From a virus (taxonomy: Duplodnaviria > Heunggongvirae > Uroviricota > Caudoviricetes): a stretch of DNA of 64,000 nucleotides. The stretch is from IMG/VR virus record IMGVR_UViG_3300045988_154997, positions 32,001 to 96,000 of that record; one strand, given 5' to 3'. A model generated the notes under the pieces. That model was given only the letters and a program-made list of their open reading frames with translations, was not told where the DNA came from and did no database searches. Shown one piece after another: positions 1 to 64,000 of the stretch (positions are counted from its first letter, which is position 1; each line of letters opens with the position of its first letter). The position numbers were made by a program, and so were the translations under genes.

Positions 1-1929
1 CGTTTTAAAGCTCATTGGCTCAATTCCACCACCTAAATCTTTAAGCAGCTTGCGCATTGGGCCTGATTCAAGCTGGAAAACACCTTGAGTGTACCCAGCA
101 GCAAAACCATCCAGCACCTTGCGATCTTCAAGAGAAATGGCATCAAGATTGATATCCTCACCTGTGTTCTCTTTAATGTAGCGTTTTGCACTATCGAGCA
201 AATCGAGAGTCGCCAGGCCAAGTACGTCCAGCTTAATTAGGCCCATAGCCTCGCAGTAACGCTTGTCAAATGCGATACAACGCGCGTCACCACGTCGTTC
301 AACCGGTGTTCGTTCTGTCAGAGGAACACCTGCTACGATCATCCCTGCCGCATGTCTACCATAGCCACGCATAAGGCTTTGTAACTTGCAGGCTGCATTG
401 AATGCATCAGGATATTTTGTCGCGTATTTGTCGAGGCTTGCCAGTTGTTCGCGCAGCTCTTCCAATGGAAGGCTATCATCCTCGACGTTCTTCAGTTCTT
501 TTGATACCGCCATATCTGCGGACTCCACACCATAAATACGAGCGGTGTCACGTAGTGCAGAGGCCGCGCCCAGGTAGGTGAAGTTCGGAATGCCTGCAAC
601 GTAATCTTCGCCGTAGCGTTCATTCAGATACTCGATCACCTCATGGCGACGTGCCTGGCTGAAGTCCAAGTCCGCATCTGGCAAGTCGAGACGCTCAGGG
701 TTGATGAAACGTTCAAACAGAAGACCGTGACGGATAGGGTCGACGTTGGTTATGCCTATGCACCATGCCACCAAAGAGCCAGCGGAGGAACCACGACCAG
801 GCCCGACAGGAATGCCAGTTTCACGGCTGTGATTCATCAGATCGCGTACCATCAGGAAGTAACCACAAAATCCCAGGCGAGTAAGCGTGTCCATTTCGTA
901 CTTAAGTCGCTCAACATAAACCCTGTTCTCAGAAGCCGGTGGTGTGTAGCCAAACTCTTTTGTGGTAAGACGTTTACGCAGCCCAGCAACGGCCAGTTTC
1001 ATCAGCGTTGCAGGCTCGTCGTCTGCCATCTTTGGCAGTGCTGGTGGCAATTCATGCCAGCGCCATGTGCAGGCATCGATAATGGTATCCTGCGTTGTTG
1101 AGGCCATTGCGGCTGTTACCGGCACATCCATGCGAACGGAGAAGGCTTTCAGCGCCTCAAGGAGATGGCGGCGACCATTGACGGCGTTATCTCGCTGGTG
1201 GGGGATACGCAGACGATGCGGCTGGTCGATTTTGATGTTGTTCGTAACCATGTGCGCAATGTCTTTAATGTCTGCATCGTCGATCGATTCGTAATAAGCG
1301 GGATAGAACGCTACTGGCTCTATTTTCAGTGCGCTGGCGACTTTCATCGCCCGGACGTTAATCTGGTCGTAGAATGGGGTAGGGTGCGGATAAACCACAC
1401 TATAGAAGTTGTTTTTTCCACCCGCTGTAATCAGTGAGCTTATGATTTTTGCAAAATCGTTGCGTTGGTACACGCTACCGATGTCGGCAGTGAGCAGGAT
1501 GATGTTGCCTTTGGCATATGTAGAAACCAACTGTTCGAGCGAGAGACGCGGTACAAAGTAGAACTGTTCTCGTGTGTTGGCCGCCGTCATTAGTTCGCAG
1601 ATGTCTCGATATCCCTGCTCATTTTTAATTAGAGCGGTAAAGGAGTAGTTCCGCCCACGCTCTAATGATTCCATACATCCCATAGACTCTTTAGCAAGTT
1701 TAGCCCGGTGCTCGTATGTGGGATCATCAACAATGTTTAGTTTCACACCACAAATAACCGCCATGTCGTCACCAGCGGCACGTTGTAGTGGAATAACACT
1801 CGCAATATTCATGCTATCTGCCGAAATTACAGCGGTGTAGCCAGCTTCTCTGGCAATCTTCACCGCGTTTTCTGCTTTTAGAGCCGACTCCCCAAGAGAG
1901 AAGTCAGTTCGAACCATCAGAGCCTTCAT
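1..1929 (-). CDS. dnaE: DNA polymerase III alpha subunit (DnaE-like), N-terminal part; gene runs off the window start
   Basis: Minus-strand frame is open from the ATG at 1929 to position 1. Translation starts MKALMVRTDFSLGESALKAENAVKIAREAGY (PHP-domain-like) and contains GFCGYFLMVRDLMNHSRETGIPVGPGRGSSAGSLVAWCIGITNVDPIRHGLLFERFINPER, a classic DnaE core motif. AAAGG RBS lies upstream of 1929. Not in the ORF track because no stop codon falls inside the window. Confidence 0.85.
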   Translation of the reverse strand, partial: MKALMVRTDFSLGESALKAENAVKIAREAGYTAVISADSMNIASVIPLQRAAGDDMAVICGVKLNIVDDPTYEHRAKLAKESMGCMESLERGRNYSFTALIKNEQGYRDICELMTAANTREQFYFVPRLSLEQLVSTYAKGNIILLTADIGSVYQRNDFAKIISSLITAGGKNNFYSVVYPHPTPFYDQINVRAMKVASALKIEPVAFYPAYYESIDDADIKDIAHMVTNNIKIDQPHRLRIPHQRDNAVNGRRHLLEALKAFSVRMDVPVTAAMASTTQDTIIDACTWRWHELPPALPKMADDEPATLMKLAVAGLRKRLTTKEFGYTPPASENRVYVERLKYEMDTLTRLGFCGYFLMVRDLMNHSRETGIPVGPGRGSSAGSLVAWCIGITNVDPIRHGLLFERFINPERLDLPDADLDFSQARRHEVIEYLNERYGEDYVAGIPNFTYLGAASALRDTARIYGVESADMAVSKELKNVEDDSLPLEELREQLASLDKYATKYPDAFNAACKLQSLMRGYGRHAAGMIVAGVPLTERTPVERRGDARCIAFDKRYCEAMGLIKLDVLGLATLDLLDSAKRYIKENTGEDINLDAISLEDRKVLDGFAAGYTQGVFQLESGPMRKLLKDLGGGIEPMSFKT

Positions 1930-2107
1930 GTGTTTTTACCTTTCTGGTTTTTTTGATTTTGTCATTGGGGAAGCCTACGAATTTCCCATACATCGAAATC
2001 GCAACTTCTTTTGCTGATTGGTGACAATCGGGCTTGTCTGGACACACCAGACAAGCCTTGCCAGTTTCAGAAGCAGCGATAAGAGAGCCGAAACATCCTT
2101 TACGCAC
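1904..2107 (-). CDS. small Cys-rich protein (possible zinc ribbon); existence uncertain
   Basis: 67-aa ORF with GTG start 2 nt after the upstream stop; Cys pattern C-x13-C-x2-C-x5-C; 3' end overlaps the dnaE start by 26 nt. Confidence 0.25.
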   Translation of the reverse strand: MRKGCFGSLIAASETGKACLVCPDKPDCHQSAKEVAISMYGKFVGFPNDKIKKTRKVKTHEGSDGSN

Positions 2108-2109
2108 GA

Positions 2110-3345
2110 TTAACCAAATATTTTTTGAACAACTTCACGTGCCGCTTGCGCAGAAGCTGAAGGGAGTTTGTTAATGAAAGAACGCTCAATACCTGTCACA
2201 AAGTCGCCTCGCATCATTCCAATCTTGGCCGACAACAAAAGTTCACGAGGGCCAATCGGCTGACTGATCAGGTGTTCTTCGTATCCATCGCGAACGATAC
2301 CGGCAAACTTAACCATCTTTTCAGCGTATTCATCCACGATGCCAGCATTTATCAACATGTTGATCTCTGCCTCTTTGCTCATGTATTTCACATTCGAAAC
2401 GATGCCAAAACGCGAAAAGTTAGCGGCGTTCTGGATGTTTGTACCCTGGTACAAGCCGGTTTCATCACCAGATCCGTTCGTGTTGCCAGTGCCAATGAAA
2501 GCAAACCGTTCATGCGGAGTAATGCGACGCCATTCTTGAGTCGCCTCTTTGATGACCAACGCTTCACCTTCCAGCACTGGCTGATACACGCCAAGAATCT
2601 GTGGAAACGCAAAGTCGTATTCATCCGCGAGGTAAACCCAGCCATGCTTCATTGCGAGCGCAAGCAAGCCAGGCTCGAAATACGTAGAGCCATCACGCGC
2701 CAGAATTTGTCCCGTAACATGAGCCTCTTCCATTGATGCTGTATGTTGGGCACGGATTAACGGACGATTGAGCAAAGCACATAGTTGTGTAGGCAATGAA
2801 GATTTGCCTGTTCCTGCATGACCCCACAAATAGCCTGGTATGCCAAGTTCAAGCATCATGAAAATGTCTTTGATCAGTTCGAAGTCGCCATATACGTATC
2901 CCTTCTTCACTTCTGGAACGAACTCTGGAAACGGCGTATTGACGTTGACGCTAACCATGAGCGGCGTCCCACGTTTTGTTCCGAGTTCTTTCACCGTTAC
3001 ATTTAGCAGTTCGTGAGCTGCGACCAGATCTGTCTTGTACTCAACTGTGCCTGTATAGCCTGGGCTATTGGTCACGCCAGATGATTTGGCCATTTCGCTT
3101 ATTTGCTCGGCACGTTTAGCTTGAATTGCATCAAGTGCCTTTTTCGATAGCGTTGGCTCATCTGGAAACTGCGTTGTGTACATTTTCAGTACGGTGTCAG
3201 GATCGGCATCTTTTACTGACTCAGGAATGCCCTCGCAATTACCATTGGCTACATGGGACTTAAAATAGTGAAATGATTTTCCGCACCACTTGCAAACAAG
3301 GTAATCAGAAGGATTTTTTTCATTTTGCAGTGCAGTAGTAGTCAT
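2110..3345 (-). CDS. AAA+ ATPase, CobS/MoxR-like
   Basis: Walker A GHAGTGKS and Walker B VYLADEYD in a 411-aa protein, immediately downstream of a VWA-domain partner (CobS/CobT-like pairing). Confidence 0.7.
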   Translation of the reverse strand: MTTTALQNEKNPSDYLVCKWCGKSFHYFKSHVANGNCEGIPESVKDADPDTVLKMYTTQFPDEPTLSKKALDAIQAKRAEQISEMAKSSGVTNSPGYTGTVEYKTDLVAAHELLNVTVKELGTKRGTPLMVSVNVNTPFPEFVPEVKKGYVYGDFELIKDIFMMLELGIPGYLWGHAGTGKSSLPTQLCALLNRPLIRAQHTASMEEAHVTGQILARDGSTYFEPGLLALAMKHGWVYLADEYDFAFPQILGVYQPVLEGEALVIKEATQEWRRITPHERFAFIGTGNTNGSGDETGLYQGTNIQNAANFSRFGIVSNVKYMSKEAEINMLINAGIVDEYAEKMVKFAGIVRDGYEEHLISQPIGPRELLLSAKIGMMRGDFVTGIERSFINKLPSASAQAAREVVQKIFG

Positions 3346-3440
3346 GCGTTTTTCCTTTGTTTTCTAATGAGCTTTCAACTTCTTATATAAATATACCATC
3401 AAATATCGTAAGTGATTACTTATCATTAAGGCTATTCTAA

Positions 3441-5549
3441 TCACTTCAAAATGATACGAGATAGTTCAGTAACTACAGATGAACCAAGACTATCAACGCT
3501 CGTTACCAGGGCATGGTTTGCGTAAAATCTCTCCGGTGCGTCAGTCATGATGCCAATTGCCATCAAATCAATGTCAGTCTGCGTTTCAATTTGCTTCGCA
3601 ACCGAACGCAAATGAGCGTCAAAACCTCTCCCAACAGCCCACGGCGCGCCATCGCTTAGAACAAGCATGATCTTCTTGTCCTCCATGCGACCAGAAAATA
3701 ACGATGCAAGGCTGGCTATGCTTTCACCATCCACGTTATTAAGAAGTGGGAATGTGTAGCCTACGCACCCCATACGTGAGCGAACTTCGCGAGAATTGGC
3801 CTTTTCATTCCAATTTTTGATGATAGGTAGCATTAAAGATTCAAAGCGAGAGAACTCATACTTGATTGCCTTAAGCTCTCCTGCTGCCATATGACTACCA
3901 AATGTTGTGAAGCCGGTGATAATGTTGGGAACATTTATTCGATCAAGCGCATCGGCGATGGTATATGCACTTGCAAGAGCCAGTTTAATCGTTTCGCCGC
4001 TCATTGAACCTGATAAATCAATCACTTGTTGAACACAGGCGTTAACGGCCTTAGATTCTTCTTTTTTACGAAACACGCGATCATCATTCATTGCTAATCT
4101 GTAGATACTAGAACCATGAATGCGCCCCCGACGCTGGCCCGGTATAAACTGAACTCTGTTTCTGCTTGCAATTGCACGCTCCAGGTCTTTTGCCAGCGTC
4201 GACGAAACACCTGACGAAAGATGCTTTTCAATATATTTGTCGAAGAGTTGGTTGCCTTCAGGAACGATGCGATAACGGCTGATTGGATATCCACCTAAAT
4301 CAATATCGGAGAATGTTTTAATAAGCCGTTTGATATGGGCTTCTGCCTGATCAATCGAACCGATGAAGTCGTATGAGCGATTGTATGGCCTGTATTCGCT
4401 TTTCGAGCTTTCTGTTAACTCGCTTTTAATCGTTTCGGATAGTGCATCTTCTGTCATGCCTCCGACTTCATCTTCCATGCTATCAAGCTCCTCTAAAGCC
4501 TCTTCCAGACTCATTTTGGACGGAGTGGGAATGTCTGAAGAGCCGTCTTCTGCCGTTTTTCTTTTTTCGTGATCCGAGGTAGTTGCTTCTGTCGTCGCGC
4601 TATTGGAAGTATCAGAATCTAATACCTCTTTATCATTTTTTGTATCATCGAATATTGTTTCTGATGATTCAGAATTATCTGAATCATCACTATCGTTATT
4701 ATCATGTATGTACTTACCTTGTGACTCATCATCTATAGATATGTGGTTATCTAGCATCTCATGTGTCTTGTGATCTTCATTGTCTTCATTACTTTCTCCA
4801 GAGGAATCCGCTTGGTCAGCGTCTGAAGGATCGGGAGTTTTTCCCGGAGCTGACTCCTTACCTTTGCTTTCACTTTCAGTGTCTTTGAGGATCTTAGCTA
4901 TGGTCGCAGCCACCTTTACACAATCCTCGGTGCAGGACATGTTACGCGCGGCCACATCGATACCATGTTTTTTTAATAATGAAATTGGTTTCTCAATGAC
5001 AGGCCAGTATTCATCCATGAAATCTACGAACGGTGCTTGGCCATCCCAGGCTCTTACAACCGGACAGAGAAAGAAGTTTAGAAAAAGCGCGCGCTGATCT
5101 TTGCCACAATAAGCAATAGCCTCTGAAGCCTTTGGTTTAAAGACTTTTTCGATTATAAGGCGCTGAGTTGCCATCAGATTACGTCTTGTTCCGTTAAAGA
5201 CCTGACCCATTTTTCGCTCGATGAACACGTCTTCTAAGGCATTCCATAGCGACCAGGAAGGAACGCGTCCTTTTTCTCTCATTTTGTTGGACACACGAAT
5301 ATCGGTAAACAAAATGTGAGCAACCTCATGATCGAGAAATCCGCGCACAGCATTCATCAATGCCGGTGTTGCGTTATCCGGGATTGATGGGATGTTTACG
5401 AGAATTGGCTCTCCATCATCGTTATAGCGTACATAAGCGTCGTCCCCTCGTTCTGCAACAGGGATGTTTTTACCTGAAAGGAGAGCGACTACTCGTTTTA
5501 CACTGTCACGGAAGTCCTGAACCTCTTTGATGGAACGTTTTTTAGACAT
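3441..5549 (-). CDS. von Willebrand factor A domain protein, CobT-like partner of the AAA+ ATPase
   Basis: MIDAS-like motif VIDLSGSMSGE near the C-terminal third; long acidic Asp/Ser/Glu-rich low-complexity linker; 702 aa. Confidence 0.65.
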   Translation of the reverse strand: MSKKRSIKEVQDFRDSVKRVVALLSGKNIPVAERGDDAYVRYNDDGEPILVNIPSIPDNATPALMNAVRGFLDHEVAHILFTDIRVSNKMREKGRVPSWSLWNALEDVFIERKMGQVFNGTRRNLMATQRLIIEKVFKPKASEAIAYCGKDQRALFLNFFLCPVVRAWDGQAPFVDFMDEYWPVIEKPISLLKKHGIDVAARNMSCTEDCVKVAATIAKILKDTESESKGKESAPGKTPDPSDADQADSSGESNEDNEDHKTHEMLDNHISIDDESQGKYIHDNNDSDDSDNSESSETIFDDTKNDKEVLDSDTSNSATTEATTSDHEKRKTAEDGSSDIPTPSKMSLEEALEELDSMEDEVGGMTEDALSETIKSELTESSKSEYRPYNRSYDFIGSIDQAEAHIKRLIKTFSDIDLGGYPISRYRIVPEGNQLFDKYIEKHLSSGVSSTLAKDLERAIASRNRVQFIPGQRRGRIHGSSIYRLAMNDDRVFRKKEESKAVNACVQQVIDLSGSMSGETIKLALASAYTIADALDRINVPNIITGFTTFGSHMAAGELKAIKYEFSRFESLMLPIIKNWNEKANSREVRSRMGCVGYTFPLLNNVDGESIASLASLFSGRMEDKKIMLVLSDGAPWAVGRGFDAHLRSVAKQIETQTDIDLMAIGIMTDAPERFYANHALVTSVDSLGSSVVTELSRIILK

Positions 5550-5647
5550 GGCTAATCCTTTGTTATGAAAACAAATTATTTACTAGTGTGTTTAATGTAG
5601 CACTGCGCGAACAGGGAACTAAGCCATTCGCGCAGGGAGAAGAGGGG

Positions 5648-5860
5648 TTAACAGATTCTGACGGCTAAAGACCCGGAGCCGGTATTGAGAAGCGTGAAGC
5701 GTTTGTTGTTAAGTTCGAATATAAAGCCAGTGGTGTCATTCACACCAACCTGAATCTGCTCATTCGGTAGATCGGTAAGGATGTCTGTTACACACTCAAC
5801 AGCTAATTTTTGTACGTGTCCGATCTCAAGAGCGATTAGGCTGGAAATAGTGGTGTTCAT
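5648..5860 (-). CDS. hypothetical protein (70 aa)
   Basis: ORF only; no recognisable motif. Confidence 0.25.
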   Translation of the reverse strand: MNTTISSLIALEIGHVQKLAVECVTDILTDLPNEQIQVGVNDTTGFIFELNNKRFTLLNTGSGSLAVRIC

Positions 5861-6066
5861 TCAATCAATCCATTCTAACTTATACTATGGTAAGGAATAC
5901 TACTAAAATTTGTATCAATACTGAATACATTCATATCATATGCAAGTTACTTTTCTTACCTATTTTGGGCTAATTTTTCTCCGTGCAATGGCCTTTAACC
6001 GGTCTTTTAAGTGCCTATCGAAAAAAATGATAATAGCTTTACAACCCTAACCTTTGATGTAATATC

Positions 6067-6080
6067 GGTAAGCACTTACC
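6067..6080. promoter_or_regulatory. perfect 14-bp palindrome GGTAAGCACTTACC, candidate operator upstream of the HTH gene
   Basis: Read directly; lies about 32 nt upstream of the ATG at 6112; same core as the recurrent intergenic motif. Confidence 0.5.
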
Positions 6081-6111
6081 AGAGAGAATTGAACGCGCAA
6101 AGGTTGTGACC

Positions 6112-6498
6112 ATGTCTGATAACAAGATTGAATTTATAGAAAGTCGCTACGCTGCTTTTATCGCAGGGTTGATTGAATCCTCACCTATGAGCCAGGCCCA
6201 GATAGCCAAAACAATTGGGTATAAAAACGCCAACAACCTTTCTTTAATTAAAAGCGGCAAAATTCCTTTGCCTATCGATAAGGTTCGTCCGCTGGCGCTG
6301 GCACTGGGTATTGAGCCAAGTCGTCTTATGATGATGGTGCTGGAAGAACGCCAACCCGAACTCGCAGCATTTTTATACAAAGAAGGCACTGCTCCTCTTA
6401 ACGAGGACGAAAAACAGGTTCTTGCTGCATATAACGAGCGATTCGGTAAAGAGAAAGGCGCATCACAAAAGGTTGTTGAGGCCATAAAGTCTCTATGA
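6112..6498 (+). CDS. HTH (Cro/CI-type) DNA-binding protein
   Basis: SQAQIAKTIGYKNANNLSLIKSGK resembles an XRE-type helix-turn-helix; ATG at 6112 with AAGG RBS preferred over the track's GTG at 6106. Confidence 0.5.
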   Translation: MSDNKIEFIESRYAAFIAGLIESSPMSQAQIAKTIGYKNANNLSLIKSGKIPLPIDKVRPLALALGIEPSRLMMMVLEERQPELAAFLYKEGTAPLNEDEKQVLAAYNERFGKEKGASQKVVEAIKSL

Positions 6499-7596
6499 AA
6501 AATTTACACGAATAAGCTCTGTTGATAGACGATCTCCCTTAAATTTGTGGTCAATTTCGTCTAAATCCGGTTGCTCTACGATTGATGCGATGTACGTCGA
6601 GAAACTTTCTAAGGCGTCTCGCATCTCGTCCATATAATCGTGCCGGTCGTAGACCCGATCTATCCCCTCAAGACTGTGGTTCATGATTTTACGTGATACC
6701 TCCTGGCTTATGCCTAATGCTGGGAAGTAACTACGCGCAGTACGGCGCAAATCTCGGGGTGTAAATGGCTCAAGCTCCATCAGTTCTGGTCGTTCCAGAA
6801 TACGACGTAATGCCTGGGCTATTGCCACTTTAGACATAGGAAGGTCTTTCCCGATTTTTTTATTCGAAGGCACGAGCCACTGGCTGTCTTTACCATATTC
6901 GAACAACTCTTCAATACATGTGCGCATTAATGAGCTTAAAGGCAGAGAATGCTCACGGGCAGATTTGTTCCTCTTGCCTTGATTCCAAACCCCACGCTTA
7001 AGATTGAACTCACTTTTTTTAGCCCGCAGTACTTCGTCAGGTCGTCTTGCGGATACAAGACATAGCCTGGCCGCCCATTTTGTACCAGCACACACATTGA
7101 AGTAGTCCCATATATTCCAGAACACCCATACCTCTGCGTCGGTCAGCTTCCGCTCGCGAGGTGTGGGCTTTGCGCCACCGGCAACTTTGTTAAGTGACAT
7201 ATCGTTTAACGGTGACACGTCGATCATCCCCTGGAAGGCGCACCAGCTGAGGAACTGCTTCATCAGAGAGAAAACGCGGCGACCCATAACAATTTTGCCA
7301 TCCAGTATTAGTGGGTTGACCAGTTGGTTCACCATGAACCTATTAATATCACTTACTTTTACATCGGCAATGTGCGGCAAAACATGTATCAAAATACAAT
7401 GAACAGCGATCTCTGGCCGACGTCTTGTTATCAGCAGAGATAAGCGAGTGAATAACATGAATGCGTCCGAGAATCTCATGTCATTGCTGACCTGGGAGAT
7501 CATAACGGCCTGCATTTGAGATGCTCTTTCGAGATACTCAATCGCCTCTTTTGAGGTGTTCTCCGCAGCGCGTGCTCTGTCAAAGCTATTTTTCAT
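6493..7596 (-). CDS. int: tyrosine site-specific recombinase (integrase/resolvase family)
   Basis: C-terminal catalytic signature DLRRTARS ... NHSLEGIDRVYDRHDY (R..T.R / H / R..Y pattern of tyrosine recombinases); 367 aa. Confidence 0.75.
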   Translation of the reverse strand: MKNSFDRARAAENTSKEAIEYLERASQMQAVMISQVSNDMRFSDAFMLFTRLSLLITRRRPEIAVHCILIHVLPHIADVKVSDINRFMVNQLVNPLILDGKIVMGRRVFSLMKQFLSWCAFQGMIDVSPLNDMSLNKVAGGAKPTPRERKLTDAEVWVFWNIWDYFNVCAGTKWAARLCLVSARRPDEVLRAKKSEFNLKRGVWNQGKRNKSAREHSLPLSSLMRTCIEELFEYGKDSQWLVPSNKKIGKDLPMSKVAIAQALRRILERPELMELEPFTPRDLRRTARSYFPALGISQEVSRKIMNHSLEGIDRVYDRHDYMDEMRDALESFSTYIASIVEQPDLDEIDHKFKGDRLSTELIRVNFS

Positions 7597-7694
7597 ATGA
7601 CAATCACCGAGTTACGCCGATGCACTGTATAAGTAAACAGTATATTAGGCATAGATTCTTATAGGATCAAGAGTAAAAGTAACTCATTTTCAGT

Positions 7695-7727
7695 AATGAT
7701 TCCATACATAGTAGGTATGGAATCATT
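7695..7727. repeat. lox/dif-like recombination core candidate: 13-bp inverted repeats around a 7-bp spacer
   Basis: AATGATTCCATAC-atagtag-GTATGGAATCATT, perfect arms, about 100 bp from the recombinase start codon. Confidence 0.5.
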
Positions 7728-7804
7728 GGGGGGCGATTTTTTTGAATCTATCTTTTCGAACGGAGGGGTTGGCTTCACTTTTATCTTCATCACCTAAAAG
7801 GTAA

Positions 7805-8794
7805 TTGATTTACTTGAAAATGGCTGGTTTTATAGTATTGTCATGCGATCGCTGCAACAGGATAAGAAAAATGATAAAAGAGACACCGGAAGTCAACACG
7901 CTATCTGAGTTATTAGGGGCTACGCCTCCCAAACCTCAGCTAGTAGTGACGACTAAAGGTATTGATTTAGGTCTGGATATCTCCCTCGGAGATTGGAATA
8001 ACTCTTCATTATTATCACGACCTTCAGCTTTGTTAGCAATTGAGCATGGGGAAAATTTATTTGAACTCATGGATAAAGAGTTAGGTCTTGTTGGTATTAA
8101 TGAAGAAGGAGTGATCAAGTCAAACATCATTATCGAACTAGATCCCCATAAAACAACTATGAGAATATTAGGTAAAATTGCGGAAGCACTCATTGTTGAA
8201 GAATGTGAAAAAAACGCGAAACAAAATGAAAACTGGGCATTATTAGCAAAGAGATATACCCCTTTCACAGATAGTTTGTCTAATTATAAAGCTGTTGGGA
8301 CTGGACTCAACTATACGAAAATTAACTATCCTACTAAATATCAACCTAATGATACTCAACGGGACATTGTGTGGATAGACAAACGAGACCCACTTTCTCA
8401 ATTACTTATTTCTGCTCCAACGTCGAATTCAGGTATACAGGCTGGAATTCAAGTGAAGGTCAGTGCAAATGGTCTTAACTATCTATCACCAATGGATTTT
8501 TCTAGCAGAAGATATGAGGTCCCTATTGTTTACTTTGATTTAAATAATGATTTTTTTGAAATTCAGATGAAGATAGTGAACTCAGGAATTGATTCGGTTT
8601 ATGGAATGGATTATCACCGTGGTAGAAACATTTCTCCTGAAATACATGAAAAACTATGTGCATATTATAACCTTATATACTCCATTATCATTGGTGATAT
8701 GAAATTAGAGGCTCTGTTACTAAATGAAGAGGCACTGAAAGGGTATGTGACTGAGATTAAAGATAGACAAGGTAAAAGAATAATCGTGACGTGA
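7805..8794 (+). CDS. hypothetical protein (329 aa), AT-rich cargo gene
   Basis: Long ORF in a roughly 35-38% GC segment; no recognisable motif; true start may be an internal Met. Confidence 0.5.
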   Translation: MIYLKMAGFIVLSCDRCNRIRKMIKETPEVNTLSELLGATPPKPQLVVTTKGIDLGLDISLGDWNNSSLLSRPSALLAIEHGENLFELMDKELGLVGINEEGVIKSNIIIELDPHKTTMRILGKIAEALIVEECEKNAKQNENWALLAKRYTPFTDSLSNYKAVGTGLNYTKINYPTKYQPNDTQRDIVWIDKRDPLSQLLISAPTSNSGIQAGIQVKVSANGLNYLSPMDFSSRRYEVPIVYFDLNNDFFEIQMKIVNSGIDSVYGMDYHRGRNISPEIHEKLCAYYNLIYSIIIGDMKLEALLLNEEALKGYVTEIKDRQGKRIIVT

Positions 8795-8986
8795 AAACCT
8801 AAACTGTAAAGGCAACAAAAGGTGAAATAATAACTCATTAAAAGCACATTGTGTGAAATTTTAATCTGATAATTCATATATCGGAAGGGATTTTAGATAT
8901 TTTTAATATTTATAACTGTCCTTTTCATAGATATAGTTGATTTGAGCGCACACTTTCATGTAAAAAGCCGCCTAAGCGGCTCTTAA

Positions 8987-9232
8987 TTATAATGTACTCA
9001 CCAGAGCGGCGAATTCCGTATAGCCACCGATAGATTCGCCATTTACGAACACCTGCGGTATGGTCTCCACCGGCTTGCCAACCAGGGCGCTCAATTTCTC
9101 TTTGTCTATCCCAGCAGACACAATATCGATGTATTCGTAATCGCCAAAACCGTGACCGTGAAGCTGCTTCGCCAGCTCGACCGCACGTTTGCAGTATGAG
9201 CAGTTATCTCGTCCATAGATAGTGATCGTCAT
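8987..9232 (-). CDS. glutaredoxin-like protein
   Basis: 81 aa; N-terminal MTITIYGRDNCSYCKRA with a CxxC redox motif (CSYC) and overall glutaredoxin/NrdH-like layout. Confidence 0.75.
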   Translation of the reverse strand: MTITIYGRDNCSYCKRAVELAKQLHGHGFGDYEYIDIVSAGIDKEKLSALVGKPVETIPQVFVNGESIGGYTEFAALVSTL

Positions 9233-9372
9233 TGCTTTGCCTCGTTATGCGCTTCGCTGGGGAACGTGTAGCGGTTAGTGAAAGAGCTGAGGTGGTAGTG
9301 CTCGTGAATGTATGGATTTGACTTCTGCACCTGACGAGATGCGCGACGCGCATGTTTACATTTATTTCCCAT
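9229..9372 (-). CDS. small hypothetical protein (47 aa), translationally coupled to the glutaredoxin gene
   Basis: Internal ATG at 9372 preceded by GAAAGGA RBS; stop overlaps the glutaredoxin start (ATGA). The longer track ORF would start inside the conserved intergenic motif. Confidence 0.3.
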   Translation of the reverse strand: MGNKCKHARRASRQVQKSNPYIHEHYHLSSFTNRYTFPSEAHNEAKQ

Positions 9373-9428
9373 ATTGAGTCCTTTCAAGTGAGTATCCGAA
9401 AGAACTATACAGTTAACGTGCGTAAAAA

Positions 9429-9448
9429 GTAAGTGCTTACCTATCATT
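9429..9448. promoter_or_regulatory. recurrent intergenic motif GTAAGTGCTTACCTATCATT (palindromic core GTAAG-TG-CTTAC)
   Basis: Exact 13-mer CTTACCTATCATT also at 15558-15570 and 27927-27939; sits in the divergent region between the glutaredoxin operon and the 273-aa gene. Confidence 0.5.
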
Positions 9449-9521
9449 TATTGATAGAAGAATAGCCGCCTGTCGTGTGATACTATTTACAGAACTAAAC
9501 TGGCTTTCCACAAGGTGTAAA

Positions 9522-10343
9522 ATGACTATCCTTGAAAATCCTGATGCGAATGTTGAATCTGTTTATAGTCTTCATCCAACCACGTTGTTTCATTTTACAA
9601 AAAACGAAGATGCTTTCTATAGCATATTGGCTGAGAAATATTTTAAACCATTTCTTGCTCGCGAGGAAATAAGAGGAGTCGGGGGACGCAGGAGGTTTGC
9701 AGTACCAATGGTATCGTTTTGTGACATAAAACTATCACAAATCAGAGATCATAGCGGAAAATATGGAGAATTCGGTCTTGGGCTAACTAAGTCTTGGGCG
9801 GAAAAGAAAGGTCTACACCCAGTTCTATATATGAATAAGAGTAGTGAAATATTTTCTAAATACAATGCCAGAATTCGACTTATTAAAAATAAGTTGGTGC
9901 CGCTTTGGAAGGCTAGAGGAAATTTAGATACCAAAAACAGAATAGAGTTTGAGAAATTGAAAGCAGAATATTCTGATCTATATAATTTACTGCGTTATAT
10001 GAAAAATTACAGAGGCAAGCTAGAGCGAAAAGATAATAAAACAATAGAGAATTATATATATGCAGACGAGAAAGAGTGGCGTTATGTGCCAGCTCCTTTT
10101 ATTGGTGATTTATGGCCTAGTCTGAGTTTGGAGCGTGTTATCACTTCTGATGACAAAGCAAAAATTAGCTCAAAATTTTCAAAGTTTGGCATTGATTTTG
10201 AGTTCAATGATATAAAATATATACTTATACCTAAAGAACAACATATCCAAAAGCTAATTAACTTTCTCTCAGGTTTAGATGGATTTGAATCTTCAATTAT
10301 TAGCAAAATTCTGACCATGGATAAAGTAAAGCAAGATTTTTAA
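9522..10343 (+). CDS. DUF2971/Abi-like protein (tentative family assignment)
   Basis: ATG at 9522 with AAGGTG RBS. Motifs LFHFTK...FYSIL, FAVPMVSFCD...HSGKYGEFGLGL and C-terminal EKEWRYV echo the LYKY / MWSHY..HKGFCIGF / E.EWR pattern of the DUF2971-like protein at 23116-23835. AT-rich. Confidence 0.45.
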   Translation: MTILENPDANVESVYSLHPTTLFHFTKNEDAFYSILAEKYFKPFLAREEIRGVGGRRRFAVPMVSFCDIKLSQIRDHSGKYGEFGLGLTKSWAEKKGLHPVLYMNKSSEIFSKYNARIRLIKNKLVPLWKARGNLDTKNRIEFEKLKAEYSDLYNLLRYMKNYRGKLERKDNKTIENYIYADEKEWRYVPAPFIGDLWPSLSLERVITSDDKAKISSKFSKFGIDFEFNDIKYILIPKEQHIQKLINFLSGLDGFESSIISKILTMDKVKQDF

Positions 10344-10369
10344 TTTTTGGTTTAACGGGAGCCTAATTA

Positions 10370-11581
10370 GTGTCAATATTTTTAAGCGAAAAGGAAATGC
10401 AAAATTGGATAATTGACAAATTATCTGATCAAGATGGATTATATAATTCAATCATCAATATTGATAAATTAAATGAATTTAATCCGAAAAGACCCGAAGA
10501 GAAAAAAATTAAGGAGAGTTATCAGTTTTGTTTAAAGAACATAACATTGTTACATTTAATGACAGATGATGAGAATATCTCAGCAACAAAATCTGAGATA
10601 TTAAGACCTGATGTCGTTGCTTATTCAACAGAGAATGAATCCTTAGTTCTTATTGAGTTAAAAAATTTTTCAACACCAACAAGGGAAGCTGGAACTGAGC
10701 TAGTGGCATATGCTGCGGAACTAAAAAGTTACTTGTCATACTTGTCTGATGGAGATATTACCAATGTACTTATATCACCTGACTGGCCACCTTTGGTTAG
10801 ACACTTTATTTTTAATATGATCGTGTGGCAGAAGAAAAACTTTCTATGTTTAGAACCTTGCTATGATTTACAAGGTAACGTATCACTTACTCCTTTAGAT
10901 ATTAATAAATTAGTTATTGCGGAAGAAGCACTCAAGTTCTCATTTCGTCATCTTGGCGGGTTTCATATATGTTTGTATGATGATGAAATGTATAATCAAC
11001 CGACTTCCACTTCTCGTTTACATTCGAAATTGAATGTTATTAAAGCCAGCATGGCAAAAATGTCCTCAGACGGTGAAAAGACTAATAGCCATGGGTTTGC
11101 TATTTTATGTAGAAATTTGAACGAGAGAACTTTAGCACCATATACGATTACTCTAGTTAATGTTTCTGCGTTTTCTTCCATAGAGCGATACTTTCATTCG
11201 CCACAAATATCCAATGCTTCTCAACTCCCTAGAATAGGACAAAAAATTTATGACATTTACACTCATTACCAACCATCAGGTTTTGGGGCATCAATGTCGA
11301 AAATTTACAATTCTGGGAGGGCATATTTAGAAAAAATTAATTGCAAGCCGCGGATCGAGGTTATAGACACCTGGGATGTATTGCAAGTACATACACATGC
11401 GCCTTATATGGAAATGGTTCATATTGAAACGTGGGGAGTTTTTAAAGAAAAATTGATTGAAGGTCTAAATGAATGTTATGAGGATGAATATTACACACCT
11501 GATTTTAACGATGTAGATTTTTGCATGGTGTGTATTGAATCCTTAATTGACCAGAATTATGAATTTATAAAACTTTTTTGA
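10370..11581 (+). CDS. PD-(D/E)xK nuclease-like protein with unknown C-terminal domain
   Basis: N-terminal ILRPDVVAYSTENESLVLIELKNFS fits a D ... E-x-K restriction-endonuclease-fold signature; GTG start at 10370 with GGGAG RBS; 403 aa; about 33% GC. Confidence 0.5.
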   Translation: MSIFLSEKEMQNWIIDKLSDQDGLYNSIINIDKLNEFNPKRPEEKKIKESYQFCLKNITLLHLMTDDENISATKSEILRPDVVAYSTENESLVLIELKNFSTPTREAGTELVAYAAELKSYLSYLSDGDITNVLISPDWPPLVRHFIFNMIVWQKKNFLCLEPCYDLQGNVSLTPLDINKLVIAEEALKFSFRHLGGFHICLYDDEMYNQPTSTSRLHSKLNVIKASMAKMSSDGEKTNSHGFAILCRNLNERTLAPYTITLVNVSAFSSIERYFHSPQISNASQLPRIGQKIYDIYTHYQPSGFGASMSKIYNSGRAYLEKINCKPRIEVIDTWDVLQVHTHAPYMEMVHIETWGVFKEKLIEGLNECYEDEYYTPDFNDVDFCMVCIESLIDQNYEFIKLF

Positions 11582-11584
11582 AGA

Positions 11585-11604
11585 AAAGGGGCCGAAGCCC
11601 CTTT
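11585..11604. terminator. stem-loop AAAGGGGC-cgaa-GCCCCTTT, probable intrinsic terminator, likely bidirectional
   Basis: Directly after the stop at 11579-11581; on the minus strand it is followed by TTTTCTTC, so it also ends the tRNA transcript. Confidence 0.55.
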
Positions 11605-11680
11605 GAATATTGCGCTGAAAAAAAGTGTTGCTAGGATGTTAGCAAGCTATGGTTAAGAACGTCTGCCGTAATTGTCAATC

Positions 11681-11758
11681 ACAGCGTTGAGCGGTCTGGT
11701 TTATGTTAGCGGAGTCTTAATCGAGTTGATTAAAAGGCCAAACCGCTCAACGCTGTGT
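11681..11758. repeat. 16-bp perfect inverted repeat (CACAGCGTTGAGCGGT / ACCGCTCAACGCTGTG) forming a long hairpin abutting the tRNA-Ser 3' end
   Basis: Read directly; arms separated by 46 nt. Confidence 0.6.
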
Positions 11759-11759
11759 C

Positions 11760-11846
11760 TGGCGGAGAGTAATGGAATCGAACCATCATCGTTTGCACAA
11801 TGGGACGATTTTCAAGACCGCTTGAGCACCATGCTCCCTACTCTCC
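11760..11846 (-). tRNA. tRNA-Ser (anticodon TGA), type II with long variable arm, CCA encoded
   Basis: Minus-strand sequence GGAGAGT...CGGTCTTGAAAATCG...GGTTCGATTCC...ACTCTCCGCCA: 7-bp acceptor stem, anticodon loop CTTGAAA, T-loop TTCGATT. Confidence 0.7.
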
Positions 11847-12070
11847 GGCCGTTGTGGTGGCCGGTACTGAATCTCCGGCATACGGTGCAGCCAATTAGGA
11901 CTACGGACGATCACCGCTCGCGAAAGGGAAGATTTGCGGCCGCATTTCCCTAACATCCAAGAAAGCTATCGCATCAGTCTGCGAATCCACCACAACGGTA
12001 AGATCACTACCTTTCGACCAGTCATTGTGCACATGAACGACGATTAACCGTAATGATCTTATCGTTGTAT

Positions 12071-12147
12071 TGGTGCCGGTTAACGGACTCGAACCGCTGA
12101 CATCCTGCTTACAAGGCAGGCGCTCTACCAACTGAGCTAAACCGGCA
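12071..12147 (-). tRNA. tRNA-Thr (anticodon TGT), CCA encoded
   Basis: TGCCGGT-TT-AGCTCAGTTGGTAGAGC-G-CCTGC-CTTGTAA-GCAGG-ATGTC-AGCGG-TTCGAGT-CCGTT-AACCGGCA-CCA; canonical cloverleaf. Confidence 0.85.
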
Positions 12148-12150
12148 ATT

Positions 12151-12237
12151 TGGTGGGGAGTGATGGAGTCGAACCACCCGAGTCGCAATGACAGTAGATT
12201 TACAGTCTGTCCCGCTACCTCTACGGACTAACTCCCC
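12151..12237 (-). tRNA. tRNA-Tyr (anticodon GTA), type II, CCA encoded; two non-canonical pairs in the anticodon stem
   Basis: Anticodon arm and variable arm AGACTGTAAATCT.C.GTCAT closely resemble E. coli tRNA-Tyr as recalled from memory; acceptor GGGGAGT/ACTCCCC; T-loop TTCGACT. Confidence 0.65.
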
Positions 12238-12242
12238 TAAAT

Positions 12243-12317
12243 TGGCGATGGTGGGTGGATTCGAACCACCGACCAGTTGGTTAACAGCCAACTGCTCTAC
12301 CGCTGAGCTACACCATC
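12243..12317 (-). tRNA. tRNA-Asn (anticodon GTT), CCA encoded
   Basis: GATGGTG-TA-GCTC-AGCGGTA-GAGC-A-GTTGG-CTGTTAA-CCAAC-TGGTC-GGTGG-TTCGAAT-CCACC-CACCATC-G-CCA. Confidence 0.85.
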
Positions 12318-12581
12318 AATTCAGCACTGCCAGTATTTATTACTCAACAGTGCCAATCGCGGCGGTGTTAGTTTCTGCCAGGAAACACACCGCTACTGGC
12401 ACTTTCCGTTAGTGCCAGACGTTTTCGACTTCGCTCAATAGAAGGCAAAATCTTTAAGTAGATGATGTTTCTGAGGACAGCACCTACTTTGTAATTTATA
12501 CAATGTGATGTATGGAATCATTTGTTGTGAAAACAGGCACTAATGGCAACAGTGGTTAAACCTATACAACAATCCTGTCTT

Positions 12582-12703
12582 CACAACGTTGAGGCCACTA
12601 CTCCGATTGAATGTTTGCCCAACATGTTACATATCAACGCTCGCCGGTATCTCTGTGAATAGAACCTTAGAATTGATAAAAATGTAATGGCCTCAACGTT
12701 GTG
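12582..12703. repeat. 15-bp perfect inverted repeat (CACAACGTTGAGGCC / GGCCTCAACGTTGTG) separated by about 92 nt in an ORF-free region
   Basis: Read directly; similar in sequence to the arm of the 11681-11758 repeat (CACAgCGTTGAG). Confidence 0.6.
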
Positions 12704-12781
12704 TGCTGGCTAACCATACCAGCCGGGCTACGTCGCCGCTTTTTAACCCAGTATAAACGACATAATTGAACAAAATGACGT

Positions 12782-12857
12782 AACAGGATGGGCGGTCATT
12801 GGCTAAGAATCCGGGAGTCGTATATGAGTTGAAAATATACTGACCGCCCATTCTGTT
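12782..12857. repeat. 17-bp inverted repeat (AACAGGATGGGCGGTCA / TGACCGCCCATTCTGTT, one mismatch), spacer about 42 nt
   Basis: Read directly; followed by a further 9-bp hairpin GGAGGGAAC/GTTCCCTCC at 12867-12891. Confidence 0.55.
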
Positions 12858-13094
12858 ACTTCATCGGAGGGAACTCTCATGTTCCCTCCTGCGTTCTGCA
12901 ATCACACTCGCTCAGTGTGTCCCATTTCGGTAACGAGGCTGGAAACTGACCTCGCTGGTGTTTGGCTTATTAGGCTACTGCCAGATAGACTTCTTCGTTT
13001 GCACTTGTATTTAAGTTCAAACAGTCGCGTCTCAACGAAAACAAAGTCATCTTATACATAAAAGATAGGTAAGTAAATACTTATTATTGTATTT

Positions 13095-13385
13095 TTATTC
13101 GGTTGTGACTTTTTTGATCAAGGCCACTCTACGACTAGGTGTTCTTGTGATGGTGGCAGTGAATTGTTTCGCTTGGATAGTAATGGTTTCGTTCTCCTTA
13201 AGTTGCCCGTAGCGAGTTTCCACCAGGGTGCCAAGACGCCACAGACCATCATCGATACGTTTATGACTAGCAAATTTAATCAGCAACAGTTTTACGACTA
13301 ACTGACCTACGTAAAAGGCGAATGCGACTCCGGCCGCTAAGAAATAGGTGACCAACCACCATTCCCAAGAAGTTAACTTGCTCAT
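13095..13385 (-). CDS. small membrane protein (96 aa)
   Basis: N-terminal hydrophobic helix WEWWLVTYFLAAGVAFAFYVGQLVV; ATGA overlap with the upstream small ORF. Confidence 0.45.
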   Translation of the reverse strand: MSKLTSWEWWLVTYFLAAGVAFAFYVGQLVVKLLLIKFASHKRIDDGLWRLGTLVETRYGQLKENETITIQAKQFTATITRTPSRRVALIKKVTTE

Positions 13386-13534
13386 TTTTTCACCTTTGTT
13401 TCATGAACTACTCGATACACGCGCTTTCCGATGCACAGTGTTTTGGTTTTAAGTTCCTGCTTAATCAAATCATGACAGATGCCGAAGCCGATAAGGAAGC
13501 CAGCCATAAAAGCCAATGAGATGTATGGAATCAT
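13382..13534 (-). CDS. small membrane protein (50 aa; below the ORF-track size cutoff)
   Basis: ATG at 13534 with AGGAGCC RBS; translation MIPYISLAFMAGFLIGFGICHDLIK...; overlaps neighbours at both ends (ATGA). Confidence 0.35.
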   Translation of the reverse strand: MIPYISLAFMAGFLIGFGICHDLIKQELKTKTLCIGKRVYRVVHETKVKK

Positions 13535-13746
13535 TTAAAGGCTCCTGATTCTACTAATTGCTGTAGCAATAATTTCCCTTTATCAGTTAACTGGTAGTTG
13601 GCCGAGCGCCACGTTTCAGAAACGTTTGCAACCAACCCTAAACGCTCTAACTTAGCTCGCGTTTTAGGCTTCCAGTACTCAGGGAACTCCGGCCACTTAC
13701 TTATTTCATGAAGCGTTTCTTTCTCCCGTTTACTTAATACGATCAT
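13531..13746 (-). CDS. hypothetical protein (71 aa)
   Basis: ORF only; coupled to the ligase stop. Confidence 0.4.
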   Translation of the reverse strand: MIVLSKREKETLHEISKWPEFPEYWKPKTRAKLERLGLVANVSETWRSANYQLTDKGKLLLQQLVESGAFK

Positions 13747-15065
13747 TCTTTATCTCCGATTCGATCTTCGGTATCGCGTAAGCAACGCGGCCATTTCAGT
13801 CGTGGGTGGCGTAAGCTGCCATCAGGTGTTTTCTCGTGACAATGAACCTCGACAATACGACCACGGTACTTCTCTTTGTTGTTCCAGATCTCGTCCAGAT
13901 ATTTATGCTTAATGCCGCTCGCACGAACGATGACGCCGTTTTCAAGACGAATAACAATTTTCCCAAGCGTGTTGGCAAAACCAGAGTCCGGGTCGCCCGG
14001 CTCAAAATCGATAATTTCACCATCTTCTGAATCTTCGTCTTTTAACTTCCACCAGCTGCGGGTACGTTTAAACTCGTAAACAGAGTTCGGATCTTTGCCC
14101 ATCTCCCCTTCTTCGTTATCGTCCAGGCGTTTCATGAAGCGTTCGATGAAGTCTTCGTGGCTATGGATGATGTAGAACGGATGCAGGTGAATGTCTTGTG
14201 CGTAGCCTTCACTGCGATCGTTTTTGAACAACGCCACGAGCATAGCCAGGCGCTCTTTCAGCTTCATACCTGTCTTTGCATACTCTTTGGATTTAGCCTG
14301 TGCTCGCCATTCCGGTAGGAAGAAGTCGAAAACATGATAAATAGCGCCAATTGCCTGCACGTTCTTTTTGCGCAATGCAGATACGGACTGGTTAAATGAA
14401 CCGGCTGTGCCTTCACCATCGAAGAAGATGTGTTTGTGGCCTGAAAGTTTGCCTAATTCGAGCATGGCTGGCTTTAGGTGATCGAGAGACGTGATTGGAT
14501 TACCAGTACGAGAAAGGAAGTTAACCTCTTCTTCGTCAACAATAACCTCGCAAATTACTCGCAAACCATCGAGCTTAAGGCTGCCAATCATCGGCCATTT
14601 TGCTTTAGGGTTTGGCTTGAAGGGGTATTTGTCGCCTTTTTCTTTATACGGTGACGCCAGCTGCACCTCGAATTTCGGAATGGGATTTTCAAAAACCTTG
14701 TTGCATAGGCTAATCCCAACGCCAGCTTTCGGATCTTTTAAGAGGAAACGACGGAAGACGTCCTGCCCATCGGCGCACATTGACGCCACGATAGACTCAA
14801 CAGCAGCTATTGCTGCGTTCCCCGTCAGCTCGCGAGAGGCCAGCTTATTCAGTACATCAATGGCTTTTTCGTCACTTGGGACGGACTCACTAAGCGGCTC
14901 TGCCACTTTGTATTTCTTTACCCCAAAACGGATGAAAGGGTTGAGCATCAATGAAACCATGCTTTGTTCAAAGTCATCCATGTTGGCCAATGCCTCTTTT
15001 TTTGCATTGGTTCCCATAGCTTTCATTTCGTCCAGCTTATGCTTAAGTGCGATCAACTTTTTCAT
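13743..15065 (-). CDS. ATP-dependent DNA ligase
   Basis: Adenylation motif I KxDGxR present as SLKLDGLRVI; 440 aa. Confidence 0.8.
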   Translation of the reverse strand: MKKLIALKHKLDEMKAMGTNAKKEALANMDDFEQSMVSLMLNPFIRFGVKKYKVAEPLSESVPSDEKAIDVLNKLASRELTGNAAIAAVESIVASMCADGQDVFRRFLLKDPKAGVGISLCNKVFENPIPKFEVQLASPYKEKGDKYPFKPNPKAKWPMIGSLKLDGLRVICEVIVDEEEVNFLSRTGNPITSLDHLKPAMLELGKLSGHKHIFFDGEGTAGSFNQSVSALRKKNVQAIGAIYHVFDFFLPEWRAQAKSKEYAKTGMKLKERLAMLVALFKNDRSEGYAQDIHLHPFYIIHSHEDFIERFMKRLDDNEEGEMGKDPNSVYEFKRTRSWWKLKDEDSEDGEIIDFEPGDPDSGFANTLGKIVIRLENGVIVRASGIKHKYLDEIWNNKEKYRGRIVEVHCHEKTPDGSLRHPRLKWPRCLRDTEDRIGDKE

Positions 15066-15532
15066 TGTTGTTTTGCCTCCATATGTTGATCGATTTGCTC
15101 ATGTGTTTCTTTTGTTGTTTCTTCAATCAACGCCGCATACACGTCAGTGATCGCTGTTTGTGATGTGGCGCTCTTCTTAACCATGCTATTAATCGTTACA
15201 CTGTCACGTTTTCGTTTTATAGTTCTGGCTTGTTTATTCCGTTCTTCAACCTCCTTAATGAGTGCGGTCATATCTTCGTAATACAGAGATTCTCCTTTAC
15301 GAATCTCTTCAACCATCATTTTTAACGCCTTGCATTTGCCTGCTTTAATAGCGGTTGCGCACGACTGGAAAGACGTTCGAGGAAGACGGTTTTCTTTGAA
15401 GGCAAGAATGGTGTGCTGGCAAACGGAGTAGCTGCAATATGCCGACTCACCGTTTATCTTTACTTCCTCACAACGAAGTGAATAACCGTTATTTCCTGAA
15501 ATAGAAGGGATTTTTGACAAATCAGCTTTCAC
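15062..15532 (-). CDS. hypothetical protein (156 aa), GTG start
   Basis: ORF only; preceded by the CTTACCTATCATT motif and a 15-codon upstream ORF beginning MIGK. Confidence 0.45.
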   Translation of the reverse strand: MKADLSKIPSISGNNGYSLRCEEVKINGESAYCSYSVCQHTILAFKENRLPRTSFQSCATAIKAGKCKALKMMVEEIRKGESLYYEDMTALIKEVEERNKQARTIKRKRDSVTINSMVKKSATSQTAITDVYAALIEETTKETHEQIDQHMEAKQQ

Positions 15533-15599
15533 AATTACCGCCAGAAATAATCTTGTGCTTACCTATCATTATTTGCGTAAAAAACGACACACAGAGAGC

Positions 15600-16382
15600 T
15601 TACCAACTTCCCCAGCTAATCATCTTGCGCTGATCGCTTTCTAAGCGATAGGGGGCAAGAAGCTCTGTGACATGATTGGTGGCGTATGATTTGGCCTCTT
15701 GCTCTATCATCGGTAATTCGTTAGCAATCCTGACCATCTTCCCAGCAAATTCCGCCATTACGCCATCACACGCCTTACCCGCATCAACAATGATATGCAC
15801 AAGATCCAACTGGCTTTTGCACATGTCCCAAAGAGTCGAATATTCGCTCTCCCTGATTAGATTTACAGCATCATTAGCCCCTTTATTAATCAAAACCTCC
15901 AACAGATTTGTCGGGGTGACGAAATCGGCTTTCAGAGACAATGTTGGTTCAGCTTTTACCGACAGCAAGTAATCTTCAAAGTTTTGCTTGTCTTCCAGCA
16001 AAGCTAAACTACGCATAGCTCGAATTGATTCTCGAATAACGGCTTCAATATGTTCGTCACCTGGAGGACAGATAATGGTATCTGTATAGATGACTCTGCC
16101 ATCAAACCACGTCCCAACCTGCACTTTTAGAGTTCGTAAGTTTTCTTTGCGTACAAAAACAACTAATGCAGAACGTCGTGCATGTGCAGGTTCGCCCCAT
16201 ACGCACAACTTAACCTTCAGATAAGGTAGCCCCGGTAGCGGGATCTCGACCAAACGAGTGGCGATATGATCCATTGCCGTATTGACGGCTTTTCCAATGA
16301 TGTCTAGCCGATTGCTCTCGCTGATTTCTAAACCAGTTTTATCAATGATGTTGCAGGCTAATCTCTTAATTTCTTCTTTCAT
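15600..16382 (-). CDS. hypothetical protein (260 aa)
   Basis: ORF only; no recognisable motif. Confidence 0.5.
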   Translation of the reverse strand: MKEEIKRLACNIIDKTGLEISESNRLDIIGKAVNTAMDHIATRLVEIPLPGLPYLKVKLCVWGEPAHARRSALVVFVRKENLRTLKVQVGTWFDGRVIYTDTIICPPGDEHIEAVIRESIRAMRSLALLEDKQNFEDYLLSVKAEPTLSLKADFVTPTNLLEVLINKGANDAVNLIRESEYSTLWDMCKSQLDLVHIIVDAGKACDGVMAEFAGKMVRIANELPMIEQEAKSYATNHVTELLAPYRLESDQRKMISWGSW

Positions 16383-16507
16383 ACCAACTCCTAGCTAACG
16401 GATGAAAGTATTCTTACAAAAACTTAAGTATGTATATACTTATCATTTTAGGTGCAATAGTTCTTTATACTAAGATGCCGGGCGTATCCGCAGCCCAGCA
16501 TTCACCT

Positions 16508-16921
16508 TTAATGAGCTACAGCCTCACTGTTGCACATCTTTCTGTAGACCTGCTTATAACGCTGTAAATCATGAGGATCATTAGGTGCCAACGACTTCGA
16601 TAGGATTTTGTATACCACCCCTTTTGAAAACATGCCCTTTGGCTTCATTTCGAGTTCAACAACATATGAGTGATAGCCCACGTATGCACCAAAGCCATTT
16701 TTGGCGTTTAATTCACCACACACAAAGCCTGTCACACTCCCATCATCATGATCAGTCCTGACAAACTTATCTTTCCTAAACATCACCGACGTGGGATCTT
16801 TCATATCATCCGCAATTGCCTGTTGGCCCAGAGTAATAGCCTTCTCGTCTGTAGGCTTACACCCAACTAATGCAAACAAAGACAATAAAGCACCTGTTAA
16901 AATCAACTTCTTTTTGCTCAT
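16508..16921 (-). CDS. lipoprotein (137 aa)
   Basis: Signal peptide MSKKKLILTGALLSLFALVGC with lipobox LVGC. Confidence 0.6.
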   Translation of the reverse strand: MSKKKLILTGALLSLFALVGCKPTDEKAITLGQQAIADDMKDPTSVMFRKDKFVRTDHDDGSVTGFVCGELNAKNGFGAYVGYHSYVVELEMKPKGMFSKGVVYKILSKSLAPNDPHDLQRYKQVYRKMCNSEAVAH

Positions 16922-17154
16922 TTTGACTTCCCTTTATTTATATTTATCGTAGGTATTAGTTAACCAAAACACGAGCCGTGTCACAATAATTCCATAGCTC
17001 ATTATTTCCATCGGTGATTAATATCACATCAACTTTACAGTTCATAAATTAAATTATCAAAGCTGACAGATTAACTAAATTTAAGTACCCTTTTCGCACA
17101 CTTGACGCTTGCCGCGTCTAAACTGTTCATCCTATATCAACAGAACAAAAAAAC

Positions 17155-18300
17155 ATGAAATACATAAAATCTTCATCGTTGCTGGCATTAACTTTGCTTT
17201 TTAACTCTGGATTCGTTAACGCAGACAATAAACAAACGCTGATAGAAGCCGCTACCGCAGGGGATACCGCAGCACAAAGTGAGTTAGGTACAAATTATTT
17301 TGATGGTGTCAATGGTTTTGATAAGGATGTAGTTGAGGCCAAGAAGTGGATTGATCTAGCTGCAGAAAAGGGAGATAAAGTAGCATATTATGCACTTGGA
17401 GTTATGTACACATTTGGCGAGGGTGTAGATAAAGACCTAAATAAAGCTGTTGAGTACTACAAACTTGCGGGGGATGCTCGTGAAGGTAGAGCCTACAACA
17501 ATCTTGGTGCTATTTATCAAAAGGGGATGCTTGGTAAAGTAGATCATGCACTCGCCATTAAATACTTCAAACTAGCCTCTGATGCCGGGTATGTTAAAGC
17601 AACTTCAGTTCTTGGGGCGTATTACCAATATGGTAAAGGCGTTAAAAAGAATTATAAAAAGGCTTTTACTTATTACAAAAAGGCGGCAGACCAAGGCAGT
17701 TCAGAAGCTATGATAGGATTAGGAATACTATACGATGATGGGTTAGGCGTTAAACGCAATGATGCAGAAGCAGTTAAGTGGTATAAAAAGGCAGCGGAAC
17801 TTGGAAACGCCGACGCCATAACCAATCTTGGCATTATGTATGAGAATGGGGAAGGTGTAAAAAAGGACTATAAAAAAGCAGCCGACCTTTATCAGACTGC
17901 TTGCGATAAAGGAGAAAAAAGAGGCTGCGATTACATTGCAGAACTGAAAGAAAGCGGCAAATATCGAGCGCCGGCTTCCAAAGCCAAAACAAAATCCGCC
18001 ACCCAGCGACTTATTGCTAAATCCATTGATAAGGGCGTTAACGCTACATTTACCTGGCAGGGTGATGATGCTACCTTCACCGCTAATGATGGCAAAGTTG
18101 ACTGCACCTTCCTGAAGGATTTTTCAGAGAAAGGAGGCAATCTGGCTACCTCGTTTGTTTGCACCGACAACGTTCAAATCATCCTGAAGCAATTCAGAGA
18201 TACCAAGAATGCCTACCTCGCGGTAATGACTGACAACTTCAACACAGAAGTTAAATCATTTTCGGTCAATGTGTACGTGACTAATACTGGTTCAAACTAA
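17155..18300 (+). CDS. secreted Sel1-like repeat protein
   Basis: Signal peptide MKYIKSSSLLALTLLFNSGFVNA followed by about 7 Sel1-type repeats (A.YNLG.MY..G.GV.KD...A..WYKKAA..G); lone plus-strand gene inside a minus-strand block. Confidence 0.75.
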   Translation: MKYIKSSSLLALTLLFNSGFVNADNKQTLIEAATAGDTAAQSELGTNYFDGVNGFDKDVVEAKKWIDLAAEKGDKVAYYALGVMYTFGEGVDKDLNKAVEYYKLAGDAREGRAYNNLGAIYQKGMLGKVDHALAIKYFKLASDAGYVKATSVLGAYYQYGKGVKKNYKKAFTYYKKAADQGSSEAMIGLGILYDDGLGVKRNDAEAVKWYKKAAELGNADAITNLGIMYENGEGVKKDYKKAADLYQTACDKGEKRGCDYIAELKESGKYRAPASKAKTKSATQRLIAKSIDKGVNATFTWQGDDATFTANDGKVDCTFLKDFSEKGGNLATSFVCTDNVQIILKQFRDTKNAYLAVMTDNFNTEVKSFSVNVYVTNTGSN

Positions 18301-19545
18301 TGCTGCTATGCCTTTTACCTTGCTTAAAAGTTCAAGCTGTCGTGAGTAAGGTTTTGCGCAATAGTAGGCTTTGATAATCTGCCCCGGGGTCGCATCGCCG
18401 GGGTCGAGTCCTTCCTCGCCCAAACATGCAATTTTCACATTAAGACCGATACTGGTCAGTCGCCTGGCTGCGGCCATAGTGTTTCGTATAGCTTGCTTTT
18501 CACTATCCCACATCATGATCACATTACGTAATCCACGCGCCTTGAGCGTCAGGAACGCGCCCAACTGATCTTCTGCATCCTGAGTGGTGTTACCAGATAG
18601 ATGCATCCCGAACGTTCCTATTGGTTCCACGTAATCGCGTAATGTTTCTTCGTCAAAAATAGCTCGTTTGACCCCCATAACATCGAACGCCCCCTCACAG
18701 ACAACTACAGTCTGTTTGCCGACTGCATTGTGGCCGTTGTAGAGAAACTTACCTGAAGCTGGAAGCTGCATAGGAAAGAGGTAGCGGCGTTCTGCTGTAC
18801 CGGTAATGTCTCGTCCTTGAAATGTCTTCATTACCCCATCCAGATCGTAAACCGGTATCAGTATTCGCATATCGAAAATCTGTCCTTTAACCTGATCTGT
18901 ATACGGATCTACATAAGCGTGCTTGCCTTCGACGCAGTATCGTAGGTCAAAATACTTTGCCATTTCAGGCGATATATTTCGTTCAACCAGATAGTCTGGA
19001 AGATGGCCATCTATAGGAAGATCGTAATGACGAGGGAGTGCAACTGGTCCCTCTAACTCGACTGTGCTTGCAAGCACTATCTCTTCTTTCTTTGGTGCCC
19101 ACCCCTGGGAAAGAAGAGCGTTCTGCACATATTCCTCGAACTGTCGTCGTGATTTACCGCTGTAGTGCTTGAGGAAGACCAGCTTATTGAACTGAATCTC
19201 TTCGGGATGATCACCAGCGAAGCATTTACCGACGCCACTGGTCAGATTGAAATATACCTTCCAGTTGGAGCTGCCGCATACCGGACACTCCTTGATATTC
19301 ACTTCACGACCGCGAGTACTCACGCCTCCACGTCGATAAACGATACCTTCAGTATCCAACCATTGTTCAAAATCTAATTCGGTAATTAGCTCTTTCAGCT
19401 CGCTCACGATAATTCCACTTTTAACAGGCAATATTGTGACCAACCTAAATGTTGATATAACATAAAGGCTCATGTGTTTTTCTTTTGTGGTTTGGCAAAA
19501 GAAAAGTTGTTTCACCAATGAATCAAGCGTGGAGGTGTTCTCCAC
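18292..19545 (-). CDS. DnaG-like DNA primase (zinc-binding plus Toprim)
   Basis: Zinc-ribbon-like CPVCGSSNW...C..GDH and Toprim-like VVVCEGAFDV ... MWDSE; start codon uncertain. Confidence 0.65.
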   Translation of the reverse strand: MENTSTLDSLVKQLFFCQTTKEKHMSLYVISTFRLVTILPVKSGIIVSELKELITELDFEQWLDTEGIVYRRGGVSTRGREVNIKECPVCGSSNWKVYFNLTSGVGKCFAGDHPEEIQFNKLVFLKHYSGKSRRQFEEYVQNALLSQGWAPKKEEIVLASTVELEGPVALPRHYDLPIDGHLPDYLVERNISPEMAKYFDLRYCVEGKHAYVDPYTDQVKGQIFDMRILIPVYDLDGVMKTFQGRDITGTAERRYLFPMQLPASGKFLYNGHNAVGKQTVVVCEGAFDVMGVKRAIFDEETLRDYVEPIGTFGMHLSGNTTQDAEDQLGAFLTLKARGLRNVIMMWDSEKQAIRNTMAAARRLTSIGLNVKIACLGEEGLDPGDATPGQIIKAYYCAKPYSRQLELLSKVKGIAALV

Positions 19546-19554
19546 GCTTATTTT

Positions 19555-20895
19555 TTAGGTAACGTCTAAGATTCGCTCAATGAAGCGCATTTGTTCGAGG
19601 TTTTGTTTAACGCGAATGCTGATCCCTCCCTGCTGGTTACGCGAACCAGCAAAGTAGAGACGAGCCTCTCCTTTCGCTTCTTCTTCTTCGGTTTTGTTGA
19701 TCGTTATTACCAGGTCAGCAATACGTACTTTTTCGATGTTGTCGGCAGCGTGCATCATTGTGGCAACTTCTGACGCGCCACCTTCACGGTTTGTTTGCGA
19801 CGCCGTGATACCAGCAACGTTATGCTTGTCATAAAGAGCACGTAAATCGGTGTAGATACTACGAATGTTGGCGCGATCATCACGAAGGTCATAACTGGCA
19901 CGCATCAAATCTGCGTAGTCGACAACAACCATGTCAGGCACCATGCCGTTGGCTTTCATGCTGTTAAGCATACGGTCCAGATCTGCCGGTGACATACTTC
20001 CTGACGGACGCTCAACCACCCACAAACTACCAATCCCCTTCGTGGCTCCCAACTCTGCCAACTTACGATGAACCTCATCGCGCCGTTCCACCAGCTTGGA
20101 CATTTCTGTCTCCGACAATCTTGCATCAAAACGGTCGGATAAAATGGTGGTGTGAACCTCCAGCGAGAGATACAGAACATTGTAGCCAGCAAGCGTTGCG
20201 TTTATGGAAAACTCACCCATTGCGGTCGATTTGCCGGATTTAGCGAACCCCATGAAGAGCACCATTTCACGCTTCGCCCAGCCTTTTTGGTACAGCAACC
20301 TATCGAGCAGAGGGAGTCCAGTTGTAATGCTGTTTGGCACATACTCCTCTGAAGCCTCATATTCACGCGCTTTCAATCGCTCACTTGCGGAGGTGTAGTA
20401 GTCATAGATTCCGGTCGCTTCGTTCGAGCCTATCTGCTGAACCTTGGCCATGATTGCCATCGCCCCCTGAAAGTCGCCCTTCTCTTTCAGTTCAGCAGCT
20501 TTAATCAGAGCATCATCAAACGCTACACTTTTTGCGAATGTGGATACCTGGTCAACCATGTACGAGGTATCAGACAATTTTTCTGCAAGGATGCGCTTAA
20601 ACGCAGCAACAACATCCGGGAAGAGTTCCTCACGGATGGTCTTATCGCGTTTCGCGCGCTTAAGCATATCCAGAATCGCAGATGAAGAAGGCGCGCTCTT
20701 GTACATACGGTAATAGCCCGAAACCATATTAACCAATATGGCATTGGCCGCATTGGCAAATTGGCTAGGCACAACCAGATCTCCCGCACGAGTAAGAAAC
20801 TCGTGATCACGACAAAAATATGCCGTCAGTCTGTTCTGGAAATCTTCATCAAACTCTTCGGACAGCCCGCGTCCTGTATGGCAAAGTTCGGTCAT
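19555..20895 (-). CDS. DnaB-family replicative helicase
   Basis: Walker A GFAKSGKST, Walker B-like VLYLSLE, and VVVDYADLM plus ITASQTNRE matching DnaB H4/arginine-finger regions. Confidence 0.8.
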   Translation of the reverse strand: MTELCHTGRGLSEEFDEDFQNRLTAYFCRDHEFLTRAGDLVVPSQFANAANAILVNMVSGYYRMYKSAPSSSAILDMLKRAKRDKTIREELFPDVVAAFKRILAEKLSDTSYMVDQVSTFAKSVAFDDALIKAAELKEKGDFQGAMAIMAKVQQIGSNEATGIYDYYTSASERLKAREYEASEEYVPNSITTGLPLLDRLLYQKGWAKREMVLFMGFAKSGKSTAMGEFSINATLAGYNVLYLSLEVHTTILSDRFDARLSETEMSKLVERRDEVHRKLAELGATKGIGSLWVVERPSGSMSPADLDRMLNSMKANGMVPDMVVVDYADLMRASYDLRDDRANIRSIYTDLRALYDKHNVAGITASQTNREGGASEVATMMHAADNIEKVRIADLVITINKTEEEEAKGEARLYFAGSRNQQGGISIRVKQNLEQMRFIERILDVT

Positions 20896-20938
20896 GTGCT
20901 TTCCTTTGTTTTTTAAACAAATTGTTTTCTAGTATTAG

Positions 20939-21679
20939 TTAATTAGATAGGGGATCAATAAACCGCCGTGCTTCTTCCAGTTCTTCTGGAAAGTGGGCGG
21001 AAATAAGGCGCTCTGGAACGATTTCCATTAGCCAGATAGCAGAGAAAATTGCGCGTATGCGCTTGCTGCGGGGGATGATGCGCAAACGCTCCAGAATCCA
21101 CTCAAAATAGCTTTCCTGAATCGGGTTGAACTGCATGTCTCCCATATGCTTAAAGCTAACCAGAGAGTCATCCAGACGGGTTGTTGCGCGTCTGGATAAT
21201 TTCTCTTCGAATATCTCAATCAGTTCTGGCTGCCATAAATGCTGTGGGCGCGGCAACTTGTCCCACAGACGCCGTGCAGCTGCGGAAAGAACCGTGGAGA
21301 TAAAGTAGTCGTATGAACAGCAATAGCGATCAGCAAACTGGCGTGCTTTCCATAGCGACGTTTTATTGGCAGTCGACAACTCCTGATAAGGCAGGCGTTT
21401 TAACCCGGTGGTGAACGGAGCTGTTTCAAAGTGTTCGCGACCGTGCGTCAGCATGATATTTGAGTACTGACGTTTGTATGCCTCCGTAAAAAGACAGGTG
21501 GCCATGAGAGGATGCATGTCGCGGTAATCAAACCACTTCGTCTCGAAGAGTTCAGCCTCGTCATTGCAGCGCGACAAACCAATGTTTTCAGCGACCCACT
21601 TGTCCATAACAGCGGTATTCCACTCTGTCATGAAGTCGTACTGGTCGTTGTCAATGGTATCAAAAAAGATTTGGCTCAT
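20939..21679 (-). CDS. hypothetical protein (about 246 aa from the ATG at 21679)
   Basis: AGGTGAG RBS precedes the ATG at 21679; track start at 21688 is a GTG. Confidence 0.5.
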   Translation of the reverse strand: MSQIFFDTIDNDQYDFMTEWNTAVMDKWVAENIGLSRCNDEAELFETKWFDYRDMHPLMATCLFTEAYKRQYSNIMLTHGREHFETAPFTTGLKRLPYQELSTANKTSLWKARQFADRYCCSYDYFISTVLSAAARRLWDKLPRPQHLWQPELIEIFEEKLSRRATTRLDDSLVSFKHMGDMQFNPIQESYFEWILERLRIIPRSKRIRAIFSAIWLMEIVPERLISAHFPEELEEARRFIDPLSN

Positions 21680-21798
21680 GTGGCTCACCTGATAGGTAGT
21701 TACTTACTTATTGCAATGAGCGGATGATAGCGACTGGTGGCAGTTTTTGGAAGTGGAAACGGAAGGGAATGTGTCTGGGAAGTTGGCATAGAAAAAGA

Positions 21799-21851
21799 CC
21801 TGCTTCCGTATAAATAATAATAAGTAACTTAGTATTTATATACAGAAGCAG
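21799..21851. promoter_or_regulatory. about 54-bp conserved intergenic element with terminal inverted repeats (CCTGCTTC ... GAAGCAGG); copy 1 of 2
   Basis: Near-identical copy at 55859-55912 upstream of terS; contains TAAGTAACTTA palindrome and TATATAC. Confidence 0.5.
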
Positions 21852-21876
21852 GTTCCAAATTCAACCAGCAGGATGC

Positions 21877-23073
21877 TTAAACATCTTTTAGAAAGCCTGG
21901 AAACCAATGTTTCATGATATACCTAAAATGTGCTCTAGTTGGTTCAAAAACCTGTCTAGATACCAGCGCTCCATCAGGATGATTCTGAACAGACTGTTCT
22001 TTTTCCATATCGTAAAAATTATGAGTTATCTCTGGGGGGAAGAAAATATTTCTGTCCAGTGGCACTGTCGCAAAAGGATTGTAGTAAATATGAAGGCCGT
22101 CAAAGTGCGTCTCTTCATGAGCAGTGGAATGGCAAACTACAATATCCGCACCAGTGACTTCGTTATTTAAAAAATGCCGATATGTAGTGATGAAATGATC
22201 AGGACCTATCCTTTGTGTGTGCTTTCCCTCGTTTTTCATCCCTTCATTGGCGATGAAATCATTCACATCAATGGCTCGATATCGTGTTGACCTTACATAT
22301 CTACCGATACCGCTTTGAACCACGGCTTTTCCAAAAGTGCCGGTGGTGGAGAAAATAACCGCACTTATTTCTTTATATGAGTCGTTAGTAAATATACCTA
22401 ATGGAATTTCAACGTCTTCATTCTTTTTGATTGAGGTAACTTTAGTTTGGCTGCCAGTCACCAAATTTCTGGTGGTAGGTTCCTCAATGCCAAACAACAC
22501 TCGATTGATGATTGTGTTATTTTGAGACAATGATAAATCGGAGTCAAAGGGTGCAAGCGCCAGAACAAACGGCTTATTAACTACATGAGACATCGTAGAG
22601 TACGGGAATTTTTTGCCATTAACTCCTGTAAAAAGATCATGTTTGTCTTTGATTTTTCCGATTAATTTTAGCGTTGATTGATGTTTGAATTTTGATTCGC
22701 TAAAAAGAGCACCTGCAGGTGGATTATGTGGCCGATCTGATATCACAGCTTCGACGTTAAACTGGTAGCCTGACGGTGTAGTAACACAGAAATCGGGACT
22801 GTCTTTTGTGTAGTCGACAGAATAATCGAGACGAATAAACATTTCGTTCAGATACAATTCCCATAAGGCGGAATTGAAGGTTGTCTGAAACTCTTTAACG
22901 AATTTAGTCTGCTCACCGCTACGCTCCAGTAACCCACGCCCCCACGACTGTATCACTTCTCTTACTGGAGCATATGTATTATCTTGATAAATCTGTTTAA
23001 AAGATTCGTGCAGCTTGTTTTTTGCTATTTTGGTTGAGAACAAATCCATTATTAGCCTCACTAACCAGTTCAA
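21877..23073 (-). CDS. hypothetical protein (398 aa), AT-rich
   Basis: ORF only; no recognisable motif; adjacent to the DUF2971-like gene. Confidence 0.5.
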   Translation of the reverse strand: MNWLVRLIMDLFSTKIAKNKLHESFKQIYQDNTYAPVREVIQSWGRGLLERSGEQTKFVKEFQTTFNSALWELYLNEMFIRLDYSVDYTKDSPDFCVTTPSGYQFNVEAVISDRPHNPPAGALFSESKFKHQSTLKLIGKIKDKHDLFTGVNGKKFPYSTMSHVVNKPFVLALAPFDSDLSLSQNNTIINRVLFGIEEPTTRNLVTGSQTKVTSIKKNEDVEIPLGIFTNDSYKEISAVIFSTTGTFGKAVVQSGIGRYVRSTRYRAIDVNDFIANEGMKNEGKHTQRIGPDHFITTYRHFLNNEVTGADIVVCHSTAHEETHFDGLHIYYNPFATVPLDRNIFFPPEITHNFYDMEKEQSVQNHPDGALVSRQVFEPTRAHFRYIMKHWFPGFLKDV

Positions 23074-23115
23074 TAAGAAAAGCGCCCAACATAATCATTT
23101 GAGGAAAGTCTGGAG

Positions 23116-23835
23116 CTACTTCAGCTTTTCTTTGACAAGAAGATAACCATCATCAGGTGTACTCATTTTGTAAACCTCGATGCTCGTGTCTAGCTGTGTC
23201 CGGGCATATTCTTCTACTTCAGGAGAAACGTTATACCCAAGAATGATCTCTCTAATATATTTCTTATCAAATGCCTGAGCGCCTATTTTTTTAGTAATAA
23301 CCCTTTGTTCTTCCTCATATTTCCAGCATTCGTGCTTGTAGAAAAAGAGCTTATCAAAAAGTACCTTAAACTCATCTGTAACTTCATCGAACACGGGAAC
23401 AGAAGGTATATATTTCACATTATCAAAGCTGTGATACCCCTCAATAGAGGTAACAAAATCATCATCAAAGCCTATGCAGAAACCTTTATGCGACACTGAG
23501 TAATGTGACCACATCAAGATGTTATCTTCGTTTGGTGACAAGCACACCACACCAAAAGCCCCTAATGATTCTTTCCGCAAATCCACAGCCAACGATTTTG
23601 CAGCTTCAGGAGCTACAGCATCCCAGTCTTCAAAGGAAAAATCCTTACATCCATTGTCTTCAAAGTGTTTCCGGCGCTCCACTTCTGTACCTCCCATCGT
23701 TATCGAAACTTTGAACTCTGATGGGTCGTTGAATGAAGAAGGTGCGCTAGCAGAGATAGTGCCGTCCTCTACAAACCGTTTGAGGTTACGTAACACTTTT
23801 TGCGAATCTTCACTTCCAATATATTTGTAGAGCAT
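23116..23835 (-). CDS. DUF2971-family protein
   Basis: From the ATG at 23835: MLYKYIGSEDSQKVL...SFNDPSEF, ILMWSHYSVSHKGFCIGFD, ECWKYEEEQRV, the signature pattern I recall for DUF2971. Track start at 23874 is a TTG. Confidence 0.55.
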   Translation of the reverse strand: MLYKYIGSEDSQKVLRNLKRFVEDGTISASAPSSFNDPSEFKVSITMGGTEVERRKHFEDNGCKDFSFEDWDAVAPEAAKSLAVDLRKESLGAFGVVCLSPNEDNILMWSHYSVSHKGFCIGFDDDFVTSIEGYHSFDNVKYIPSVPVFDEVTDEFKVLFDKLFFYKHECWKYEEEQRVITKKIGAQAFDKKYIREIILGYNVSPEVEEYARTQLDTSIEVYKMSTPDDGYLLVKEKLK

Positions 23836-23879
23836 TAGGGAACCTATAGAAAGAGGTGCCAAGCAGCACCTCAATAAAA

Positions 23880-24239
23880 TTAACCTTTCTTCATCAACTC
23901 GCGTTTGATTTCATCGGTACGCATCGTGACGTCGGCAGCAGTGATCGCCTCGTTAAGTTTCACGATATCCTCGATTTCCTGCGGCGACTTCTCTGCCAGA
24001 TGGAAAATAGCAGCACGAATCACATCAGAGCGGGTGAATTTCTCGAAGCGAGGGATGAACTTCATCATCTCCAGCAGTTCGAAGTATTCGTCTTCCAGTG
24101 ACATTGTGCGGCTTTTAATTTTCTCTTTGCCACGAGTCGGGCGTCCCTGTGGTCTGACTGGTTGGCGCAAAGGAGTTGTGTTCTTAGCCGGTGCATCAGG
24201 CTCTTTGCGCTTTGCTAGGTCACCCATTTTCATGGACAT
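23880..24239 (-). CDS. small partition partner of ParA (ParG-like ribbon-helix-helix candidate)
   Basis: 119 aa, basic disordered N-terminus and C-terminal MSLEDEYFELLEMM ... RSDVIRAAIFHLAE; directly downstream of parA with a 1-nt overlap. Confidence 0.45.
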   Translation of the reverse strand: MSMKMGDLAKRKEPDAPAKNTTPLRQPVRPQGRPTRGKEKIKSRTMSLEDEYFELLEMMKFIPRFEKFTRSDVIRAAIFHLAEKSPQEIEDIVKLNEAITAADVTMRTDEIKRELMKKG

Positions 24240-24907
24240 TATTCTTCTTCCTCCAGACTCAACAGATAATCTACAAATTCTTCAAACTCGGCTTCCGCCT
24301 TTTTGTCGCGCTCGCTACCGGTCATTTCAAAGATAGAACGACCAGACTCTTCCGCATCATCGTAGACGTTGCGGTTATATAGATTGACAGGCGCAGACTC
24401 GATGCCAAACGTCTCGACAATCTCTTTAGCCGCCAGAATGCGAGACACTTGTGATGGCAAAGCCGGGCACTGGTTCATGACCGCGCGGACCTTCACTTTA
24501 TCGTTTACATTGCGAACATTGTCGATAATAGGATCGATGTCACGTAAAGATTTCAAATCACGACGCTTAGGACGCAGCGGGATAATGATAACGTCAGCCA
24601 TCAGCATCGCTTGTCGCTGAATTTCGGAGTCGAAGCCACCAGCATCTACCACTACATACTCAGCTCTACCCTGAAGCGATTTTAGGTGCTTAATGATGTC
24701 ATCCTGAACGTATGCAAAAGGAATCAGCTCAAGGTCTTCGTTCTGTCGACGGTCTTCACACCAGCTCGTTGTCGTGCGCTGAATATCTATATCGGTGATA
24801 TAAACCTTCTTCTTCTTTTTGACTTTCAGGCAAACGGCAATTTGCTGGGCAACGGTGGATTTGCCAGGCCCGCCCTTTGTGCCGCCAACCACAAAGATCT
24901 TGGTCAT
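24239..24907 (-). CDS. parA: ParA/MinD-family partition ATPase (small type Ib-like)
   Basis: Deviant Walker A GGTKGGPGKST near the N-terminus; 222 aa without an N-terminal HTH extension. Confidence 0.8.
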   Translation of the reverse strand: MTKIFVVGGTKGGPGKSTVAQQIAVCLKVKKKKKVYITDIDIQRTTTSWCEDRRQNEDLELIPFAYVQDDIIKHLKSLQGRAEYVVVDAGGFDSEIQRQAMLMADVIIIPLRPKRRDLKSLRDIDPIIDNVRNVNDKVKVRAVMNQCPALPSQVSRILAAKEIVETFGIESAPVNLYNRNVYDDAEESGRSIFEMTGSERDKKAEAEFEEFVDYLLSLEEEE

Positions 24908-25039
24908 TGGAGAGTTCCCTTTGCGTATATAATTATCGTCTGAAACAACTTGTTTTCTTATATGTGATATAGCCTAAATGCCTACGGCTGTGGTGTAAAG
25001 GTTTAATGATAGGTACATAGATTTGGTAAGGACTTAATA

Positions 25040-25064
25040 ACAAAAAACCCGCCGTAGCGGGTTT
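25040..25064 (-). terminator. intrinsic terminator (AAACCCGC-tacg-GCGGGTT plus TTTTTTG on the minus strand)
   Basis: Immediately downstream of the stop at 25070. Confidence 0.6.
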
Positions 25065-25069
25065 AGGAA

Positions 25070-25846
25070 TTAGTGGTTGGTAGACCTGGCATCAAATGTT
25101 GTAACGCCCACTTCAATGTGGCGGTCTTCTTTGGAGATGATGGTGAGAATCTGACTAGATGGGTCTATGCTGACAGCCATAGGGTTCCAGTGACGTAACT
25201 GAGCCTCGCTGTTCAATAGCAGCGCATCCCACGGTTTGACGCCATTCTGCCCAATACCACCTTCAACAAGGACATCTATAAATTCTTTATTTAAATTGTC
25301 ATAGATTTGGACACGCCCGACCAGAAGCATACCGACCGCCCAAATTCTGGCACCGTAAACCGTCTGATGGTCATCACATACCACATGGTCATGCCAATTG
25401 AGAAGGAAATTGTAAACTCTTCTAGCAAGTCCCTTTTGTTCCTTTGAAGGGGTTACAAATGCCCCTTTGATCTGGACACCAAGGTGAGAGCCTTTTTGTG
25501 AGCGAAACTGGAAACGTTTGTAGACGAACCTGGCAATCTGAATGCCGTCATCATCTTCTTGTTCATCACCAACTAACTCACGAACACTATGAACTATCTC
25601 TGCTTCTGAATACCCCTGCTCGTCAAGATCCATTGCATGTTCTTGAAGCCAATCTGCATCAGGGTCGCCTACAAATGATACTGTCAAACAGTAATCATAA
25701 TTAGATCCCGTCAAGGACCATTCTGTGAGCCGTAAAACAGAAAAATCAGAGTTAACCATGTAGCCAACTCTGATTTTCTCTCTTGCTTCACATTCAGGGA
25801 AATCAGACAGAACTTTTGAATACTCTGCTATGAATGATGGTGACAT
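25070..25846 (-). CDS. hypothetical protein (258 aa)
   Basis: ORF only. Confidence 0.5.
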   Translation of the reverse strand: MSPSFIAEYSKVLSDFPECEAREKIRVGYMVNSDFSVLRLTEWSLTGSNYDYCLTVSFVGDPDADWLQEHAMDLDEQGYSEAEIVHSVRELVGDEQEDDDGIQIARFVYKRFQFRSQKGSHLGVQIKGAFVTPSKEQKGLARRVYNFLLNWHDHVVCDDHQTVYGARIWAVGMLLVGRVQIYDNLNKEFIDVLVEGGIGQNGVKPWDALLLNSEAQLRHWNPMAVSIDPSSQILTIISKEDRHIEVGVTTFDARSTNH

Positions 25847-26245
25847 TTAGTTCGCAAGCCGCATATCCGTAGATGAATCCAGTTTCGCTATTTTAACATC
25901 TACGCGGTATTTATCTTTGATAAATTTAGCTATTTTGCTTTCAATCTCATAGAAAGCATCCTGTTCACAACGCACAACATCGGGAAACTGTTTTTCTGGC
26001 TTAACAAGAAAACGTAACCGATTGTTGAGCACCATCATTTCTGCAAACAATTTGATGGTAAACTTGCCTTCTTCAACGTCACTTTTAAGGTTAACGATGA
26101 AACGCTGATCCTTAAGCATACCCGGTTTGTTCATTTCACGAATTTGGAGCGAGTCATTCCAATGCCGCAACGGAACCGATGCGATCATCTTGGTACAGTC
26201 TCTTATCGTCTGAATAGAACGAGATGCGTTAAGTGCAGTATGCAT
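25847..26245 (-). CDS. hypothetical protein (132 aa)
   Basis: ORF only; TAAATG junction with the downstream gene. Confidence 0.45.
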   Translation of the reverse strand: MHTALNASRSIQTIRDCTKMIASVPLRHWNDSLQIREMNKPGMLKDQRFIVNLKSDVEEGKFTIKLFAEMMVLNNRLRFLVKPEKQFPDVVRCEQDAFYEIESKIAKFIKDKYRVDVKIAKLDSSTDMRLAN

Positions 26246-26419
26246 GTTTCCACCTTAGCCGGTAATAACTTTATGTCATAGCGGCGACCTTGTCGGTTTA
26301 GAGGCTACGAGTATGCGTCGATTTATTAAAACAAGGTATGATTTACTTGACATCCATGCTTCAAATCTACCTTGTGCTCTAATAATATGCAAATTTTATG
26401 TTAGAAAATTCCGCTTTTA

Positions 26420-26650
26420 TTATGGCACTTTTCTGCCCCATCCACACAATCGCTCCCCTATCATATTGTGAAAAAGTACTTCCCTTTCAGTCTCTTCGGT
26501 CATGAGATCATCACGGCTGATGTATAGCGGTGTAGCCGCATCGCAGAAAAGCACACCAGAGGATTGAGGCTTAATCACGCAACCACTTATTGTGCAACTC
26601 ATGATGAACAGTAGAAGCATCTTTGCGCCGTAACTCATCAAGTGTTTCAT
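26420..26650 (-). CDS. o-spanin candidate (Rz1-like outer-membrane lipoprotein), overlapped with the i-spanin gene
   Basis: Internal start MKHLMSYGAKMLLLFIMSCTISGC gives a signal peptide with lipobox ISGC; starts inside the i-spanin ORF in another frame and ends beyond it. Confidence 0.45.
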   Translation of the reverse strand: MKHLMSYGAKMLLLFIMSCTISGCVIKPQSSGVLFCDAATPLYISRDDLMTEETEREVLFHNMIGERLCGWGRKVP

Positions 26651-26822
26651 TTTTGACATCCACTGTGCTTTGAAGTCGTTTCCTGTCTTCCTGTTTTGCC
26701 TTCTCTTCCATTGCTCGTCGCGCCGCATTTCCGCCCATCGTGTAAGCGCCGACCAGAACGAAAAGAACGGCAGCCAGCGTAATCAAAGCAACTTTTAGCT
26801 TTGTCATCAGGCTGCCTAGCAT
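26571..26822 (-). CDS. i-spanin candidate (Rz-like)
   Basis: N-terminal transmembrane helix KLKVALITLAAVLFVLVGAY then charged helical region; 83 aa; last gene of the lysis cluster. Confidence 0.5.
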   Translation of the reverse strand: MLGSLMTKLKVALITLAAVLFVLVGAYTMGGNAARRAMEEKAKQEDRKRLQSTVDVKNETLDELRRKDASTVHHELHNKWLRD

Positions 26823-26823
26823 A

Positions 26824-27516
26824 TTAGACCATCCCTTTCTGGTGTCTTCTTACCTGCGACCAGGCGATAAATCCAGCCACAACAATAGTGGCAATACCGA
26901 AGATGATGCGTACTGTATCCCCACTAGAGATATGACCTTGTGCTTTATCCATAGCAGCGGAAACCTGCGGCATAACATCGGCCAGCTGCGCCAGACCAAT
27001 ACCTGCTGTAACAGTTGCGCCTGCTGTTTCTTTAGTTACAGGAACAGCCTTCACGGTTTTCACCGGCTTAACGACGCCAGCTCGACGCAGACCTTCCTCA
27101 ATAACTTCTGCCGCATACCAGGTGTTCAGCGTTTTTAGCGGACCTCGCCCATTCTCATGGCGAATGATTGCCTCAACCAAAGGTCGAAGAATGTCGTAAT
27201 CATGCAGATCGATGATCATGTCTGCGGTTACACCAACGGCTTTAGACACCTCATTAATGTAGGCGTCAGTGTTGTTTTCATTCGGCGGTGCCCAACGTTC
27301 AATAACTTCACGAATGGTATCGATACTTGAGCCGTCTTTTGCGCGACGTTTGTCGTGGTAGGTAATTAGAGTCACCGCCAGCGCACGAATCCCCCAAACA
27401 GGGTCTTTAAACGTGCAAAAGCGCGGTTCGTCTGGATTCGCAACCAGACCTTGCCACGGTGATCCTTTATCAAGATTACCGGGGTTATTATTACGAATGC
27501 CTCTCGGAGTCTTCAT
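26824..27516 (-). CDS. lysis-cassette protein, endolysin candidate with C-terminal transmembrane helix (function unverified)
   Basis: Conserved-looking GIRNNNPGNL motif near the N-terminus; hydrophobic C-terminus IIFGIATIVVAGFIAW; sits between the holin-like gene and the spanins. Confidence 0.3.
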   Translation of the reverse strand: MKTPRGIRNNNPGNLDKGSPWQGLVANPDEPRFCTFKDPVWGIRALAVTLITYHDKRRAKDGSSIDTIREVIERWAPPNENNTDAYINEVSKAVGVTADMIIDLHDYDILRPLVEAIIRHENGRGPLKTLNTWYAAEVIEEGLRRAGVVKPVKTVKAVPVTKETAGATVTAGIGLAQLADVMPQVSAAMDKAQGHISSGDTVRIIFGIATIVVAGFIAWSQVRRHQKGMV

Positions 27517-27529
27517 CCTTGATCTCCTG

Positions 27530-27865
27530 TTATTGCAGTCCATTTTTTACGCCATACGCGGCTAACCCCAAAAGCAGTGCAGTAATAAAGAACGACGTTA
27601 TTTTAGAAACAATGCCGCCAAAGAACCCACTGGAGATGGAATCTAACCGGTTAAGGAGTTTGTCCAGATTGGAGTGTTGAATACTATGTTGCGCCGGGGT
27701 CATATCACCAAAGTAGGTTTTCAGCTGATCATTGACCTCCTGGCCAATTTCTTCACGTAGCTCTTTACCTAATTTGCCAACAACCTCCCGAGCAACGATC
27801 GCGGCAATACGCTCAACTTGCTCTGTTGTAACGCTCGCCATCTCGTTCGACATGTTTTCCTCCAT
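27530..27865 (-). CDS. membrane protein, holin or antiholin candidate
   Basis: 111 aa with C-terminal hydrophobic helix ITSFFITALLLGLAAYGV; first gene of the lysis cluster. Confidence 0.3.
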   Translation of the reverse strand: MEENMSNEMASVTTEQVERIAAIVAREVVGKLGKELREEIGQEVNDQLKTYFGDMTPAQHSIQHSNLDKLLNRLDSISSGFFGGIVSKITSFFITALLLGLAAYGVKNGLQ

Positions 27866-27934
27866 GAAAAGTCAAATCGGGATGGCGGATTTATATCACA
27901 TTTCACCCTTTTGTTGTAGGTGTGTACTTACCTA

Positions 27935-28168
27935 TCATTCAGCATTGCAACGAACTGATGAGAAAGCACCTACTCCTACCCATCGCCAGTTATAGATGCT
28001 ACCCGCTTTGTATAAGGTATAGTCGTTCACTTTTTTAACAGCATATATGGGTATGACTGTCTCCTGTCCACCAATGATAGCCTCACCGTAACATATAGGT
28101 GTCGGCAATTTCTGGCAGCCAGTAAGAGAGAGAACAACAGCTATTGTTAGAAATAATCTTTTCATCAT
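27935..28168 (-). CDS. small lipoprotein (77 aa); possible superinfection-exclusion protein (Llp/Cor-like by context)
   Basis: Signal peptide MMKRLFLTIAVVLSLTGC with lipobox LTGC; immediately downstream of the tail-fiber locus. Confidence 0.5.
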   Translation of the reverse strand: MMKRLFLTIAVVLSLTGCQKLPTPICYGEAIIGGQETVIPIYAVKKVNDYTLYKAGSIYNWRWVGVGAFSSVRCNAE

Positions 28169-28175
28169 TTACTCA

Positions 28176-28784
28176 TCAGTTATACAGATTTCTATTTATT
28201 ACCGGTACTCTGCCATTTACGCTAAAACTATGGCCGCCATTAAGTTGGTTTACGAATATCGAGCTAACAGTATTTCCATATGCCGCATATCCATAAACCA
28301 TTGTCATGGCCCCGCCCGGTACTGGAACCGCGAACACATTTGCATATGTTGGGATTATCGCTGGCGGGTAATCAAAAACATGCCCTCCAGAACTGTTCCA
28401 CTCCGTATTATTAAGAAAGGTAAATGAAAGTGGGATATTTGCCGTATTATAGATCTCCTCTCCTCGCGCATTGAAAAAACTCATGCCCCAAGTTTCTTTT
28501 TTGGCTATACCTTTCGAAAATACGTATATCGTGGCACTAGAATCGCTACCCTGACCTCCGAAACTGTAAATCACCTGGTTGTTACGCACTATTCTGTTGG
28601 CTATTAATGAAACAGCTTTCGAATAGGCAACAAAAATCATCGGTGAACGATCTGGAGATATTTGGGTGTTAAACTCTGTCCCGCCAGACAAAGAAACAAC
28701 CTGCTTTCTCTGAAAAACGATAGGAGACAAAGAAGGAGACATCCAGACCTTCCCGTCAGATCGATATATCTTGCTTCCGTACAT
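28176..28784 (-). CDS. tail fiber-associated protein (202 aa), possible distal adhesin part
   Basis: Gly/Ser/Asn-rich beta-type composition; start overlaps the upstream ORF stop by 1 nt, in the -1 frame. Confidence 0.4.
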   Translation of the reverse strand: MYGSKIYRSDGKVWMSPSLSPIVFQRKQVVSLSGGTEFNTQISPDRSPMIFVAYSKAVSLIANRIVRNNQVIYSFGGQGSDSSATIYVFSKGIAKKETWGMSFFNARGEEIYNTANIPLSFTFLNNTEWNSSGGHVFDYPPAIIPTYANVFAVPVPGGAMTMVYGYAAYGNTVSSIFVNQLNGGHSFSVNGRVPVINRNLYN

Positions 28785-29038
28785 TATTTTTGAAAAACCA
28801 ATATGTTTAAATTGCCACTAGCTCCAGACCATGAAATGGTATTTCCAGAAACCGTAAGACTTGTGTATTTCCCATTGGTTACGTCCATTATGTAATAGTC
28901 GATTCCCAATCCCGCCTCAACCTCATATGTTCTACTTCCTGAACCAGAGGGAGTAAAATAATCGAGGTAATAAACAGGGGCCAACGCATCGACCATCTCC
29001 TGTCTTGATGGCGACCAAACCTGTGCACCATAGCTCAT
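28784..29038 (-). CDS. tail fiber-associated protein (84 aa); possibly the N-terminal part of a frameshifted or split gene with 28176-28784
   Basis: TAATG junction; composition similar to the downstream ORF. Confidence 0.35.
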   Translation of the reverse strand: MSYGAQVWSPSRQEMVDALAPVYYLDYFTPSGSGSRTYEVEAGLGIDYYIMDVTNGKYTSLTVSGNTISWSGASGNLNILVFQK

Positions 29039-29098
29039 AAATATATCCTTATACTTTTAAGCAGGGGCTGGTTTAGTTCCAGCCCCGATTGAAGTTGT

Positions 29099-32000
29099 TT
29101 ATTCTTTAGGTGAATTTAACTTCGTTTCAAGCTCCTCAACCCTTTTGGTCAATTGCTGAATATGATGAATGAGTGGTACAACCAAACGCTCATACATCAC
29201 TCCTTCAGCGACCATACCATTTGAGGAAATATCTCCTGGAGAATCATTATTTGTTGGTTCACGCCAATGGACATATTGCGGGGCAATCTCACCAACCTCT
29301 TCAGCAATAAGGCCGTAATACCCCCAATCCTTTCGGTCACCTCGACAAATTGAACGATACCAAACAGGTCTTAATGACAAAAGTTCATCAGCATATCGAT
29401 CTTGTAATGTTTCAATATCCTTTTTATAGCGCCTTGAAGATGTTGAACGCCAAACTGTATTGATACCTGGGTTTGGATCAATGTACATATTGGCACCGCT
29501 AGTAGTTGTGCCAATATCCCATATAGCAAACCCTCCACTACCGCCTGATTTGACAACCAGTGTTTCAGCAATAATATCCAGGTTGCCACTATAGCCTGTC
29601 AGTGATGATCTGCTTGCATAGGAACTTAGAAGGTTTGTTACCTCTGTTTTCGTATAAGCATTAAGGTTAGCCGCAGTCAAAGTAATATCGGCAGAGCCAT
29701 CAAACGCCACACCAGCAATTTTCCTTGCTGTCTGCAATTTTGTGGCTGTTGCGGCATTACCAGTAGTATTCTGATTACCGGTTGTATTCACACCAGGGAT
29801 TGAATCCTTAGCGGTATATACCTGCGCCCACGCTGACCATGCCGCATCAGTGGTATCTCTTCTGGAGCGAATGAAAACCGGCGCATGTGCACCGCTCGTA
29901 CCACTCCAGCCAATAAGCAACTCGCCCTCACCAGCAGCACTCGCACCTTTCATGTGCAATACGTTGCCATACGTGGTCGGGTAGCTATTGTTGTACGCCT
30001 CGTACATTTGAATGCCAGCAGTACCTTGAGTAGAACCGCTTAAAGCCGTAACTCGACCACGAGAAACCAATGTATTAATATTGATATCACCTGAACCATC
30101 AAACTTAACACCATTGATGTTTCTCGCTGTTTGCAACTTCGTAGCTGTTGAAGCATTGCCATTCAAGCTACCATTTACGCCACCAGTAACATTTAGTCCA
30201 TTACCAATAGACACAACACCGCTGCTATTATTAATTATAATCGGTCGCAAACTGTTCCATGAACCTAACGTATCTCCTGATGCTGTTAGCATGAAATATG
30301 TGCTGCCGCCGTCATTACGGATAAAGAACCCGTAGTTACCGTAAGCAATGCGGAAACCATTTGCATATTTTGAAACGATCTCACCAGAAGACGTTAACCC
30401 TCCAGATAATGTGCCACCTGAAAGCGGTAATGCTCCTACATCAGAAGCTGTTGGTTTGTTTCTAGTGTTATAAGAACGACGCCAGCCTGGTGCATAATCA
30501 CTTCCATTGTACACATAAATAAATTCCGCATTGTTAACACCACCATGACCCGATGTTGTTGTCGTTGTAACACGAATAGTGTAGTGGCTTGTTGCCTTAT
30601 TACTAAACACCTCAATCACGGAACCAGATAGATCGATCCTACCGCAACCAGTGTCGTCTATATAATTATTGTTGGCGTAAGTCCATGAGCACCGTGCGAT
30701 CCAATGTTTGTTTGTAAATGCCCCCTGATTATTTAGCCAAGTTATAAATTGAGCAGTCGTAAATGCCGTTCCGTTACCACTATTTAACCATCCAGCGGCA
30801 GCGGTTGGCGCGTTTATATCAGCCGGCTGAGGCATAAATCCAGTCGTGTAAACCTGCTCCCAACCACTTTCAAAACCATAGCCATCTCTTGAGGAACGGT
30901 AGAACAGACCACCATTTTTATAGTGAGCTTTAATTTGAAGCGTACGGCAACTACCTACACCGGTATAAAAGTTGGCAAGAATATAACTGTCGCCTGTTCT
31001 AGTTACATTGTAAGCACCAGATTCAGCATTCCACGGCACGCCACCATCAGCATCCGCATATGACCCTGTTGCCCTTCTTGCGAAAGCGGCAACATGCGCA
31101 GCGGTTAAAGTGATATCAGTAGAACCATCAAATGGAACACCGGATATTTTTCTTGCAGTCTGAAGTTTTGTAGCAGTTGCAGCATTACCAGTGGTGTTCT
31201 GATTACCCGTAGTGTTTACACCTGGAAGGTTGATATTTGCAGAACCGTCGAAACCAACTCCACCGATAGATCTTGCCGTCTGCAATTTCGTTGCTGTACT
31301 TGCATTACCATTTAATGTTCCGGTGATCCCACCAGTAACAGACAACGGACCTGAAACTGTTCCTCCGGTTGTTGGCAGTGCTCCAATATCTAACGGCGTC
31401 GGTTTCTGATGTGTGCTATACATCGTATAAACAACACCATCGGTAACGCTGGAAGGCTTACTCGCTGAATATGTTGGCGATGTATAAATAGAAACTGACG
31501 CATTTGCAGTACAATCCCAATGGATATTTACACTCGTCGCATAATTGCCAATTTCAACGTAAATATCATATGTATCGCCGGATGTGTTGATCCAGGCGAA
31601 ATTCGTTAATCCGACAGCTGTACGCTTCCACAAAGCACCTGTAATCCCTTTGGGGTTTCCATTGCCTGCTCGTAGAACCAGTTCTGAAATGCCTGCCTGA
31701 TGTGGGGAGCCGACGTTGTAACCAGCGCCACCAATCAATGCGATGTAAACGATGGAACTCGCTTGTGGCATTGTAACAGTAGCCAGTTTGAACCACCCGG
31801 CCCCGCCAGAGAAAGACATCGTTATTGAATTTAAAGTACCAATATCTTTCGGCGTTAATGTGATATCCGCAGTCAGTGCTTTCCCGTTAATTTTTCGGTT
31901 AGATGGCACCCTGCTGTTCGCATTGTCATTGACTACTTTAACTGCTTTTGGCGTTGCGGCCAGCGATTCACTGGTGCTGTCGACAGCACTGCTAAGTTTC

Positions 32001-33397
32001 ACAACACCTTTAGTTGTAAGGCTTGCGTCTTCCATCGCAACTGCACCGGCAATCTCTTCAGCACGATCAGCAGCAGCTTCCGCACGGGTCGCAGCGGATT
32101 CAGCAGCAGTTTTGCTCTGAGATGCTGCCGTCGCACTGCCTGCCGCCTCTGTTGCTTTCGTGGATGCCGTCGTGGCGCTGCCCTTCGCTGCTGACGCCTG
32201 TCTGGTCGCCTCATCTTTTGAAGCAGACGCAGATGATGCCGATGACGCCGCCGAACTGGCGGACGATGCGGCAGCCGTTTTTGAGGATTCTGCGCTGGTT
32301 TCCGACGCTTTCGCGTTCGTTTCGGATGTCTTCGCTGCGGAAGCAGACCTCGCTGCTGCGCTGGCCTGTTCAGTGGCTTCGCCAGCCTTCGTTGTGGCTG
32401 TTGAAGCAGACGATGCGGCACTTTCTGCCGATTTTCCGGCGGCGGTGGCACTGGCTGAGGCCTGCCCGGCACTTGTTGACGCGGCACTGGCAGACGACGC
32501 AGCCGCTGTTTTTGAGCCTGCCGCAGCCGAGGCGCTCTGTCCCGCTGCCGTTTCAGAAGACCTGGCGTTCGTCTCGGACGTTTTTGCCGCCTTCGCGGAA
32601 TTTCCTGCCGCCGTTGCCGAGGAAGCGGCATTACTGGCGCTCGAGGCTGCGCTCGTTTCTGATGATTTCGCTGCCTCTTTTGAGGCCGCCGCATCCCGGG
32701 CTGAGGTGGCAGCTTCTGACGCCTTCGTGGTCGCGGTGGATGCAGAAGTGGCTGCAGATTTTTGTGACGCTGCAGCATTCGTTTCAGACGTTTTCGCGGC
32801 ACCGGCACTGGTGGCCGCCGCGCTTTTTGAGGACTCTGCAGCGGATGCACTTTGAGACGCTTGAGAGGCTTTTTCTCCAGCGGTATTGGCGCTTTCTGCT
32901 GCTGCGGCAGCACTGGCCGCCGCCTCACGAGCTTTGTCGCCAGCAGCATCAATCGCGTCAGTGTTATTTTTATACCACTCAACGTTTTCGTTGTGCTCGT
33001 TGACGATCTGCATTAGCGGCTTAACGGTCACTTCTGTACCGTCTTCACGCTCGATTGTCACCTCATCCAGAGCAGTCAACCAACTGCGCATGGACTTGGA
33101 ATCAGCCGACATACGCGACATTAGTGCTGTAAAGCGCGCGCTAAACTGTGTTAAGTCGCCTTCATAGGTCGTAATGATTCGGCACGGAACTTCAGACTGA
33201 GTTTCGCCGGTATAAGGTTCTGAGAGAACAATGTTCGTATCACTGGTTACGCGCTTGATCTCATACAGCTTATTGTCGGGGCCAATGACGATCATCCCCG
33301 GCAACACACCATTAGCTGTTACGTTCCAGGCTGTCCCTGCCCCAACCAGAGTATTGCTGCCCTGTGTAAATGTGATAGTACCTTCCCTGTACCACAT
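29099..33397 (-). CDS. tail fiber protein (1432 aa) with Ala/Ser-rich repeat region, fibre repeats and C-terminal intramolecular-chaperone-like domain
   Basis: Repeated GN(A/S)ATATKLQTAR...GVxFDGSxDI fibre motifs; long AS-rich low-complexity segment; C-terminal DIETLQDRYADELLSLRPVWYRSI...GLIAEEV resembles self-cleaving chaperone domains of tail fibres/tailspikes. Confidence 0.8.
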   Translation of the reverse strand: MWYREGTITFTQGSNTLVGAGTAWNVTANGVLPGMIVIGPDNKLYEIKRVTSDTNIVLSEPYTGETQSEVPCRIITTYEGDLTQFSARFTALMSRMSADSKSMRSWLTALDEVTIEREDGTEVTVKPLMQIVNEHNENVEWYKNNTDAIDAAGDKAREAAASAAAAAESANTAGEKASQASQSASAAESSKSAAATSAGAAKTSETNAAASQKSAATSASTATTKASEAATSARDAAASKEAAKSSETSAASSASNAASSATAAGNSAKAAKTSETNARSSETAAGQSASAAAGSKTAAASSASAASTSAGQASASATAAGKSAESAASSASTATTKAGEATEQASAAARSASAAKTSETNAKASETSAESSKTAAASSASSAASSASSASASKDEATRQASAAKGSATTASTKATEAAGSATAASQSKTAAESAATRAEAAADRAEEIAGAVAMEDASLTTKGVVKLSSAVDSTSESLAATPKAVKVVNDNANSRVPSNRKINGKALTADITLTPKDIGTLNSITMSFSGGAGWFKLATVTMPQASSIVYIALIGGAGYNVGSPHQAGISELVLRAGNGNPKGITGALWKRTAVGLTNFAWINTSGDTYDIYVEIGNYATSVNIHWDCTANASVSIYTSPTYSASKPSSVTDGVVYTMYSTHQKPTPLDIGALPTTGGTVSGPLSVTGGITGTLNGNASTATKLQTARSIGGVGFDGSANINLPGVNTTGNQNTTGNAATATKLQTARKISGVPFDGSTDITLTAAHVAAFARRATGSYADADGGVPWNAESGAYNVTRTGDSYILANFYTGVGSCRTLQIKAHYKNGGLFYRSSRDGYGFESGWEQVYTTGFMPQPADINAPTAAAGWLNSGNGTAFTTAQFITWLNNQGAFTNKHWIARCSWTYANNNYIDDTGCGRIDLSGSVIEVFSNKATSHYTIRVTTTTTSGHGGVNNAEFIYVYNGSDYAPGWRRSYNTRNKPTASDVGALPLSGGTLSGGLTSSGEIVSKYANGFRIAYGNYGFFIRNDGGSTYFMLTASGDTLGSWNSLRPIIINNSSGVVSIGNGLNVTGGVNGSLNGNASTATKLQTARNINGVKFDGSGDININTLVSRGRVTALSGSTQGTAGIQMYEAYNNSYPTTYGNVLHMKGASAAGEGELLIGWSGTSGAHAPVFIRSRRDTTDAAWSAWAQVYTAKDSIPGVNTTGNQNTTGNAATATKLQTARKIAGVAFDGSADITLTAANLNAYTKTEVTNLLSSYASRSSLTGYSGNLDIIAETLVVKSGGSGGFAIWDIGTTTSGANMYIDPNPGINTVWRSTSSRRYKKDIETLQDRYADELLSLRPVWYRSICRGDRKDWGYYGLIAEEVGEIAPQYVHWREPTNNDSPGDISSNGMVAEGVMYERLVVPLIHHIQQLTKRVEELETKLNSPKE

Positions 33398-33489
33398 GTT
33401 GAATATGCTCCTTGATTTGGTGGGCTATCCTTGCCCACCATTAAGTATGTACCTACTTATTTTTACCGATATAAATATTTTTTTCTACA

Positions 33490-36400
33490 TTACAGAAGGC
33501 CAATTCTTACTCGTAGGACGTTGTTATCGTCATAAACGTCAATCCGCTGACCATTTATGACCAGTCGCCCATTACCCCCGCTATTACCGTTGATCTCAAG
33601 CGTTCCATTTTTGCCGAACCGCCATCCAGATCTACCGCTAACAAAATTGGTAGATTGCAGATCGCCTACTTTTGCATTGGTGATTGTGCCATCCTTGATA
33701 TACGCACCATTCATATAGGCGATACTGTTTTCGATAACAAATGGCGTGGTGATCTTCCCGTTAACAGAGTTGACCAAACCAAACCTGTCAGCCTGCACCA
33801 AAAACTGAGAAAGGCCAGTGGTGTCGATACCAAGCGCAATACCAGCAACATACTTCTGCCCTCCGCTCGTTGAAGTTTCCATTTTCAACGTCCACGCGGT
33901 TGACACTTTTTTGTTGGTATCAGCAATAGCTGTTGCCTGCTGTTGAATTGTCGCGGTATTTCCATCCACCTCTGCTTTCAGAGTATCGATTCGCCCACTC
34001 AGAGCATTATCTGCCTGCGTTCTCGCTGTCGTTTCAGTTGTTACCGCCGCGGAAATGTTGGCTGCCGTTTGAGACTCTAAGTTTGTGATTTGAGTCGCCA
34101 ATGCAGCATCTTGCTCTGTACGCGTTTTCGTTTCGGTTGCTACAGCCGCTTTAATATCCTCTTTGTATTGAGAGGTCAGCTTGGTGATCTGAGACGACAA
34201 CGCCGAGTCAGCATCAGTTCGAGCCTGCGTTTCAACTGCAACGGCCGCACTAATATCTTTCGCTGTCTGTGCTTTTAAACTTGAAACCTCTTTTGTTAAA
34301 GCGGTATCACCATCAGCACGAGCCGTTGTTTCTCTGGCAAGAGATGCCTCGAGATCATTAGCTTTTGCTGTAAGAGACGAAATCTGAGTGGACAATGCAC
34401 TATCGGCATCAGTCCTTGCCTTTGTCTCTACAGCAACCGCTGCGGCAATATCAGTTCCGGTTTGTGCTCGCAGGCTGTTAATTTCTCGTGAGAGCGCCTG
34501 GTCAGCACTTGCTCTGGCCTCCTGCTCCTGAGTGATGGCAGCGGATATATCACCGTCAACCTTTGACTGAAGCTGGTTTATTTGTTTGGCTAACGCAGAG
34601 TCCCCGCTTGCTCGGGCCTCCTGCTCACTACGTATTGCAGCAGAAATATCATCATCAACCTTTGCCTGAAGTTGGGTGATCTGGCTTGCCAGAGCCGAAT
34701 CTTCCGTTGCTCGGGCTTCTTGCTCTTCCTTAATAGCTGCGACGATATCGTTGCTTACTTTCGACTCAAGCTGAGTGATCTGTGTCGTCAGAGCTTCATC
34801 GGCAGATGTGCGAGCCTCCTGCTCTGTACTAATCGCCGCGCTGATATCTCCTTCAAACTTAGATTGCAGCTGAGTGACACGCTTTGCCAACGCTTCATCG
34901 CCATCGGCACGAGCGGTGGACTCTTCCAGAATACTGGCCTTAATGTCTTCGCCAATTTCTACGCGAATTTCCTCAACCTTCGTGGCCATTGCAGACATAT
35001 CATCAGCAAAGGTTTTCTGTGTTGTTGCGATCTTCGCGTTATTGACCATCTGCTTGTGCTGGTCTTCATCTTGACGAAGAGCCAGGTCAATATTTGTTTT
35101 GGCTAACGCCTCAATGTTCGTAGTCAGTTCTGCACTGGCACGATCGACCTCTGCAACCGTCTTTTTCATTTCTTCAACGGCAGCGGAGCTTTCCTCTACC
35201 GTTGACTGCAACACTTCCAGTTGTTTAGCGTTTGCAGCATCGCCTTCAACACGAGCCTCGCTTTCCTTAGCAATAAGAGCCGCCGCTTCATCTCTTGCAG
35301 CCTTTATTGCCTCGACTGTATTAGCGAGAGCTTTATCGTGTTCAGATACGGTGTTTTCGATTTCAACAATTGCAGCATCAGTAGCATCAATTTTTTCAAA
35401 CGCTTCATTGACCTTGTCGATCGTTGCCGAAACCTCACCTTTAAGCTCGGTTTGTGCGTTCTCCAAAGCATCGCTACGCTCGTTGAATTTTATTTCAAAA
35501 CCCGCGAGGTTATCGCTGAACTGCTTATCTAATTCAGCTATATCTTCCTTAACGTCGTTTACCGACCCCTCCAAAGATTCGACGCTCTGGTTGATATGCT
35601 CATTTAACTCGTCAACTGCTTCTTGAGAGGCTTTGCTGTTGATGTCCTCAAGCAGAGCCTGACCAAGCTCGGAAGATGTAATTTTGCCAGCCAGGAACGA
35701 CAGTACATCGCGAGTTGTCGCCTCTGTACCCAAGTTTGAGTTCGGAGGGCTTAACATACCTCGCTTGTTCGATGCTCGAACCCAGTAATACCACGTTTCG
35801 CTATCCCCAAGACCAGCATGTGTAAAGGTGGTGCTTGCAGACTCTGCGATCAGTTTCGCCGTATCCAGATTGTTGGTCTGGGATGCGTAAACATTAATGT
35901 GATCAAGGTCTACCGAATCTGGATTAACCCAATTCAGTATCACATTACGATAGTCTCCAACGGCCGTTAATGACGTTGGTGCATCCGGCGGTGTCATTGT
36001 GCCCAGCACCTGATAAACGGTACTGATAATTTCTGTTTTTTTACCGTTGAATGAAACCGCATACAGTTGGAAGTCGTAGCGTCCATTCTCCGCGACATTA
36101 ACGATTTCGTATTGCTCTTCGGTTACACGCGCCGATTGCCAGTTCGATACATTGTTTTCATCAGAACGTCGCCAACTGATCCAATACTCTGGAGATTTCC
36201 CTTCCCATGTTGCAGTCAGTTTTACTGACAGGTTGCCCGGGCTTGAGAGGTAAGTCCCTTCAGTGATTTGCAAATTAGACGGCTTGGAGTAAGTCGGGTC
36301 CAATACCGTCGTATTCTGCGGGATAAGCGTTGCACCATTGTCGATCGCCTCATATTTAGACGGATTGTTTTCAACAGCGGTGATGTCAAAGCTACCCGAC

Positions 36401-38220
36401 GTTTCCCCCTGAGCGATGTTAACGATGCGAACGCGCATAGGTTCGAGATCTGGTTCTGTAATTGTCCAGACACCGTTCAAAACAGGCGTTTCCGCTGACG
36501 ACAGAGCTTTTGAAAACGTAACCTTTGTTATGTTTTCGCCAGTTTCAAGAACATCGCGCTCAACGATTTTGCCTTCCTGATTCAATATCCGAATAAAGCT
36601 GCCGCTTTTAGCTAACGACACAGGCGCATCGAGAGTGATGCTGTTTTTGGTAAACTCCACAATTCGACCGGAGTTACGTTTACCTGCACGATATTTGTTC
36701 TGAATCAGAACGGTTTCACCGGGCATCAGAAATGAGGCGTCTAAGCCGGCAGTAAATGTAATTACATCCGACTCCATTCTGGCGGTATACAAAAGCCACA
36801 AACCAACTCGGTGAGCCTGGCCTCGGCTTGTACATCCAAATGCTACGACTTCTGTTTTACGCTCACCATAACGGCGCATTGCGTCCTGATCTTCAACGTA
36901 CTCGATATTTTGCTTATAACCGTCCTCCTTGTTGTTGTAGGTTACGAGCGCAACGGATGGGCGATCTTTACGCGCAGAACCTTTATAGGTAAACAGTCCA
37001 TCTTTGACGTTGGAGTTGGTAAACATCATTACCGGATCTGATGGGCTATCCTGCATGATGTTAACCATGCCACCAGCCCAAAACACCATGCCGCGGAATG
37101 CACCGGCAATATCCTGAATTAATCGGTATGCGTCTTGTCGACTGGTGATCTGCGTATTGATTGCAAAGCGTTTCTCTTTACCCCCAAAGCCATCATCGAC
37201 CTCTTCGTCACAATATCGACCAATCTGGTAGAGCTGGCCGAGGTCAATCATGGATTCCGACACAAATTGCCCAAGACCATACCGAGTATTGGTAAGCAAA
37301 TCGTAGAGAATCCACGCAGGGTTTGAAGAAGACAACAGCTTAAAAGTACCGTCCCATACGCCGACATAAGTATTGGTGTATTCGTTGTAGTTTGACGGTA
37401 CTCGGATTTTGATACCGCGCACCAAATACGAACGGGAAGGCATTGTGCTACCAAACTGCTCTGAATTGACCTTCAAGCCAACAAGAGCAGAGTTAGGGTA
37501 GTTCATTGGCGTGTCGACAATCTCACCGATGGAATCAACCCATGTGTCGTTGTAGAGGTACTGGCTACTGTTATCATCTGTAAGACGAATCACCCTAACC
37601 TTGTATGCACGACCAGGCTTAGGTAGTTTCAGCTCATAGCTACGGTAATACACGCCTGTTTTCTTTGCCGTTAGCGTGATATCAACGCTTTTCTCACCTT
37701 CTGCCACCACATCAGAAAATGTTGCGTCTCCGTTGGCGATCTGGAATTTGTACTTCACCGTAGTGCCATTTGTATCGCCAGAGCTTTTATCAACGCTACG
37801 TAAAGAGGGGAATTTCATGATGACACGAACGCGATCAGCTTCATCGTTATCGATTGAAACCGTAACGTCGTGTGTTTTTTTAAGCTGAATATTTACGGAC
37901 TTAGGCGTTTCAACAAAATCAAAACCAGCCATTGGCGTCTGGTCTTGTGAGCCGTCACGAAAATCCCATGTAATACCGCTGAAGTTGGAAGAGCCATCTT
38001 CATTCAAGATCGGTAAATCGTCGATGAAGATCGACTTTGCGCCATTTACCAGGCCACCGATAACCCCCTCGCCAAGAAGGTCGAGGATGGCTGCCATAGC
38101 ACGAGAATTGACAGTATCATCAGCTTCAACCGGGGTACGGCTGGAGCTTTTACTTTTCTTGCCACCAGCACCGGCAATAAGAAGCGGTAATTTTTTCTTC
38201 TTGAACTGTTCCATGTCCAA
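33490..38220 (-). CDS. central tail fibre / host specificity protein (lambda J-like) with extended coiled-coil repeat region
   Basis: 1576 aa; N-terminal two-thirds read as J-like with fibronectin-III-type segments; about 11 tandem 28-aa repeats (EQEARASGDSALAKQINQLQSKVDGDISAAI-like); sits downstream of gpI/K/L/M homologues. Confidence 0.8.
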   Translation of the reverse strand: MDMEQFKKKKLPLLIAGAGGKKSKSSSRTPVEADDTVNSRAMAAILDLLGEGVIGGLVNGAKSIFIDDLPILNEDGSSNFSGITWDFRDGSQDQTPMAGFDFVETPKSVNIQLKKTHDVTVSIDNDEADRVRVIMKFPSLRSVDKSSGDTNGTTVKYKFQIANGDATFSDVVAEGEKSVDITLTAKKTGVYYRSYELKLPKPGRAYKVRVIRLTDDNSSQYLYNDTWVDSIGEIVDTPMNYPNSALVGLKVNSEQFGSTMPSRSYLVRGIKIRVPSNYNEYTNTYVGVWDGTFKLLSSSNPAWILYDLLTNTRYGLGQFVSESMIDLGQLYQIGRYCDEEVDDGFGGKEKRFAINTQITSRQDAYRLIQDIAGAFRGMVFWAGGMVNIMQDSPSDPVMMFTNSNVKDGLFTYKGSARKDRPSVALVTYNNKEDGYKQNIEYVEDQDAMRRYGERKTEVVAFGCTSRGQAHRVGLWLLYTARMESDVITFTAGLDASFLMPGETVLIQNKYRAGKRNSGRIVEFTKNSITLDAPVSLAKSGSFIRILNQEGKIVERDVLETGENITKVTFSKALSSAETPVLNGVWTITEPDLEPMRVRIVNIAQGETSGSFDITAVENNPSKYEAIDNGATLIPQNTTVLDPTYSKPSNLQITEGTYLSSPGNLSVKLTATWEGKSPEYWISWRRSDENNVSNWQSARVTEEQYEIVNVAENGRYDFQLYAVSFNGKKTEIISTVYQVLGTMTPPDAPTSLTAVGDYRNVILNWVNPDSVDLDHINVYASQTNNLDTAKLIAESASTTFTHAGLGDSETWYYWVRASNKRGMLSPPNSNLGTEATTRDVLSFLAGKITSSELGQALLEDINSKASQEAVDELNEHINQSVESLEGSVNDVKEDIAELDKQFSDNLAGFEIKFNERSDALENAQTELKGEVSATIDKVNEAFEKIDATDAAIVEIENTVSEHDKALANTVEAIKAARDEAAALIAKESEARVEGDAANAKQLEVLQSTVEESSAAVEEMKKTVAEVDRASAELTTNIEALAKTNIDLALRQDEDQHKQMVNNAKIATTQKTFADDMSAMATKVEEIRVEIGEDIKASILEESTARADGDEALAKRVTQLQSKFEGDISAAISTEQEARTSADEALTTQITQLESKVSNDIVAAIKEEQEARATEDSALASQITQLQAKVDDDISAAIRSEQEARASGDSALAKQINQLQSKVDGDISAAITQEQEARASADQALSREINSLRAQTGTDIAAAVAVETKARTDADSALSTQISSLTAKANDLEASLARETTARADGDTALTKEVSSLKAQTAKDISAAVAVETQARTDADSALSSQITKLTSQYKEDIKAAVATETKTRTEQDAALATQITNLESQTAANISAAVTTETTARTQADNALSGRIDTLKAEVDGNTATIQQQATAIADTNKKVSTAWTLKMETSTSGGQKYVAGIALGIDTTGLSQFLVQADRFGLVNSVNGKITTPFVIENSIAYMNGAYIKDGTITNAKVGDLQSTNFVSGRSGWRFGKNGTLEINGNSGGNGRLVINGQRIDVYDDNNVLRVRIGLL
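33990..35000 (-). repeat. tandem roughly 84-bp coding repeats inside the J-like gene (boundaries approximate)
   Basis: Protein-level periodicity of about 28 aa; generates shadow ORFs on the plus strand. Confidence 0.55.
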
Positions 38221-38231
38221 AAAATCCTTGA

Positions 38232-38822
38232 TTACATAAGCTGGTCGATGGTGATAGAAGAACTCACGACCTGTGAGCCAACTAAAATTTCCTCGCCATA
38301 GATAAGCTGTACAGGGTTCCCCTGGTTTGTTGTGTTTTGAGGTCCATCAAAGTAATAAGAGTTCGAGTTATCCGCCTGCCTCACACTTTCGTTAGTGGCT
38401 TGCGGAGATATGATTTGCGCTATACCGCCCATCATCAGTGACAAACCGAGAGGCGCAAGAGCGGGCACCCATATCGAGGCAACCATTAATACTGCTCCAA
38501 CAACCGTCTGAAACCATCCAAAAGCAGATCCACCACTTCCTCGCGGAACAGGGGTAATGCGGATTTTTGCAATATTGTCAGACTGCCCCATCATCTGATA
38601 TTCACTCTCGTCCACAGACCACTTGTGGCCCTGTTTATTGGTGATCTGGATGTGGTATCTGTCATAGGTTTTGATATTGCGCTTCATCCATGCTTTAAAC
38701 CCAGGCTTGTTGGCCTCAATTAAATCCAGAGCCTGTTTTGTATTACGCACCTTTAGATGCCAGTGGCGGCCAAAATGTTTGGCCATAGGGCCTCCAAGCT
38801 GCACATGAACTAACTCAGACAC
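38232..38822 (-). CDS. tail assembly protein, lambda gpI-like
   Basis: 196 aa with hydrophobic segment FQTVVGAVLMVASIWVPALAPLGLSLMMGGIAQI; position between K and J homologues. Confidence 0.65.
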   Translation of the reverse strand: MSELVHVQLGGPMAKHFGRHWHLKVRNTKQALDLIEANKPGFKAWMKRNIKTYDRYHIQITNKQGHKWSVDESEYQMMGQSDNIAKIRITPVPRGSGGSAFGWFQTVVGAVLMVASIWVPALAPLGLSLMMGGIAQIISPQATNESVRQADNSNSYYFDGPQNTTNQGNPVQLIYGEEILVGSQVVSSSITIDQLM

Positions 38823-39634
38823 GTCTCATCTCCCTTGAGCAAGTCTCTGTGACGCAAGTGATGCGTCGTATGTTTCTGATACATTCCGCCGTAATAAGCA
38901 CGACAACTTAGGCGGTCGATCTGGTGATGAAGAATCATTCCATCGCCGATATAAACCGCGCAGTGGTCAGGCATTTTCCCGTATTGGATAAAGAATACGT
39001 CCCCACGTTGAGGCTCTGTTCCGGGCGCAAGACGCACCAATCCCTCGTTACGGTAGTTCTGATCGAGAATGTCGTTATCGCCGGTGTACCACGATGGAAT
39101 ATGCAGGTGTGCGTTCGGGTTTAGTTCGACGTTAAACTCACGCTTCAAATAGTCCCGACACAACATCCAGCAATCAAATACGCCAAATACATACGGTCTG
39201 CCCAGGTATGGCATTTCGAAACCATCAGGTGTGATCACATTCATCTCGCTAAAATGGAAAGGGGCATCTCCCTCAACATTCTTGCGAATAGCCAGAATCA
39301 TCCACGGAACTTCCGTCGTTTCGCAGCCTGCACGATCGGCATAAGATGCTTCTGCTGATTCATCAGTATGTGAATGCCAGATTGCGATAACATCACCCGC
39401 ATCCTCTGCCGCCATAATGTCGTCAACGTGCATTACAAAAGTGTTCTGCGGGTTCTCCGAAACATTCCGCGCTTCCATAAAGCGATATTTGTCGCCATTA
39501 GTTCTAACCAGAAAGCCACACGCTTCATTAGGGTAGCGATTTATGGCGCAGAGATAGATTTGCTGCATAACGTCAGAGCCAAGCTCAGGGATTGCTTTAT
39601 TACCCATACCGCGTAGCTCCAATAAATCCGCCAA
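38810..39634 (-). CDS. tail assembly protein, lambda gpK-like (JAB/MPN plus NlpC/P60 domains)
   Basis: JAMM-like IAIWHSHTDESAEAS and a Cys/His hydrolase-like C-terminal half (CWMLCRDY ... DHCAVYIGDG). Confidence 0.75.
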   Translation of the reverse strand: MADLLELRGMGNKAIPELGSDVMQQIYLCAINRYPNEACGFLVRTNGDKYRFMEARNVSENPQNTFVMHVDDIMAAEDAGDVIAIWHSHTDESAEASYADRAGCETTEVPWMILAIRKNVEGDAPFHFSEMNVITPDGFEMPYLGRPYVFGVFDCWMLCRDYLKREFNVELNPNAHLHIPSWYTGDNDILDQNYRNEGLVRLAPGTEPQRGDVFFIQYGKMPDHCAVYIGDGMILHHQIDRLSCRAYYGGMYQKHTTHHLRHRDLLKGDETCLS

Positions 39635-40331
39635 AATGGATCACACCGTCGGCAAAATAATTCCGACGCGCATTACAGGCGTCATAACGTTTTGTGCAGT
39701 AATCCGCACCAGACATAGACGTCTGCTGGTTATTTTTGTCGAAATATGGACCGGTATAGCCGCATTCTGGCCCTCGGTATTTCCACGGGCAGGTGTTTTT
39801 AATGATCTGACGATACGGCAGTTGCACCCCCATCAAATCGAACACACTGGACAATTCAAACTCGACAACCTGATGAGTTTCGAGAGTTTTCTGTTCGATA
39901 AACCACATTTCATCCGGGAAATGTTGGTTTGGATCTGCTGTTGGGTTGCCGTCTTTAAAATTAACGGCATCGAGGAAGCGAGCCAGCGTCATCTTGCGAA
40001 TAATGCGGCAGCCAACAAGATCGTCGTTCGCCTGAACTTCCGCAGAGACGGTTCCGGCAAAGTTCGATACCTGAATTTTTGGACGAGGCAACGTTCCCTG
40101 GCCCGTTTTGTCAAAGCCTGATGCTTTTATTGGCCACGGCTCGTATGTCACTCCTTGCCAGACGACCGGTTGCATCAGTTCGTTTGTTCCGGCGTGGAAG
40201 AATAGCTTCCCCCCTGAAGTTGTGTTCGACATATCCAGTACGAACAACTCAATGAGTGCAGAGGGAGATAAGCTCTGAATATCAGCTTTAATTCCCATTG
40301 TTTCATCCTTGAAATAAGTAGGCGCTAACAT
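39600..40331 (-). CDS. minor tail protein, lambda gpL-like
   Basis: C-terminal Cys cluster CPWKYRGPECGYTGPYF ... CTKRYDAC; position between M and K homologues. Confidence 0.7.
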   Translation of the reverse strand: MLAPTYFKDETMGIKADIQSLSPSALIELFVLDMSNTTSGGKLFFHAGTNELMQPVVWQGVTYEPWPIKASGFDKTGQGTLPRPKIQVSNFAGTVSAEVQANDDLVGCRIIRKMTLARFLDAVNFKDGNPTADPNQHFPDEMWFIEQKTLETHQVVEFELSSVFDLMGVQLPYRQIIKNTCPWKYRGPECGYTGPYFDKNNQQTSMSGADYCTKRYDACNARRNYFADGVIHFGGFIGATRYG

Positions 40332-40380
40332 CCTGTCAGCGCCACAATGATAGTAAATTAGTACTTACTTATCCAGATAC

Positions 40381-40716
40381 TTAAGCCTCAAATACTTGTC
40401 TGAATGTAGCAGTTAAGACACAGTACCCCTGATATCGCTTGACCGTATGACTGTCACATACAACTACAATCTGCTTGCCTCTTGGATTAACCCAATAGAA
40501 CGATTCAACGCCTGATCGCTCAGTCAGGAAGTCATCGATTGCATTAATTTCGTTGTATGATCTGGTAAAGGTTAACGACCATTCTTCTTTAATACGATTA
40601 AGACCTTGAGCCTGTCGCTGCTCGTAGTCATCACCAAAATTAAGTACCGTTACATTCGGTTTTACGCTTTTTTCAGATTCGTAATCTGGATACCAATTAA
40701 ACGTTTGTCTTTCCAT
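40381..40716 (-). CDS. minor tail protein, lambda gpM-like
   Basis: 111 aa, immediately downstream of the tape measure gene. Confidence 0.6.
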   Translation of the reverse strand: MERQTFNWYPDYESEKSVKPNVTVLNFGDDYEQRQAQGLNRIKEEWSLTFTRSYNEINAIDDFLTERSGVESFYWVNPRGKQIVVVCDSHTVKRYQGYCVLTATFRQVFEA

Positions 40717-40758
40717 CTCACATCCTTGTGAGACTGCCCCGGTCGGGGCAGTCGATAG

Positions 40759-43700
40759 TTAGTTACGTTGAGTGTTTGGGTTGAGTGATCCGCCAGGGCG
40801 TTTCTCTTGAGCAATAGTCTCAAGCGCGATTGCTTTCATCCGTTGAGCGGCATTGTTCCATATGCTTTCTGTATCGCCGGATTCAGTTGTGCTACCGTCA
40901 CTATGGACGTTGATCTCAATTGATACCGGAGAAAGAACATTTCCTCCTCCACTCATACCATCGGTACTGAGCGTTACAGGGATTGTTCGGCCATCAGGCA
41001 ATGGAACATACGCCTCATTCATAGAACCTTCCCCAAACAACGCTAATTGAGGCGAGTTAGCAATACCGCCTTTCTGGTATGCCCGGAGCGGGATCACGCC
41101 GTCTTTTCCGAATATTCCTCCATTTGCAAACTTCGGGATTGCAGGAATGCCTTTAGTTCCGTCAGCCACACTGCTGGTTGCGGTTTTAGCAGAGCTTGAT
41201 GTCACGCTGTCGAAACCACCGCCAGCCCAAGCTGAAACAAGACCAGATGCAACCGTTGCTCCAAAACTCAACCACTTATTACCAGAGCCGGAAGCATTAG
41301 CTCCAAGCATTGCAAACGCGGCAGACAGCGCGCCGGTAACAGAGCTTAGGTTCTGCATCGAGAAGATGGAGTCCTTCACTGCTTTTGTCTCAGCATCTTT
41401 GGCTTCAGTGCTATCAAATAGCCCTGATACCCAGCTACCAATCGCATTTGTTGCAGTGCCAATTGCGCTGGTGGTCTGCTGTGTTGTTTGCCCCAATCCA
41501 GTTACCGAACTGGACGTCTCCTTCGTGGCTTCTCCTACTGACTTGTCGCCGTTAACAGTGTTACCCATTCGTACACCTTGATTGGCAACGGCGGAAGCAA
41601 CCCCGGTCAGCAAATTACCACTCTGTGAACTACCAGCTGCGGTGGTTCCCATCCCCAACATGTTCATTAGAGGCAGCGTGATCTGCGACTTCACGACCAT
41701 ATTGGTGATATCTTTCAAAATGGACTGAGATAGGCTGGAGAAGCTCATCTTCCCGTTAATAACGAAATCAGTCAGGGCATCAGTTAAGCCACTAAACAAA
41801 TCAGTCCAGGTGTTTTCGATCTGCTCTGCCAGATTTTCGTATTCCAGTGCCAACTTCTGCGTCGCAGTCCCCGTCTCTTTAATGAGCGCGGTATTTCCAG
41901 CGGCAATAAGTTGATTGATTTTCTTAGTATAAAGCGCCACGACTTTAGGATCAGACGCCTTATCACGAAGTTCTATCAACGCTTTAAGATTACGGTTGTA
42001 GGTGCCTTCGAAATCAGCAACTTTATCTTCGCGAGACGGCGTATAGCCAGCACTAATAATGGAATCCGCCTCCGGTGCCCAAGTGGAGATCATCTGCTCA
42101 ACATTGCGGCGATTAAACATCTCGCGATATTCAGGTGTCGCATTTTTGAGGTCTTCAAGACGTTTTTTCGCCTTGTCGATCATCTCTTGAGTGATGAACT
42201 CGTTAGGAACCGCATTAGCCAAATCTGTCAGCGATTTCGTTGTATCGCGAAGAGACTGATCAAACGATACCGTAGCCTTAGAGCTTTCACCCATTTGCCC
42301 CATAAGCTGATCGGCTTTGTCCAGAGCCTTCTGGTATCCGGCTGCCAGTTTCTGTTGCGCTGCCTGTTCCTTCTTGGCCGCACGCTGCGAGGCGTTAGCT
42401 GATCGTTGGGCTGCTTTCTCGGCAGCTGCTGCATCCTGTTCACGAGCTTTAGTCAGTGCAGCAATGGCTGCGGCACGCTCTTCATCGCTCATTTTCTCCA
42501 GAGAGCTGGCGCTGGATGCTTTCTGCAAATTAAGCTGCGTCTTGAGTTGTTTAGGCCCAATAATCGGCTTACCTTCGAAGTCCATCATCGGAGTGCCGTC
42601 AGGCAAAGTACGTTGATAAGTCGCAGAATCCATCTGGTTTCGCATATATTGCGCCAGCGCCTTCTGAGCTGCTTTATCAGTTGTACCTAACCCAAGAACA
42701 GTCCCCTGGTTTGACATTACGCCCTTACCAGTTTTGGCCGCGTTATCTCTCTCGAACTCTGCCTGAGTCAGCTCCTGAGCAACGGCTTCCAAATGCTCCT
42801 GATAACCACGAATACTGCCTTGCAGTTTCTGGATCTGCTCGGTATTTCCATCCTTTTTGGCTTTTTCAAGCTGATCATTAAGAGTCGCGATTTGCTTCTC
42901 GGTCGCATTCTTACGAGAAGAAAGTGAATCAACCAGTTTTTGCGCAGGCTCCAGATAGCTTTTGTTTACCGTTTCACGTAACGGTGCCAATAGCTTGTTC
43001 TTTTCGTCATCTGAAAGTGAACCGTCATCATTGATTTTCTGGATCTTATCCAGAGCCTCCTGCCGGGCTTTCACGAATGTTGCCGCGAAAATCTGGTTTT
43101 CCGCTCGAATTTTCTCAATCTGAGATTCGGCAGCCTCTTTAGCCAAACGCTTTGCTACAGCGCCGTCACCAAGAGCTATCGTGCCGGTTATCTTTTGATA
43201 CTCTTCCTGATTTTTTTTCAGGCGTGCTTCGATGTCAGCCTTCGACTCTTTGTGAGTAATAACACCGGCAGAGTTAGATACGTAATTAACGCCCTCACCA
43301 TTTTTTAATGCTCGTTGATCAGCGAGAATCTGCTTTTCGAGCTTTTCTGCGCGATCGGCCATCTGTGCTCGTTTGGCCGCTGTCATCGCCTCTGGTATTT
43401 TCCTAATCTCGTCAACGACCTTTGAAGTTTCGCTGCGGAGCATGGTCATGTACGTGATTAGGCCAGCAACAGCTACAGTGGCAACTGTAAATGCTGCCCC
43501 TATAGGGTTTGCTGCAATGAACGCCGTTAATCCCGCAAAAGCGCCTTTAAGCCCCGTAATCGCCCCACGGATGGCGAAAATAAGAGAGGGAATCGGAGCC
43601 AGCCCCATACGTGCCGCACGATTGAATCGAGTTACTGCTGTAGCACCGAGATTAAATGGAGTCTGTATGGCGGTCGCCATCGTGGCAAAGGTGCTAACCA

Positions 43701-45333
43701 TCTGGCTCCCAGCGCCAACTACCCCCATGATCCCTGCTCGCATCAGTTTGAACGCAACCATCGCGGCCACGACCTTACCGAGATTAATTACCAGCTCTTG
43801 GTTCTTTGCTAACCATTGAGCAAGCTGACGCAACCCATCGATTGCCGTTGTTAACCCCGAACCTAAAGAATTGGCAAACGAAATCCCTTCGGCGCTATTC
43901 ATGATTGAAGCCAGTTCTTTCATCCCCTTCGATAGAGAATCCAGATATCCGGCCTGACCAACCCGATCAGCAAATAACGTGAATGACGTCTGAAGTTGCG
44001 CCAGCGCACCTGTGTAGGTTTGCATCATGTCTTTCGCTGCGTTCTCATTCTCCGCACGCAGACCAACAAACATCAGAGACAACGCCTGTTTTGCCTCAAC
44101 CGTACCGCTGGCAACGGCTTTAGTCAGTTCCCCCATAGTGATGCCTGCGGCGTCTGCCATTGCCTGCATCGCGTTAGGAACGGCTTCACCTAATTGCTGA
44201 CGTAGCTCTTCCATTGACACAACGCCCTTACCGGACATCTGCTGAACGGCCACAGCCGCACGTTTCAACAGCTCACTATCACCACCAAAACGAGCAACGG
44301 AGTCCACCAGCGCCTTCAGAGAACCATCGGTTGGATCTAAGCCAGCAGAACGAAACTTCACGAAGGAGTCTGTTAACGCCTGCATCGCGAACGGCGCATT
44401 TTGAGCCATGTCTACGATGTACCTCATATCATCAGCGGCAGCCTGGCCCGGGTTGGACTTCTCCTTATTCAACCCTCGAAGCATCACCCGCATACGTTCC
44501 ATTTCGGCCGCAGCTTCAACAATAGGCTTCTGCCACCCAAACATGATGTCAGTAACCGTTCTGGCTGCATCTCCGATCTCGCCAAGCAGGAAAATGTTGC
44601 CACGAAGGCCAGAGAACATACCTCCTTCGTTACTTTTACCGCTATGGCCAGAAGCGCCGCTACGCCGCCCGCTACCACCATCGCCACTTCCAGATGTACG
44701 AACGCGTACCGGCTTGCTAATCAGTTGCTGACGTCCGATAACTTCGTCCATCTGCTCACGAACCTTTTTCAGTCCCTCGGCAGCCTGACTCGTTGTGACA
44801 CCCCAATTACTGAGTCGCTTCGTCGTGGTATTAAGGCGCGTATTCATGCCACTCACGGACGCAGAGGCTTCTTTGACCTCCGTACCAAAGCGGCTTGCGC
44901 TTTTGCTTGCATAGGTCGCCCAATCAGAGAAATCATTTAGCTCTGATTGCACTTTACGTAATGACGCGGTGAGTTTATCTACTGAAGAAGTTGTCGTATC
45001 GACGCGCTCAATCAGGGCTTTAAGACCAGAATTGAGGCTGGTGATGTTGCCACGCATTTTACGCGTAGCATCTGAAGCAAGCTCAAAACCGGCAGCTACA
45101 TCCTGTAGTTTATCTGCCGTAGAATCGAGCTTGCTTTCCAGAACGCCAATGATACGGGCGACCGAACCCAAAGAGCGTTCAAAGGTTTGGATTTTTTGAG
45201 CAGGCTTTGTTACCTGCTCACCAAATCGAGTAAGCAGTTTCCCCGCACGATCGATTGACGCTGTAAACTGTTTGTCTTCCAGCGACAGGATAAACTCTAC
45301 GTTTTGTGACATTCCCTTGTCATCCTCTGCCAA
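40759..45333 (-). CDS. tail tape measure protein
   Basis: 1524 aa, alpha-helical, Ala/Gly-rich with hydrophobic segments; follows the G/T chaperone pair. Confidence 0.85.
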   Translation of the reverse strand: MAEDDKGMSQNVEFILSLEDKQFTASIDRAGKLLTRFGEQVTKPAQKIQTFERSLGSVARIIGVLESKLDSTADKLQDVAAGFELASDATRKMRGNITSLNSGLKALIERVDTTTSSVDKLTASLRKVQSELNDFSDWATYASKSASRFGTEVKEASASVSGMNTRLNTTTKRLSNWGVTTSQAAEGLKKVREQMDEVIGRQQLISKPVRVRTSGSGDGGSGRRSGASGHSGKSNEGGMFSGLRGNIFLLGEIGDAARTVTDIMFGWQKPIVEAAAEMERMRVMLRGLNKEKSNPGQAAADDMRYIVDMAQNAPFAMQALTDSFVKFRSAGLDPTDGSLKALVDSVARFGGDSELLKRAAVAVQQMSGKGVVSMEELRQQLGEAVPNAMQAMADAAGITMGELTKAVASGTVEAKQALSLMFVGLRAENENAAKDMMQTYTGALAQLQTSFTLFADRVGQAGYLDSLSKGMKELASIMNSAEGISFANSLGSGLTTAIDGLRQLAQWLAKNQELVINLGKVVAAMVAFKLMRAGIMGVVGAGSQMVSTFATMATAIQTPFNLGATAVTRFNRAARMGLAPIPSLIFAIRGAITGLKGAFAGLTAFIAANPIGAAFTVATVAVAGLITYMTMLRSETSKVVDEIRKIPEAMTAAKRAQMADRAEKLEKQILADQRALKNGEGVNYVSNSAGVITHKESKADIEARLKKNQEEYQKITGTIALGDGAVAKRLAKEAAESQIEKIRAENQIFAATFVKARQEALDKIQKINDDGSLSDDEKNKLLAPLRETVNKSYLEPAQKLVDSLSSRKNATEKQIATLNDQLEKAKKDGNTEQIQKLQGSIRGYQEHLEAVAQELTQAEFERDNAAKTGKGVMSNQGTVLGLGTTDKAAQKALAQYMRNQMDSATYQRTLPDGTPMMDFEGKPIIGPKQLKTQLNLQKASSASSLEKMSDEERAAAIAALTKAREQDAAAAEKAAQRSANASQRAAKKEQAAQQKLAAGYQKALDKADQLMGQMGESSKATVSFDQSLRDTTKSLTDLANAVPNEFITQEMIDKAKKRLEDLKNATPEYREMFNRRNVEQMISTWAPEADSIISAGYTPSREDKVADFEGTYNRNLKALIELRDKASDPKVVALYTKKINQLIAAGNTALIKETGTATQKLALEYENLAEQIENTWTDLFSGLTDALTDFVINGKMSFSSLSQSILKDITNMVVKSQITLPLMNMLGMGTTAAGSSQSGNLLTGVASAVANQGVRMGNTVNGDKSVGEATKETSSSVTGLGQTTQQTTSAIGTATNAIGSWVSGLFDSTEAKDAETKAVKDSIFSMQNLSSVTGALSAAFAMLGANASGSGNKWLSFGATVASGLVSAWAGGGFDSVTSSSAKTATSSVADGTKGIPAIPKFANGGIFGKDGVIPLRAYQKGGIANSPQLALFGEGSMNEAYVPLPDGRTIPVTLSTDGMSGGGNVLSPVSIEINVHSDGSTTESGDTESIWNNAAQRMKAIALETIAQEKRPGGSLNPNTQRN

Positions 45334-45589
45334 ATATTTGCATCAGTTGCTCTTTGGCGTCAGGGTCTGCCTTATCCTGGCTTGGATCGTAGACTTTATC
45401 TGTTACGACTGGTCTTCCAATCCTGAGTTGCAAACCCTCCATGAACGCCTTCACAGCCTCGCCATCCGCCTGGGACGCACGAGCGACTTGTAAGTTGCGG
45501 ACATCCTCTTCCGCACGCAGACGGTCTATATTGCGACTGAGCATCCAGAACATCGTGAGAGGAACGTTCAGTAGCTCTAATGGCGACAC
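45320..45589 (-). CDS. tail assembly chaperone T-like segment, expected to be expressed as a G-T fusion by -1 frameshift
   Basis: Frame is -1 relative to the upstream G-like ORF and stays open upstream across G's stop; run GAAAAAG near 45690-45700. Confidence 0.45.
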   Translation of the reverse strand: MSPLELLNVPLTMFWMLSRNIDRLRAEEDVRNLQVARASQADGEAVKAFMEGLQLRIGRPVVTDKVYDPSQDKADPDAKEQLMQIFGRG

Positions 45590-45669
45590 GGCGTAGTGAG
45601 CAACTACACGACTGAAATAGAATCCGAGATCTATTGAGACGGTCCTTGTCCCGGATTCATCGCGGGAAA

Positions 45670-45987
45670 TTACTTTGCCCCTTCGCCAGCCGCTTTTTCG
45701 TTTTCTTCATCAATCACTTCCATAGCGAAGGTGAAGATCTGCTGGAGTTGCGGAACAGTCAGTTTTTCAAGAACTTCGTTAGGTACTGAAGGGATAACCT
45801 TACGAACCAGATCTGCATAAGCTGTCACTTGCTCAACAGGAGACATGTTCATGAGATCTTTGCCTTCCATCTGCTTGATGGAAACGAACAGACCTACCGT
45901 CATTTCAACGATGGGATATTCCTGACCGCCAAATTTGATGCTTTTCTTCGGAGGCAGAATGGAATCTAGATCGAGTAATTTGGTCAT
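45670..45987 (-). CDS. tail assembly chaperone, gpG-like
   Basis: 105 aa, acidic C-terminus, between major tail and tape measure genes. Confidence 0.55.
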   Translation of the reverse strand: MTKLLDLDSILPPKKSIKFGGQEYPIVEMTVGLFVSIKQMEGKDLMNMSPVEQVTAYADLVRKVIPSVPNEVLEKLTVPQLQQIFTFAMEVIDEENEKAAGEGAK

Positions 45988-46042
45988 TGGTTAAAATCCT
46001 TTTAAAAGAGAGGCCCATCCTGAGCCTCTGCTTAATTACTGA

Positions 46043-46789
46043 TTAATCTGCGGGGTTAATCGTTACTGACTTAGTTGCCTTCTTACCACCGCTATTGCTG
46101 GTGAAGGAGATATTTGTAGAACCCTGCGCCACACCACGTACCAGACCCGTTTGATCTACCGTGGCCTTTTTCTGGTCTTCGGATTCCCAAACACCGGTTT
46201 TGTCTGCGGCATCAGCTGGAGTGATTTCGGCTGTCAGTTGCACAGTCTCCCCTGCTTTTACAGTTGGAGATTCCGGTTTGATCGACACGGTTTTTACCGG
46301 TTTAGGGCCGCTCATTCTTCCCAGAACGCCTTCGTCATCAGGGTATGCGCTGAACTGAACAGAGAACACACGAACATCATCAGACTGGTAAGTCATGGTG
46401 AAGTTACCTGCGGTCGCAGCTTTCGGGATGGTCAGAACGTAGTCGGTAGTGTCCTGCGGAGTCAGAACCAGCTCTTTGGCTACGTCGATCAGGTTGACAC
46501 CCTGTGCGGAAGTGATGGTCACAGCGTTGTCGTCTTCGTTCAGAGTAGACCCCGGCATCAGATCGACCATATTTTTCAACACAGACTCGGCCAGCGGCGC
46601 AGTAATGGTAATGTTACGACCCTGCACCAGCTCTGACATAATTGTCTGGCCGTGCTGGTCGACAGTGACTTTCAGCGTTTCAGTGGCTACTTCAACCTGA
46701 ACACCACCTTTGGTGTAACCCAAATCCACACCACCAAACGACACCTTACAGGCACCAAGTTTGATGTTTTTTACATGGGTATTAGACAT
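46043..46789 (-). CDS. major tail protein with C-terminal Ig-like (Big_2-type) domain
   Basis: ATG at 46789 preceded by AAAAGGAG RBS; C-terminal PKPVKTVSIKPESPTVKAGETVQLTAEITPADAADKTGVWESED is Big_2-like. Confidence 0.7.
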   Translation of the reverse strand: MSNTHVKNIKLGACKVSFGGVDLGYTKGGVQVEVATETLKVTVDQHGQTIMSELVQGRNITITAPLAESVLKNMVDLMPGSTLNEDDNAVTITSAQGVNLIDVAKELVLTPQDTTDYVLTIPKAATAGNFTMTYQSDDVRVFSVQFSAYPDDEGVLGRMSGPKPVKTVSIKPESPTVKAGETVQLTAEITPADAADKTGVWESEDQKKATVDQTGLVRGVAQGSTNISFTSNSGGKKATKSVTINPAD

Positions 46790-46838
46790 TGATGGAAAAC
46801 TCCTTTTTCCGTTAATTCTACGCATTCATTGCGCTAAC

Positions 46839-46856
46839 AGTAAGTATATACTTACC
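46839..46856. promoter_or_regulatory. recurrent palindromic motif AGTAAGTATATACTTACC in the leader of the major tail gene
   Basis: Palindrome GTAAGT-ATAT-ACTTAC about 50 nt upstream of the 46789 start. Confidence 0.5.
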
Positions 46857-46863
46857 GATTAAC

Positions 46864-47220
46864 TTAATTCAATAAATAGCCAGCAAATTCAACAGGAATG
46901 CCTGCTTCTATTAATGCTCCATCATTTTTGGGATAAATGATTGGCATCGCCATCGGTCGTACCAGTCGAAAATAAACACCACCAGATTCCGTTTCCTCTA
47001 CTGGAAACATCTCAATGATTTTATTGGCTTTCTCAACCGTCGTAGTAATTGACGAACCACGCACAATTATTGTGAATGATTCGTGGTAAAAGCCCTGTAG
47101 CTCATGATCGATGCTGATACCGGTATTTGGGTTAATAAGCAGGACGCCAGATTTCACATTGGCAGGCAAGTAGTGACAGAAAATGTCAGTCCCGACCGTG
47201 CCAATCTTTGCCTTCTGCAT
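46864..47220 (-). CDS. tail terminator or tail completion protein (by position); start uncertain
   Basis: Track ORF begins at 47370, overlapping the upstream gene by 120 nt; the internal ATG at 47220 (MQKAKIG...) avoids the overlap. Confidence 0.4.
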   Translation of the reverse strand: MQKAKIGTVGTDIFCHYLPANVKSGVLLINPNTGISIDHELQGFYHESFTIIVRGSSITTTVEKANKIIEMFPVEETESGGVYFRLVRPMAMPIIYPKNDGALIEAGIPVEFAGYLLN

Positions 47221-47248
47221 CAAACTTGCAAACGCTTCAATAAACACA

Positions 47249-47722
47249 TTAACCTCTCGTAAAACCGGCTTTTCTGGCAGCCTCAAGAATCGCTTCTGAG
47301 AACTGCTTCTCGCTAATTTCCACCGTTCTTTCCAGAAAGTGTGGCCCAACACGAGGTTTAACACCGGCAATTGGTGGGTTTGTCACGTTCTTCATTCGAG
47401 AAAGATAACCGAGTCGGTATTTACCCAGCTCCATGTACTTAGCATAGTCACCGACTTCTACGCCCGGATGCCCCTGACGTGGTTTTGCTCCAGACACAGA
47501 AAGCTCAATGCGCAGCCCTGAATAACCTTCTTTAATCACCCTGGCAAAGATGGCTGTCTCCAGAGATCCGGTTTCCAGCGGGGCCATTGCACGGCTGAGA
47601 CGCTCAACCAAACGCGCCAGCTTTTCCATGTCCCGAATAAGATATCGCTTAAATGCTTTCTGGCTGTTATTGAGTCTATTCCCCGCACGTTTGAACTGAT
47701 GCGCATCGTATTTCAGACCCAT
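47249..47722 (-). CDS. head-tail joining / tail completion protein (by position)
   Basis: 157 aa; synteny only. Confidence 0.4.
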   Translation of the reverse strand: MGLKYDAHQFKRAGNRLNNSQKAFKRYLIRDMEKLARLVERLSRAMAPLETGSLETAIFARVIKEGYSGLRIELSVSGAKPRQGHPGVEVGDYAKYMELGKYRLGYLSRMKNVTNPPIAGVKPRVGPHFLERTVEISEKQFSEAILEAARKAGFTRG

Positions 47723-48153
47723 ATATTCGCCCCCACTTCAAGATGCCCAGGTCTTCCTCGTAGCCCCCAGCGGCGATGAACACTGGACACCTTTAATTTT
47801 TGACCTTCAAGGATCAGCACATCATCAAGTTGTACAGCCGCTTCTAAAGGGACAACTAACACAGCATCAAACAGCTCCAGACTCGCCTTACCACGACTAC
47901 CAGAGCTATCAGCACGAACTGACGATTTCTCATTACTCTGTTCGAACTTAACCACGCCGACATTCGTCTTCCTGACGAATTGTAATTGCGCCTCGCCGTA
48001 AACGTTCTTTGCGCCAAAGCGGTAGATCGCAATTTCTGTTTGCCACGAAATATTCATGCTCTCTCTCTGTTGTTGTCGGTCGCTCTCATTACTGGCCAAA
48101 AACCCTTTCGACCAAAAGTAAATAATGCGACTGGCGTTACGCACGGCGAACAA
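47713..48153 (-). CDS. head-tail adaptor protein (by position)
   Basis: 146 aa; synteny only. Confidence 0.4.
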   Translation of the reverse strand: MFAVRNASRIIYFWSKGFLASNESDRQQQRESMNISWQTEIAIYRFGAKNVYGEAQLQFVRKTNVGVVKFEQSNEKSSVRADSSGSRGKASLELFDAVLVVPLEAAVQLDDVLILEGQKLKVSSVHRRWGLRGRPGHLEVGANIWV

Positions 48154-48970
48154 TCATACGGTTGTTGATGTAACTGACCAGCAAGCGCCAGGTACTGCGA
48201 GCCACATGCACGTTTGCAGCTTTACCGGTACGGTACATGTTGGTTGTTTCACCGATTGACTCTGATAAAATGCCATCCTCTCGTGCTGCGGCAACATCAT
48301 TGCCATTTGCGATCTCACACGCTTCGTTGACAACGGCAAGCATCAACGCTTCTTTGAAGTAGTCAGGGAACTCTTCAAACTTCTCCTGCGTCATCTTTTC
48401 CCAATCGACTAAATCATGCCGGTACGCTCCATCTGCTCCCCACGGAATGTCATACACATTCAGCATATTTTGAGGGCGATCGTATCGGTCAAAGTCGATA
48501 CGTAGAATTTTGCAGATTGAGAACGGTAAAGTTTTAATTCGTCTGGTAGCCTCAATGAGACGCTTGCGCATTAAGCCTTCACCATCCGACAGCAAAGTGT
48601 CCCCATTCAGCATATCGATCGCCTGCATTTGAGCATCAGCGACAGTTGCAAACGACTGTTCTGGTATCGACAGTTCAAAACTATTCAGCAGAACATACAT
48701 TTGCCGCTCTTCATGCGTCAGACCCGATGCAACAGCCTTCACAATGATGTACCGCAGATCGCGTTCTTTCTCAGAGAGCTGGTTATATTCAGCCGACACG
48801 ACAACCGGAATCGACATTTGACCGCTGGTAATTTCTAGCGGCTCGCCATCAACGAGAATAGCCCCGGTGCTGTCCTTTACTGTGTAGGTAGCAGATTCGA
48901 TATCCAGCACGTTGAAGGCAAATGAAAGGGAAACAGCTTCACCGCTACGATACGAGTCGATCTGCGCCAT
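48137..48970 (-). CDS. head morphogenesis / connector-associated protein (by position)
   Basis: 277 aa; synteny only. Confidence 0.4.
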   Translation of the reverse strand: MAQIDSYRSGEAVSLSFAFNVLDIESATYTVKDSTGAILVDGEPLEITSGQMSIPVVVSAEYNQLSEKERDLRYIIVKAVASGLTHEERQMYVLLNSFELSIPEQSFATVADAQMQAIDMLNGDTLLSDGEGLMRKRLIEATRRIKTLPFSICKILRIDFDRYDRPQNMLNVYDIPWGADGAYRHDLVDWEKMTQEKFEEFPDYFKEALMLAVVNEACEIANGNDVAAAREDGILSESIGETTNMYRTGKAANVHVARSTWRLLVSYINNRMIVRRA

Positions 48971-49404
48971 TACTCACCGCCTTGTGCTTTCAGGATGCCT
49001 TCAATCATCTCGACAATTCCTTTCGCTTTGACACCAACCTGATTACCAATCACACGTAGACCGGCAATGCCTTCATTGTCTGCAATTGACTCCAACTCTT
49101 CTCGTGTGAAAGTCTGGATCTGTTTGGCCGGTTCATCTGGTGTCCCACGTTTCATTGGCACAATGTCAGGTGCTGCTGGCTCGGTAATCAGGTCTGCGGT
49201 CAACTCGCCACGATCACTGTATGCGGCAGACGGAGAAACATTTTTGCCCTCGACTGTTGATGCTCGCATTGAGGCACAAATCCTTTGCTGATCGATAAAA
49301 GGCAACTCCGCTACGGACACCCCGTTCTCGAACTGAACGCCGCACAACATTCCCGAATAACCGGAAAATTGCGGTTCTAATAAAACAATTTTTGCTGGTT
49401 TCAT
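48970..49404 (-). CDS. hypothetical head protein (144 aa)
   Basis: ATGA-coupled to the downstream gene. Confidence 0.4.
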   Translation of the reverse strand: MKPAKIVLLEPQFSGYSGMLCGVQFENGVSVAELPFIDQQRICASMRASTVEGKNVSPSAAYSDRGELTADLITEPAAPDIVPMKRGTPDEPAKQIQTFTREELESIADNEGIAGLRVIGNQVGVKAKGIVEMIEGILKAQGGE

Positions 49405-49448
49405 AACGCATTCTCTCTACATGGGCGGCTTTCGCCGCCCAATATTGA

Positions 49449-50369
49449 TTATTCCTGTGCAGCAGTGACTTCTACGGTCGCTGTCGCTTTGTGGCTACCA
49501 TCTTGGGTAGTAACCTCGATTGTGGCAGTACCAGCCGCAACGCCAGTTACAACACCGGTTTCGCTATCCACCGTTGCAAACTCGGTATTTTTGGATTCCC
49601 AAGTAACGGTTTTATTTGTTGCTCCTGCCGGCTCGACATTTGCGGTCAGCTGAACAGTTTTGTTTGCCTCAACGGTTGTGCTATTTGGGTCGATTTCGAC
49701 GCCGGTAACAGCCACAACAGGCGCAGTTACTTCCACCGTTGCAGTTGCCTTTTTGCTGCCATCTTGGGAAACGATCTCAATCGTCGCAGTGCCAACTTCT
49801 ACACCAGTAACGTTCCCGCTCTGGTCTACCGTTGCCTTATCTTCATTTTTGGAAGACCAGGTAACAGCCTTATTCGTCGCATTTGACGGCTGAACATTCG
49901 CTTTCAGACTGACTGATTTCCCTTTCTCAACAGACGTTGATTCTGGCGTTACCGTTACGGATTGAACGGCTACCGGATTTACGGTGACTTCCACTGAAGC
50001 GGAAAGCTGGGTTTCCTGATCAGTTGCAGTAATTTTTACTTTGCCTGGTGCTGCGCCAGTTACTAATCCAGTGCCGTTAACGGTTGCAATTTGGTCATTG
50101 GCTGACTTCCAGGTGAATGAACTGGCACTCTTACCCATACTAATACCTGCACTAAGTTGAACAGTTTTCCCAACCAAAACTGACGGTGAAGCCGGGGTTA
50201 TGTTTACGGATTGGGAGAGGGGAACCGCCTGCAAACAAGCAGATAGCTGACTTTGTTGCCGCTCGGTTAAAGGTTCATCGGAGATAGAATTGGTAAATCC
50301 GGCACGGCACATATGCCCCGTAAAATCCGAAAATGCCTCTTCCGTAATCTTCATCTTTTGTTCTGGCAT
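49449..50369 (-). CDS. Ig-like (Big_2) domain protein, probable capsid decoration protein
   Basis: Three tandem Big_2-like repeats (VTV.P.S..V..GK.V.L.A.V.P..ATNK.VTW.S.N...ATVD..G.VTGV..GTATI). Confidence 0.7.
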   Translation of the reverse strand: MPEQKMKITEEAFSDFTGHMCRAGFTNSISDEPLTERQQSQLSACLQAVPLSQSVNITPASPSVLVGKTVQLSAGISMGKSASSFTWKSANDQIATVNGTGLVTGAAPGKVKITATDQETQLSASVEVTVNPVAVQSVTVTPESTSVEKGKSVSLKANVQPSNATNKAVTWSSKNEDKATVDQSGNVTGVEVGTATIEIVSQDGSKKATATVEVTAPVVAVTGVEIDPNSTTVEANKTVQLTANVEPAGATNKTVTWESKNTEFATVDSETGVVTGVAAGTATIEVTTQDGSHKATATVEVTAAQE

Positions 50370-50442
50370 TTCTCGCTCCTACAAAAAGGGTGGGCGTATA
50401 GCCCACCCTTTAACATAGATAACTACCTATCTACCACACTGA

Positions 50443-51318
50443 TTAAATTTTTACATTGGTCAGTGCAGCGATAGCCTTATCGTGCTTATTCGCCAGAGAG
50501 CAGTACCACTTCACACGGGTACGTACTGCGTCTTTGTTCTGTACAGTACCAATGTTTTCAACAACGATACCTGCGTTGTCGCCGCCATACAGACCAGTAA
50601 CGCCGTTCTCTTCTGACAGATGCAGGCAGTAGATGCTTGCTTTGCCAGCATCGGTCGGGATGAAGTCGTTGATGATGAACGGAACGCCGTTATGACACAG
50701 CATCGGACGACCGAAGTTCTCCATCATGATTTCAGACGGACCTACGTTTACTGTACGCAGCAGCGCACGGTAAGCACGCAGGTGCTCTGAACGCATCATG
50801 ATGCAGTCAGCACCAAGATCTTTCACCGCATCGACCAGTTCGTCGAACATAGAGAAAGTCATAGATGCACCGGCGATATCGATCTTCTGATCTGCGTGCA
50901 TCAGGCGTGGAATGCCGTCAAACGCCTTGTTGTTGGAGCTGGAGTCACCCAAAATCAGGTTGCGACGGAACGCACGAGCCAGACCTTTAACTTTCTGACG
51001 AACCTGAATAGCCAACTGGTTGTTGGTGTCGGCCATAGTGGTCGCCAGGAATTTATCAACGTCTACGTCACCAGCCAGAATACGCAGTTTCGCAACGCAT
51101 TCTTCGAAGGTTGCTGCACCTTCAGGGATGGTGTCGTTAACGTCGATGAAGGTAGCTTCACTCAGCGTTTTTTCACGGTTGTACAGATATGCCTTTGAAT
51201 TAATTTTCATAAAAGGCAGGATGGCAAACAGGTCATCGCGATCGATGATAGTTTCGATCACACCCTGTTCAAGTTCGTTGTTAGACAGCTTTTCAGCTTC
51301 TTCACGCAGTAGTGGCAT
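50443..51318 (-). CDS. major capsid protein
   Basis: 291 aa directly downstream of the scaffold gene; assignment by synteny and size. Confidence 0.65.
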   Translation of the reverse strand: MPLLREEAEKLSNNELEQGVIETIIDRDDLFAILPFMKINSKAYLYNREKTLSEATFIDVNDTIPEGAATFEECVAKLRILAGDVDVDKFLATTMADTNNQLAIQVRQKVKGLARAFRRNLILGDSSSNNKAFDGIPRLMHADQKIDIAGASMTFSMFDELVDAVKDLGADCIMMRSEHLRAYRALLRTVNVGPSEIMMENFGRPMLCHNGVPFIINDFIPTDAGKASIYCLHLSEENGVTGLYGGDNAGIVVENIGTVQNKDAVRTRVKWYCSLANKHDKAIAALTNVKI

Positions 51319-51343
51319 CTATCAATTCCCTTTGATTTAGATG

Positions 51344-52231
51344 TTACTTAAGTCCAATTTTCCCCAGACCGGAGGCCAACTTATCCATAGTCGACTTGTT
51401 CTTCGGTTGGGATATTGTGTAGGTCGATTTGGAATGTGAGCCTACACCCTGCTTGGCTTCGCTACGCATCAATGCGTCAGCTTCCGGATCTGCCCGCACA
51501 ATGCGTTCAATCGCGGATTCAAACGGCAACGGCTTACCTTCACCGTCAACCAGAACAGCTCGTTCTTTGTGACCTGCCGGTTTGTCATAACCCACTACGC
51601 TACCGTCTTCACCCACTTCAAAATGAGAACCGTAGATCACGCGGGCTTTTGCCGGGGTCATCAGAACTTTGTCACGTAGGAAGAGAGAGTTACTGAAGGA
51701 AGCGCCCACGGTCATCTCGACTAATTGAGATTTCAGTGATGCGTTTTCACTTTCCAGTGCTGCATAACGTTCGTCACGCTGTGCCAGCTCTGCCTGGTGT
51801 GCTTCGATCATCTGTTTTTTAACAGCATCGAACTCACCACGACGCTCCAGTTCAGCTTGCTCCGCCTCACGACGTGCGTTTTCTGCGGCCTGTTCAGCTT
51901 CTAAAAGCTGGCGAGCACGAGCCGGATCGATATCACCGTACTGAGCAAGCTGATCGGCCAATGTGCGCTCTTTCTCTTTGCGCTTCATGTTCTCCTTCAG
52001 CAGTTCAGCACCAGCTTTCTTGGTTTTACGAAGTTCGGCCAGTAACTCTTCCTGAGTCATGCCAGCGTATTCGTCATCGCCCTTCGGCTGCTCTTTTTGT
52101 TCCCCCTGTTTGTCAGGATCTTGTGTACTCTGCTCATTATCAGCAGCTACACCGCCAGCGCCTCCACGCTCATGCGCTTCAGCGACATCCATCAGACCAC
52201 GACGGGCCAAAAGCATTTGCCACAGATTCAT
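51344..52231 (-). CDS. scaffolding protein
   Basis: Charged coiled-coil-like protein (EAEQAAENARREAEQAELERR) between portal and capsid genes. Confidence 0.55.
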   Translation of the reverse strand: MNLWQMLLARRGLMDVAEAHERGGAGGVAADNEQSTQDPDKQGEQKEQPKGDDEYAGMTQEELLAELRKTKKAGAELLKENMKRKEKERTLADQLAQYGDIDPARARQLLEAEQAAENARREAEQAELERRGEFDAVKKQMIEAHQAELAQRDERYAALESENASLKSQLVEMTVGASFSNSLFLRDKVLMTPAKARVIYGSHFEVGEDGSVVGYDKPAGHKERAVLVDGEGKPLPFESAIERIVRADPEADALMRSEAKQGVGSHSKSTYTISQPKNKSTMDKLASGLGKIGLK

Positions 52232-52252
52232 AAAAATTCCTTTTGTTACTTA

Positions 52253-53827
52253 TCACTCGTTCTCTTGAGTAGATGAGTCCCCATTCCCTCGGGGTTGATC
52301 TTGCCCGCTTTCTTGGGCTGCACCACGATCATAAGTAAGTACTGACTTATTTTCAAGGGTATTTAGATCATTTTTTGGAGGAAAATTCAAGAGATCTTTA
52401 TCAAATTCCTTTTTCATCGCCTCAGTAATGTTCGGGAAAATCTTCTCAATAAGCATTTCCATCTGGTGACGACGTACAGAGTCCGGTGCCTGAAGTAATG
52501 ACAGTTTCTCGGCAACAGAAAATTCATCAGTAAGGCCACGAATATCGAAACTTTCTGGATACGCAATTAAAGAGTGGTCTTCGTCCAGATCTACCCCCAT
52601 CCATTTCGCAACCAGTAGCATGATTTGGCGTTCAGCCCTTTCCAGACGCTCTGCTTTTGTGACAAGCAAGCTATTTACACGCTGGAAGTCATACATTTTT
52701 GCGGCACCAGATGAATTATCGATTCCCTGTGCGTTGTCCTGCTTCGTTCGCTCACCAGCTACACCAACTGAATGGTAGATTTCGTTAATCACCGTCTTAA
52801 TCGTAGTGATGATCATCTGAGCTTGTTTCGGGTCTGGTGACAGATAAAACGGCTGGTTTCCACCTTCAGAATCGTAGGTGAAGACTCGCTTTGTGCCCAT
52901 TTCAAGCACTTTAGTGTGGTTTTCATCACCAGGTAAAAGCGACTGTACCGGTATAGCCAACTGGCTAAATGTCTGATCCTGAATAATGGCATCAAGGTTT
53001 GACAGATAGTTTGCAACCGCACGATCAAGATAAGCGATATCATCGATCAACGATGGGCTGAAATACGGTGATTCACTTTCTCCAATACAATCAACAGGAA
53101 ACACAGGAACTACGCCGAGATTATGCTCACCGCTATCCTCTAAAATAACTTTTGCCTGACGGCGACCTGCTCCACCAGCGCCCTTCTTCACTTCCTCACG
53201 GAACAGATACCACTCGTTTTGTGTCCACAGACGATAACGTTGGTATTCCTGACCTGTAGAAGTAAAAGGATCTGCGTCATCACGAGCGACTTCCACAATT
53301 AACGCCCACAACATATTCCCGTCGTCGTCCCATGCCACATCCAGCATTTGCTGAGGTGAAATCCAGTAGGCGTAGGCGCGAGCATCTTTCTTTTTCTCGT
53401 CAGCTACTGACTCAACATCACCACTCATCGTGCTATCGACAACAACCCATATGCGACCGTAAATAGACGACTGCAAATCAATAGCGGCCATAAATGAGTC
53501 AATAGAGGCATTCTGGCGAGTCGCACGTTTCCAGAAATTGCGGATCTGCTCTGGTGCCTCTTCGATATTTCTATGAATGTCTTCTTTAAAGAGATATTTG
53601 TTGATGAGGTTTACCACCTCACGAGTGTGGTTGAAGCGATAAGCACGTTCAACTCGCTCCTTAAACTCCTGATCTCCCTCTTTAAAGTAACGAAAGATAT
53701 TGTCTGTAAACCAACCACGCCCGCCAGCGTAAGTGCTGGCGAGGAAGTCCCAATGTTCTTTTTTCTTTTCGTATTCCGGGTGGCGTCGCGCCACCAGATC
53801 CTTAATTTGTTTGTCGTTCAATTCCAT
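52253..53827 (-). CDS. portal protein
   Basis: 524 aa immediately downstream of terL; synteny and size. Confidence 0.65.
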   Translation of the reverse strand: MELNDKQIKDLVARRHPEYEKKKEHWDFLASTYAGGRGWFTDNIFRYFKEGDQEFKERVERAYRFNHTREVVNLINKYLFKEDIHRNIEEAPEQIRNFWKRATRQNASIDSFMAAIDLQSSIYGRIWVVVDSTMSGDVESVADEKKKDARAYAYWISPQQMLDVAWDDDGNMLWALIVEVARDDADPFTSTGQEYQRYRLWTQNEWYLFREEVKKGAGGAGRRQAKVILEDSGEHNLGVVPVFPVDCIGESESPYFSPSLIDDIAYLDRAVANYLSNLDAIIQDQTFSQLAIPVQSLLPGDENHTKVLEMGTKRVFTYDSEGGNQPFYLSPDPKQAQMIITTIKTVINEIYHSVGVAGERTKQDNAQGIDNSSGAAKMYDFQRVNSLLVTKAERLERAERQIMLLVAKWMGVDLDEDHSLIAYPESFDIRGLTDEFSVAEKLSLLQAPDSVRRHQMEMLIEKIFPNITEAMKKEFDKDLLNFPPKNDLNTLENKSVLTYDRGAAQESGQDQPRGNGDSSTQENE

Positions 53828-53853
53828 TTGAATAACCTTGGATAATTACTTAC

Positions 53854-55110
53854 CTATCGAGAACCACCAAGAATAACACGGTTTTTGACTGGATACCTAC
53901 GATGTACTGGATAGCCCAATGCGTCTGCACTATGCTCAATGCCACCTGTCTTATCCATATCTCGTGTTCCAGGCTTGTAGATGACTTTTTCCAGTGAATC
54001 AATCAAATGCTTGCACTTCGGATCGATATACAGCCGGATATCTCCAGATGCGGACATCAGCATTCGGTTAACAGCATTAACACGATCCGCAATTGGCGGG
54101 TGCTTTTTCGAATAATCGACACGTAAGAATCCCTTCTCTTTGAATATGTCTACGTCAGACTCCCCACGAGCATGTTGGCGATAAGCACCTGCCGGATCTG
54201 GAAATACCGTTACCTGTGATTTCCAGCGCCAGAAGCGTCTCTCAAGCTCATCACAAACTTCTGCCGTGTTAGAGGAAAAGAGCACCAATTCATCAATTGC
54301 CCATAGCTCACCATTTGGCTGAGGTTGCAAAATTACTGAAGACATCGGGTCAATGTTGAAGTCCTGCCCTACCCATATAGGCAACCGAGGGTTGAACTGA
54401 AGCGGTTTTACATGCACGTTACGATCGAACGGGTAGTAAACGCGCCCGGACATGTTCTCAAAGCTGGCCAGGTACTCCTGAGCGAACGATTTGGGGTCCA
54501 TATCGTTCTTAGCAGCTTCAATTTCCGCCGTAGGTACAAACGGAGAATCGGCAGTTACAAACTGCCAGCTCTTCCACTGTCCCTTTCTTTGCAGCTCTAC
54601 GTTCTGGCCTATAGTCCACAGTTTGTGAAATTCCGAGAAGCCTTTTGGCGTACCAATGATCAGTGCACCGCCGCGTGTCGATGAAAGAGTAGGTCGTAAC
54701 ACCTTGTACCAGGTGTCAGCCTTCATATCCTGAAATTCATCAAGCACTACAAAATGCAACGCTACGCCGCGCAGAGTGTCAGGCTTATCAGCACCTTTGA
54801 GGGCGATCTCCGAACCGTTCTTCAACACGATTGTCATCGTGGTGTCGTTCTTTTTCCTAACCCACTTACGAGGCAGAACTTCCTGTAGATCGTCCCATAA
54901 AATCTGGCGAGCCATCTGGTAAGTAGGAGCGACATACCAGACCCTTTGCTTTTTTTCCTTTGCCGCCGCACGAATAATAGTGGAGATCGACAACCGGGAT
55001 TTTCCCCAGCGTCGACCAGCACAAACAACTTTAAATCGATGCGGAGACTGGAAGACTTTCATCTGTCCAGAATGCAGTTGCACAAGACTGAGCGAGGACG
55101 GGATTGCCAT
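53854..55110 (-). CDS. terminase large subunit
   Basis: Walker A CAGRRWGKS and Walker B VVLDEF; 418 aa; ATGA overlap with the small subunit gene. Confidence 0.85.
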   Translation of the reverse strand: MAIPSSLSLVQLHSGQMKVFQSPHRFKVVCAGRRWGKSRLSISTIIRAAAKEKKQRVWYVAPTYQMARQILWDDLQEVLPRKWVRKKNDTTMTIVLKNGSEIALKGADKPDTLRGVALHFVVLDEFQDMKADTWYKVLRPTLSSTRGGALIIGTPKGFSEFHKLWTIGQNVELQRKGQWKSWQFVTADSPFVPTAEIEAAKNDMDPKSFAQEYLASFENMSGRVYYPFDRNVHVKPLQFNPRLPIWVGQDFNIDPMSSVILQPQPNGELWAIDELVLFSSNTAEVCDELERRFWRWKSQVTVFPDPAGAYRQHARGESDVDIFKEKGFLRVDYSKKHPPIADRVNAVNRMLMSASGDIRLYIDPKCKHLIDSLEKVIYKPGTRDMDKTGGIEHSADALGYPVHRRYPVKNRVILGGSR

Positions 55111-55742
55111 TATTCGTCCTCCCCTTCACTTCCATCATCTGTCGCATCAAATTCGCTTAGAGCTTCTTCTTCCAACGTCTCAAGCAATTCGTCATCGATG
55201 ATTTCAGGCTCGTCGTCTTCCTGACGTAATTTCGCCACCTGGGAAGGCGTAAGCTCACCAAATACCAGGTTCGGAATTTCTTCCTCGTCATTTTCCGCAT
55301 GATCCATGCCCAATGCTTTGGACGAAACTTCAAAGCATTTTGCAAGGGTATTACTGGCTCTCTGTAAGCTCTTGAGAGAATCCTCAATCGCCCCTAAAGG
55401 CTTACCCTCACGTTTGGCCGTAGTGACTTCGACCATCACCATCTGCCCCAACGCATACGCCCAGCCGTCATAACGTGTACGACGTTCTTCTATCTTTTCC
55501 GCACGGGCTTTAGCGCGAAGCTCTGCGTCAGATTTAAGAGACTCACGAACCATCTTCCCAACAGAGTCCGCGCCTTTCTCTAATCCTCGCTTTTTGAAAT
55601 GTCTGGAGAGTGTTTCACGACGAATGCCGTACTCTTCCTCCAGCTTTGAGAGTGTATATTCGCCTGACGTCCATTTGGCTTCAGCTTCGGCCCACTCCGC
55701 TGGTGTCAGGCGAGTTTTTACCTCGTCTTTTTCGACCGTCAT
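55110..55742 (-). CDS. terminase small subunit
   Basis: N-terminal HTH-like YTLSKLEEEYGIRRETLSRHFKKRG and acidic C-terminus; directly upstream of terL. Confidence 0.6.
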   Translation of the reverse strand: MTVEKDEVKTRLTPAEWAEAEAKWTSGEYTLSKLEEEYGIRRETLSRHFKKRGLEKGADSVGKMVRESLKSDAELRAKARAEKIEERRTRYDGWAYALGQMVMVEVTTAKREGKPLGAIEDSLKSLQRASNTLAKCFEVSSKALGMDHAENDEEEIPNLVFGELTPSQVAKLRQEDDEPEIIDDELLETLEEEALSEFDATDDGSEGEDE

Positions 55743-55858
55743 AGATCCCTCTAAAACACACAGAGCGCGTCCATGCGCTCTAAAACAACTTGTTTACTGC
55801 ATCTGCTAACCAACTTGTTTTCTGGGGTGTTTAATTAGGTCTGGCATGTCTTACGAAG

Positions 55859-55912
55859 CCTGCTTCCGTATATATTTAATAAGTTACTTATTATTTATAT
55901 ATACAGATGCAG
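55859..55912. promoter_or_regulatory. about 54-bp conserved intergenic element with terminal inverted repeats; copy 2 of 2, upstream of terS
   Basis: CCTGCTTCCGTATATATTTAATAAGTTACTTATTATTTATATATACAGATGCAGG versus the copy at 21799-21851. Confidence 0.5.
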
Positions 55913-55937
55913 GTCTTTAAATAAGCTCCCAGACCGA

Positions 55938-56204
55938 TTACATCACCAGTAACTTCGCTTTGGCTCGACCTAAAGTGGTTAACCCAAGAGTTCGGCGGTG
56001 ATAGCGATTGTCACTGCGTTGGCGCGTATGCCCTTTCTCCACCAGCCCCTTTTTTATCAGAGCGCGAATTGAGAACTGGATACTTTGCTTGGTTGTCTTG
56101 TACGGCAAAACTTCAAGCAATTCGTCCAGGTCAAGTAGATGACCTCGCTCATAACCGAGATTGAGCGTTTTGATGATGTCCTTTTGTTTATCGGTTAACG
56201 TCAT
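55938..56204 (-). CDS. small winged-helix-like DNA-binding protein (88 aa)
   Basis: Composition and size only (IQFSIRALIKKGLVEKG). Confidence 0.35.
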   Translation of the reverse strand: MTLTDKQKDIIKTLNLGYERGHLLDLDELLEVLPYKTTKQSIQFSIRALIKKGLVEKGHTRQRSDNRYHRRTLGLTTLGRAKAKLLVM

Positions 56205-56213
56205 GGCAAATCC

Positions 56214-57104
56214 TTATGCCGGTAAAGCAATTTCTAACGGTTTATCCAAAGGTTGTTTGTCGAATGCCAGCAGTGGCAGCGTGTCAGGCAGTCGACGGCC
56301 AAAGTCAGGGTTTCGGTACACACCATACAACGGAGACGTAAAGCTCAGGTTGTGAATGTCCTTGAGCAGCTTCACAATGCTGGCCTCGTCCACCAGACTG
56401 TCGGCAATGTCCTGAATCGTCGTGCCACGATTCCGCCCAGCTTTTGCCAGGGAACTGTTCTTGTGGTAGTCCGCCACCAGATCACGCAGTGCACGGCGAC
56501 GACGAGACTCGCTCATTGCGAACAACTCTTTGACGATCGCCTCGTTATCACCCGGGTCGGAACGGAAATGGCGCTGGAATACACGCAGTGCACTTTCATA
56601 GCTCTTCGGTCGCTCAGGGCGGATGAACTTAAACCCTGCTTTCATGGCGAAGGGATTGTATTTGCTCATCGAGGACTGGATCTCAATGATTGGCCGGTCA
56701 TGCATCCTGCTAACCAGGTTAATCATTCGATAAGAGACGCCTACGCCACGATACTGAGTATCCACAACTGAGCGACTGATCACCGCAAAGTTGTTATTCA
56801 CGTACCGACCCCAGTACTGGTTAGCCACGGTGGTATTAGTGGTTGGTTTCAACTTAGGAAACATGCGGTGGCGAGGTGCCAACAGTAGTTTCGGGTAAGC
56901 CATAACCACGACGCCCACCAGACGGTCATCAAGTTCGCAGCGATAGTAAGTTGGCGCGAAAGGTTTGCCGTCTGTTTTGTAGTGAAGCGACTTAAGAGCG
57001 TGCCAGTCCTCTACAGTTCCCTTTGTAACAGTCATTCGCTCCAGAAAGTCCAGATGACGCGGAAACTCTTCAGGGCGGTAGCGTTTAATGATGATGTCCG
57101 TCAT
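56214..57104 (-). CDS. GNAT-like acetyltransferase-domain protein with C-terminal extension
   Basis: Acetyl-CoA-binding-like VVDTQYRGVGVSYRMINLV and NPFAMKAGFKF; ATGA overlap with the upstream gene. Confidence 0.45.
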   Translation of the reverse strand: MTDIIIKRYRPEEFPRHLDFLERMTVTKGTVEDWHALKSLHYKTDGKPFAPTYYRCELDDRLVGVVVMAYPKLLLAPRHRMFPKLKPTTNTTVANQYWGRYVNNNFAVISRSVVDTQYRGVGVSYRMINLVSRMHDRPIIEIQSSMSKYNPFAMKAGFKFIRPERPKSYESALRVFQRHFRSDPGDNEAIVKELFAMSESRRRRALRDLVADYHKNSSLAKAGRNRGTTIQDIADSLVDEASIVKLLKDIHNLSFTSPLYGVYRNPDFGRRLPDTLPLLAFDKQPLDKPLEIALPA

Positions 57105-57766
57105 GAATGGACCTCATCATGACTACCATTGTGATATTCCACCTTCACGCGTTCTTTGTAGTGCTTGGTGATCTGCATATCCGGGCGCAGCGCGTTCTTC
57201 AGGTCTTCGTGAGTCGTCGCCACCATTACCGTCGCACCAACCTTTCGAGCGGCACGCTGGAGGTTAGACGCCACAACCTGAGCGGTTACACGGTCGAGAA
57301 CAGCGCCGAACTCGTCAGCAGCCCACACTTTAGCGCCTGACTCAATCAGTTTGGCAATCTTGAGACGATATTTCTGACCGTCTGACATTTCAGAAGGCTT
57401 GCGAACAAACAGATATGCATCGTTCAGACCAGCCATAGATAACAACCCAAGCGCATCGCTGGTCGTTTTGCCCAACTGATCGATGACGTTAACCTCATTA
57501 TCGAAGGTAAAATCATCGATGGAGGCTACAGACAGCCCTTCATCCTTCATCTGTCGTTGCAACTCGCGCAGCACAACGGATTTGCCGGAACCGGATTGGC
57601 CGGTGATGTACACCACATCGCCCTGCTTCACTTCCAGCTCCAGATTGTCGTAAAGCGTCCACTCTTTTTCGTCCAGGCCAAGCCCGAACGACTCAGCGAT
57701 TTCCAACGTGCGCGTGGTTTTATTTACGCGTGTCTGAAACGATACGTTGATGATGTATTTGCTCAT
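57101..57766 (-). CDS. stand-alone ABC-type ATPase domain protein
   Basis: Walker A GQSGSGKS, ABC signature LSDGQKYRL, Walker B VWAADEF, H-loop ATTHE; 221 aa. Confidence 0.7.
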   Translation of the reverse strand: MSKYIINVSFQTRVNKTTRTLEIAESFGLGLDEKEWTLYDNLELEVKQGDVVYITGQSGSGKSVVLRELQRQMKDEGLSVASIDDFTFDNEVNVIDQLGKTTSDALGLLSMAGLNDAYLFVRKPSEMSDGQKYRLKIAKLIESGAKVWAADEFGAVLDRVTAQVVASNLQRAARKVGATVMVATTHEDLKNALRPDMQITKHYKERVKVEYHNGSHDEVHS

Positions 57767-58464
57767 GCAGCCATCTCCCCGGAAGAGATCTTCTCCGCAT
57801 ATGCCACAAATGCGTCTACCCCGCTTTCTCCCGTCATTTCTTCCATGTGGGCAAGCAAATCACCAACAACAATGGCAGAGCCAGCAGGAAGCGTTTTAAA
57901 GCCCAATACGTCGACAACACGTACTTCTTCCGCTGCAACTTCACGACTGATCTCGGTGTGTTCATCCTTCTGTCGTTTAGTTTCTTCGCCAAGATCGATA
58001 ACTAGCGAGTCGGTGTCCATTTCTTCTGTCATGCTACCAACGAGAACATTCAACTCACGCTCTTCAAAGCCGAAAACCTCGATATCGTCCAGAACAAGCG
58101 ACTCAAGCTCTTTCTGTAGCTTAATTGCATCGTAATCAATGCTGGCAAGTCGGTTATCTTCAAGGCGCTTCGCACGAACCTCGTCATCACTGAGATCATC
58201 GCGAACAATAACCGGTACGCGCTCAAGTCCAGCAAAAATTGCAGCCTCACGGCGGCCGTGGCCAGTAATAATTACGTCGTTCTTATCGACCGTAATTGGC
58301 TGGTCAAATCCGCGCTTTTTAATGGCTGCGGCTAGATCTCGGATCTGCTGTTCATCATGCTTTTTGGCATTCATCTCATAGGGAATAAGATCTGCCGGGT
58401 CGCGATATACGATTTCAAACTTTTTGGTCATTACATACGCTCCTTGTAGTAGTCGACCAGCCAC
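57763..58464 (-). CDS. ParB N-terminal (ParB/Srx nuclease-like) domain protein
   Basis: ITVDKNDVIITGHGRREAAIFAGLERVPVIV; acidic C-terminal half. Confidence 0.65.
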   Translation of the reverse strand: MAGRLLQGAYVMTKKFEIVYRDPADLIPYEMNAKKHDEQQIRDLAAAIKKRGFDQPITVDKNDVIITGHGRREAAIFAGLERVPVIVRDDLSDDEVRAKRLEDNRLASIDYDAIKLQKELESLVLDDIEVFGFEERELNVLVGSMTEEMDTDSLVIDLGEETKRQKDEHTEISREVAAEEVRVVDVLGFKTLPAGSAIVVGDLLAHMEEMTGESGVDAFVAYAEKISSGEMAA

Positions 58465-59129
58465 ACCAGAGCCTCACCAGCGTTCTCCATTTCATTACCG
58501 GTGTTAATAGCCTGCTCTTTGATGATGTTTTTTATGGTTTCTGCAACACGATCTGACGCATCGAAAGTTACTTTGAAGCGCATGGTCTGATGTTCCGCAC
58601 CCACACGTTCGGTTTTCTCTCGTTTGTCGGTATCGACAGGCTCATCACTACCACGAGACAACGCCTCCAGTGCTTCAAGGTCGATTGCCGCCTCTTTTGC
58701 TAAAACCATCGAGATTTCGTCGTCATACGGGGCGATTTCAGACAGTTGATAGTCAAGTTCTGACTGAATTTCTTCAATGAAGCGTTGCAATGCGATTTGG
58801 TCGTCTTCACCGTATCGCTCGTTGTCCACCAGTGACATCTGTTTAGCTACGACATCGCTAATTTTGCCCACAGAAAGCACCGGAACCGTTGAAATTCCTT
58901 GCTCAATAGCAGCACGCCAGCGATGTTCGCCGCCGAGGATTTCAAAAAATCCATCTTCAAGTTCACGAGCCAAAATTGGCTTAAAAAAGCCCAATTTTTC
59001 GATAGAACCTTTCAGTTTTTCAAAATTCTGCGCACCAACCGAATTGGTGTTCCAGGTATTCGGGCGAAGGTTGGCAACATCAACCTGCAAAATCGTGATT
59101 TTTACATCCATTTTATTGCTACAATCCAC
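58431..59129 (-). CDS. ParB N-terminal (ParB/Srx nuclease-like) domain protein, second copy
   Basis: FFEILGGEHRWRAAIEQGISTVPVL; overlaps the downstream ParB-like gene by 34 nt. Confidence 0.65.
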   Translation of the reverse strand: MDCSNKMDVKITILQVDVANLRPNTWNTNSVGAQNFEKLKGSIEKLGFFKPILARELEDGFFEILGGEHRWRAAIEQGISTVPVLSVGKISDVVAKQMSLVDNERYGEDDQIALQRFIEEIQSELDYQLSEIAPYDDEISMVLAKEAAIDLEALEALSRGSDEPVDTDKREKTERVGAEHQTMRFKVTFDASDRVAETIKNIIKEQAINTGNEMENAGEALVWLVDYYKERM

Positions 59130-59154
59130 TAAGTAATCACTTACTTATTATAAT
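59127..59154. promoter_or_regulatory. recurrent motif ACTAAGTAATCACTTACTTATTATAAT in the divergent region between the ParB-like operon and the helicase
   Basis: Shares TAAGTAATCACTTAC with the element at 3408-3427. Confidence 0.45.
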
Positions 59155-59193
59155 AGCCAAATAACATACAAAAGGCACTAAGGAAAGAGGTTT

Positions 59194-60753
59194 ATGACTG
59201 TTCGGATTGTATCTAACGCAGTTAATGCGCTTATTTCTGGCGCAGATGACAAGGTAAAGCAAATGGTGCAACAGATGTTGAGCTACGAAGTCGAGACTGG
59301 CGACTGGAAGGGCACAAGCACGATGTTCAACTGGAGTAAAAACTCGTTCCCTGCTGGCTTTGCCAAGCCTGTAGCGGCGAACTTGAACAAGGCGGGCATC
59401 AAATGTGTTCATATCCGCAAAGACAAAGCCCCGGCGCTTGGTAAACCAAATCCTGCGGTTAACCCATTCCCATACAATCCTGATTATGCGTATCAGGATC
59501 AGACTGTGGAAACACTGGTTCGAGAGGGAATGATGATTGCGCAGATCGCTACTGGTGGCGGGAAATCTAACGTTGCCTGCAAAGCAGCTGCACGTATCGG
59601 TCGAATGACATTATTTTTAACAACCCGCTCTGTTCTGATGTTTCAAATGGCCGAAAACTTCCAGAGATCCATCGACTACCGCGCCGAAAATGGCGAACCG
59701 TGGTTAAAAGACCAAAAGGTTGGAGTCATTGGCTCGGGTGAGTTCCAGGTATCACGACATATCAACGTCGCTACAGTTCAAACTCTTGCAAGTTTCCTCG
59801 AAGAACCACCACGCGATGCAACACCAGATAAGAAAAGCTACCACCTCAAACGTCGGGAGTTGGTGAAACGCTTCCTTTCAAGTGTCTCTCTTCTTATTCT
59901 GGAAGAGGCGCATGAGTCTTCAGGCTCAAATTTCTATGACATCGCCAGATTATGTGTGAACGCAGACTATCGTCTGGCGCTTACAGCCACGCCGTTCATG
60001 AAGGATTCGACGGAAGCCAACATGCGCCTGATGGCGGTGGCCGGGCGAATTGAAATTAAAGTCACAGAAAAGTACCTGATTGATCGAGGCATTCTGGCAA
60101 AGCCGTACTTCCTTTATCATAAAGTTGCCTACAAGCCAGACGAGGCCAGAATCAAGGCCGAACTTGCCAACAAACACCTCAATTTTAGAGTTGGTATGAG
60201 CACCGCCTACCAAAAGGCTTATCAGTTGGGGATCGTGTATAATTTGGGACGTAACGAGGCCATTGTTCGCGAAGCATTGCTCTATAAGCAACATTCTCTC
60301 AATTGTATGACTCTGGTTCGTCTTAAACGCCACGGGCAAATCCTGATGGAAATGATGAAAGAGTCCGGCCTTAGAGTTGACTTCATCTATGGGGAATCTA
60401 ACCAGGCGACAAGGCAAGCAAAGCTGAACAGTTTAGCGTCTGGAGAAATAGATGTTTTAATAGGCTCGACTATTCTGGATGTCGGTGTTGATGTGCCAAG
60501 CGTTGGTGCGGTCATTCTTGCTGGTGGTGGGAAAGCAGAAGTTGAAATGAGGCAGCGTGTCGGTCGTGGCTTACGAGCCAAAAAAAATCAGGCAAACGTG
60601 TGTTTTATCACTGATTTCATTGACATTAGCAACAAATACCTGTTGTCTCACTCTTATGAGCGAAAACACATCATCGACACCACACCTGGCTTTGCAGAAG
60701 GTGTATTGCCTATTGATGGAGCATTCGATTTTGGAGTTCTGAAACGAGATTAG
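59194..60753 (+). CDS. superfamily 2 (DEAD/DEAH-type) helicase
   Basis: Motif I ATGGGKS, motif II ILEEAHE, motif III LTATP, motif VI QRVGRGLR. Confidence 0.8.
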   Translation: MTVRIVSNAVNALISGADDKVKQMVQQMLSYEVETGDWKGTSTMFNWSKNSFPAGFAKPVAANLNKAGIKCVHIRKDKAPALGKPNPAVNPFPYNPDYAYQDQTVETLVREGMMIAQIATGGGKSNVACKAAARIGRMTLFLTTRSVLMFQMAENFQRSIDYRAENGEPWLKDQKVGVIGSGEFQVSRHINVATVQTLASFLEEPPRDATPDKKSYHLKRRELVKRFLSSVSLLILEEAHESSGSNFYDIARLCVNADYRLALTATPFMKDSTEANMRLMAVAGRIEIKVTEKYLIDRGILAKPYFLYHKVAYKPDEARIKAELANKHLNFRVGMSTAYQKAYQLGIVYNLGRNEAIVREALLYKQHSLNCMTLVRLKRHGQILMEMMKESGLRVDFIYGESNQATRQAKLNSLASGEIDVLIGSTILDVGVDVPSVGAVILAGGGKAEVEMRQRVGRGLRAKKNQANVCFITDFIDISNKYLLSHSYERKHIIDTTPGFAEGVLPIDGAFDFGVLKRD

Positions 60754-60755
60754 TT

Positions 60756-61034
60756 ATGAGCGAAAAGAAAACAACTTATTGTCAGGTAGCATTGTCTGAT
60801 AAGGCCAATGACAAACTTGGAAAGTTTCAAGTGAAACTAAAAGAAAAAAATATCAAAATGTCTAAGGCTGAAGTCATAAATACCATTCTGGAACAATTGA
60901 CAATGGCCGACTTTGACAAGGTTATATCTTCTGTCGGGGCTTCCGCTAAGACTCGTGAGAAAATCATGCGTATCTATGAGAACTCTAATATGACAAAGGA
61001 AGATCTCGAAACGCTATTAAGCAGATTAAAATAA
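60756..61034 (+). CDS. hypothetical protein (92 aa)
   Basis: ORF only. Confidence 0.4.
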   Translation: MSEKKTTYCQVALSDKANDKLGKFQVKLKEKNIKMSKAEVINTILEQLTMADFDKVISSVGASAKTREKIMRIYENSNMTKEDLETLLSRLK

Positions 61035-61060
61035 TCACGCTATCAATTAGGGAGACAAAG

Positions 61061-61525
61061 ATGAAGTCTCCCATACTGTTCACTTTCTGTTCTAAAACTA
61101 TCATGAAATACTCGCTTCTCCCTCTACTAACGTTACCAGTGTTGATGCTTACCGCGTGCCAATCACGCCCAATATCAATCCATGACGCCAAACCAGCACC
61201 GCAGGCCAAAGTGTTCAAGTATCAAAGCGCAGCGCCAGCTACGTTGGTGGTAATGAGAGACACAGGTTTTGTAGGAGCTGGATGTGATGCTTCCATTTTC
61301 ATCAACGGCGAAACTGTCGCAAAACTGGCTACAGGCGAAAAAGCGACTTTCCATTTAAATGCCGGAGAATTAATTGTGGGTGCATCTCTTGAAGGTGCAG
61401 GTTTATGTGCTCTAAACCCCGCTCGTCAAGAGCGAGAAACGACTCTGAAGAATGGAGACACAAAAGCGTTCAGGGTGTTCACCAGCAATTCTGGTGACAT
61501 CGACATTCTGCCAACAACTCTGTGA
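61061..61525 (+). CDS. lipoprotein (154 aa; true start may be the internal MKYSLLPLL)
   Basis: Signal peptide with lipobox LTAC. Confidence 0.55.
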   Translation: MKSPILFTFCSKTIMKYSLLPLLTLPVLMLTACQSRPISIHDAKPAPQAKVFKYQSAAPATLVVMRDTGFVGAGCDASIFINGETVAKLATGEKATFHLNAGELIVGASLEGAGLCALNPARQERETTLKNGDTKAFRVFTSNSGDIDILPTTL

Positions 61526-61529
61526 TGAC

Positions 61530-62054
61530 ATGACAACCAAAGATATTACCTACGGTATCCAAGCTGAACTCTGGCCGCGAGATTACACTAACGTTGAAAA
61601 ACTACTGATGTTCTGGCGCAGAGAACAAATTCCTGTAAGGGTCACTCTCGAAGATGGCCAGGCGTTTTGCATGTACGTTTATGGCCTCATGCCATCTCGT
61701 AACAAAGTTGACCTTTGCCCAGCCCCTTTTGACAAAGAAAATCGTATAAGGCTCCCACTTGAACGCATTAGTACAATTGAATCAGGTGTGGTTGACAGTA
61801 TCGCTCACGATTTCAAAGGTCGACTAACAGTTCACCCTGATTATGTCGATAATCGGCCATCACGCCGCGATTTTTTTGCAATTTGCAACCAAGCCTACAA
61901 AGCAAACAAATCTATAAGGGTGTACATGGCGGATGGCCGTGAAATTGAGGGGGTGTCAGCAGGCGCAGATGCTTGTCAGGTTACACTACGTGTCGAGAAC
62001 GGTAGAAAAATAGTTGTTTTGTTCGATTGGGTTGAACGAATTTTGCCTTTTTGA
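61530..62054 (+). CDS. hypothetical protein (174 aa)
   Basis: ATG at 61530 just after the lipoprotein stop; the longer track ORF overlaps the upstream gene. Confidence 0.45.
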   Translation: MTTKDITYGIQAELWPRDYTNVEKLLMFWRREQIPVRVTLEDGQAFCMYVYGLMPSRNKVDLCPAPFDKENRIRLPLERISTIESGVVDSIAHDFKGRLTVHPDYVDNRPSRRDFFAICNQAYKANKSIRVYMADGREIEGVSAGADACQVTLRVENGRKIVVLFDWVERILPF

Positions 62055-62057
62055 GTT

Positions 62058-62366
62058 ATGAAATCGATATTGTTACCACCATTATTTTTACTTTGCTCAG
62101 TTGCGGCAAATGCAATGGACTATAAGCCTGTCATTCAGTCGCTGATGAATGACGTGTGCTCAACGTCTCAGAATGTATCAGTTTGCATGTATCAATTTTC
62201 GGCAGCCGTAAAAGCAGGAAAAGCGATAGGTGAGAATGTGGAACTGTGTAAGAAAGTGGCAAATGAAGAACGGGCAATGTTGGATTGCGAATCTAGCGAG
62301 TCATCGGCACAGTTCGTTGATGCGCTATTTGACACCAATCGTAAGGCTGTAGATTCTGTTCAATAA
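62058..62366 (+). CDS. small secreted protein (102 aa)
   Basis: Signal peptide MKSILLPPLFLLCSVAANA; four Cys in the mature part. Confidence 0.5.
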   Translation: MKSILLPPLFLLCSVAANAMDYKPVIQSLMNDVCSTSQNVSVCMYQFSAAVKAGKAIGENVELCKKVANEERAMLDCESSESSAQFVDALFDTNRKAVDSVQ

Positions 62367-62377
62367 ATCTATAAGGT

Positions 62378-62410
62378 TAATAACCGGCTAAGTCCGGTTA
62401 TTATTTTTCA
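62378..62410 (+). terminator. intrinsic terminator (AATAACCGG-ctaagt-CCGGTTATT plus T-run)
   Basis: Directly after the stop at 62364-62366. Confidence 0.6.
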
Positions 62411-62649
62411 CATCACTTCTTTATATCTACAAATCAAATAACCTAAATATATATAAGGTCTAAAGCCGCAATCGATTATTTATTTAGGGAACACCTTCGA
62501 CGATCTCGCTTTTATTTCTAGGACTTTCATCCCTGCAAAAAATTTAAAAAAAACACTTGCAATCTTTTTTCGCATATCGATAATTGAACTCGTCGAAAGC
62601 GAAGACGCTAACGACAATAAATTTTAAATTTACATAAGGAAAAATTATC

Positions 62650-63300
62650 ATGGCTAACATTATCATTTCTAAAAAATCCATCATTGAAGCTGCTTCCATT
62701 GTATCCGATGAACTGCGCGAAAAAGCAGATCTGGCAACTCAAACATATAACGAACATTATAAAAATGGTACGCACACTAAAGCAGACAAAGCAAATATGC
62801 AAGCTGCGACCACTAAACTTGCTTACTTCATCAACAACGTCGTAAACGCAGTAGAAGACGAAAAATTATGCTCTGTTTTCTACTATGCGATTAAAGCAAG
62901 CAAACAAGCGCCAGAAGTATTTTTCCGTGATGCAATGACTAATAGTTATTCTCTGGAAAAACTGGTTTATCTGGTTAAATCAATTAAATCTGGTAAATGC
63001 GTTTATTCCATCGCTGATATGTCTGGATCTCGTGTATTCGCTTTAATCGATATGATTAACGACGAGATCGACACGTTCACTAATGGCGCTGTTTTCGATT
63101 TAATGAATGAAGCTAAAAAAGCGTGTGAAATTAAATTGGACGCTGGTTATACTCAAGCCAACCAGTTGATCAATCTTTGCGAACGTCTTGGACTTGTTGA
63201 AAAAGTCAAAGGAGCTGGGAGCGCGAAAGCTGGTACTCAGCAATATCGCTTCATTAAAAATGATTTCTACAATTATTTAGCTGATGCTTTCAAAGCGTAA
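62650..63300 (+). CDS. hypothetical protein (216 aa), AT-rich gene with distinct codon usage
   Basis: Candidate sigma70-like promoter TTGCAA-N16-GATAAT near 62556-62584. Confidence 0.5.
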   Translation: MANIIISKKSIIEAASIVSDELREKADLATQTYNEHYKNGTHTKADKANMQAATTKLAYFINNVVNAVEDEKLCSVFYYAIKASKQAPEVFFRDAMTNSYSLEKLVYLVKSIKSGKCVYSIADMSGSRVFALIDMINDEIDTFTNGAVFDLMNEAKKACEIKLDAGYTQANQLINLCERLGLVEKVKGAGSAKAGTQQYRFIKNDFYNYLADAFKA

Positions 63301-63348
63301 TTAATGGAATCAAGCGCCCACTATGGGCGCTTTAAAGGAGCTTTGAAA

Positions 63349-63552
63349 ATGGTCAGCTATGACAAGATCCGCGCGGAATATCGCGCAAAGTATCGCGCTT
63401 ATAAACTAGAATTAATCGATGATTTAATCGCGCAACGCGACCAATTAAATTTTACGTTTTCTGATTTGCTTAACAGCAAGCGAGATTGCAAGCGCAAACG
63501 TGAATACTTACGTTTAAGCGCATTAATCGGAAAACTTCAAAATTCTATTTAA
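63349..63552 (+). CDS. small hypothetical protein (about 67 aa from the internal ATG)
   Basis: ATG preceded by AAAGGAG RBS; the track's longer ORF would start inside the conserved hairpin. Confidence 0.4.
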   Translation: MVSYDKIRAEYRAKYRAYKLELIDDLIAQRDQLNFTFSDLLNSKRDCKRKREYLRLSALIGKLQNSI

Positions 63553-63572
63553 TTTTTTTAAGGAGCTTAATC

Positions 63573-63803
63573 ATGTTTGTTCTTATCGCTGGCGTTAACG
63601 TCCATAACGAATATTATGTTAATCGCATCGCTGGGATCGCTGGTTACGCTGGGCGCGCAGTCGAGCTTATAGATGAAACGACGCGCAAAATTGACTTATT
63701 GAGCGACCAGGAGCGAAAAAAAGCAGACGTGAACGACGCTGATATATTTTTAATGTTAAAAGCGTTTGTAGAAATGGGATTTAAAATCAGTTTACACAAA
63801 TAA
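63573..63803 (+). CDS. small hypothetical protein (76 aa)
   Basis: AAGGAG RBS (63561-63566) upstream of the ATG. Confidence 0.45.
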   Translation: MFVLIAGVNVHNEYYVNRIAGIAGYAGRAVELIDETTRKIDLLSDQERKKADVNDADIFLMLKAFVEMGFKISLHK

Positions 63804-63807
63804 AATC

Positions 63808-63834
63808 GAGCGCCCACTATGGGCGCTTTTTTCG
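63808..63834 (+). terminator. intrinsic terminator (GCGCCCACTATGGGCGC plus TTTTTT)
   Basis: Same hairpin, without the T-run, recurs at 63313-63331. Confidence 0.7.
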
Positions 63835-64000
63835 TTTCCAATACTCCCACCATAACGCGCCATCATTAGCACGTTTTTTATTGTCTTTAACTCACTCCAA
63901 CAACATAAAAATAAGCGCCAAAATAACGCTATGGACGCGTTTTTATATCCTTACCAGTACATACCCATTACTTAACACATTAACGCGCTTAAAACACGTT

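Follow-up and report, generated by a model that had tools for sequence, protein, structure and literature searches.

The window analysed here is a 64,000-nt stretch (positions 32,001 to 96,000) of the IMG/VR virus record IMGVR_UViG_3300045988_154997, and it belongs to an SSU5-like phage-plasmid of Escherichia coli. On its minus strand lies a late four-gene lysis cassette encoding, in order, a 107-aa holin-like membrane protein, a 230-aa endolysin, an i-spanin and an o-spanin (Table 1). The element shares 97.6% nucleotide identity with Escherichia phage PhiR41_1, 94% with Cyrano and 82% with SSU5, and the 24 kb of the window that were compared (20000-44000) are 100% identical to E. coli plasmids NZ_CP104116.1 and NZ_JBXRYI010000003.1, records of about 112.6 kb each. 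Annotation was read from pYLPM7a, a near-identical plasmid record that is not identical across the window.

Table 1. Coordinates of the lysis cassette and its parts, in positions of the window
Feature	Position	Strand	Basis
Cassette: 107-aa holin-like protein, 230-aa endolysin, i-spanin, o-spanin	27853..26420 overall	(-)	ORF calls
107-aa tail-anchored membrane protein, "holin-like"	27530..27853	(-)	ORF, Shine-Dalgarno, hydropathy, phrog_5093
230-aa Enc34/M4Lys-type endolysin	26824..27516 (stop codon included)	(-)	PDB 7Q47, phrog_873, M4Lys/SSU5 identity, AF2
Predicted catalytic domain, residues 1-150, PHA02564 family, all-helical, lysozyme alpha-lobe-like	27067..27516	(-)	Enc34 alignment, pLDDT
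C-terminal membrane module of the endolysin, residues 159-230	26827..27042	(-)	Hydropathy, charge statistics, M4Lys alignment
Helix 1, weakly hydrophobic, Gly/Ala/Ser/Thr-rich, residues 164-189	26950-27027	(-)	Hydropathy
Helix 2, strongly hydrophobic, residues 204-222	26851-26907	(-)	Hydropathy
i-spanin, 83 aa, TMD at about residues 7-27, then charged helical periplasmic domain	26571..26822	(-)	phrog_1026, hydropathy, BSPM4 homology
o-spanin, 76 aa from ATG 26650	26420..26650	(-)	phrog_1275, lipobox, BSPM4 homology

This gene order is kept in 77 of 80 related IMG/VR loci and, because the four-gene order recurs in this way and the proteins match PHROG families, the arrangement is not a product of chance. 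An earlier note, made by eye on the same letters, had proposed the order from a holin-like gene through an endolysin candidate to overlapped spanins, and four minus-strand ORFs in the span it gave bear this out. The note has the cassette begin at 27865, where the holin-like frame has its first ATG; the likely start is the ATG at 27853, which has a GGAGGA Shine-Dalgarno sequence and agrees with the start of all homologues. A scan for promoters and terminators gave no site at either border of the cassette, and in the region around it fewer than in shuffled sequence; since no such signal delimits the cassette, its co-transcription with the tail genes is only assumed. Pfam and NCBIfam searches with all four proteins gave nothing meaningful, and a literature search turned up no experiments on an SSU5-type cassette.

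The 230-aa protein results when translation of a 239-aa ORF begins at the second ATG (27516); AGGAG precedes this codon, and the gene calls of SSU5, Cyrano and PGAP use the same start. Residues 10-160 of the longer frame match the endolysin domain of Hafnia phage Enc34 (phmmer against the PDB, 7Q47, E 1.5e-54), and against PHROGs the protein matches phrog_873 endolysin at 9.2e-89. Identity is 64% to the Enc34 catalytic domain, 94% to SSU5 gp27 and 59% to M4Lys of phage BSPM4, the last measured from end to end, C-terminal module included. Trp79, Tyr95 and Glu131 of Enc34 correspond to W75, Y86 and E121, which are invariant in a four-way alignment and across 27 homologues; the codon of the predicted catalytic Glu121, GAG, lies at 27156..27154. 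The AF2 model reaches pLDDT 80-95 over residues 40-150, and its best Foldseek matches are 7Q47_B (E 3e-16, TM 0.81 normalised to the target) and 7Q47_A, with nothing besides 7Q47 chains below E 0.5. Judged by sequence, the protein is an Enc34/M4Lys-type endolysin and not a new enzyme type; its N-terminal part would be an all-helical glycosidase domain related to the alpha-lobe of GH73/GH23 lysozyme-fold enzymes, in which Glu121 probably acts as the catalytic residue together with Trp75 and Tyr86.

Classical families offered no alternative. GH19, GH23, GH24, GH108, amidase_2/3, peptidase M15/M23 and CHAP gave no Pfam or NCBIfam profile match to the 230-aa protein, the Pfam-A and NCBIfam models of lysozymes, amidases and peptidases gave none to its catalytic domain, and the sole Pfam matches were two sub-threshold DUFs in the C-terminal region. 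The earlier note had recognised no classical lysozyme, amidase or peptidase signature in this protein, had pointed to its GIRNNNPGNL motif (residues 6-15) and C-terminal transmembrane segment (199-222 by hydropathy), and had thought that the muralytic enzyme might be divergent or membrane-tethered; all of this agrees with the profile searches, the 7Q47 match and the two-helix C-terminal module. The Enc34/M4Lys class to which this "atypical" enzyme belongs was published in 2019 to 2022, and the SSU5 and Cyrano records already give the gene as "endolysin". Database homologues number more than 2000, mostly of about 230 aa, and chi-like phages encode full-length relatives that share the C-terminal module, with identity of about 55% at 99% coverage. 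The catalytic domain is matched by none of the Pfam or NCBIfam models, and for that reason this family of more than 2000 proteins is systematically under-annotated.

The same catalytic domain is also found inside virion proteins, among them the T7-like K1F gp16 internal core protein, a "tail injection transglycosylase", tape-measure proteins, entries named simply "virion protein", and chain L of PDB 9vvp (molecule name Gp29, 1295 aa). Such company raises the idea that the 230-aa protein is a virion-associated enzyme that pierces the wall at infection, with the real endolysin encoded elsewhere, a reading that we regard as very improbable. In every relative the domain stands free, in a 230-aa form with a C-terminal TMD, between a holin-like gene and spanins, and across the whole near-identical 112.6-kb plasmid no muralytic gene is annotated besides this one. 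A "C40 family peptidase" on the plasmid is located among the tail genes, flanked by "tail assembly protein" and "phage minor tail protein L"; it is probably a tail protein of the lambda K type. The full-length Enc34 and M4Lys proteins, moreover, are toxic or lytic from within (PMC8943055, PMC7143992). The outcome that the earlier note named as refuting its idea did not arise: no canonical endolysin is annotated on the plasmid, and muralytic activity has been measured for homologues of the 230-aa protein.

Enc34 ORF39 (PDB 7Q47, PHA02564) is the closest structural counterpart. It shares the Trp/Tyr/Glu set, the all-helical fold, the arrangement of an N-terminal catalytic domain and a C-terminal two-helix membrane domain, the cassette order, and overlapped spanins of the same family; it differs in coming from a chi-like siphovirus of about 60 kb, where the element here is a phage-plasmid of about 112 kb, and in carrying two short insertions (about 5 and 6 residues) that the 230-aa protein lacks. 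The Enc34 domain is active on sacculi of E. coli, Pseudomonas and Hafnia, and the full-length protein is toxic (Cernooka et al. 2022, PMC8943055). M4Lys, encoded by Salmonella phage BSPM4 next to homologous spanins, is a muralytic enzyme that needs neither holin nor Sec to lyse E. coli; removal of its TMD abolishes lysis, the TMD alone is bacteriostatic, and the cleavage products indicate mainly N-acetylglucosaminidase behaviour (Bai et al. 2020, PMC7143992). This lysis by M4Lys was observed in strongly overexpressing cells, and events during infection may differ. By analogy with M4Lys, the 230-aa protein is predicted to cleave in the manner of a glucosaminidase and to lyse in a TMD-dependent, holin- and Sec-independent way. 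Experiments on M4Lys and Enc34 suggest that it would accumulate tethered to the inner membrane and that its C-terminal module would be needed for the catalytic domain to get to peptidoglycan; activity, topology and timing of lysis are thus provisional properties, transferred from homologues 59-64% identical.

That module consists, in order, of a conserved PVTKET motif, helix 1, a short loop, helix 2 and a basic tail (RRHQKGMV), and it aligns with the C-terminus of M4Lys. Residues 199-222 form the sole strong hydrophobic segment of the protein (Kyte-Doolittle 19-mer up to 2.07). Across 27 homologues the linker carries a charge of +2.2, helix 1 has a Kyte-Doolittle value of 0.95 with 53% G/A/S/T, helix 2 has a value of 2.1, and the tail a charge of +2.4; P159, T161, E163, G174, Q177, P183, S198, G207 and Q221 are invariant. 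The AF2 model places helices at 162-170, 178-194 and 199-229, with pLDDT below 50 over 156-183 and 191-199. A basic linker, a weak and then a strong helix, and a basic tail fit an N-in/C-in hairpin, from which the SAR-like helix 1 could leave the bilayer. Four C-terminal fragments searched against PHROGs matched only phrog_873 and no holin family, so that the module is not supported as a recognisable holin and the idea stays positional.

Comparison with SAR endolysins and pinholins (phage 21 R/S21-68, P1 Lyz) shows likenesses and differences. There, too, a hydrophobic segment holds the enzyme at the inner membrane and lysis is possible without a large-hole holin, and the weakly hydrophobic, Gly/Ala/Ser/Thr-rich helix of the 230-aa protein resembles a SAR segment in that it could leave the bilayer. 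The SAR domain, however, is N-terminal, routes the enzyme through Sec and accompanies another catalytic fold, whereas the module here is C-terminal. Hydropathy found no N-terminal signal or SAR segment in the 230-aa protein, whose N-terminus MKTPRGIRNNNPGNLDKGSPWQG is hydrophilic, with no hydrophobic window before residue 199; a SAR endolysin proper was therefore rejected.

The i-spanin starts 1 nt after the endolysin stop, matches the Rz-like phrog_1026 at 1.7e-23, has Kyte-Doolittle values up to 2.38 over residues 1-34, and is kept in 77 of the 80 loci. The o-spanin matches the Rz-like phrog_1275 at 8.9e-23; its frame is open from 26728, and the start at 26650 is the same as that of SSU5_029. 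Around the end of its signal peptide the sequence reads FIMSCTISG-C-VIKPQ, with the lipobox ISG-C, the lipidation residue Cys24 at 26581..26579 and Val at +2, leaving a mature lipoprotein of 53 aa with two further Cys. As the earlier note had proposed, the gene begins inside that of the i-spanin in another frame and continues past its stop. The frame is +1, the overlap measures 80 nt and the extension 151 nt; the architecture is "overlapped", and the overlap is kept in relatives. All the hallmarks of two-component overlapped spanins are present, namely an N-terminal TMD, a lipobox without Asp at +2 and a start inside the i-spanin gene. The layout is that of the P2 LysB/LysC type, and both proteins are homologous to the spanins of chi-like BSPM4 and belong to the Enc34/Chi family, one of those that a survey of spanins gives as overlapped (Kongari et al. 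2018, PMC6139136). At 83 aa, against the 153 aa of lambda Rz, the i-spanin is short, and it contains no Cys; otherwise the pair shows nothing unusual. After wall breakdown, the inner-membrane i-spanin and the outer-membrane lipoprotein would probably disrupt the outer membrane in the Rz/Rz1 manner.

The least well understood member of the cassette is its first gene. The 107-aa protein has an acidic helical N-terminal part of about 75 aa, a TMD at about 85-102 and a tail of 5 aa by hydropathy; in-frame Met codons stand at positions 1, 5 and 9 of its ORF, with no basic residue between. It matches phrog_5093, of "unknown function", at 5.9e-68, and the family is marked by the motif FGDMTPxQHxxQH, in which one Gly and two His are invariant, and by a conserved TMD that follows it at the C-terminus; here the motif reads YFGDMTPAQHSIQH, with G49, H56 and H60 invariant in family alignments. 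Conservation is highest in the TMD and the juxtamembrane segment, which are rich in Gly (G76, G79, G80, G96, G101). An AF2 model was of low confidence (pLDDT 62, pTM 0.26). Neither Pfam nor NCBIfam matched the protein, a Pfam scan of 24 family members gave only scattered single matches at E>1e-3, treated as noise, and no homology to an experimentally supported holin family was found in Pfam, NCBIfam or PHROGs. What stood of the designation "holin-like" is a small protein with one TMD encoded beside the endolysin, as a holin would be; what did not is any match to a named holin family, phrog_5093 being the only hit.

Two better-characterised proteins were tried as relatives and rejected. Chi-like systems, including phage Siskin with its "new class" endolysin and "class IV holin" (PMC6498227), also place a small membrane protein first, but BLASTP of BSPM4 ORF_37 and the 107-aa protein gave no alignment at E<=100 and hhalign a probability of 0.3%; ORF_37 is N-out/C-in with an N-terminal TMD, and the upstream "holin" of Enc34, which is unrelated too, likewise has its TMD at the N-terminus, where the 107-aa protein has it at the C-terminus. 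The Mu gp25 releasin (DUF2730) is a small, single-TMD, mostly cytoplasmic helical partner of a membrane-tethered endolysin (Chamblee et al. 2022, PMC9239132), and could thus be a functional analogue; its TMD lies at the opposite end, however, and a 24-sequence family profile gave hhalign probability 0.3% against it, and the Pfam searches gave no match to PF10805, so that membership is unsupported.

Taken as a whole, an SSU5-like lysis cassette made up of an Enc34/M4Lys-type endolysin with a membrane module, a partner protein and overlapped spanins is a reading to which we give a probability of roughly 0.85. Its weakest part is the label "holin", as the function of the 107-aa protein is assigned from position only; gene context suggests a membrane partner that may set or gate the timing of lysis, either as a holin or as a regulator. 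Genes of the phrog_5093-like family also head other lysis cassettes, with unrelated endolysins; at four loci (L099, L102, L104, L105) they lie directly upstream of a Peptidase_M15_3 endolysin. On a classical scheme the 107-aa protein would be a hole-forming holin, lethal by itself, that sets the time, while the endolysin waits N-in/C-in for its lesions and the holin independence of M4Lys is an artefact of overexpression. The gene lies directly upstream of the endolysin in all 80 IMG/VR loci, the Gly-rich TMD and juxtamembrane segment are conserved as expected of an oligomerising helix, the charges along the endolysin module suit a catalytic domain on the cytoplasmic side, the annotators of SSU5 and Cyrano call the homologue a holin, and the SSU5-like cassette holds no other small multi-TMD protein. 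We nevertheless find this scheme rather doubtful. Besides the missing homology to named holins, the charged hydrophilic C-terminal tail typical of holins is absent, the tail being KNGLQ with a single charge, and the analogous first gene of the chi-like system in BSPM4 is neither toxic nor required for M4Lys lysis (PMC7143992). Distant relatives of the 107-aa protein also share cassettes with what look like separate holins: several cassettes with unrelated endolysins hold a separate small 2-3-TMD holin-like ORF, one of them phrog_8226 "holin" at 4e-10.

That same co-occurrence favours assigning the membrane lesion or escape to the endolysin's own C-terminal module and leaving the 107-aa protein merely to tune timing, in the manner of an antiholin or a releasin, which we hold tentatively and at somewhat less than even odds. 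M4Lys lyses alone, its TMD alone is bacteriostatic, and co-expression of the upstream gene slightly delays lysis (PMC7143992). Conservation of the module, with its invariant polar residues, far exceeds the need of an anchor, and its weak Gly/Ala/Ser/Thr-rich helix 1, strong helix 2 and basic tail are laid out like a pinholin. Elsewhere the order runs phrog_5093-like gene, endolysin, 2-TMD ORF, spanin, and here it runs phrog_5093-like gene, endolysin with a two-helix module, spanins. Against this stand the lack of sequence similarity between the endolysin C-terminus and any holin family, the lack of similarity between the 107-aa family and Mu gp25 or BSPM4 ORF_37, and the size of a pinhole, which would be too small for passage of a 17-kDa domain; what supports the proposal is positional and by analogy. 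An extended form, in which the first gene is not a holin and its uncharacterised tail-anchored family regulates or triggers lysis, while the module is a built-in pinholin-like escape device that perhaps arose by fusion with the small 2-TMD gene next to the endolysin in related cassettes, seems to us unlikely. A search for a second holin on the plasmid returned three small 2-TMD ORFs (record positions 4120-4320, adjoining an SPFH gene; 93531-93689, DUF3927; 94208-94396), all outside the window, far from the cassette and with no tie to lysis.

The cassette is real but largely ordinary, because its enzyme falls in a class, Enc34/M4Lys, that was known before; the spanin family and the cassette of SSU5 and Cyrano are also on record, and as found the cassette matters little. 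Its interest may lie in a natural swap, as SSU5-like elements combine chi-like endolysin and spanins with an unrelated first gene of mirrored layout, an exchange that could serve to examine how an endolysin with a C-terminal anchor gains access to the wall. Resistance genes occur on SSU5-like phage-plasmids, and knowledge of the lysis genes therefore helps to judge whether such an element is still a functional phage. The phrog_5093-like family was recovered from Enterobacterales phage-plasmids, one gammaproteobacterial prophage and several metagenomic phage contigs; its distant members, used as single queries, found no close relatives in IMG/VR, and scans for them gave mostly SSU5-like elements among genomes and one truncated contig among metagenomes.

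There is also value for annotation. SSU5 gp26-gp30 and Cyrano CYRAN_22-25 are the same cassette gene for gene, at 82-94% nucleotide identity, with holin, endolysin and Rz/Rz1 called at the level of annotation only; Cyrano Rz1 is called too short, as a non-overlapping protein of 39 aa, and PGAP on pYLPM7a names the endolysin "membrane protein" and omits the o-spanin.

The lysis cassette of the window is real and was correctly read, yet ordinary: it is already annotated, and belongs to a known phage-plasmid group and a known endolysin class. The four reading frames named in the earlier note are all present on the minus strand, and the note's observation is correct in every detail (see the table). 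The likely start of the 107-aa holin-like protein is preceded by GGAGGA and shares its position with all homologues; the sole hydrophobic segment is C-terminal, with a tail of five residues beyond it. For the 230-aa endolysin, the ATG follows AGGAG and coincides with the SSU5, Cyrano, and PGAP gene calls, GIRNNNPGNL occupies residues 6-15, and residues 199-222 form the only strong hydrophobic segment. The o-spanin starts 80 nt before the i-spanin stop and ends 151 nt beyond it; its sequence MKHLMSYGAKMLLLFIMSCTISG-C-VIKPQ... constitutes a lipoprotein signal with the lipobox ISGC and Val at +2. A scan of the cassette borders found no promoter or terminator signals, and co-transcription with the late tail genes is assumed.

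Features of the window and of the near-identical E. coli plasmid pYLPM7a (NZ_CP073997.1; L004 and L005 are stretches of it)
Feature	Position	Strand	Remarks
Holin-like ORF, 111 aa	27865..27530	-	likely start ATG 27853, 107 aa
Endolysin ORF, 239 aa	27543..26824	-	likely start ATG 27516, 230 aa
i-spanin, 83 aa	26822..26571	-	N-terminal TMD
o-spanin ORF, +1 frame	open 26728 to 26420	-	76 aa from ATG 26650
Cor superinfection-exclusion lipoprotein gene	27935-28168	-	phrog_1119, 2e-30
Tail-fibre ORF, 1432 aa	29099-33397	-	long Ala/Ser-rich low-complexity region within the N-terminal third, repeated 'GNASTATKLQTAR' segments
Four-tRNA cluster	11760-12317	-	Ser-UGA, Thr-UGU, Tyr-GUA, Asn-GUU
Small 2-TMD ORF	L004 4120-4320		adjoins SPFH-domain gene
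Two small 2-TMD ORFs	L005 about 43531-44396		one DUF3927, one 62 aa

Strong homology shows the 230-aa protein to be a glycosidase-type endolysin with Glu121 as the catalytic residue. It falls in phrog_873 "endolysin" (9e-89), and a PDB sequence search returned 7Q47 (E 1.5e-54), the endolysin catalytic domain from Hafnia phage Enc34. Of the three residues singled out by the Enc34 authors, Trp79 aligns with W75, Tyr95 with Y86, and the catalytic Glu131 with E121; all three are invariant across 27 aligned homologues (down to 55% identity). The AlphaFold2 model is confident across the catalytic domain, and 7Q47 is its sole match among solved structures (E 3e-16, TM 0.81 normalised to the target; the next has E 0.5). 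Salmonella phage BSPM4 endolysin M4Lys is 59% identical over the full length, C-terminal part included, with homologues in other chi-like phages at about 55%. Despite more than 2000 homologues in a protein search, no Pfam or NCBIfam model fits the catalytic part, and so no classical lysozyme, amidase, or peptidase signature was visible to the eye.

Phage Siskin was the first for which this architecture was flagged, under the name "a new class of endolysins" and alongside a "class IV holin" (PMC6498227). The Enc34 domain, which resembles the GH73/GH23 alpha-lobe in its fold, with a permuted core, degrades outer-membrane-permeabilised cells of E. coli, P. aeruginosa, and H. alvei, and the full-length protein is toxic (PMC8943055). 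M4Lys lyses E. coli alone, its upstream gene being dispensable and azide not inhibitory; without the TMD, it is soluble and active on purified peptidoglycan but does not lyse cells from within, the TMD by itself is bacteriostatic, and the muropeptides released point to an N-acetylglucosaminidase (PMC7143992). In light of the Enc34, M4Lys, and Siskin data, the guess of a divergent or membrane-tethered enzyme was right, and publications of 2019-2022 already describe this endolysin type. The catalytic domain is also found at the N-terminus of the 1295-aa solved chain Gp29 (PDB 9vvp chain L), within internal-core/ejection proteins of K1F-like podoviruses, and in "virion protein" genes of Pseudomonas and Burkholderia phages; virion-borne enzymes that pierce the wall thus have this domain in common with the free-standing endolysin.

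The other suggestion of the earlier note, that the muralytic enzyme may lie elsewhere, found no support: the PGAP annotation of pYLPM7a (whole plasmid, 118 CDS) lists no lysozyme, amidase, or muralytic peptidase. One "C40 family peptidase" is encoded in the tail gene region, with "tail assembly protein" on one side and "phage minor tail protein L" on the other, and is presumably a K-type tail protein, as in lambda. When window 26420-27853 is compared with NZ_CP073997.1 37551-38833 (L004), the PGAP labels are "membrane protein" for the endolysin and "hypothetical protein" for both the holin-like gene and the i-spanin, and the o-spanin is left uncalled; Cyrano Rz1 was called too short (39 aa, non-overlapping). 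A spanin survey documents how frequently o-spanins are overlooked by gene callers, and lists the Enc34/Chi spanin family as overlapped (PMC6139136). Both spanins match Rz-like PHROGs and have homologues in the chi-like pair; this strong homology shows a two-component spanin. Beyond the window, pYLPM7a carries three small 2-TMD ORFs remote from the cassette, as well as the trimethoprim-resistance gene dfrA51 and a type I restriction-modification system (rest of the plasmid, including L006 77-553).

By transfer from experiments on proteins 59-64% identical, the endolysin would be tethered to the membrane by its C-terminal module, on which lysis would depend, and would act independently of Sec. 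Residues 159-230 are conserved among Enterobacterales, Pasteurella, and Alcaligenaceae homologues, with P159, T161, E163, G174, Q177, P183, S198, G207, and Q221 invariant, polar residues included; judged from the alignment, such conservation exceeds what a passive anchor would need. Averaged over 27 homologues, a linker of net charge +2.2 leads into a weakly hydrophobic helix 1 (mean KD 0.95, 53% Gly/Ala/Ser/Thr, net charge -1.4), an about neutral loop, a strongly hydrophobic helix 2 (KD 2.1), and a tail of net charge +2.4. Insertion of helix 1 would fit an N-in/C-in hairpin with the catalytic domain in the cytoplasm, as likewise predicted for the Siskin endolysin; if helix 1 is not inserted, the basic tail would favour N-out, an arrangement for which we know of no export route. 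The layout of weak helix, strong helix, and basic tail resembles that of pinholins; against PHROGs, the module matched no holin family. The remaining interest lies in this export problem of the class, and in the uncharacterised first-gene family.

For the 107-aa protein, a timing or gating role is proposed from gene context only. Its sole PHROG match is phrog_5093, "unknown function", and close homologues, those with 63% identity or more, are almost confined to SSU5-like elements of about 100-115 kb. The endolysin lies directly 3' of its gene in all 80 IMG/VR loci, with both spanins next in 77. Neither the chi-like first gene, whose TMD is N-terminal rather than C-terminal, nor Mu releasin gp25 has detectable similarity to it. 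The first genes being dissimilar, SSU5-like and chi-like cassettes are seen to have endolysin and both spanins in common and to differ in the first gene, a natural comparison for this family.

Searching 1.8 billion representatives with a profile (E<1e-3) extended the family to 58 proteins of 100-140 aa. In these, the N-terminal part is acidic and helical, the motif FGDMTPxQHxxQH includes an invariant Gly and two His, and the TMD is C-terminal; the AF2 model of the 107-aa protein is weak (pLDDT 62), with two long helices and a break between them at the conserved motif. Eight distant members (25-45% identical) were placed on metagenome and prophage contigs (L098-L105). Tail-fibre or tail-tip genes precede the family member in the six loci with annotated upstream genes, and a Peptidase_M15_3 endolysin lies directly downstream in L099 (a prophage of Ectothiorhodospira shaposhnikovii), L102, L104, and L105; elsewhere, the member is upstream of a DUF5675 protein (one locus) or a weak phrog_894 endolysin match (one). 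A separate small hydrophobic ORF, resembling classical holins and above the hydropathy threshold, occurs in L098, L099, L102, L103 (phrog_8226 "holin", 4e-10), and L104. Rz-like i-spanins are also present; such cassettes run from the family member through an M15-type peptidase endolysin and a small 2-TMD ORF to the Rz-like i-spanin. From this context at close and distant loci, the family is clearly a lysis-cassette component that works alongside two or more unrelated types of endolysin; its role may be that of the holin, of a second holin, or of a regulator.

The cassette is mosaic among the related IMG/VR loci (L007-L086; examples are L024, L032, and L073). Some combine an endolysin 100% identical to that of the window with an o-spanin at only 66-69%, the i-spanin being at 89% where the o-spanin is at 69%; others have identical spanins and a holin-like protein at only 83%, which suggests recombination breakpoints between cassette genes. 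In L021 and L022, from a divergent SSU5-like lineage whose endolysin is 65% identical, an insertion of about 1.35 kb (4025-5374) separates endolysin and spanins and encodes a 61-aa ORF, a 220-aa ORF, and a 93-aa lipoprotein with signal LFLAGC. Judged by eye, the latter is Cor-like; in the window, by contrast, Cor is encoded upstream of the cassette, between it and the tail-fibre region, 81 nt from the holin-like gene.

Escherichia phage PhiR41_1 matches the region at 97.6% identity, Cyrano at 94%, and Salmonella phage SSU5 at 82%; two E. coli plasmid records of about 112.6 kb each are 100% identical over the 24-kb stretch around the cassette, and these identities place the window within an SSU5-like phage-plasmid. 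pYLPM7a also aligns across all 24 kb with a marginally lower score, and similar stretches (at least 80% of the query covered) occur in 58 complete E. coli genomes. The window starts at record position 10981 of pYLPM7a; the full 64 kb are not identical, one difference falling within the 107-aa protein. Tail-fibre genes and the Cor gene lie 5' of the cassette, and two function-unknown genes and a ParA-like gene lie 3' of it. PGAP starts the large tail-fibre ORF later (record 44101, window 33121), and a second choice of start ATG may matter for the tail fibre. At about 8000-12000, beside the tRNA cluster, GC drops to 0.37 from about 0.46 in the rest; this stretch coincides with plus-strand genes annotated as an AbiGi-family antitoxin and a hypothetical protein, and may be an island of acquired defence or moron genes.

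Follow-up and report, generated by a model that had tools for sequence, protein, structure and literature searches.

An SSU5-like phage-plasmid of E. coli carries a host-recognition cassette of known type, with two overlapping genes and a Cor-family lipoprotein gene

The window analysed here, a 64,000-nucleotide stretch of DNA from a virus of the class Caudoviricetes, carries three short genes on its minus strand, located between the gene of a 1432-aa side (lateral) tail fibre and the holin gene. The side-fibre gene (29099..33397, minus strand) was assigned through the Pfam families Gp34_trimer (1.8e-29) and Peptidase_S74, an intramolecular chaperone (5.5e-6), together with many PHROG tail-fibre families, and the three genes lie directly downstream of it, where the initial annotation had placed them. 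The first encodes a putative small tail-tip accessory protein of 84 aa (28784..29038, minus strand), which matched phrog_557 with an E-value of 1.3e-24. The second encodes a large all-beta protein of 202 aa (28176..28784, minus strand), a probable receptor-binding protein (RBP) that matched phrog_425 over residues 1-201 with an E-value of 5.5e-49, and the third encodes a 77-aa outer-membrane lipoprotein of the Cor family (27935..28168, minus strand; phrog_1119). All three ORFs start with ATG, and none of their products gave a Pfam match above the cut-off. Further upstream lies the gene of a J-like central tail fibre of 1576 aa (33490-38220, minus strand), whose last ~200 residues (33493..34104, minus strand; compared by blastp) are the proposed docking site of the 84-aa and 202-aa proteins. 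The cassette is conserved in 22 SSU5-like IMG/VR loci and in more than 120 plasmids, and this conservation, combined with the strong PHROG family matches, indicates that the three ORFs are real genes rather than chance reading frames. The locus is a phage host-recognition cassette of known type in an SSU5-like phage-plasmid of E. coli. Phage-plasmids of this kind are frequent in E. coli, Salmonella, Enterobacter and Citrobacter, where they can carry resistance genes. The cassette reportedly goes back to the genome papers on Rtp, T1 and N15, and its occurrence here is unsurprising to phage specialists.

The small gene is preceded by an AAGGA ribosome-binding site 8 nt 5' of its ATG, no separate Shine-Dalgarno sequence precedes the large gene, and the cor gene starts 7 nt past the large-gene stop on the same strand. 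Base 28784 is common to the small and large ORFs, with TAA and ATG merging into TAATG and the 202-aa ORF lying in the -1 frame, exactly as had been described before. In plasmids identical across the 1.4-kb stretch compared (e.g. NZ_CP073997), NCBI PGAP leaves the 77-aa gene uncalled and puts the start of the 202-aa gene at Met15 (188 aa). Since homologues of the 202-aa protein align from residue 1, the longer, overlapping start is supported over Met15. Past the side-fibre stop and before the small-gene start, we found a GC-rich hairpin (29064..29086, minus strand) with an 8 bp stem, GGGGCUGG/CCAGCCCC. The minus strand of 29030-29110 folded with -25.7 kcal/mol (z = -4.87), and 0 of 200 shuffled sequences folded as well. 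A terminator scan did not call this hairpin because no U-run follows the stem; it may serve as a leaky terminator or as an RNA stabiliser, and in T1 a terminator is annotated at the corresponding position, the J/gp32 junction. No promoter was supported for cor, as a scan of 27400-29400 yielded three promoter-like sites, fewer than the 4.7 expected by chance.

The N-terminus of the 77-aa protein (MMKRLFLTIAVVLSLTGC) consists of a basic n-region, a hydrophobic core and the previously noticed lipobox LTGC with Cys18, followed by Gln at +2, a non-Asp residue consistent with outer-membrane sorting. The Pfam lipid-attachment site LPAM_1 was also present, weakly and under the cut-off. The protein matched phrog_1119 ('Cor superinfection exclusion protein') over residues 2-76 with an E-value of 2.3e-30. 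Its identity reached 47% with HK022 Cor (tblastn) and 58% with a Cor-like protein of Stx2 phage 86, and the mature protein was 45-47% identical to the Cor proteins of HK022, N15 and phi80. T1 Cor is only 31-36% identical to the same three proteins, so that the Cor of the window lies within the spread seen among the Cor proteins of FhuA-dependent phages. Cys26, Cys74 and YKAGSIYNWRWV match up with all eight Cor sequences compared, and the core motif YKAG..NWRWV corresponds to the family form YRAG..NWRWV. The two further cysteines are predicted to form an intramolecular disulphide, a family trait. By sequence, the 77-aa protein is thus a Cor family member and a probable superinfection-exclusion factor. 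In T1 and phi80 the Cor proteins mediate exclusion, and Cor is expected to act like Llp (PMC9586334). The protein had been likened at the outset to 'Llp/Cor-type' lipoproteins on the basis of gene position. The Cor half of this comparison is now carried by sequence, whereas the Llp half is only an analogy, functional and, according to the literature, structural: when the 77-aa protein was searched with phmmer against every PDB chain (E up to 10), none matched, T5 Llp (PDB 8A60) included, and the sole return was an unrelated hydrogenase (E 1.6). The cor gene directly follows the small and large genes in 21 of 21 SSU5-like loci (loci broken off at that point left out). In Stx2 phage 86, Cor occurs apart from any such pair, so the Cor of the window could also be a free-standing defence moron.

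Together, Gly, Ser and Asn account for 28.6% of the residues in the small protein and 30.2% in the large protein, in line with the composition first reported for the pair. Neither protein was found to have a signal peptide, lipobox or transmembrane segment, and the maximum KD15 hydropathy of the small protein was 0.95. The AF2 model of the small protein (pLDDT 76.8) is a beta-sandwich with residues 1-19 disordered. When the small family was aligned with residues 1-89 of the large family using hhalign, the probability reached 94% (E 1e-7), and this profile comparison identifies the small protein and the N-terminal domain of the large one as paralogues. The large protein has the motifs seen in the family alignments, namely an N-terminal M-x-YG that falls exactly at its own ATG, a central YxF...YG-x-x-x-Y/W-N..G...PL and a C-terminal I-N/D-x-x-x-Y-D. 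Word-indexed protein searches with single sequences returned close SSU5-like relatives only, and the search worked once an alignment of distant homologues had been supplied; the search for related loci was built on a narrowed alignment (A4). One database protein of 1611 aa with 10 matched stretches (P0022) was rejected, as its low-complexity Ala/Thr repeat makes it a compositional artefact.

The PHROG labels of the two families, 'outer membrane protein' for phrog_557 and 'membrane associated protein' for phrog_425, are wrong, and our analysis corrects them. Taken at face value, these labels and the PHROG category of phrog_425 ('moron, auxiliary metabolic gene and host takeover') would make the 84-aa and 202-aa proteins non-virion products which, with Cor, form an extended superinfection-exclusion or membrane 'moron' cassette. 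The authors of the KanT1 study assume an exclusion-related role for the pair because of its tight linkage with cor (PMC13164509); moreover, the pair stands beside lom in Stx phages and amid early/accessory genes in Cyrano. We consider this explanation unlikely. Lacking the export and membrane signals searched for above, neither protein would reach the envelope by the usual routes, and the membrane affinity estimated for them in the literature is low (PMC12309495). The cor gene of T1, ES18 and damhaus lies on the opposite strand from the pair and therefore in a separate transcription unit, while Stx-type and JenP/Cyrano-type loci contain the pair with no adjacent Cor. A further argument against it is that the large protein has a solved receptor-binding protein as a homologue, as described below.

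If the pair belongs to the virion, it could be attached to either of two fibres. Residues 1373-1576 of the window's J aligned with the extreme C-terminus of phi80 gp21 at 39% identity (E 7e-34, blastp), and overlapping stretches aligned with the C-termini of HK022 J, T1 gp33, N15 gp21 and ES18 gp29; the comparison covered these five phages. The window's J ends in ...NVLRVRIGLL (compare ...NVLRVQVGRLTGVF). The trio of small, large and cor genes comes directly after J in T1 (gp32, gp31, cor), N15 (gp22-24), phi80 (gp22, gp23, cor), HK022 (gp25-27), ES18 (gp30-32) and damhaus, and in SSU5 it comes after J plus a side fibre. Since the C-terminus of the window's J is of the T1/phi80 type, which would lack a lambda-like receptor-binding domain, the pair most likely caps J rather than the adjacent side fibre. 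Loci 3' of gpJ are known to track receptor specificity (PMC8594841; bioRxiv 10.64898/2026.04.02.716166), and AlphaFold-Multimer models have positioned a 'hand-like' large protein at the tip of J and in contact with FhuA or BamA (PMC12309495). The opposing view, that the pair serves the 1432-aa side fibre as a distal adhesin or a Tfa-like assembly chaperone, draws on the position of the pair directly 3' of the side-fibre gene, where many phages encode fibre chaperones or adhesins; SSU5_022 is such a gene, between the SSU5 fibre and the pair. We regard it as improbable, because the side fibre ends C-terminally in its own Peptidase_S74 intramolecular chaperone and because in T1, N15, phi80, HK022, ES18 and damhaus the pair stands right after J, with the side-fibre gene after cor or elsewhere. 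In Cyrano, a side fibre occupies this position with no pair after it, and the J C-terminus co-varies with the pair. Of the initial proposal that the pair is the likely distal adhesin, the adhesin role therefore survives in spirit, and attachment to the side fibre probably does not.

The initial annotation had left three options for the pair, namely coupled genes, one frameshifted gene, or one gene split by a sequencing error. A phrog_557 small gene, coupled to or abutting the large gene, precedes it in the window, in each of ten phages whose junctions were read and in 79 of 79 IMG/VR loci, and in these loci it lies directly 5' of the large gene and is never fused to it. The pair is likewise split in T1, N15, phi80, HK022, ES18, SSU5, damhaus, SECphi27 and VT2-Sakai, and the identical TAATG occurs in seven of the ten junctions read. 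With two ORFs in all 79 loci and TAATG in most of the classical phages, only the option of coupled genes survives, and not that of a frameshift or a sequencing error. The -1 register created by the one-base overlap, a junction run CAAAAATAA on which the P-site tRNA-Lys could in principle slip onto the frame of the large ORF, and a 147-aa database protein joining parts of small and large (P0017) are what a programmed -1 frameshift or a sequencing or assembly split of a single gene could cite. That explanation is very improbable, given that the same split recurs across independent assemblies (dozens of plasmids and phages, and every classical phage checked), that PHROG holds small and large as separate families, that the large ORF opens with its conserved motif at its own start codon, and that the A-run is not conserved (SSU5 CAGAAATAA, HK022 GCATAA, T1 GATTAA). 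No conserved slippery site was found among the relatives compared, whose junction sequences differ, whereas -1 frameshift pairs of the lambda G/GT type have a conserved slippery heptamer and fused products. P0017 was rejected as evidence of a fusion because it contains out-of-frame junk segments and looks like a poor assembly.

Support for an RBP role of the large protein came from the Rtp44 family, for which the RBP role and the action of a neighbouring lipoprotein as periplasmic exclusion factor have been solved experimentally (bioRxiv 10.1101/2025.07.07.663478). In hhalign, a 34-sequence alignment of the large protein matched a 7-sequence Rtp44 family with a probability of 88% and an E-value of 2.8e-6 over 120 columns, while the reversed and 20 shuffled controls all gave E 0.12 or worse. 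The alignment covers the core only (residues 49-178 of the large protein). Profile-level homology links the large protein to a family of proven RBPs. This adds evidence of shared ancestry with a solved RBP for J-tip RBP families that a recent preprint called 'unrelated'. A profile of 33 of these large-protein sequences found no match among PDB sequences, and the Foldseek comparison of its moderate-confidence model (pLDDT 74) with 9rpt_C was not significant (E 0.06, TM 0.30).

We also tentatively consider a broader arrangement, which we think rather doubtful as a whole, in which the gpJ-adjacent small RBPs of the T1/HK022 (FhuA-associated), Stx (BamA-associated), SSU5 and Rtp44/Oekolampad (LptD-binding) types would form one superfamily. 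Its members would have three beta-domains, each opening with a G-I/L-x-I/V...G/D motif; the 84-aa and 202-aa proteins would be a 1+2 split of a single-chain RBP of ~310 aa, and the pair would close the tip of the J trimer as a cap with pseudo-threefold symmetry. The motif occurs three times in both architectures with matched spacing, and a collinear global alignment of the pair with Rtp44 scored above shuffled, reversed and domain-swapped controls, although no higher than the local score of the large core alone. Neither the small protein nor the N-domain of the large protein matched the Rtp44 family significantly by itself (hhalign, E 0.12-0.18), so the split-gene idea draws on motif spacing only.

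Taken together, we favour, with a probability of about 0.7, a cassette in which a translationally coupled pair would mediate receptor binding at the J tip and Cor would provide exclusion, with FhuA as the most likely receptor. The 84-aa and 202-aa genes would be expressed within the late tail operon as a translationally coupled pair, with re-initiation of the second at TAATG. Both products are soluble beta-proteins and most likely assemble at the far tip of J, the trimeric central fibre, whose C-terminus would itself have no domain for receptor binding. The RBP proper would be the 202-aa protein, which would contact an outer-membrane beta-barrel and trigger DNA ejection; an Ig-like accessory or adaptor role would fall to the 84-aa protein. 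After export, Cor would receive its lipid at Cys18 and reside in the inner leaflet of the outer membrane. On the model of T5 Llp, it would bind the receptor used by the RBP on its periplasmic side and render the surface loops of that receptor unfit for RBP binding, so that infected or lysogenic cells would be protected and progeny virions would not be lost on cell debris. The presence of the pair in the virion, its docking and stoichiometry on J, the identity of the receptor and the mode of action of Cor are parts of this scheme that we infer. Published support for a virion or receptor role of phrog_425 consists of in silico work and one SDS-PAGE band from an unrelated podovirus, and for phrog_425 and phrog_557 alike this band is the one wet-lab hint.

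FhuA is probably the receptor, as judged from Cor. We also tried to read the receptor from the RBP clade and set this aside, because the window-type allele of the large protein is about equidistant from all clades with known receptors. It forms a clade of its own, with 29-31% identity to the Warwickvirus, Stx-phage and Cyrano alleles and just 22-26% to the T1/HK022 alleles associated with FhuA. Warwickviruses do not depend on FhuA (PMC10373560), BamA serves as the receptor of Stx phages (PMC12309495) and SSU5 has been reported to use the LPS core (PMC4138488); we found no published mention of FhuA dependence for SSU5. A possibility linked to the superfamily reading is that the SSU5-type allele, along with its Cor, is directed at a different receptor from FhuA. 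Under the favoured reading, the cassette predicts that SSU5-like elements bind an outer-membrane barrel, most likely FhuA, and that cells carrying them resist FhuA-dependent phages such as T1, phi80 and T5.

The FhuA-dependent phages T1, N15, phi80, HK022 and ES18 have the same three families in the same order as the window, and share with it the one-base small/large overlap, the two Cor cysteines and a homologous J C-terminus. The window differs from these T1-type cassettes in the 4.3-kb side-fibre gene inserted between J and the cassette, in its 202-aa large protein (212-229 aa in T1-type cassettes, with 22-26% identity), in the missing Shine-Dalgarno sequence of its large gene and in its large-to-cor gap of 7 nt, compared with ~110 nt in lambdoid phages and the opposite-strand cor of T1 and ES18. 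T5 follows the same logic with pb5 and Llp, an RBP at the central-fibre tip and an adjacent small lipoprotein, and Llp blocks the TonB-dependent receptor FhuA from the periplasm (PMC9586334). The RBP of Rtp44/Oekolampad (Bas18; PDB 9rpt) is a single chain of ~310 aa instead of an 84+202 pair, its receptor is LptD, and the Rtp45 lipoprotein gene lies upstream of Rtp44, whereas cor lies downstream of the pair in the window; Rtp45 acts by physically displacing a loop and not by allostery. The Stx phages (933W, VT2-Sakai, phi24B) encode the same small and large families as L0126/L0127, 3' of the tail spike, with a large protein of ~205 aa that is 24% (tblastn) or 29% (global alignment) identical to that of the window. 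They differ in being podoviruses with BamA as receptor, in having lom rather than cor after the pair, and in a junction that does not overlap.

Among SSU5-like phages, Cyrano is missing the whole cassette at this position, and phages of its type carry the pair among early/accessory genes, at a distance from the tail genes and with no cor. In SSU5 itself, the orthologous genes SSU5_023, SSU5_024 and SSU5_025 also lie between the tail fibre genes and the holin, and their small/large junction likewise reads TAATG. The window differs from SSU5, which has an extra adhesin or Tfa gene upstream of the cassette. The deposited start of SSU5_024 is the shorter one, and SSU5_025 is annotated as 'Cor-like'. 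Identity between the two cassettes was 69% for the small protein, 75% for the large protein and 57-59% for Cor, and 65% for the J C-terminus, compared with 95% for the neighbouring holin and 94% for the endolysin. In this pairwise comparison, the genes of the recognition module have diverged jointly, and more rapidly than those around them.

The window is a portion of an E. coli SSU5-like phage-plasmid. Around the cassette, which consists of an 84-aa (small) protein, a 202-aa (large) protein and a 77-aa lipoprotein, plasmid pYLPM7a (NZ_CP073997) is 100% identical over a 1.4-kb stretch, and dozens of further ~110-kb plasmids, nearly all non-mobilisable, are 98-100% identical. All the genes lie on the minus strand, in the order J-like central fibre (33490-38220, 1576 aa), side tail fibre (29099-33397, 1432 aa, with Pfam Gp34_trimer and a C-terminal Peptidase_S74 intramolecular chaperone), small (28784-29038), large (28176-28784) and lipoprotein (27935-28168) ORFs, then holin, endolysin (26824-27543, 239 aa; phrog_873, E 9e-89) and spanins. 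The small and large ORFs share base 28784 (TAATG), and 7 nt separate the large stop from the lipoprotein start. The initial annotation described these three ORFs accurately, including the lipobox LTGC and a Gly/Ser/Asn content of 29-30%. The cassette itself is already known and has been noted in earlier genome papers; the feature in the window is real and was correctly spotted.

Two opposed readings of the pair have been published, as a receptor-binding protein (RBP) and as an exclusion factor, and our results favour the RBP. By profile comparison, the large protein is distantly homologous to a proven RBP, because a profile of its family (34 sequences) matches one of the Rtp44/Oekolampad family (7 sequences) over 120 columns (probability 88%, E 2.8e-6); among the controls, neither the reversed profile nor any of 20 with shuffled columns did better than E 0.12. 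Evidence for this homology of phrog_425 to a solved LptD-binding RBP (PDB 9rpt) is new here. Experiments have established that the Rtp44/Oekolampad protein, encoded beside gpJ, is an RBP and that the neighbouring lipoprotein Rtp45 excludes from the periplasmic side (bioRxiv 10.1101/2025.07.07.663478); both this family and our large protein have a small lipoprotein as genetic partner. Also new is that the small protein is paralogous over its full length to the large N-terminal domain (probability 94%, E 1e-7); the opening motif, Y/W-G-x-x-I/W...G...P, occurs for a third time further along the large protein (residues 98-124). Both proteins lack a signal peptide, a lipobox and any hydrophobic segment; Cor and the holin scored as expected.

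More speculatively, the pair could represent a 1+2 split of a three-domain, single-chain RBP. A collinear global alignment of the two scored 27.5, compared with 5.7 ± 4.0 after shuffling and 14.7 with the domain order swapped, and the idea fits the motif spacing; the small protein had no significant match of its own to the Rtp44 family in the profile comparison. In the LptD-type RBP Rtp44 (L093 6753-7688) and its relatives L094-L099, the motif G-I/L-x-I/V followed by a turn is present in three copies, near residues 3, 114 and 208, spaced like the N-terminus of small and the N-terminus and middle of large in the split pair.

The proposal of a Cor-type lipoprotein was borne out: the 77-aa protein is, by homology, a Cor protein, matching phrog_1119 (Cor superinfection exclusion protein) over its whole length (E 2.3e-30). 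Its tblastn identities are 59% with SSU5_025, the already annotated Cor-like copy of SSU5, 58% with a Cor-like protein from Stx2 phage 86 and 47% with the Cor of HK022 and mEp phages. The mature protein shares 45-47% identity with the Cor proteins of HK022, N15 and phi80. Since T1 Cor shares only 31-36% with these three, the 77-aa protein falls within the range of Cor proteins from FhuA-dependent phages. Its lipoprotein signal is accompanied by Gln at +2, a YKAG..NWRWV core and two more conserved cysteines. A sequence relation to T5 Llp was not detected, and none of the PDB chains searched matched meaningfully; Cor and Llp are about 20% identical, and a similar mechanism is expected (PMC9586334).

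Outside the SSU5 group, the closest Cor (58%) is carried by the short-tailed Stx2 phage 86 (L006 3428-4213; also L089-L091), 3' of a long-tail-fibre gene and a 181-aa ORF and ~3.5 kb upstream of that phage's own pair, so Cor can travel independently of the pair. In Warwickviruses (SECphi27 gp74, L003 4451-4720; L036, L037) an 89-aa lipoprotein gene precedes the pair; its product matches the Cor profile weakly (E ~1e-4), shares the two cysteines and a C-terminal RW...F..LRC motif with Cor, and probably represents a Cor-like exclusion protein that has diverged.

In each of the 21 SSU5-like IMG/VR loci that extend past this point, Cor comes immediately after the pair. The arrangement has been reviewed as the 'cor cassette' and linked to FhuA use (PMC13164509). 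The Cor family points to FhuA as the receptor of the window phage, at odds we put slightly above even. The call is not secure, because the large protein forms its own clade, Cor also occurs apart from the pair, and receptors differ: Warwickviruses are not FhuA-dependent (PMC10373560), Stx phages use BamA (PMC12309495) and LPS core is reported for SSU5 (PMC4138488). This E. coli SSU5-like allele, newly placed here as a distinct clade, shares 29-31% identity with the alleles of Warwickviruses, Stx phages and Cyrano, and 22-26% with those of the FhuA-associated clade. Among plasmids, ~73 carry the window-type large protein, ~53 the SSU5 type and ~115 the Cyrano type (~26% identity). In Cyrano, an SSU5-like phage, J, side fibre and holin are present and the cassette is absent between side fibre and holin. 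A divergent pair (OV696614, 81.9-82.8 kb; L013 4001-4899; L012), ~35% (small) and ~30% (large) identical to the window's, lies well away from the tail operon, among early/accessory genes of this phage (methylase, RNase H, TciA/B-like, Ead/Ea22), and has no cor nearby.

The pair had been described as downstream of the tail fibre gene, which holds for position but probably not for function. We conclude that its place 3' of the side-fibre gene is incidental, that gene being interposed between J and the cassette in this lineage, because J aligns over its final ~200 residues with the very ends of the phi80, HK022, T1, N15 and ES18 J proteins at their C-termini (31-39% identity, E down to 7e-34), the side fibre carries its own S74 chaperone, and the side-fibre gene does not adjoin the pair in most classical relatives checked. 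According to published work, J proteins of the T1/phi80 class have no receptor-binding domain of their own, the RBP being encoded separately (PMC8594841; PMC12309495; bioRxiv 10.64898/2026.04.02.716166). Service to J is further supported because J C-terminus (65% identical), small (69%), large (75%) and Cor (57%) co-diverge between window and SSU5; holin and endolysin are 94-95% identical.

Small (phrog_557, E 1e-24) and large (phrog_425, E 5e-49) belong to separate PHROG families. The pair lies directly 3' of J in T1 (gp32, gp31), N15 (gp22, gp23), phi80 (gp22, gp23), HK022 (gp25, gp26), ES18 (gp30, gp31) and damhaus, and near tail genes in SSU5, SECphi27 and Stx phages. Among the three options first offered, two coupled genes stands, and the arrangement is read from its junction as ordinary translational coupling. 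A sequencing error or programmed frameshift is rejected because TAATG is conserved (window, SSU5, HK022, ES18, T1, N15, phi80), the small ORF lies immediately upstream of large without fusion in 79/79 related IMG/VR loci, the junctions compared do not conserve the window's A-run, and the lone 'fused' database protein (P0017, 147 aa) contains out-of-frame junk. The large gene has no Shine-Dalgarno of its own in window or SSU5 (GGAG in the T1/HK022 clade), and its expression probably requires translation to terminate and re-initiate.

A very stable GC hairpin (29064-29086, minus strand; 8-bp stem, z = -4.9) with no U-tract after the stem separates the side-fibre stop from the small start. It may attenuate transcription or stabilise the RNA; in T1 a terminator is annotated at the equivalent junction. 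Our scan showed no promoter-like site standing out for cor. Because the late tail-lysis block includes cor in the same orientation, Cor may serve chiefly in lytic growth, shielding progeny from adsorption to debris as proposed for Llp, and less as a prophage-expressed moron.

Annotation corrections are also new here. In plasmids identical over the 1.4-kb stretch (e.g. NZ_CP073997; L001 12054-12943), RefSeq/PGAP misses cor and, by starting the large gene at Met15 (188 aa), obscures the TAATG coupling. PGAP names the endolysin 'membrane protein'; it has no Pfam lysozyme match above cut-off, and its C-terminal hydrophobic stretch IIFGIATIVVAGFIAWSQV resembles a membrane anchor, unusual for an endolysin. 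In pYLPM7a (L001 13300-17690) the side fibre is annotated only as a 978-aa C-terminal part, leaving ~1.4 kb before J gene-less; the 1432-aa ORF of the window contains a long Ala/Ser/Thr-rich repeat region (~residues 150-440) with units like AAKTSETNA.

Follow-up and report, generated by a model that had tools for sequence, protein, structure and literature searches.

A tandem array of 33-residue units bearing the F-pyocin fold-switch motif in the J-type central tail fiber of an SSU5-like Escherichia coli phage-plasmid

The 64,000-nucleotide stretch of viral DNA analyzed here (the window) encodes a J-type central tail fiber, or tip attachment protein, at positions 33490..38220 of the minus strand. 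As first noted, the gene is a single open reading frame in the ORF list, with a product of 1576 aa when read from its TTG codon and a stop codon at 33490-33492. Annotated homologs begin at an ATG two codons in, and this codon, at 38214, is probably the true start. The J-like identity proposed in the first-pass annotation is borne out by Pfam matches to FNIII-A_GpJ (aa 103-237, 1.1e-29), Phage-tail_3 (aa 359-522, 7.5e-34), fn3 (aa 746-825), and Phage_Tail_Tip (PF09327, aa 1424-1558, E 1.2e-41), and by a PHROG match to 'central tail fiber J'. Upstream on the same strand, Pfam matches and a PHROG tail assembly protein match identify a gpI-like protein (38232-38822), a gpK-like protein with JAB and NlpC/P60 domains (38810-39634), gpL (39600-40331), gpM (40381-40716), and the tape measure protein (40759-45333). 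This string of tape measure, M, L, K, I, and J matches the order annotated in Cyrano and SSU5. Directly downstream, also on the minus strand (29099..33397), lies a gene for a side tail fiber of 1432 aa with the Pfam domains Gp34_trimer and Peptidase_S74, the latter an intramolecular chaperone; its counterpart is annotated as a tail fiber in Cyrano and as the side tail fiber Stf in PhiR41_1.

The protein is a lambda-J-type central tail fiber of an SSU5-like E. coli phage-plasmid. Plasmid NZ_CP104116.1 carries a gene with 100% DNA identity to it, and a match is present in 228 of 5426 complete E. coli genomes (~4%), always on plasmids. Orthologs include SSU5 gp20 (SSU5_020; 91% identical in the hub and 97% in the tip), Cyrano CYRAN_20 (annotated 'tail host specificity protein J'; 97.5% identical), and an E. 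coli plasmid protein annotated 'TipJ family phage tail tip protein'. The annotations of the SSU5, Cyrano, and E. coli plasmid records examined make no mention of repeats.

The N-terminal part of the fiber (aa 1-835; 35716..38220) consists of the hub and FNIII domains common to lambda J, defined by Pfam and by alignments to 8iyk_J and the F2 pyocin fiber. In phmmer, aa 22-862 align to residues 3-837 of lambda gpJ (8iyk_J, E 1e-127), and residues 9-770 of the F2 fiber align to this same part. It is followed by a helical shaft of 593 aa (aa 836-1428) that lacks proline altogether and has just 15 glycines. The proximal shaft (aa 836-1099; 34924..35715) is delineated by its periodicity, motif traces, a weak match to the repeat-unit profile, and absence of proline, while the distal 329 aa form an array of ten tandem 33-aa units (aa 1100-1428; 33937..34923) defined by lag analysis, unit alignment, and AF2 modeling. 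Relative to lambda J, whose length of 1132 aa agrees with the about 1130 aa given in the first-pass annotation, approximately 556 aa are inserted at lambda residue 837/839, between aa 862 and aa 1419 of the fiber. The additional length had been attributed largely to repeats, and the array does indeed contribute 329 aa, although what has been inserted is the 593-aa shaft as a whole rather than the repeats alone.

The C-terminal tip domain (aa 1429-1576; 33493..33936), recognized by Pfam PF09327 (formerly DUF1983), alignments, AF2, and Foldseek, is the beta-prism of the central straight fiber. A distinct C-terminal domain is therefore present, as had been suggested, but it corresponds to the conserved Phage_Tail_Tip beta-prism also found in lambda J (839-971) and is not a novel receptor domain. 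The segment aa 1419-1548 aligns to lambda J 839-971, and the domain also aligns to T1 gp33 985-1167 and to the F2 pyocin fiber up to residue 1193. In the AF2 model the domain is beta-rich, with pLDDT mostly 81-97 from model residue 240 (aa 1471) onward, and its best Foldseek matches are the SU10 tail tip fiber (7z4b_EA, E 1.5e-6) and lambda gpJ (8xcj, probability 1.0). Foldseek searches with this helix-plus-tip monomer model were informative for the tip only, the remaining matches being noise. Nothing in the fiber aligns with the Ig-like receptor-binding domain of lambda (residues 972-1132), and the protein ends approximately 28 aa past the match to lambda 839-971; the domain is specific to lambda-like J, and the T1 and F-pyocin fibers also lack it. 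As the protein does not end in a receptor-binding domain of the lambda kind, any receptor prediction transferred from lambda J would be mistaken.

A tandem repeat immediately ahead of the tip domain, as reported in the first-pass annotation, is evident from self-identity by lag, with a period that differs from the 28 aa then proposed. Self-identity at lag 33 reaches 49% over aa 1090-1420, compared with approximately 8% across all lags in the first 850 aa, and TRF likewise returns a 99-nt period on the DNA. The 28-aa, four-heptad period was rejected, as lag 28 falls outside the eight best lags, which are dominated by 33, 66, and 99. TRF recovers just 2.2 copies because the units are only 40-70% identical in DNA, and the array consequently requires analysis at the protein level, where the units are 30-76% identical and thus far from the near-identity initially described. 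The estimate of about 11 copies was a fair one: ten clear units score 42-61 bits each against the unit profile (unit 6 is 32 aa long), a weak eleventh match of 10 bits lies at aa 986-1014, and motif traces at aa 949-1023 and 1077-1099 indicate two to four decayed units upstream. The unit consensus is E-x-x-A-R-x-x-x-D-x-A-L-x-x-x-I-x-x-L-x-S/A-x-x-x-x-D-I-x-A-A-I/V-x-x, with E1, R5, D9, A11, L12, and L19 invariant in the unit alignment and with turn sites rich in Gly, Asp, and Asn at positions 7-10 and 22-28. Unit lengths of 32 and 33 aa are not divisible by 7, which means that the heptad pattern is broken at least once in each unit. In hydrophobicity, the leading harmonic of the unit has a period of 2.06 residues (P = 0.02 by column permutation), a signal that is missing from the proximal shaft. 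A hendecad periodicity (3.67 residues) appeared strong against simple shuffles and was discarded as not significant by column permutation (P = 0.21).

The proximal shaft is organized differently. It opens with a conserved LSFLAGKITSSELGQALLEDI motif that has a counterpart in lambda, and is heptad-like, with a hydrophobic periodicity of 3.56 residues (z ~6.5 versus shuffles) and no period-2 signal. Its motif traces are spaced 15 and 17 aa apart. Within it, aa 901-917 form an atypical aromatic stretch, and aa 1024-1076 interrupt the traces with non-repeat sequence. The helical nature of the repeat region, anticipated from the first reading of the sequence, is supported by the AF2 monomer model, in which aa 1233-1418 form a single uninterrupted helix with block-mean pLDDT mostly above 90, and by the homologous F-pyocin shaft, which has been solved as a three-stranded coiled coil. 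Three independent reports describe that homologous region as trimeric (PMC13455828; bioRxiv 10.64898/2026.02.24.707460; PMC12874032), from which we infer that the shaft of the phage-plasmid fiber also trimerizes. The monomer was modeled twice, with a 130-sequence alignment and as a single sequence, and both runs gave the helix only and neither the beta-prism state, a weak test given that the models are monomers; the published switch predictions used AF3, which yielded a triple coiled coil or a beta-prism, and CF-random sampling (PMC12874032). Confidence drops below a pLDDT of 50 at aa 1420-1452, homologous to F2 residues 1060-1120 and lambda 839-880, where three non-switching beta-prism strands, able to seed refolding, would be expected.

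The closest parallel to this architecture is provided by the central fibers of F-type pyocins (P. aeruginosa PA0641/PyoF10; PDB 25vf, 25vj, 26ci), which share the J-type hub with FNIII domains, the long helical shaft, the Phage_Tail_Tip beta-prism, and an adjoining side fiber gene. Residues 884-1193 of the F2 pyocin fiber (25vf_A) align to aa 1243-1548 with an E value of 7.8e-25. A 2026 preprint reports that the coiled coil of the F7 pyocin fiber refolds into a beta-prism to fire the tail, and that Gln substitutions at the S positions of an alternating SxSxxMxxLxS motif abolish killing while leaving assembly unaffected (PMC12874032). The repeats described here contain this motif. Each unit carries it once in the forward direction (positions 11-21) and once reversed (positions 29-33 continuing into 1-6 of the next unit), and in a strict scan the forward motif is found at position 11 in 10/10 units and the reverse motif at position 29 in 9/10, such that forward and reverse motifs alternate with spacings of 18 and 15 aa. 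The S positions are occupied by small residues in 60/60 cases, the M positions correspond to I/V16 and E1, and the L positions to L19 and I/V/L31. Over the whole shaft we counted 20 forward and 14 reverse matches, compared with approximately 4.7 of each in shuffled sequences (maximum 12). As an initial homolog search gave close Escherichia proteins only, a diverse set was collected with the C-terminus of KS9 gp19 as query. In a sample of 1742 units drawn from 264 diverse proteins, small residues occupy the six S positions in 94-100% of units, with E1 at 100%, R5 at 99%, and D9 at 96%, statistics that are partly circular because the units were gathered with a profile derived from this fiber. 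The fold-switch motif of F-pyocin central fibers, which the earlier reading of this DNA had missed, is the strongest lead to come from the repeats.

The correspondence extends to individual residues. Placed through the F2 alignment, the F7-tested residues A987, A995, and A1017 fall on forward S positions and V1010 on a reverse S position, while the neutral F7 control residues A998 and A1011 fall off the motif; this placement used the F2 rather than the F7 sequence, and equivalence of F2 and F7 numbering was deduced from six named residues landing on matching residue types. The E1-R5 pair of unit 10 (E1396/R1400) aligns to F2 E1039/R1043, which the F7 preprint names as a salt-bridge pair buried in the coiled coil (PMC12874032), and the pyocin core residues L1050 and I1054 occupy unit positions L12 and I16. 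The unit profile recognizes only the last F-pyocin unit, the other pyocin strands having been mapped by motif and residue counting, and homology of the more proximal pyocin units accordingly rests on motif spacing. The two systems differ in scale and context. The F-pyocin fiber has six motif strands in three 32-aa units (residues 985-1076), whereas the fiber in the window has ten well-preserved 33-aa units plus decayed ones, or approximately three times as many strands; the pyocin is a tailocin, whereas this fiber is part of a phage-plasmid that injects DNA. The fold switch has been demonstrated experimentally for the F7 pyocin only, in a preprint and for six strands (about three units), and would have to operate over 20 strands in the array considered here (PMC12874032). 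The main text of that preprint contains none of the terms 'repeat', 'SSU5', or 'phage-plasmid', and we found no mention of copy-number polymorphism there (PMC12874032).

Among other J-type fibers, T1 gp33 (PDB 9l9p_S) matches the tip domain with an E value of 3e-29 and contains 33-aa tandem units of the type described here, REVIATETEALSREIDQLKAQIGDDIQASLTDI, but only about three of them within its 352-aa C-terminal part (PMC11945409). The T1 C-terminus is longer than that of lambda and predicted to protrude ~37 nm; it is unresolved by cryo-EM and described only as an alpha/beta-helix fold from AlphaFold3 (PMC11945409). Lambda gpJ (PDB 8iyk, 8xcj, 8xck) shares the hub, FNIII domains, KITxSxLGxxLLE linker motif, central straight fiber beta-prism, and M-L-K-I-J gene order. 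In contrast to the phage-plasmid fiber, it has no units and possesses the Ig-like receptor-binding domain of ~160 aa that binds LamB. The short helical shaft of lambda J (841-861) also passes from helix to sheet upon LamB binding, with the fiber shortening from 29.7 to 13.2 nm (PMC11101478).

The number of units varies among close relatives, as the first-pass annotation had suggested it might, with a natural series of 4, 5, 6, 7, 8, 9, and 10; the invariance that would have counted against that suggestion is thus not seen. We identified six length differences of exactly 33 or 66 aa that preserve the register, involving five distinct variant proteins. Three of them, of -33, -33, and -66 aa, are fusions in proteins more than 99% identical to this fiber, and 33-aa differences also separate P0029 from P0120 and CP054387 from PhiR41_1. 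Characterized phages carry 5 (SSU5), 9 (PhiR41_1), or 10 units (Cyrano), with SSU5 and PhiR41_1 listed with laboratory host strains and Cyrano virions detected by qPCR; a literature search on PhiR41 found nothing relevant. Proteins of 1385-1386 aa with 5 units are found in SSU5 and most Escherichia relatives, compared with 10 units in the lineage of this fiber, and 9- and 10-unit forms occur side by side among E. coli plasmids whose fiber genes share more than 98% identity. Of all parts of the protein, the shaft varies most, with 66-68% identity and indels versus 91-97% identity in the hub and tip, and the tip domain itself is 93-99% identical across the 5-, 9-, and 10-unit forms. In Klebsiella relatives, everything after approximately aa 900 has been replaced. 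More broadly, the repeat matches 1255 protein clusters with up to 24 units, and other J-type proteins have up to 21.

The residue-level likeness to the F7 pyocin raises the prospect, to which we assign about even probability, that the fiber shaft is a metastable spring that refolds from a coiled coil into a beta-prism to open the tail. In such a mechanism, one unit would most likely supply one beta-hairpin of the alternative fold. The coiled-coil shaft would hold the tip domain ~90 nm from the tail tip until the tip, or adhesins attached to it, touch the cell surface. Refolding into a triangular beta-prism would then proceed from the distal end, with the first beta-strands of the tip domain acting as the seed, and would shorten the array from ~49 nm to ~10 nm. 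This shortening would pull the FNIII closure apart, with opening of the tip and release of the tape measure protein. Recombination between units adds or removes them in register, hence the range from 4 to 10 in related phage-plasmids.

The same shaft can also be viewed as a permanent trimeric coiled coil that sets the reach of the tip (~4.9 nm per unit), for example to traverse O-antigen or capsule, with copy number tuning this reach and no refolding taking place. This possibility, which we regard as real but doubtful, agrees with the helix being the sole state predicted by the AF2 monomers, with the free variation of copy number from 4 to 10 and the presence of 5-, 9-, and 10-unit forms in characterized phages, and with the description of T1 gp33 only as a long flexible extension of ~37 nm. 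In a pure coil, however, there would be no need for the six positions of each unit that are solvent-exposed in F7 to be restricted to Ala, Ser, Thr, Gly, or Val in every unit here and nearly all of the diverse units, and it leaves the recurring turn-prone Gly, Asp, and Asn at fixed unit positions unexplained. Moreover, the homologous F7 segment does refold, and killing requires that it do so (PMC12874032). That the long shaft mainly carries side tail fibers, and possibly a terminal adhesin, with repeat number setting the spacing from dock to tip, seems to us unlikely as its principal role. Three trimers of F-pyocin side fibers bind at a shaft kink, the F2 side fibers attaching at the G955 kink and to the triple helix, and by analogy with that system the side tail fiber encoded directly downstream likely docks on this shaft (PMC13455828); the aromatic stretch and the non-repeat interruption of the proximal shaft would fit such a site. 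The ten regular units nevertheless show no kink in the AF2 model, and docking is compatible with a refolding spring rather than an alternative to it.

A role of repeat number in host range had also been put forward, such that changes in copy number alter the hosts that can be adsorbed and are selected for that effect. We consider this very improbable. While the shaft is indeed the most variable part of the protein, copy-number changes are recurrent, and Klebsiella relatives have exchanged the entire distal portion, the tip remains nearly constant as the shaft varies in both length and sequence, which indicates that repeat number is decoupled from the likely binding end and leaves the proposed role unsupported. 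In addition, the 9- and 10-unit forms are found together in plasmids with nearly identical fiber genes, and the side fiber and wholesale C-terminal replacement are more plausible carriers of specificity.

Returning to the refolding spring, its proposed switch region can evidently take the form of a regular tandem array in which each unit provides two motif strands, two turn sites, and one salt-bridge pair, all readable from sequence, and this offers a simple sequence rule for finding such fibers. We propose more tentatively, as a possibility short of an expectation, that the fold-switch spring of non-contractile tails is built from a modular hairpin unit of 32-33 aa that is added or removed in register, with both the stroke (~4 nm per unit) and the stored refolding energy tunable by copy number. 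If this is true, the unit series of the relatives would constitute a natural allelic series for asking whether stroke or stored energy scales with unit number, and a ready-made test of how much metastable coil is needed to open the tail tip. It would thereby bear on the energy source by which long non-contractile tails open their tip and cross the outer membrane.

The central tail fibre is encoded on the minus strand at 33490..38220 by an ORF, confirmed as real, that yields 1576 aa from a mechanically assigned TTG at 38220, 12 nt past the stop of the gpI-like gene; near-identical genes in RefSeq and ENA are annotated from an ATG two codons downstream (window 38214-38220). The protein matches 'central tail fiber J' in PHROGs and harbors the Pfam domains FNIII-A_GpJ (aa 103-237), Phage-tail_3 (aa 359-522), fn3 (aa 746-825) and Phage_Tail_Tip, formerly DUF1983 (aa 1424-1558; here the tip). 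Its gene is preceded by a tape measure homologue and by counterparts of lambda M, L, K (JAB and NlpC/P60) and I, and is followed by a gene for a side fibre of 1432 aa that carries a T4 gp34 trimerisation domain as well as an S74 intramolecular chaperone. The window comes from an E. coli phage-plasmid of the SSU5-like type. The fibre gene is 100% identical in DNA to the copy on plasmid NZ_CP104116.1; among 5426 complete E. coli genomes, 228 carry a match, plasmid-borne in every case. The 'tail host specificity protein J' of Cyrano, a phage-plasmid of strain LF82, is 97.5% identical, and the 1385-aa SSU5 homologue is covered at 74% identity.

Comparison with solved structures places lambda gpJ 3-837 on aa 22-862 and lambda 839-971 on aa 1419-1548. 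Because these blocks adjoin in lambda J, approximately 556 aa are inserted at one point of the lambda protein. The lambda Ig-like receptor-binding domain (~972-1132) has no counterpart, as the C-terminus lies only ~28 aa beyond the segment aligning to lambda 839-971. The intervening shaft (aa 836-1428) contains zero prolines and only 15 glycines. Its proximal 264 aa include decayed units and have only one strong hydrophobic period, 3.56 residues; its distal 329 aa form the repeat array. AlphaFold2 predicted aa 1233-1418 as one unbroken helix with block-mean pLDDT mostly >90, both with a 130-sequence alignment and without one; with the alignment, the tip was beta-rich (pLDDT mostly 81-97 from ~aa 1471, <50 at aa 1420-1452), and Foldseek matched this domain to the SU10 tail tip fibre and lambda gpJ. 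Neither of these two monomer runs returned a beta state of the shaft.

The tandem repeat reported by the first-pass annotation is real, with a period of 33 rather than 28 aa: self-identity at lag 33 reaches 49% over aa 1090-1420, followed by lags 66 and 99, compared with no more than ~8% at any lag in the first 850 aa, and TRF returned a 99-nt period on the DNA. Ten units in register span aa 1100-1428 (nt 33937-34923, minus strand; unit 6 is 32 aa), each scoring 42-61 bits against the unit profile, with one weak additional unit at aa 986-1014; the earlier count of about 11 is thus fair. All ten units share E1, R5, D9, A11, L12 and L19, and A4 and A29 are close to invariant. The description of the units as near-identical was overstated, since they share 30-76% identity in protein and 40-70% in DNA; the array is old, not recently amplified. 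No Pfam family covers the 33-aa unit.

Copy number differs among related genomes, so the invariance that would have counted against the first-pass annotation was not seen. Across 120 close homologues we found 10, 9, 8, 7, 6, 5 or 4 strong units in proteins of 1575 down to 1353 aa, with the 5-unit form of 1385-1386 aa covering the most protein clusters, and the length differences are exact and in register. The homologue P0003 equals the fibre protein minus 66 aa, with one mosaic unit made from units 2, 3 and 4; plasmid NZ_CP027358 is short of 33 aa at the junction of units 3/4 and has 12 other residue differences, and plasmid NZ_CP081707 is short of 33 aa at that of units 4/5 and has 6. Two further pairs differ by a single unit, homologue P0120 being P0029 minus 33 aa and PhiR41_1 being CP054387 minus one unit. 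Relative to SSU5 or PhiR41_1, the hub and tip are 91-97% identical, whereas the shaft is just 66-68% identical over aligned residues. Forms with different unit numbers come from phages: SSU5 (5 units) and PhiR41_1 (9 units) were deposited as phages with laboratory host strains, and virions made by Cyrano (10 units) have been picked up by qPCR (PMC9928086).

The C-terminal 741 aa match T1 gp33 (E 3e-29), which has 33-aa units of its own, and, through aa 1243-1548, residues 884-1193 of the F2 pyocin fibre (25vf_A; E 7.8e-25). In three recent studies the pyocin shaft was solved as a three-stranded coiled coil with side fibres docked on the coil (PMC13455828; bioRxiv 10.64898/2026.02.24.707460; PMC12874032). 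On cell binding, a 163-residue F7 pyocin coil becomes a triangular beta-prism, a state in which the tape measure protein is ejected, and glutamine at corner positions blocks killing and ejection without affecting assembly (preprint PMC12874032). The same preprint defines a fold-switch motif, SxSxxMxxLxS, per strand and read along the strand direction, in which acidic M residues are frequently paired with an Arg four residues away. In our array the forward motif occupies unit positions 11-21 in 10/10 units (e.g. ALAKQINQLQS) and the reverse motif covers positions 29-33 and continues through 1-6 of the following unit in 9/10 (e.g. AAITQEQEARA). The small S positions are Ala, Ser or Thr in 60/60 cases, the M positions are I/V16 and E1, the L positions are L19 and I/V/L31, and E1 is followed four residues on by R5 in all units. 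Over the whole shaft, 20 forward and 14 reverse matches were observed against ~4.7 per orientation in shuffles (maximum 12).

We placed the preprint's residues by counting along the HMMER alignment of the F2 fibre, with F2 and F7 numbering inferred to be the same. On this count, a forward motif beginning at 985 has A987 as its second S and A995 as its last, V1010 is an S of the reverse motif 1002-1012, the following forward motif opens with A1017, both neutral controls (A998 and A1011) fall off-motif, and the salt bridge E1039-R1043 is an E-x-x-x-R aligned to E1396-R1400. Core residues L1050 and I1054 (bioRxiv 10.64898/2026.02.24.707460) correspond to L12 and I16 of the unit. Six pyocin strands thus equal three 32-aa units, and one unit is most likely one beta-hairpin, with turns that would fall at the Gly/Asp/Asn-rich positions 7-10 and 22-28. 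The strongest hydrophobic harmonic of the unit, 2.06 residues (column permutation, P = 0.02), is absent from the proximal shaft and weakly suggests a sequence also required to serve as strands.

The analysis shows a fibre of J type whose long helical shaft is built of motif-bearing units that differ in number between relatives. By homology the shaft would be a trimeric coiled coil, which at 0.148 nm per residue would extend ~88 nm, 49 nm of it array. As 32 and 33 are not multiples of 7, every unit brings at least one break in register, of the kind described for the pyocin shaft as a mechanical weak point (bioRxiv 10.64898/2026.02.24.707460). The coil would be metastable, and surface contact would trigger its refolding into a beta-prism from the tip-domain end; this would shrink the array to roughly 10 nm (~0.96 nm per unit), undo the FNIII closure and free the tape measure protein. 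Lambda undergoes a miniature version of this change: J residues 841-861 convert from helix to sheet, and fibre length falls from 29.7 to 13.2 nm (PMC11101478).

We put the odds that the shaft refolds on contact to open the tail tip at about even. The main rival is a static spacer that sets reach, which accommodates free variation in copy number but leaves the strict small-residue positions unexplained. Docking of side fibres on the shaft is compatible with either a spring or a spacer. The host-range role earlier proposed for repeat number is not supported, because forms that differ in copy number have a conserved tip in common.

Between the side fibre gene (29099-33397, minus strand) and the lysis genes sit three small minus-strand genes, encoding an 84-aa 'outer membrane protein' (28784-29038; phrog_557), a 202-aa membrane-associated moron (28176-28784; phrog_425) and a 77-aa Cor superinfection-exclusion protein (27935-28168). 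Cor proteins exclude phages that depend on FhuA, and the gene hints at FhuA as a candidate terminal receptor. SSU5 has a Cor-like gene, whereas Cyrano lacks the trio at this position, its fibre being followed directly by the holin. The side fibre contains a long Ala/Ser/Thr-rich low-complexity stretch at ~aa 150-470 (KTSETNA.., AAASSAS..), a composition that generates several long spurious ORFs of 231-327 aa, both in alternative frames and on the complementary strand; the plus-strand ORFs 32023-33003 and 32160-32855 are such by-products, not genes. In plasmids NZ_CP035843.1 and NZ_CP053233.1 (genome hits H104 and H119; H93 also belongs in this connection) an insertion sequence interrupts the J gene, one IS21-like of the IS100 family and the other of the IS3 family, and these phage-plasmids are probably defective as phages.

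Arrays of the 33-aa unit are not unusual. The ten-unit profile matched 1255 clusters at E <= 0.001 and 545 at E <= 1e-10 (50% identity representatives), with up to 26 matched stretches reported per protein, or up to 24 units on a recount at domain E-value 0.01, usually spaced 32, 33, 36 or 39 aa apart. Examples range from P0241, a 2138-aa protein with J hub, tip and 21 units, through Burkholderia KS9 gp19 (7 units) to a Vibrio phage (2-3 units); lambda J has none. In 1742 units from 264 diverse proteins, a sample biased by collection with the unit profile, small residues make up 94-100% at the S positions, and conservation of E1, R5 and D9 is 96-100%. The unit-richest proteins (P0243, P0253, P0247 and P0242; 20-24 units) gave no J hub or tip in phmmer searches with the fibre protein's domains, so the 32-39-aa unit seems, from sequence, to be employed in other kinds of fibre proteins too.

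In SSU5-like phage-plasmids of Klebsiella, represented by phage vB_KpnS_p4727 (PQ492289.1, locus L005, 3501 onward), the J homologue is ~81% identical over the first 905 aa and then continues into an unrelated C-terminus of >1200 aa, extending past the end of the fetched locus, in which coiled segments alternate with globular modules; the 33-aa array is absent from the fetched part, and the junction, directly behind the FNIII domains, has the look of a point of module exchange. Escherichia phage mEp043 J (PV340537.1, locus L009) carries in its C-terminal 400 aa three perfectly identical tandem copies of a 32-aa unit, ATARSLLSLQTDVNGNKASINSLNQTFSDYQQ, which differs from ours yet occupies the equivalent shaft position, and whose perfect identity indicates very recent amplification.

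The annotated protein and the class of fold-switching fibres were already known; the main text of the F7 preprint (PMC12874032) never uses the word 'repeat'. What is added here is an interpretation of the switch region as a modular array of tandem hairpins whose copy number varies naturally and in register.
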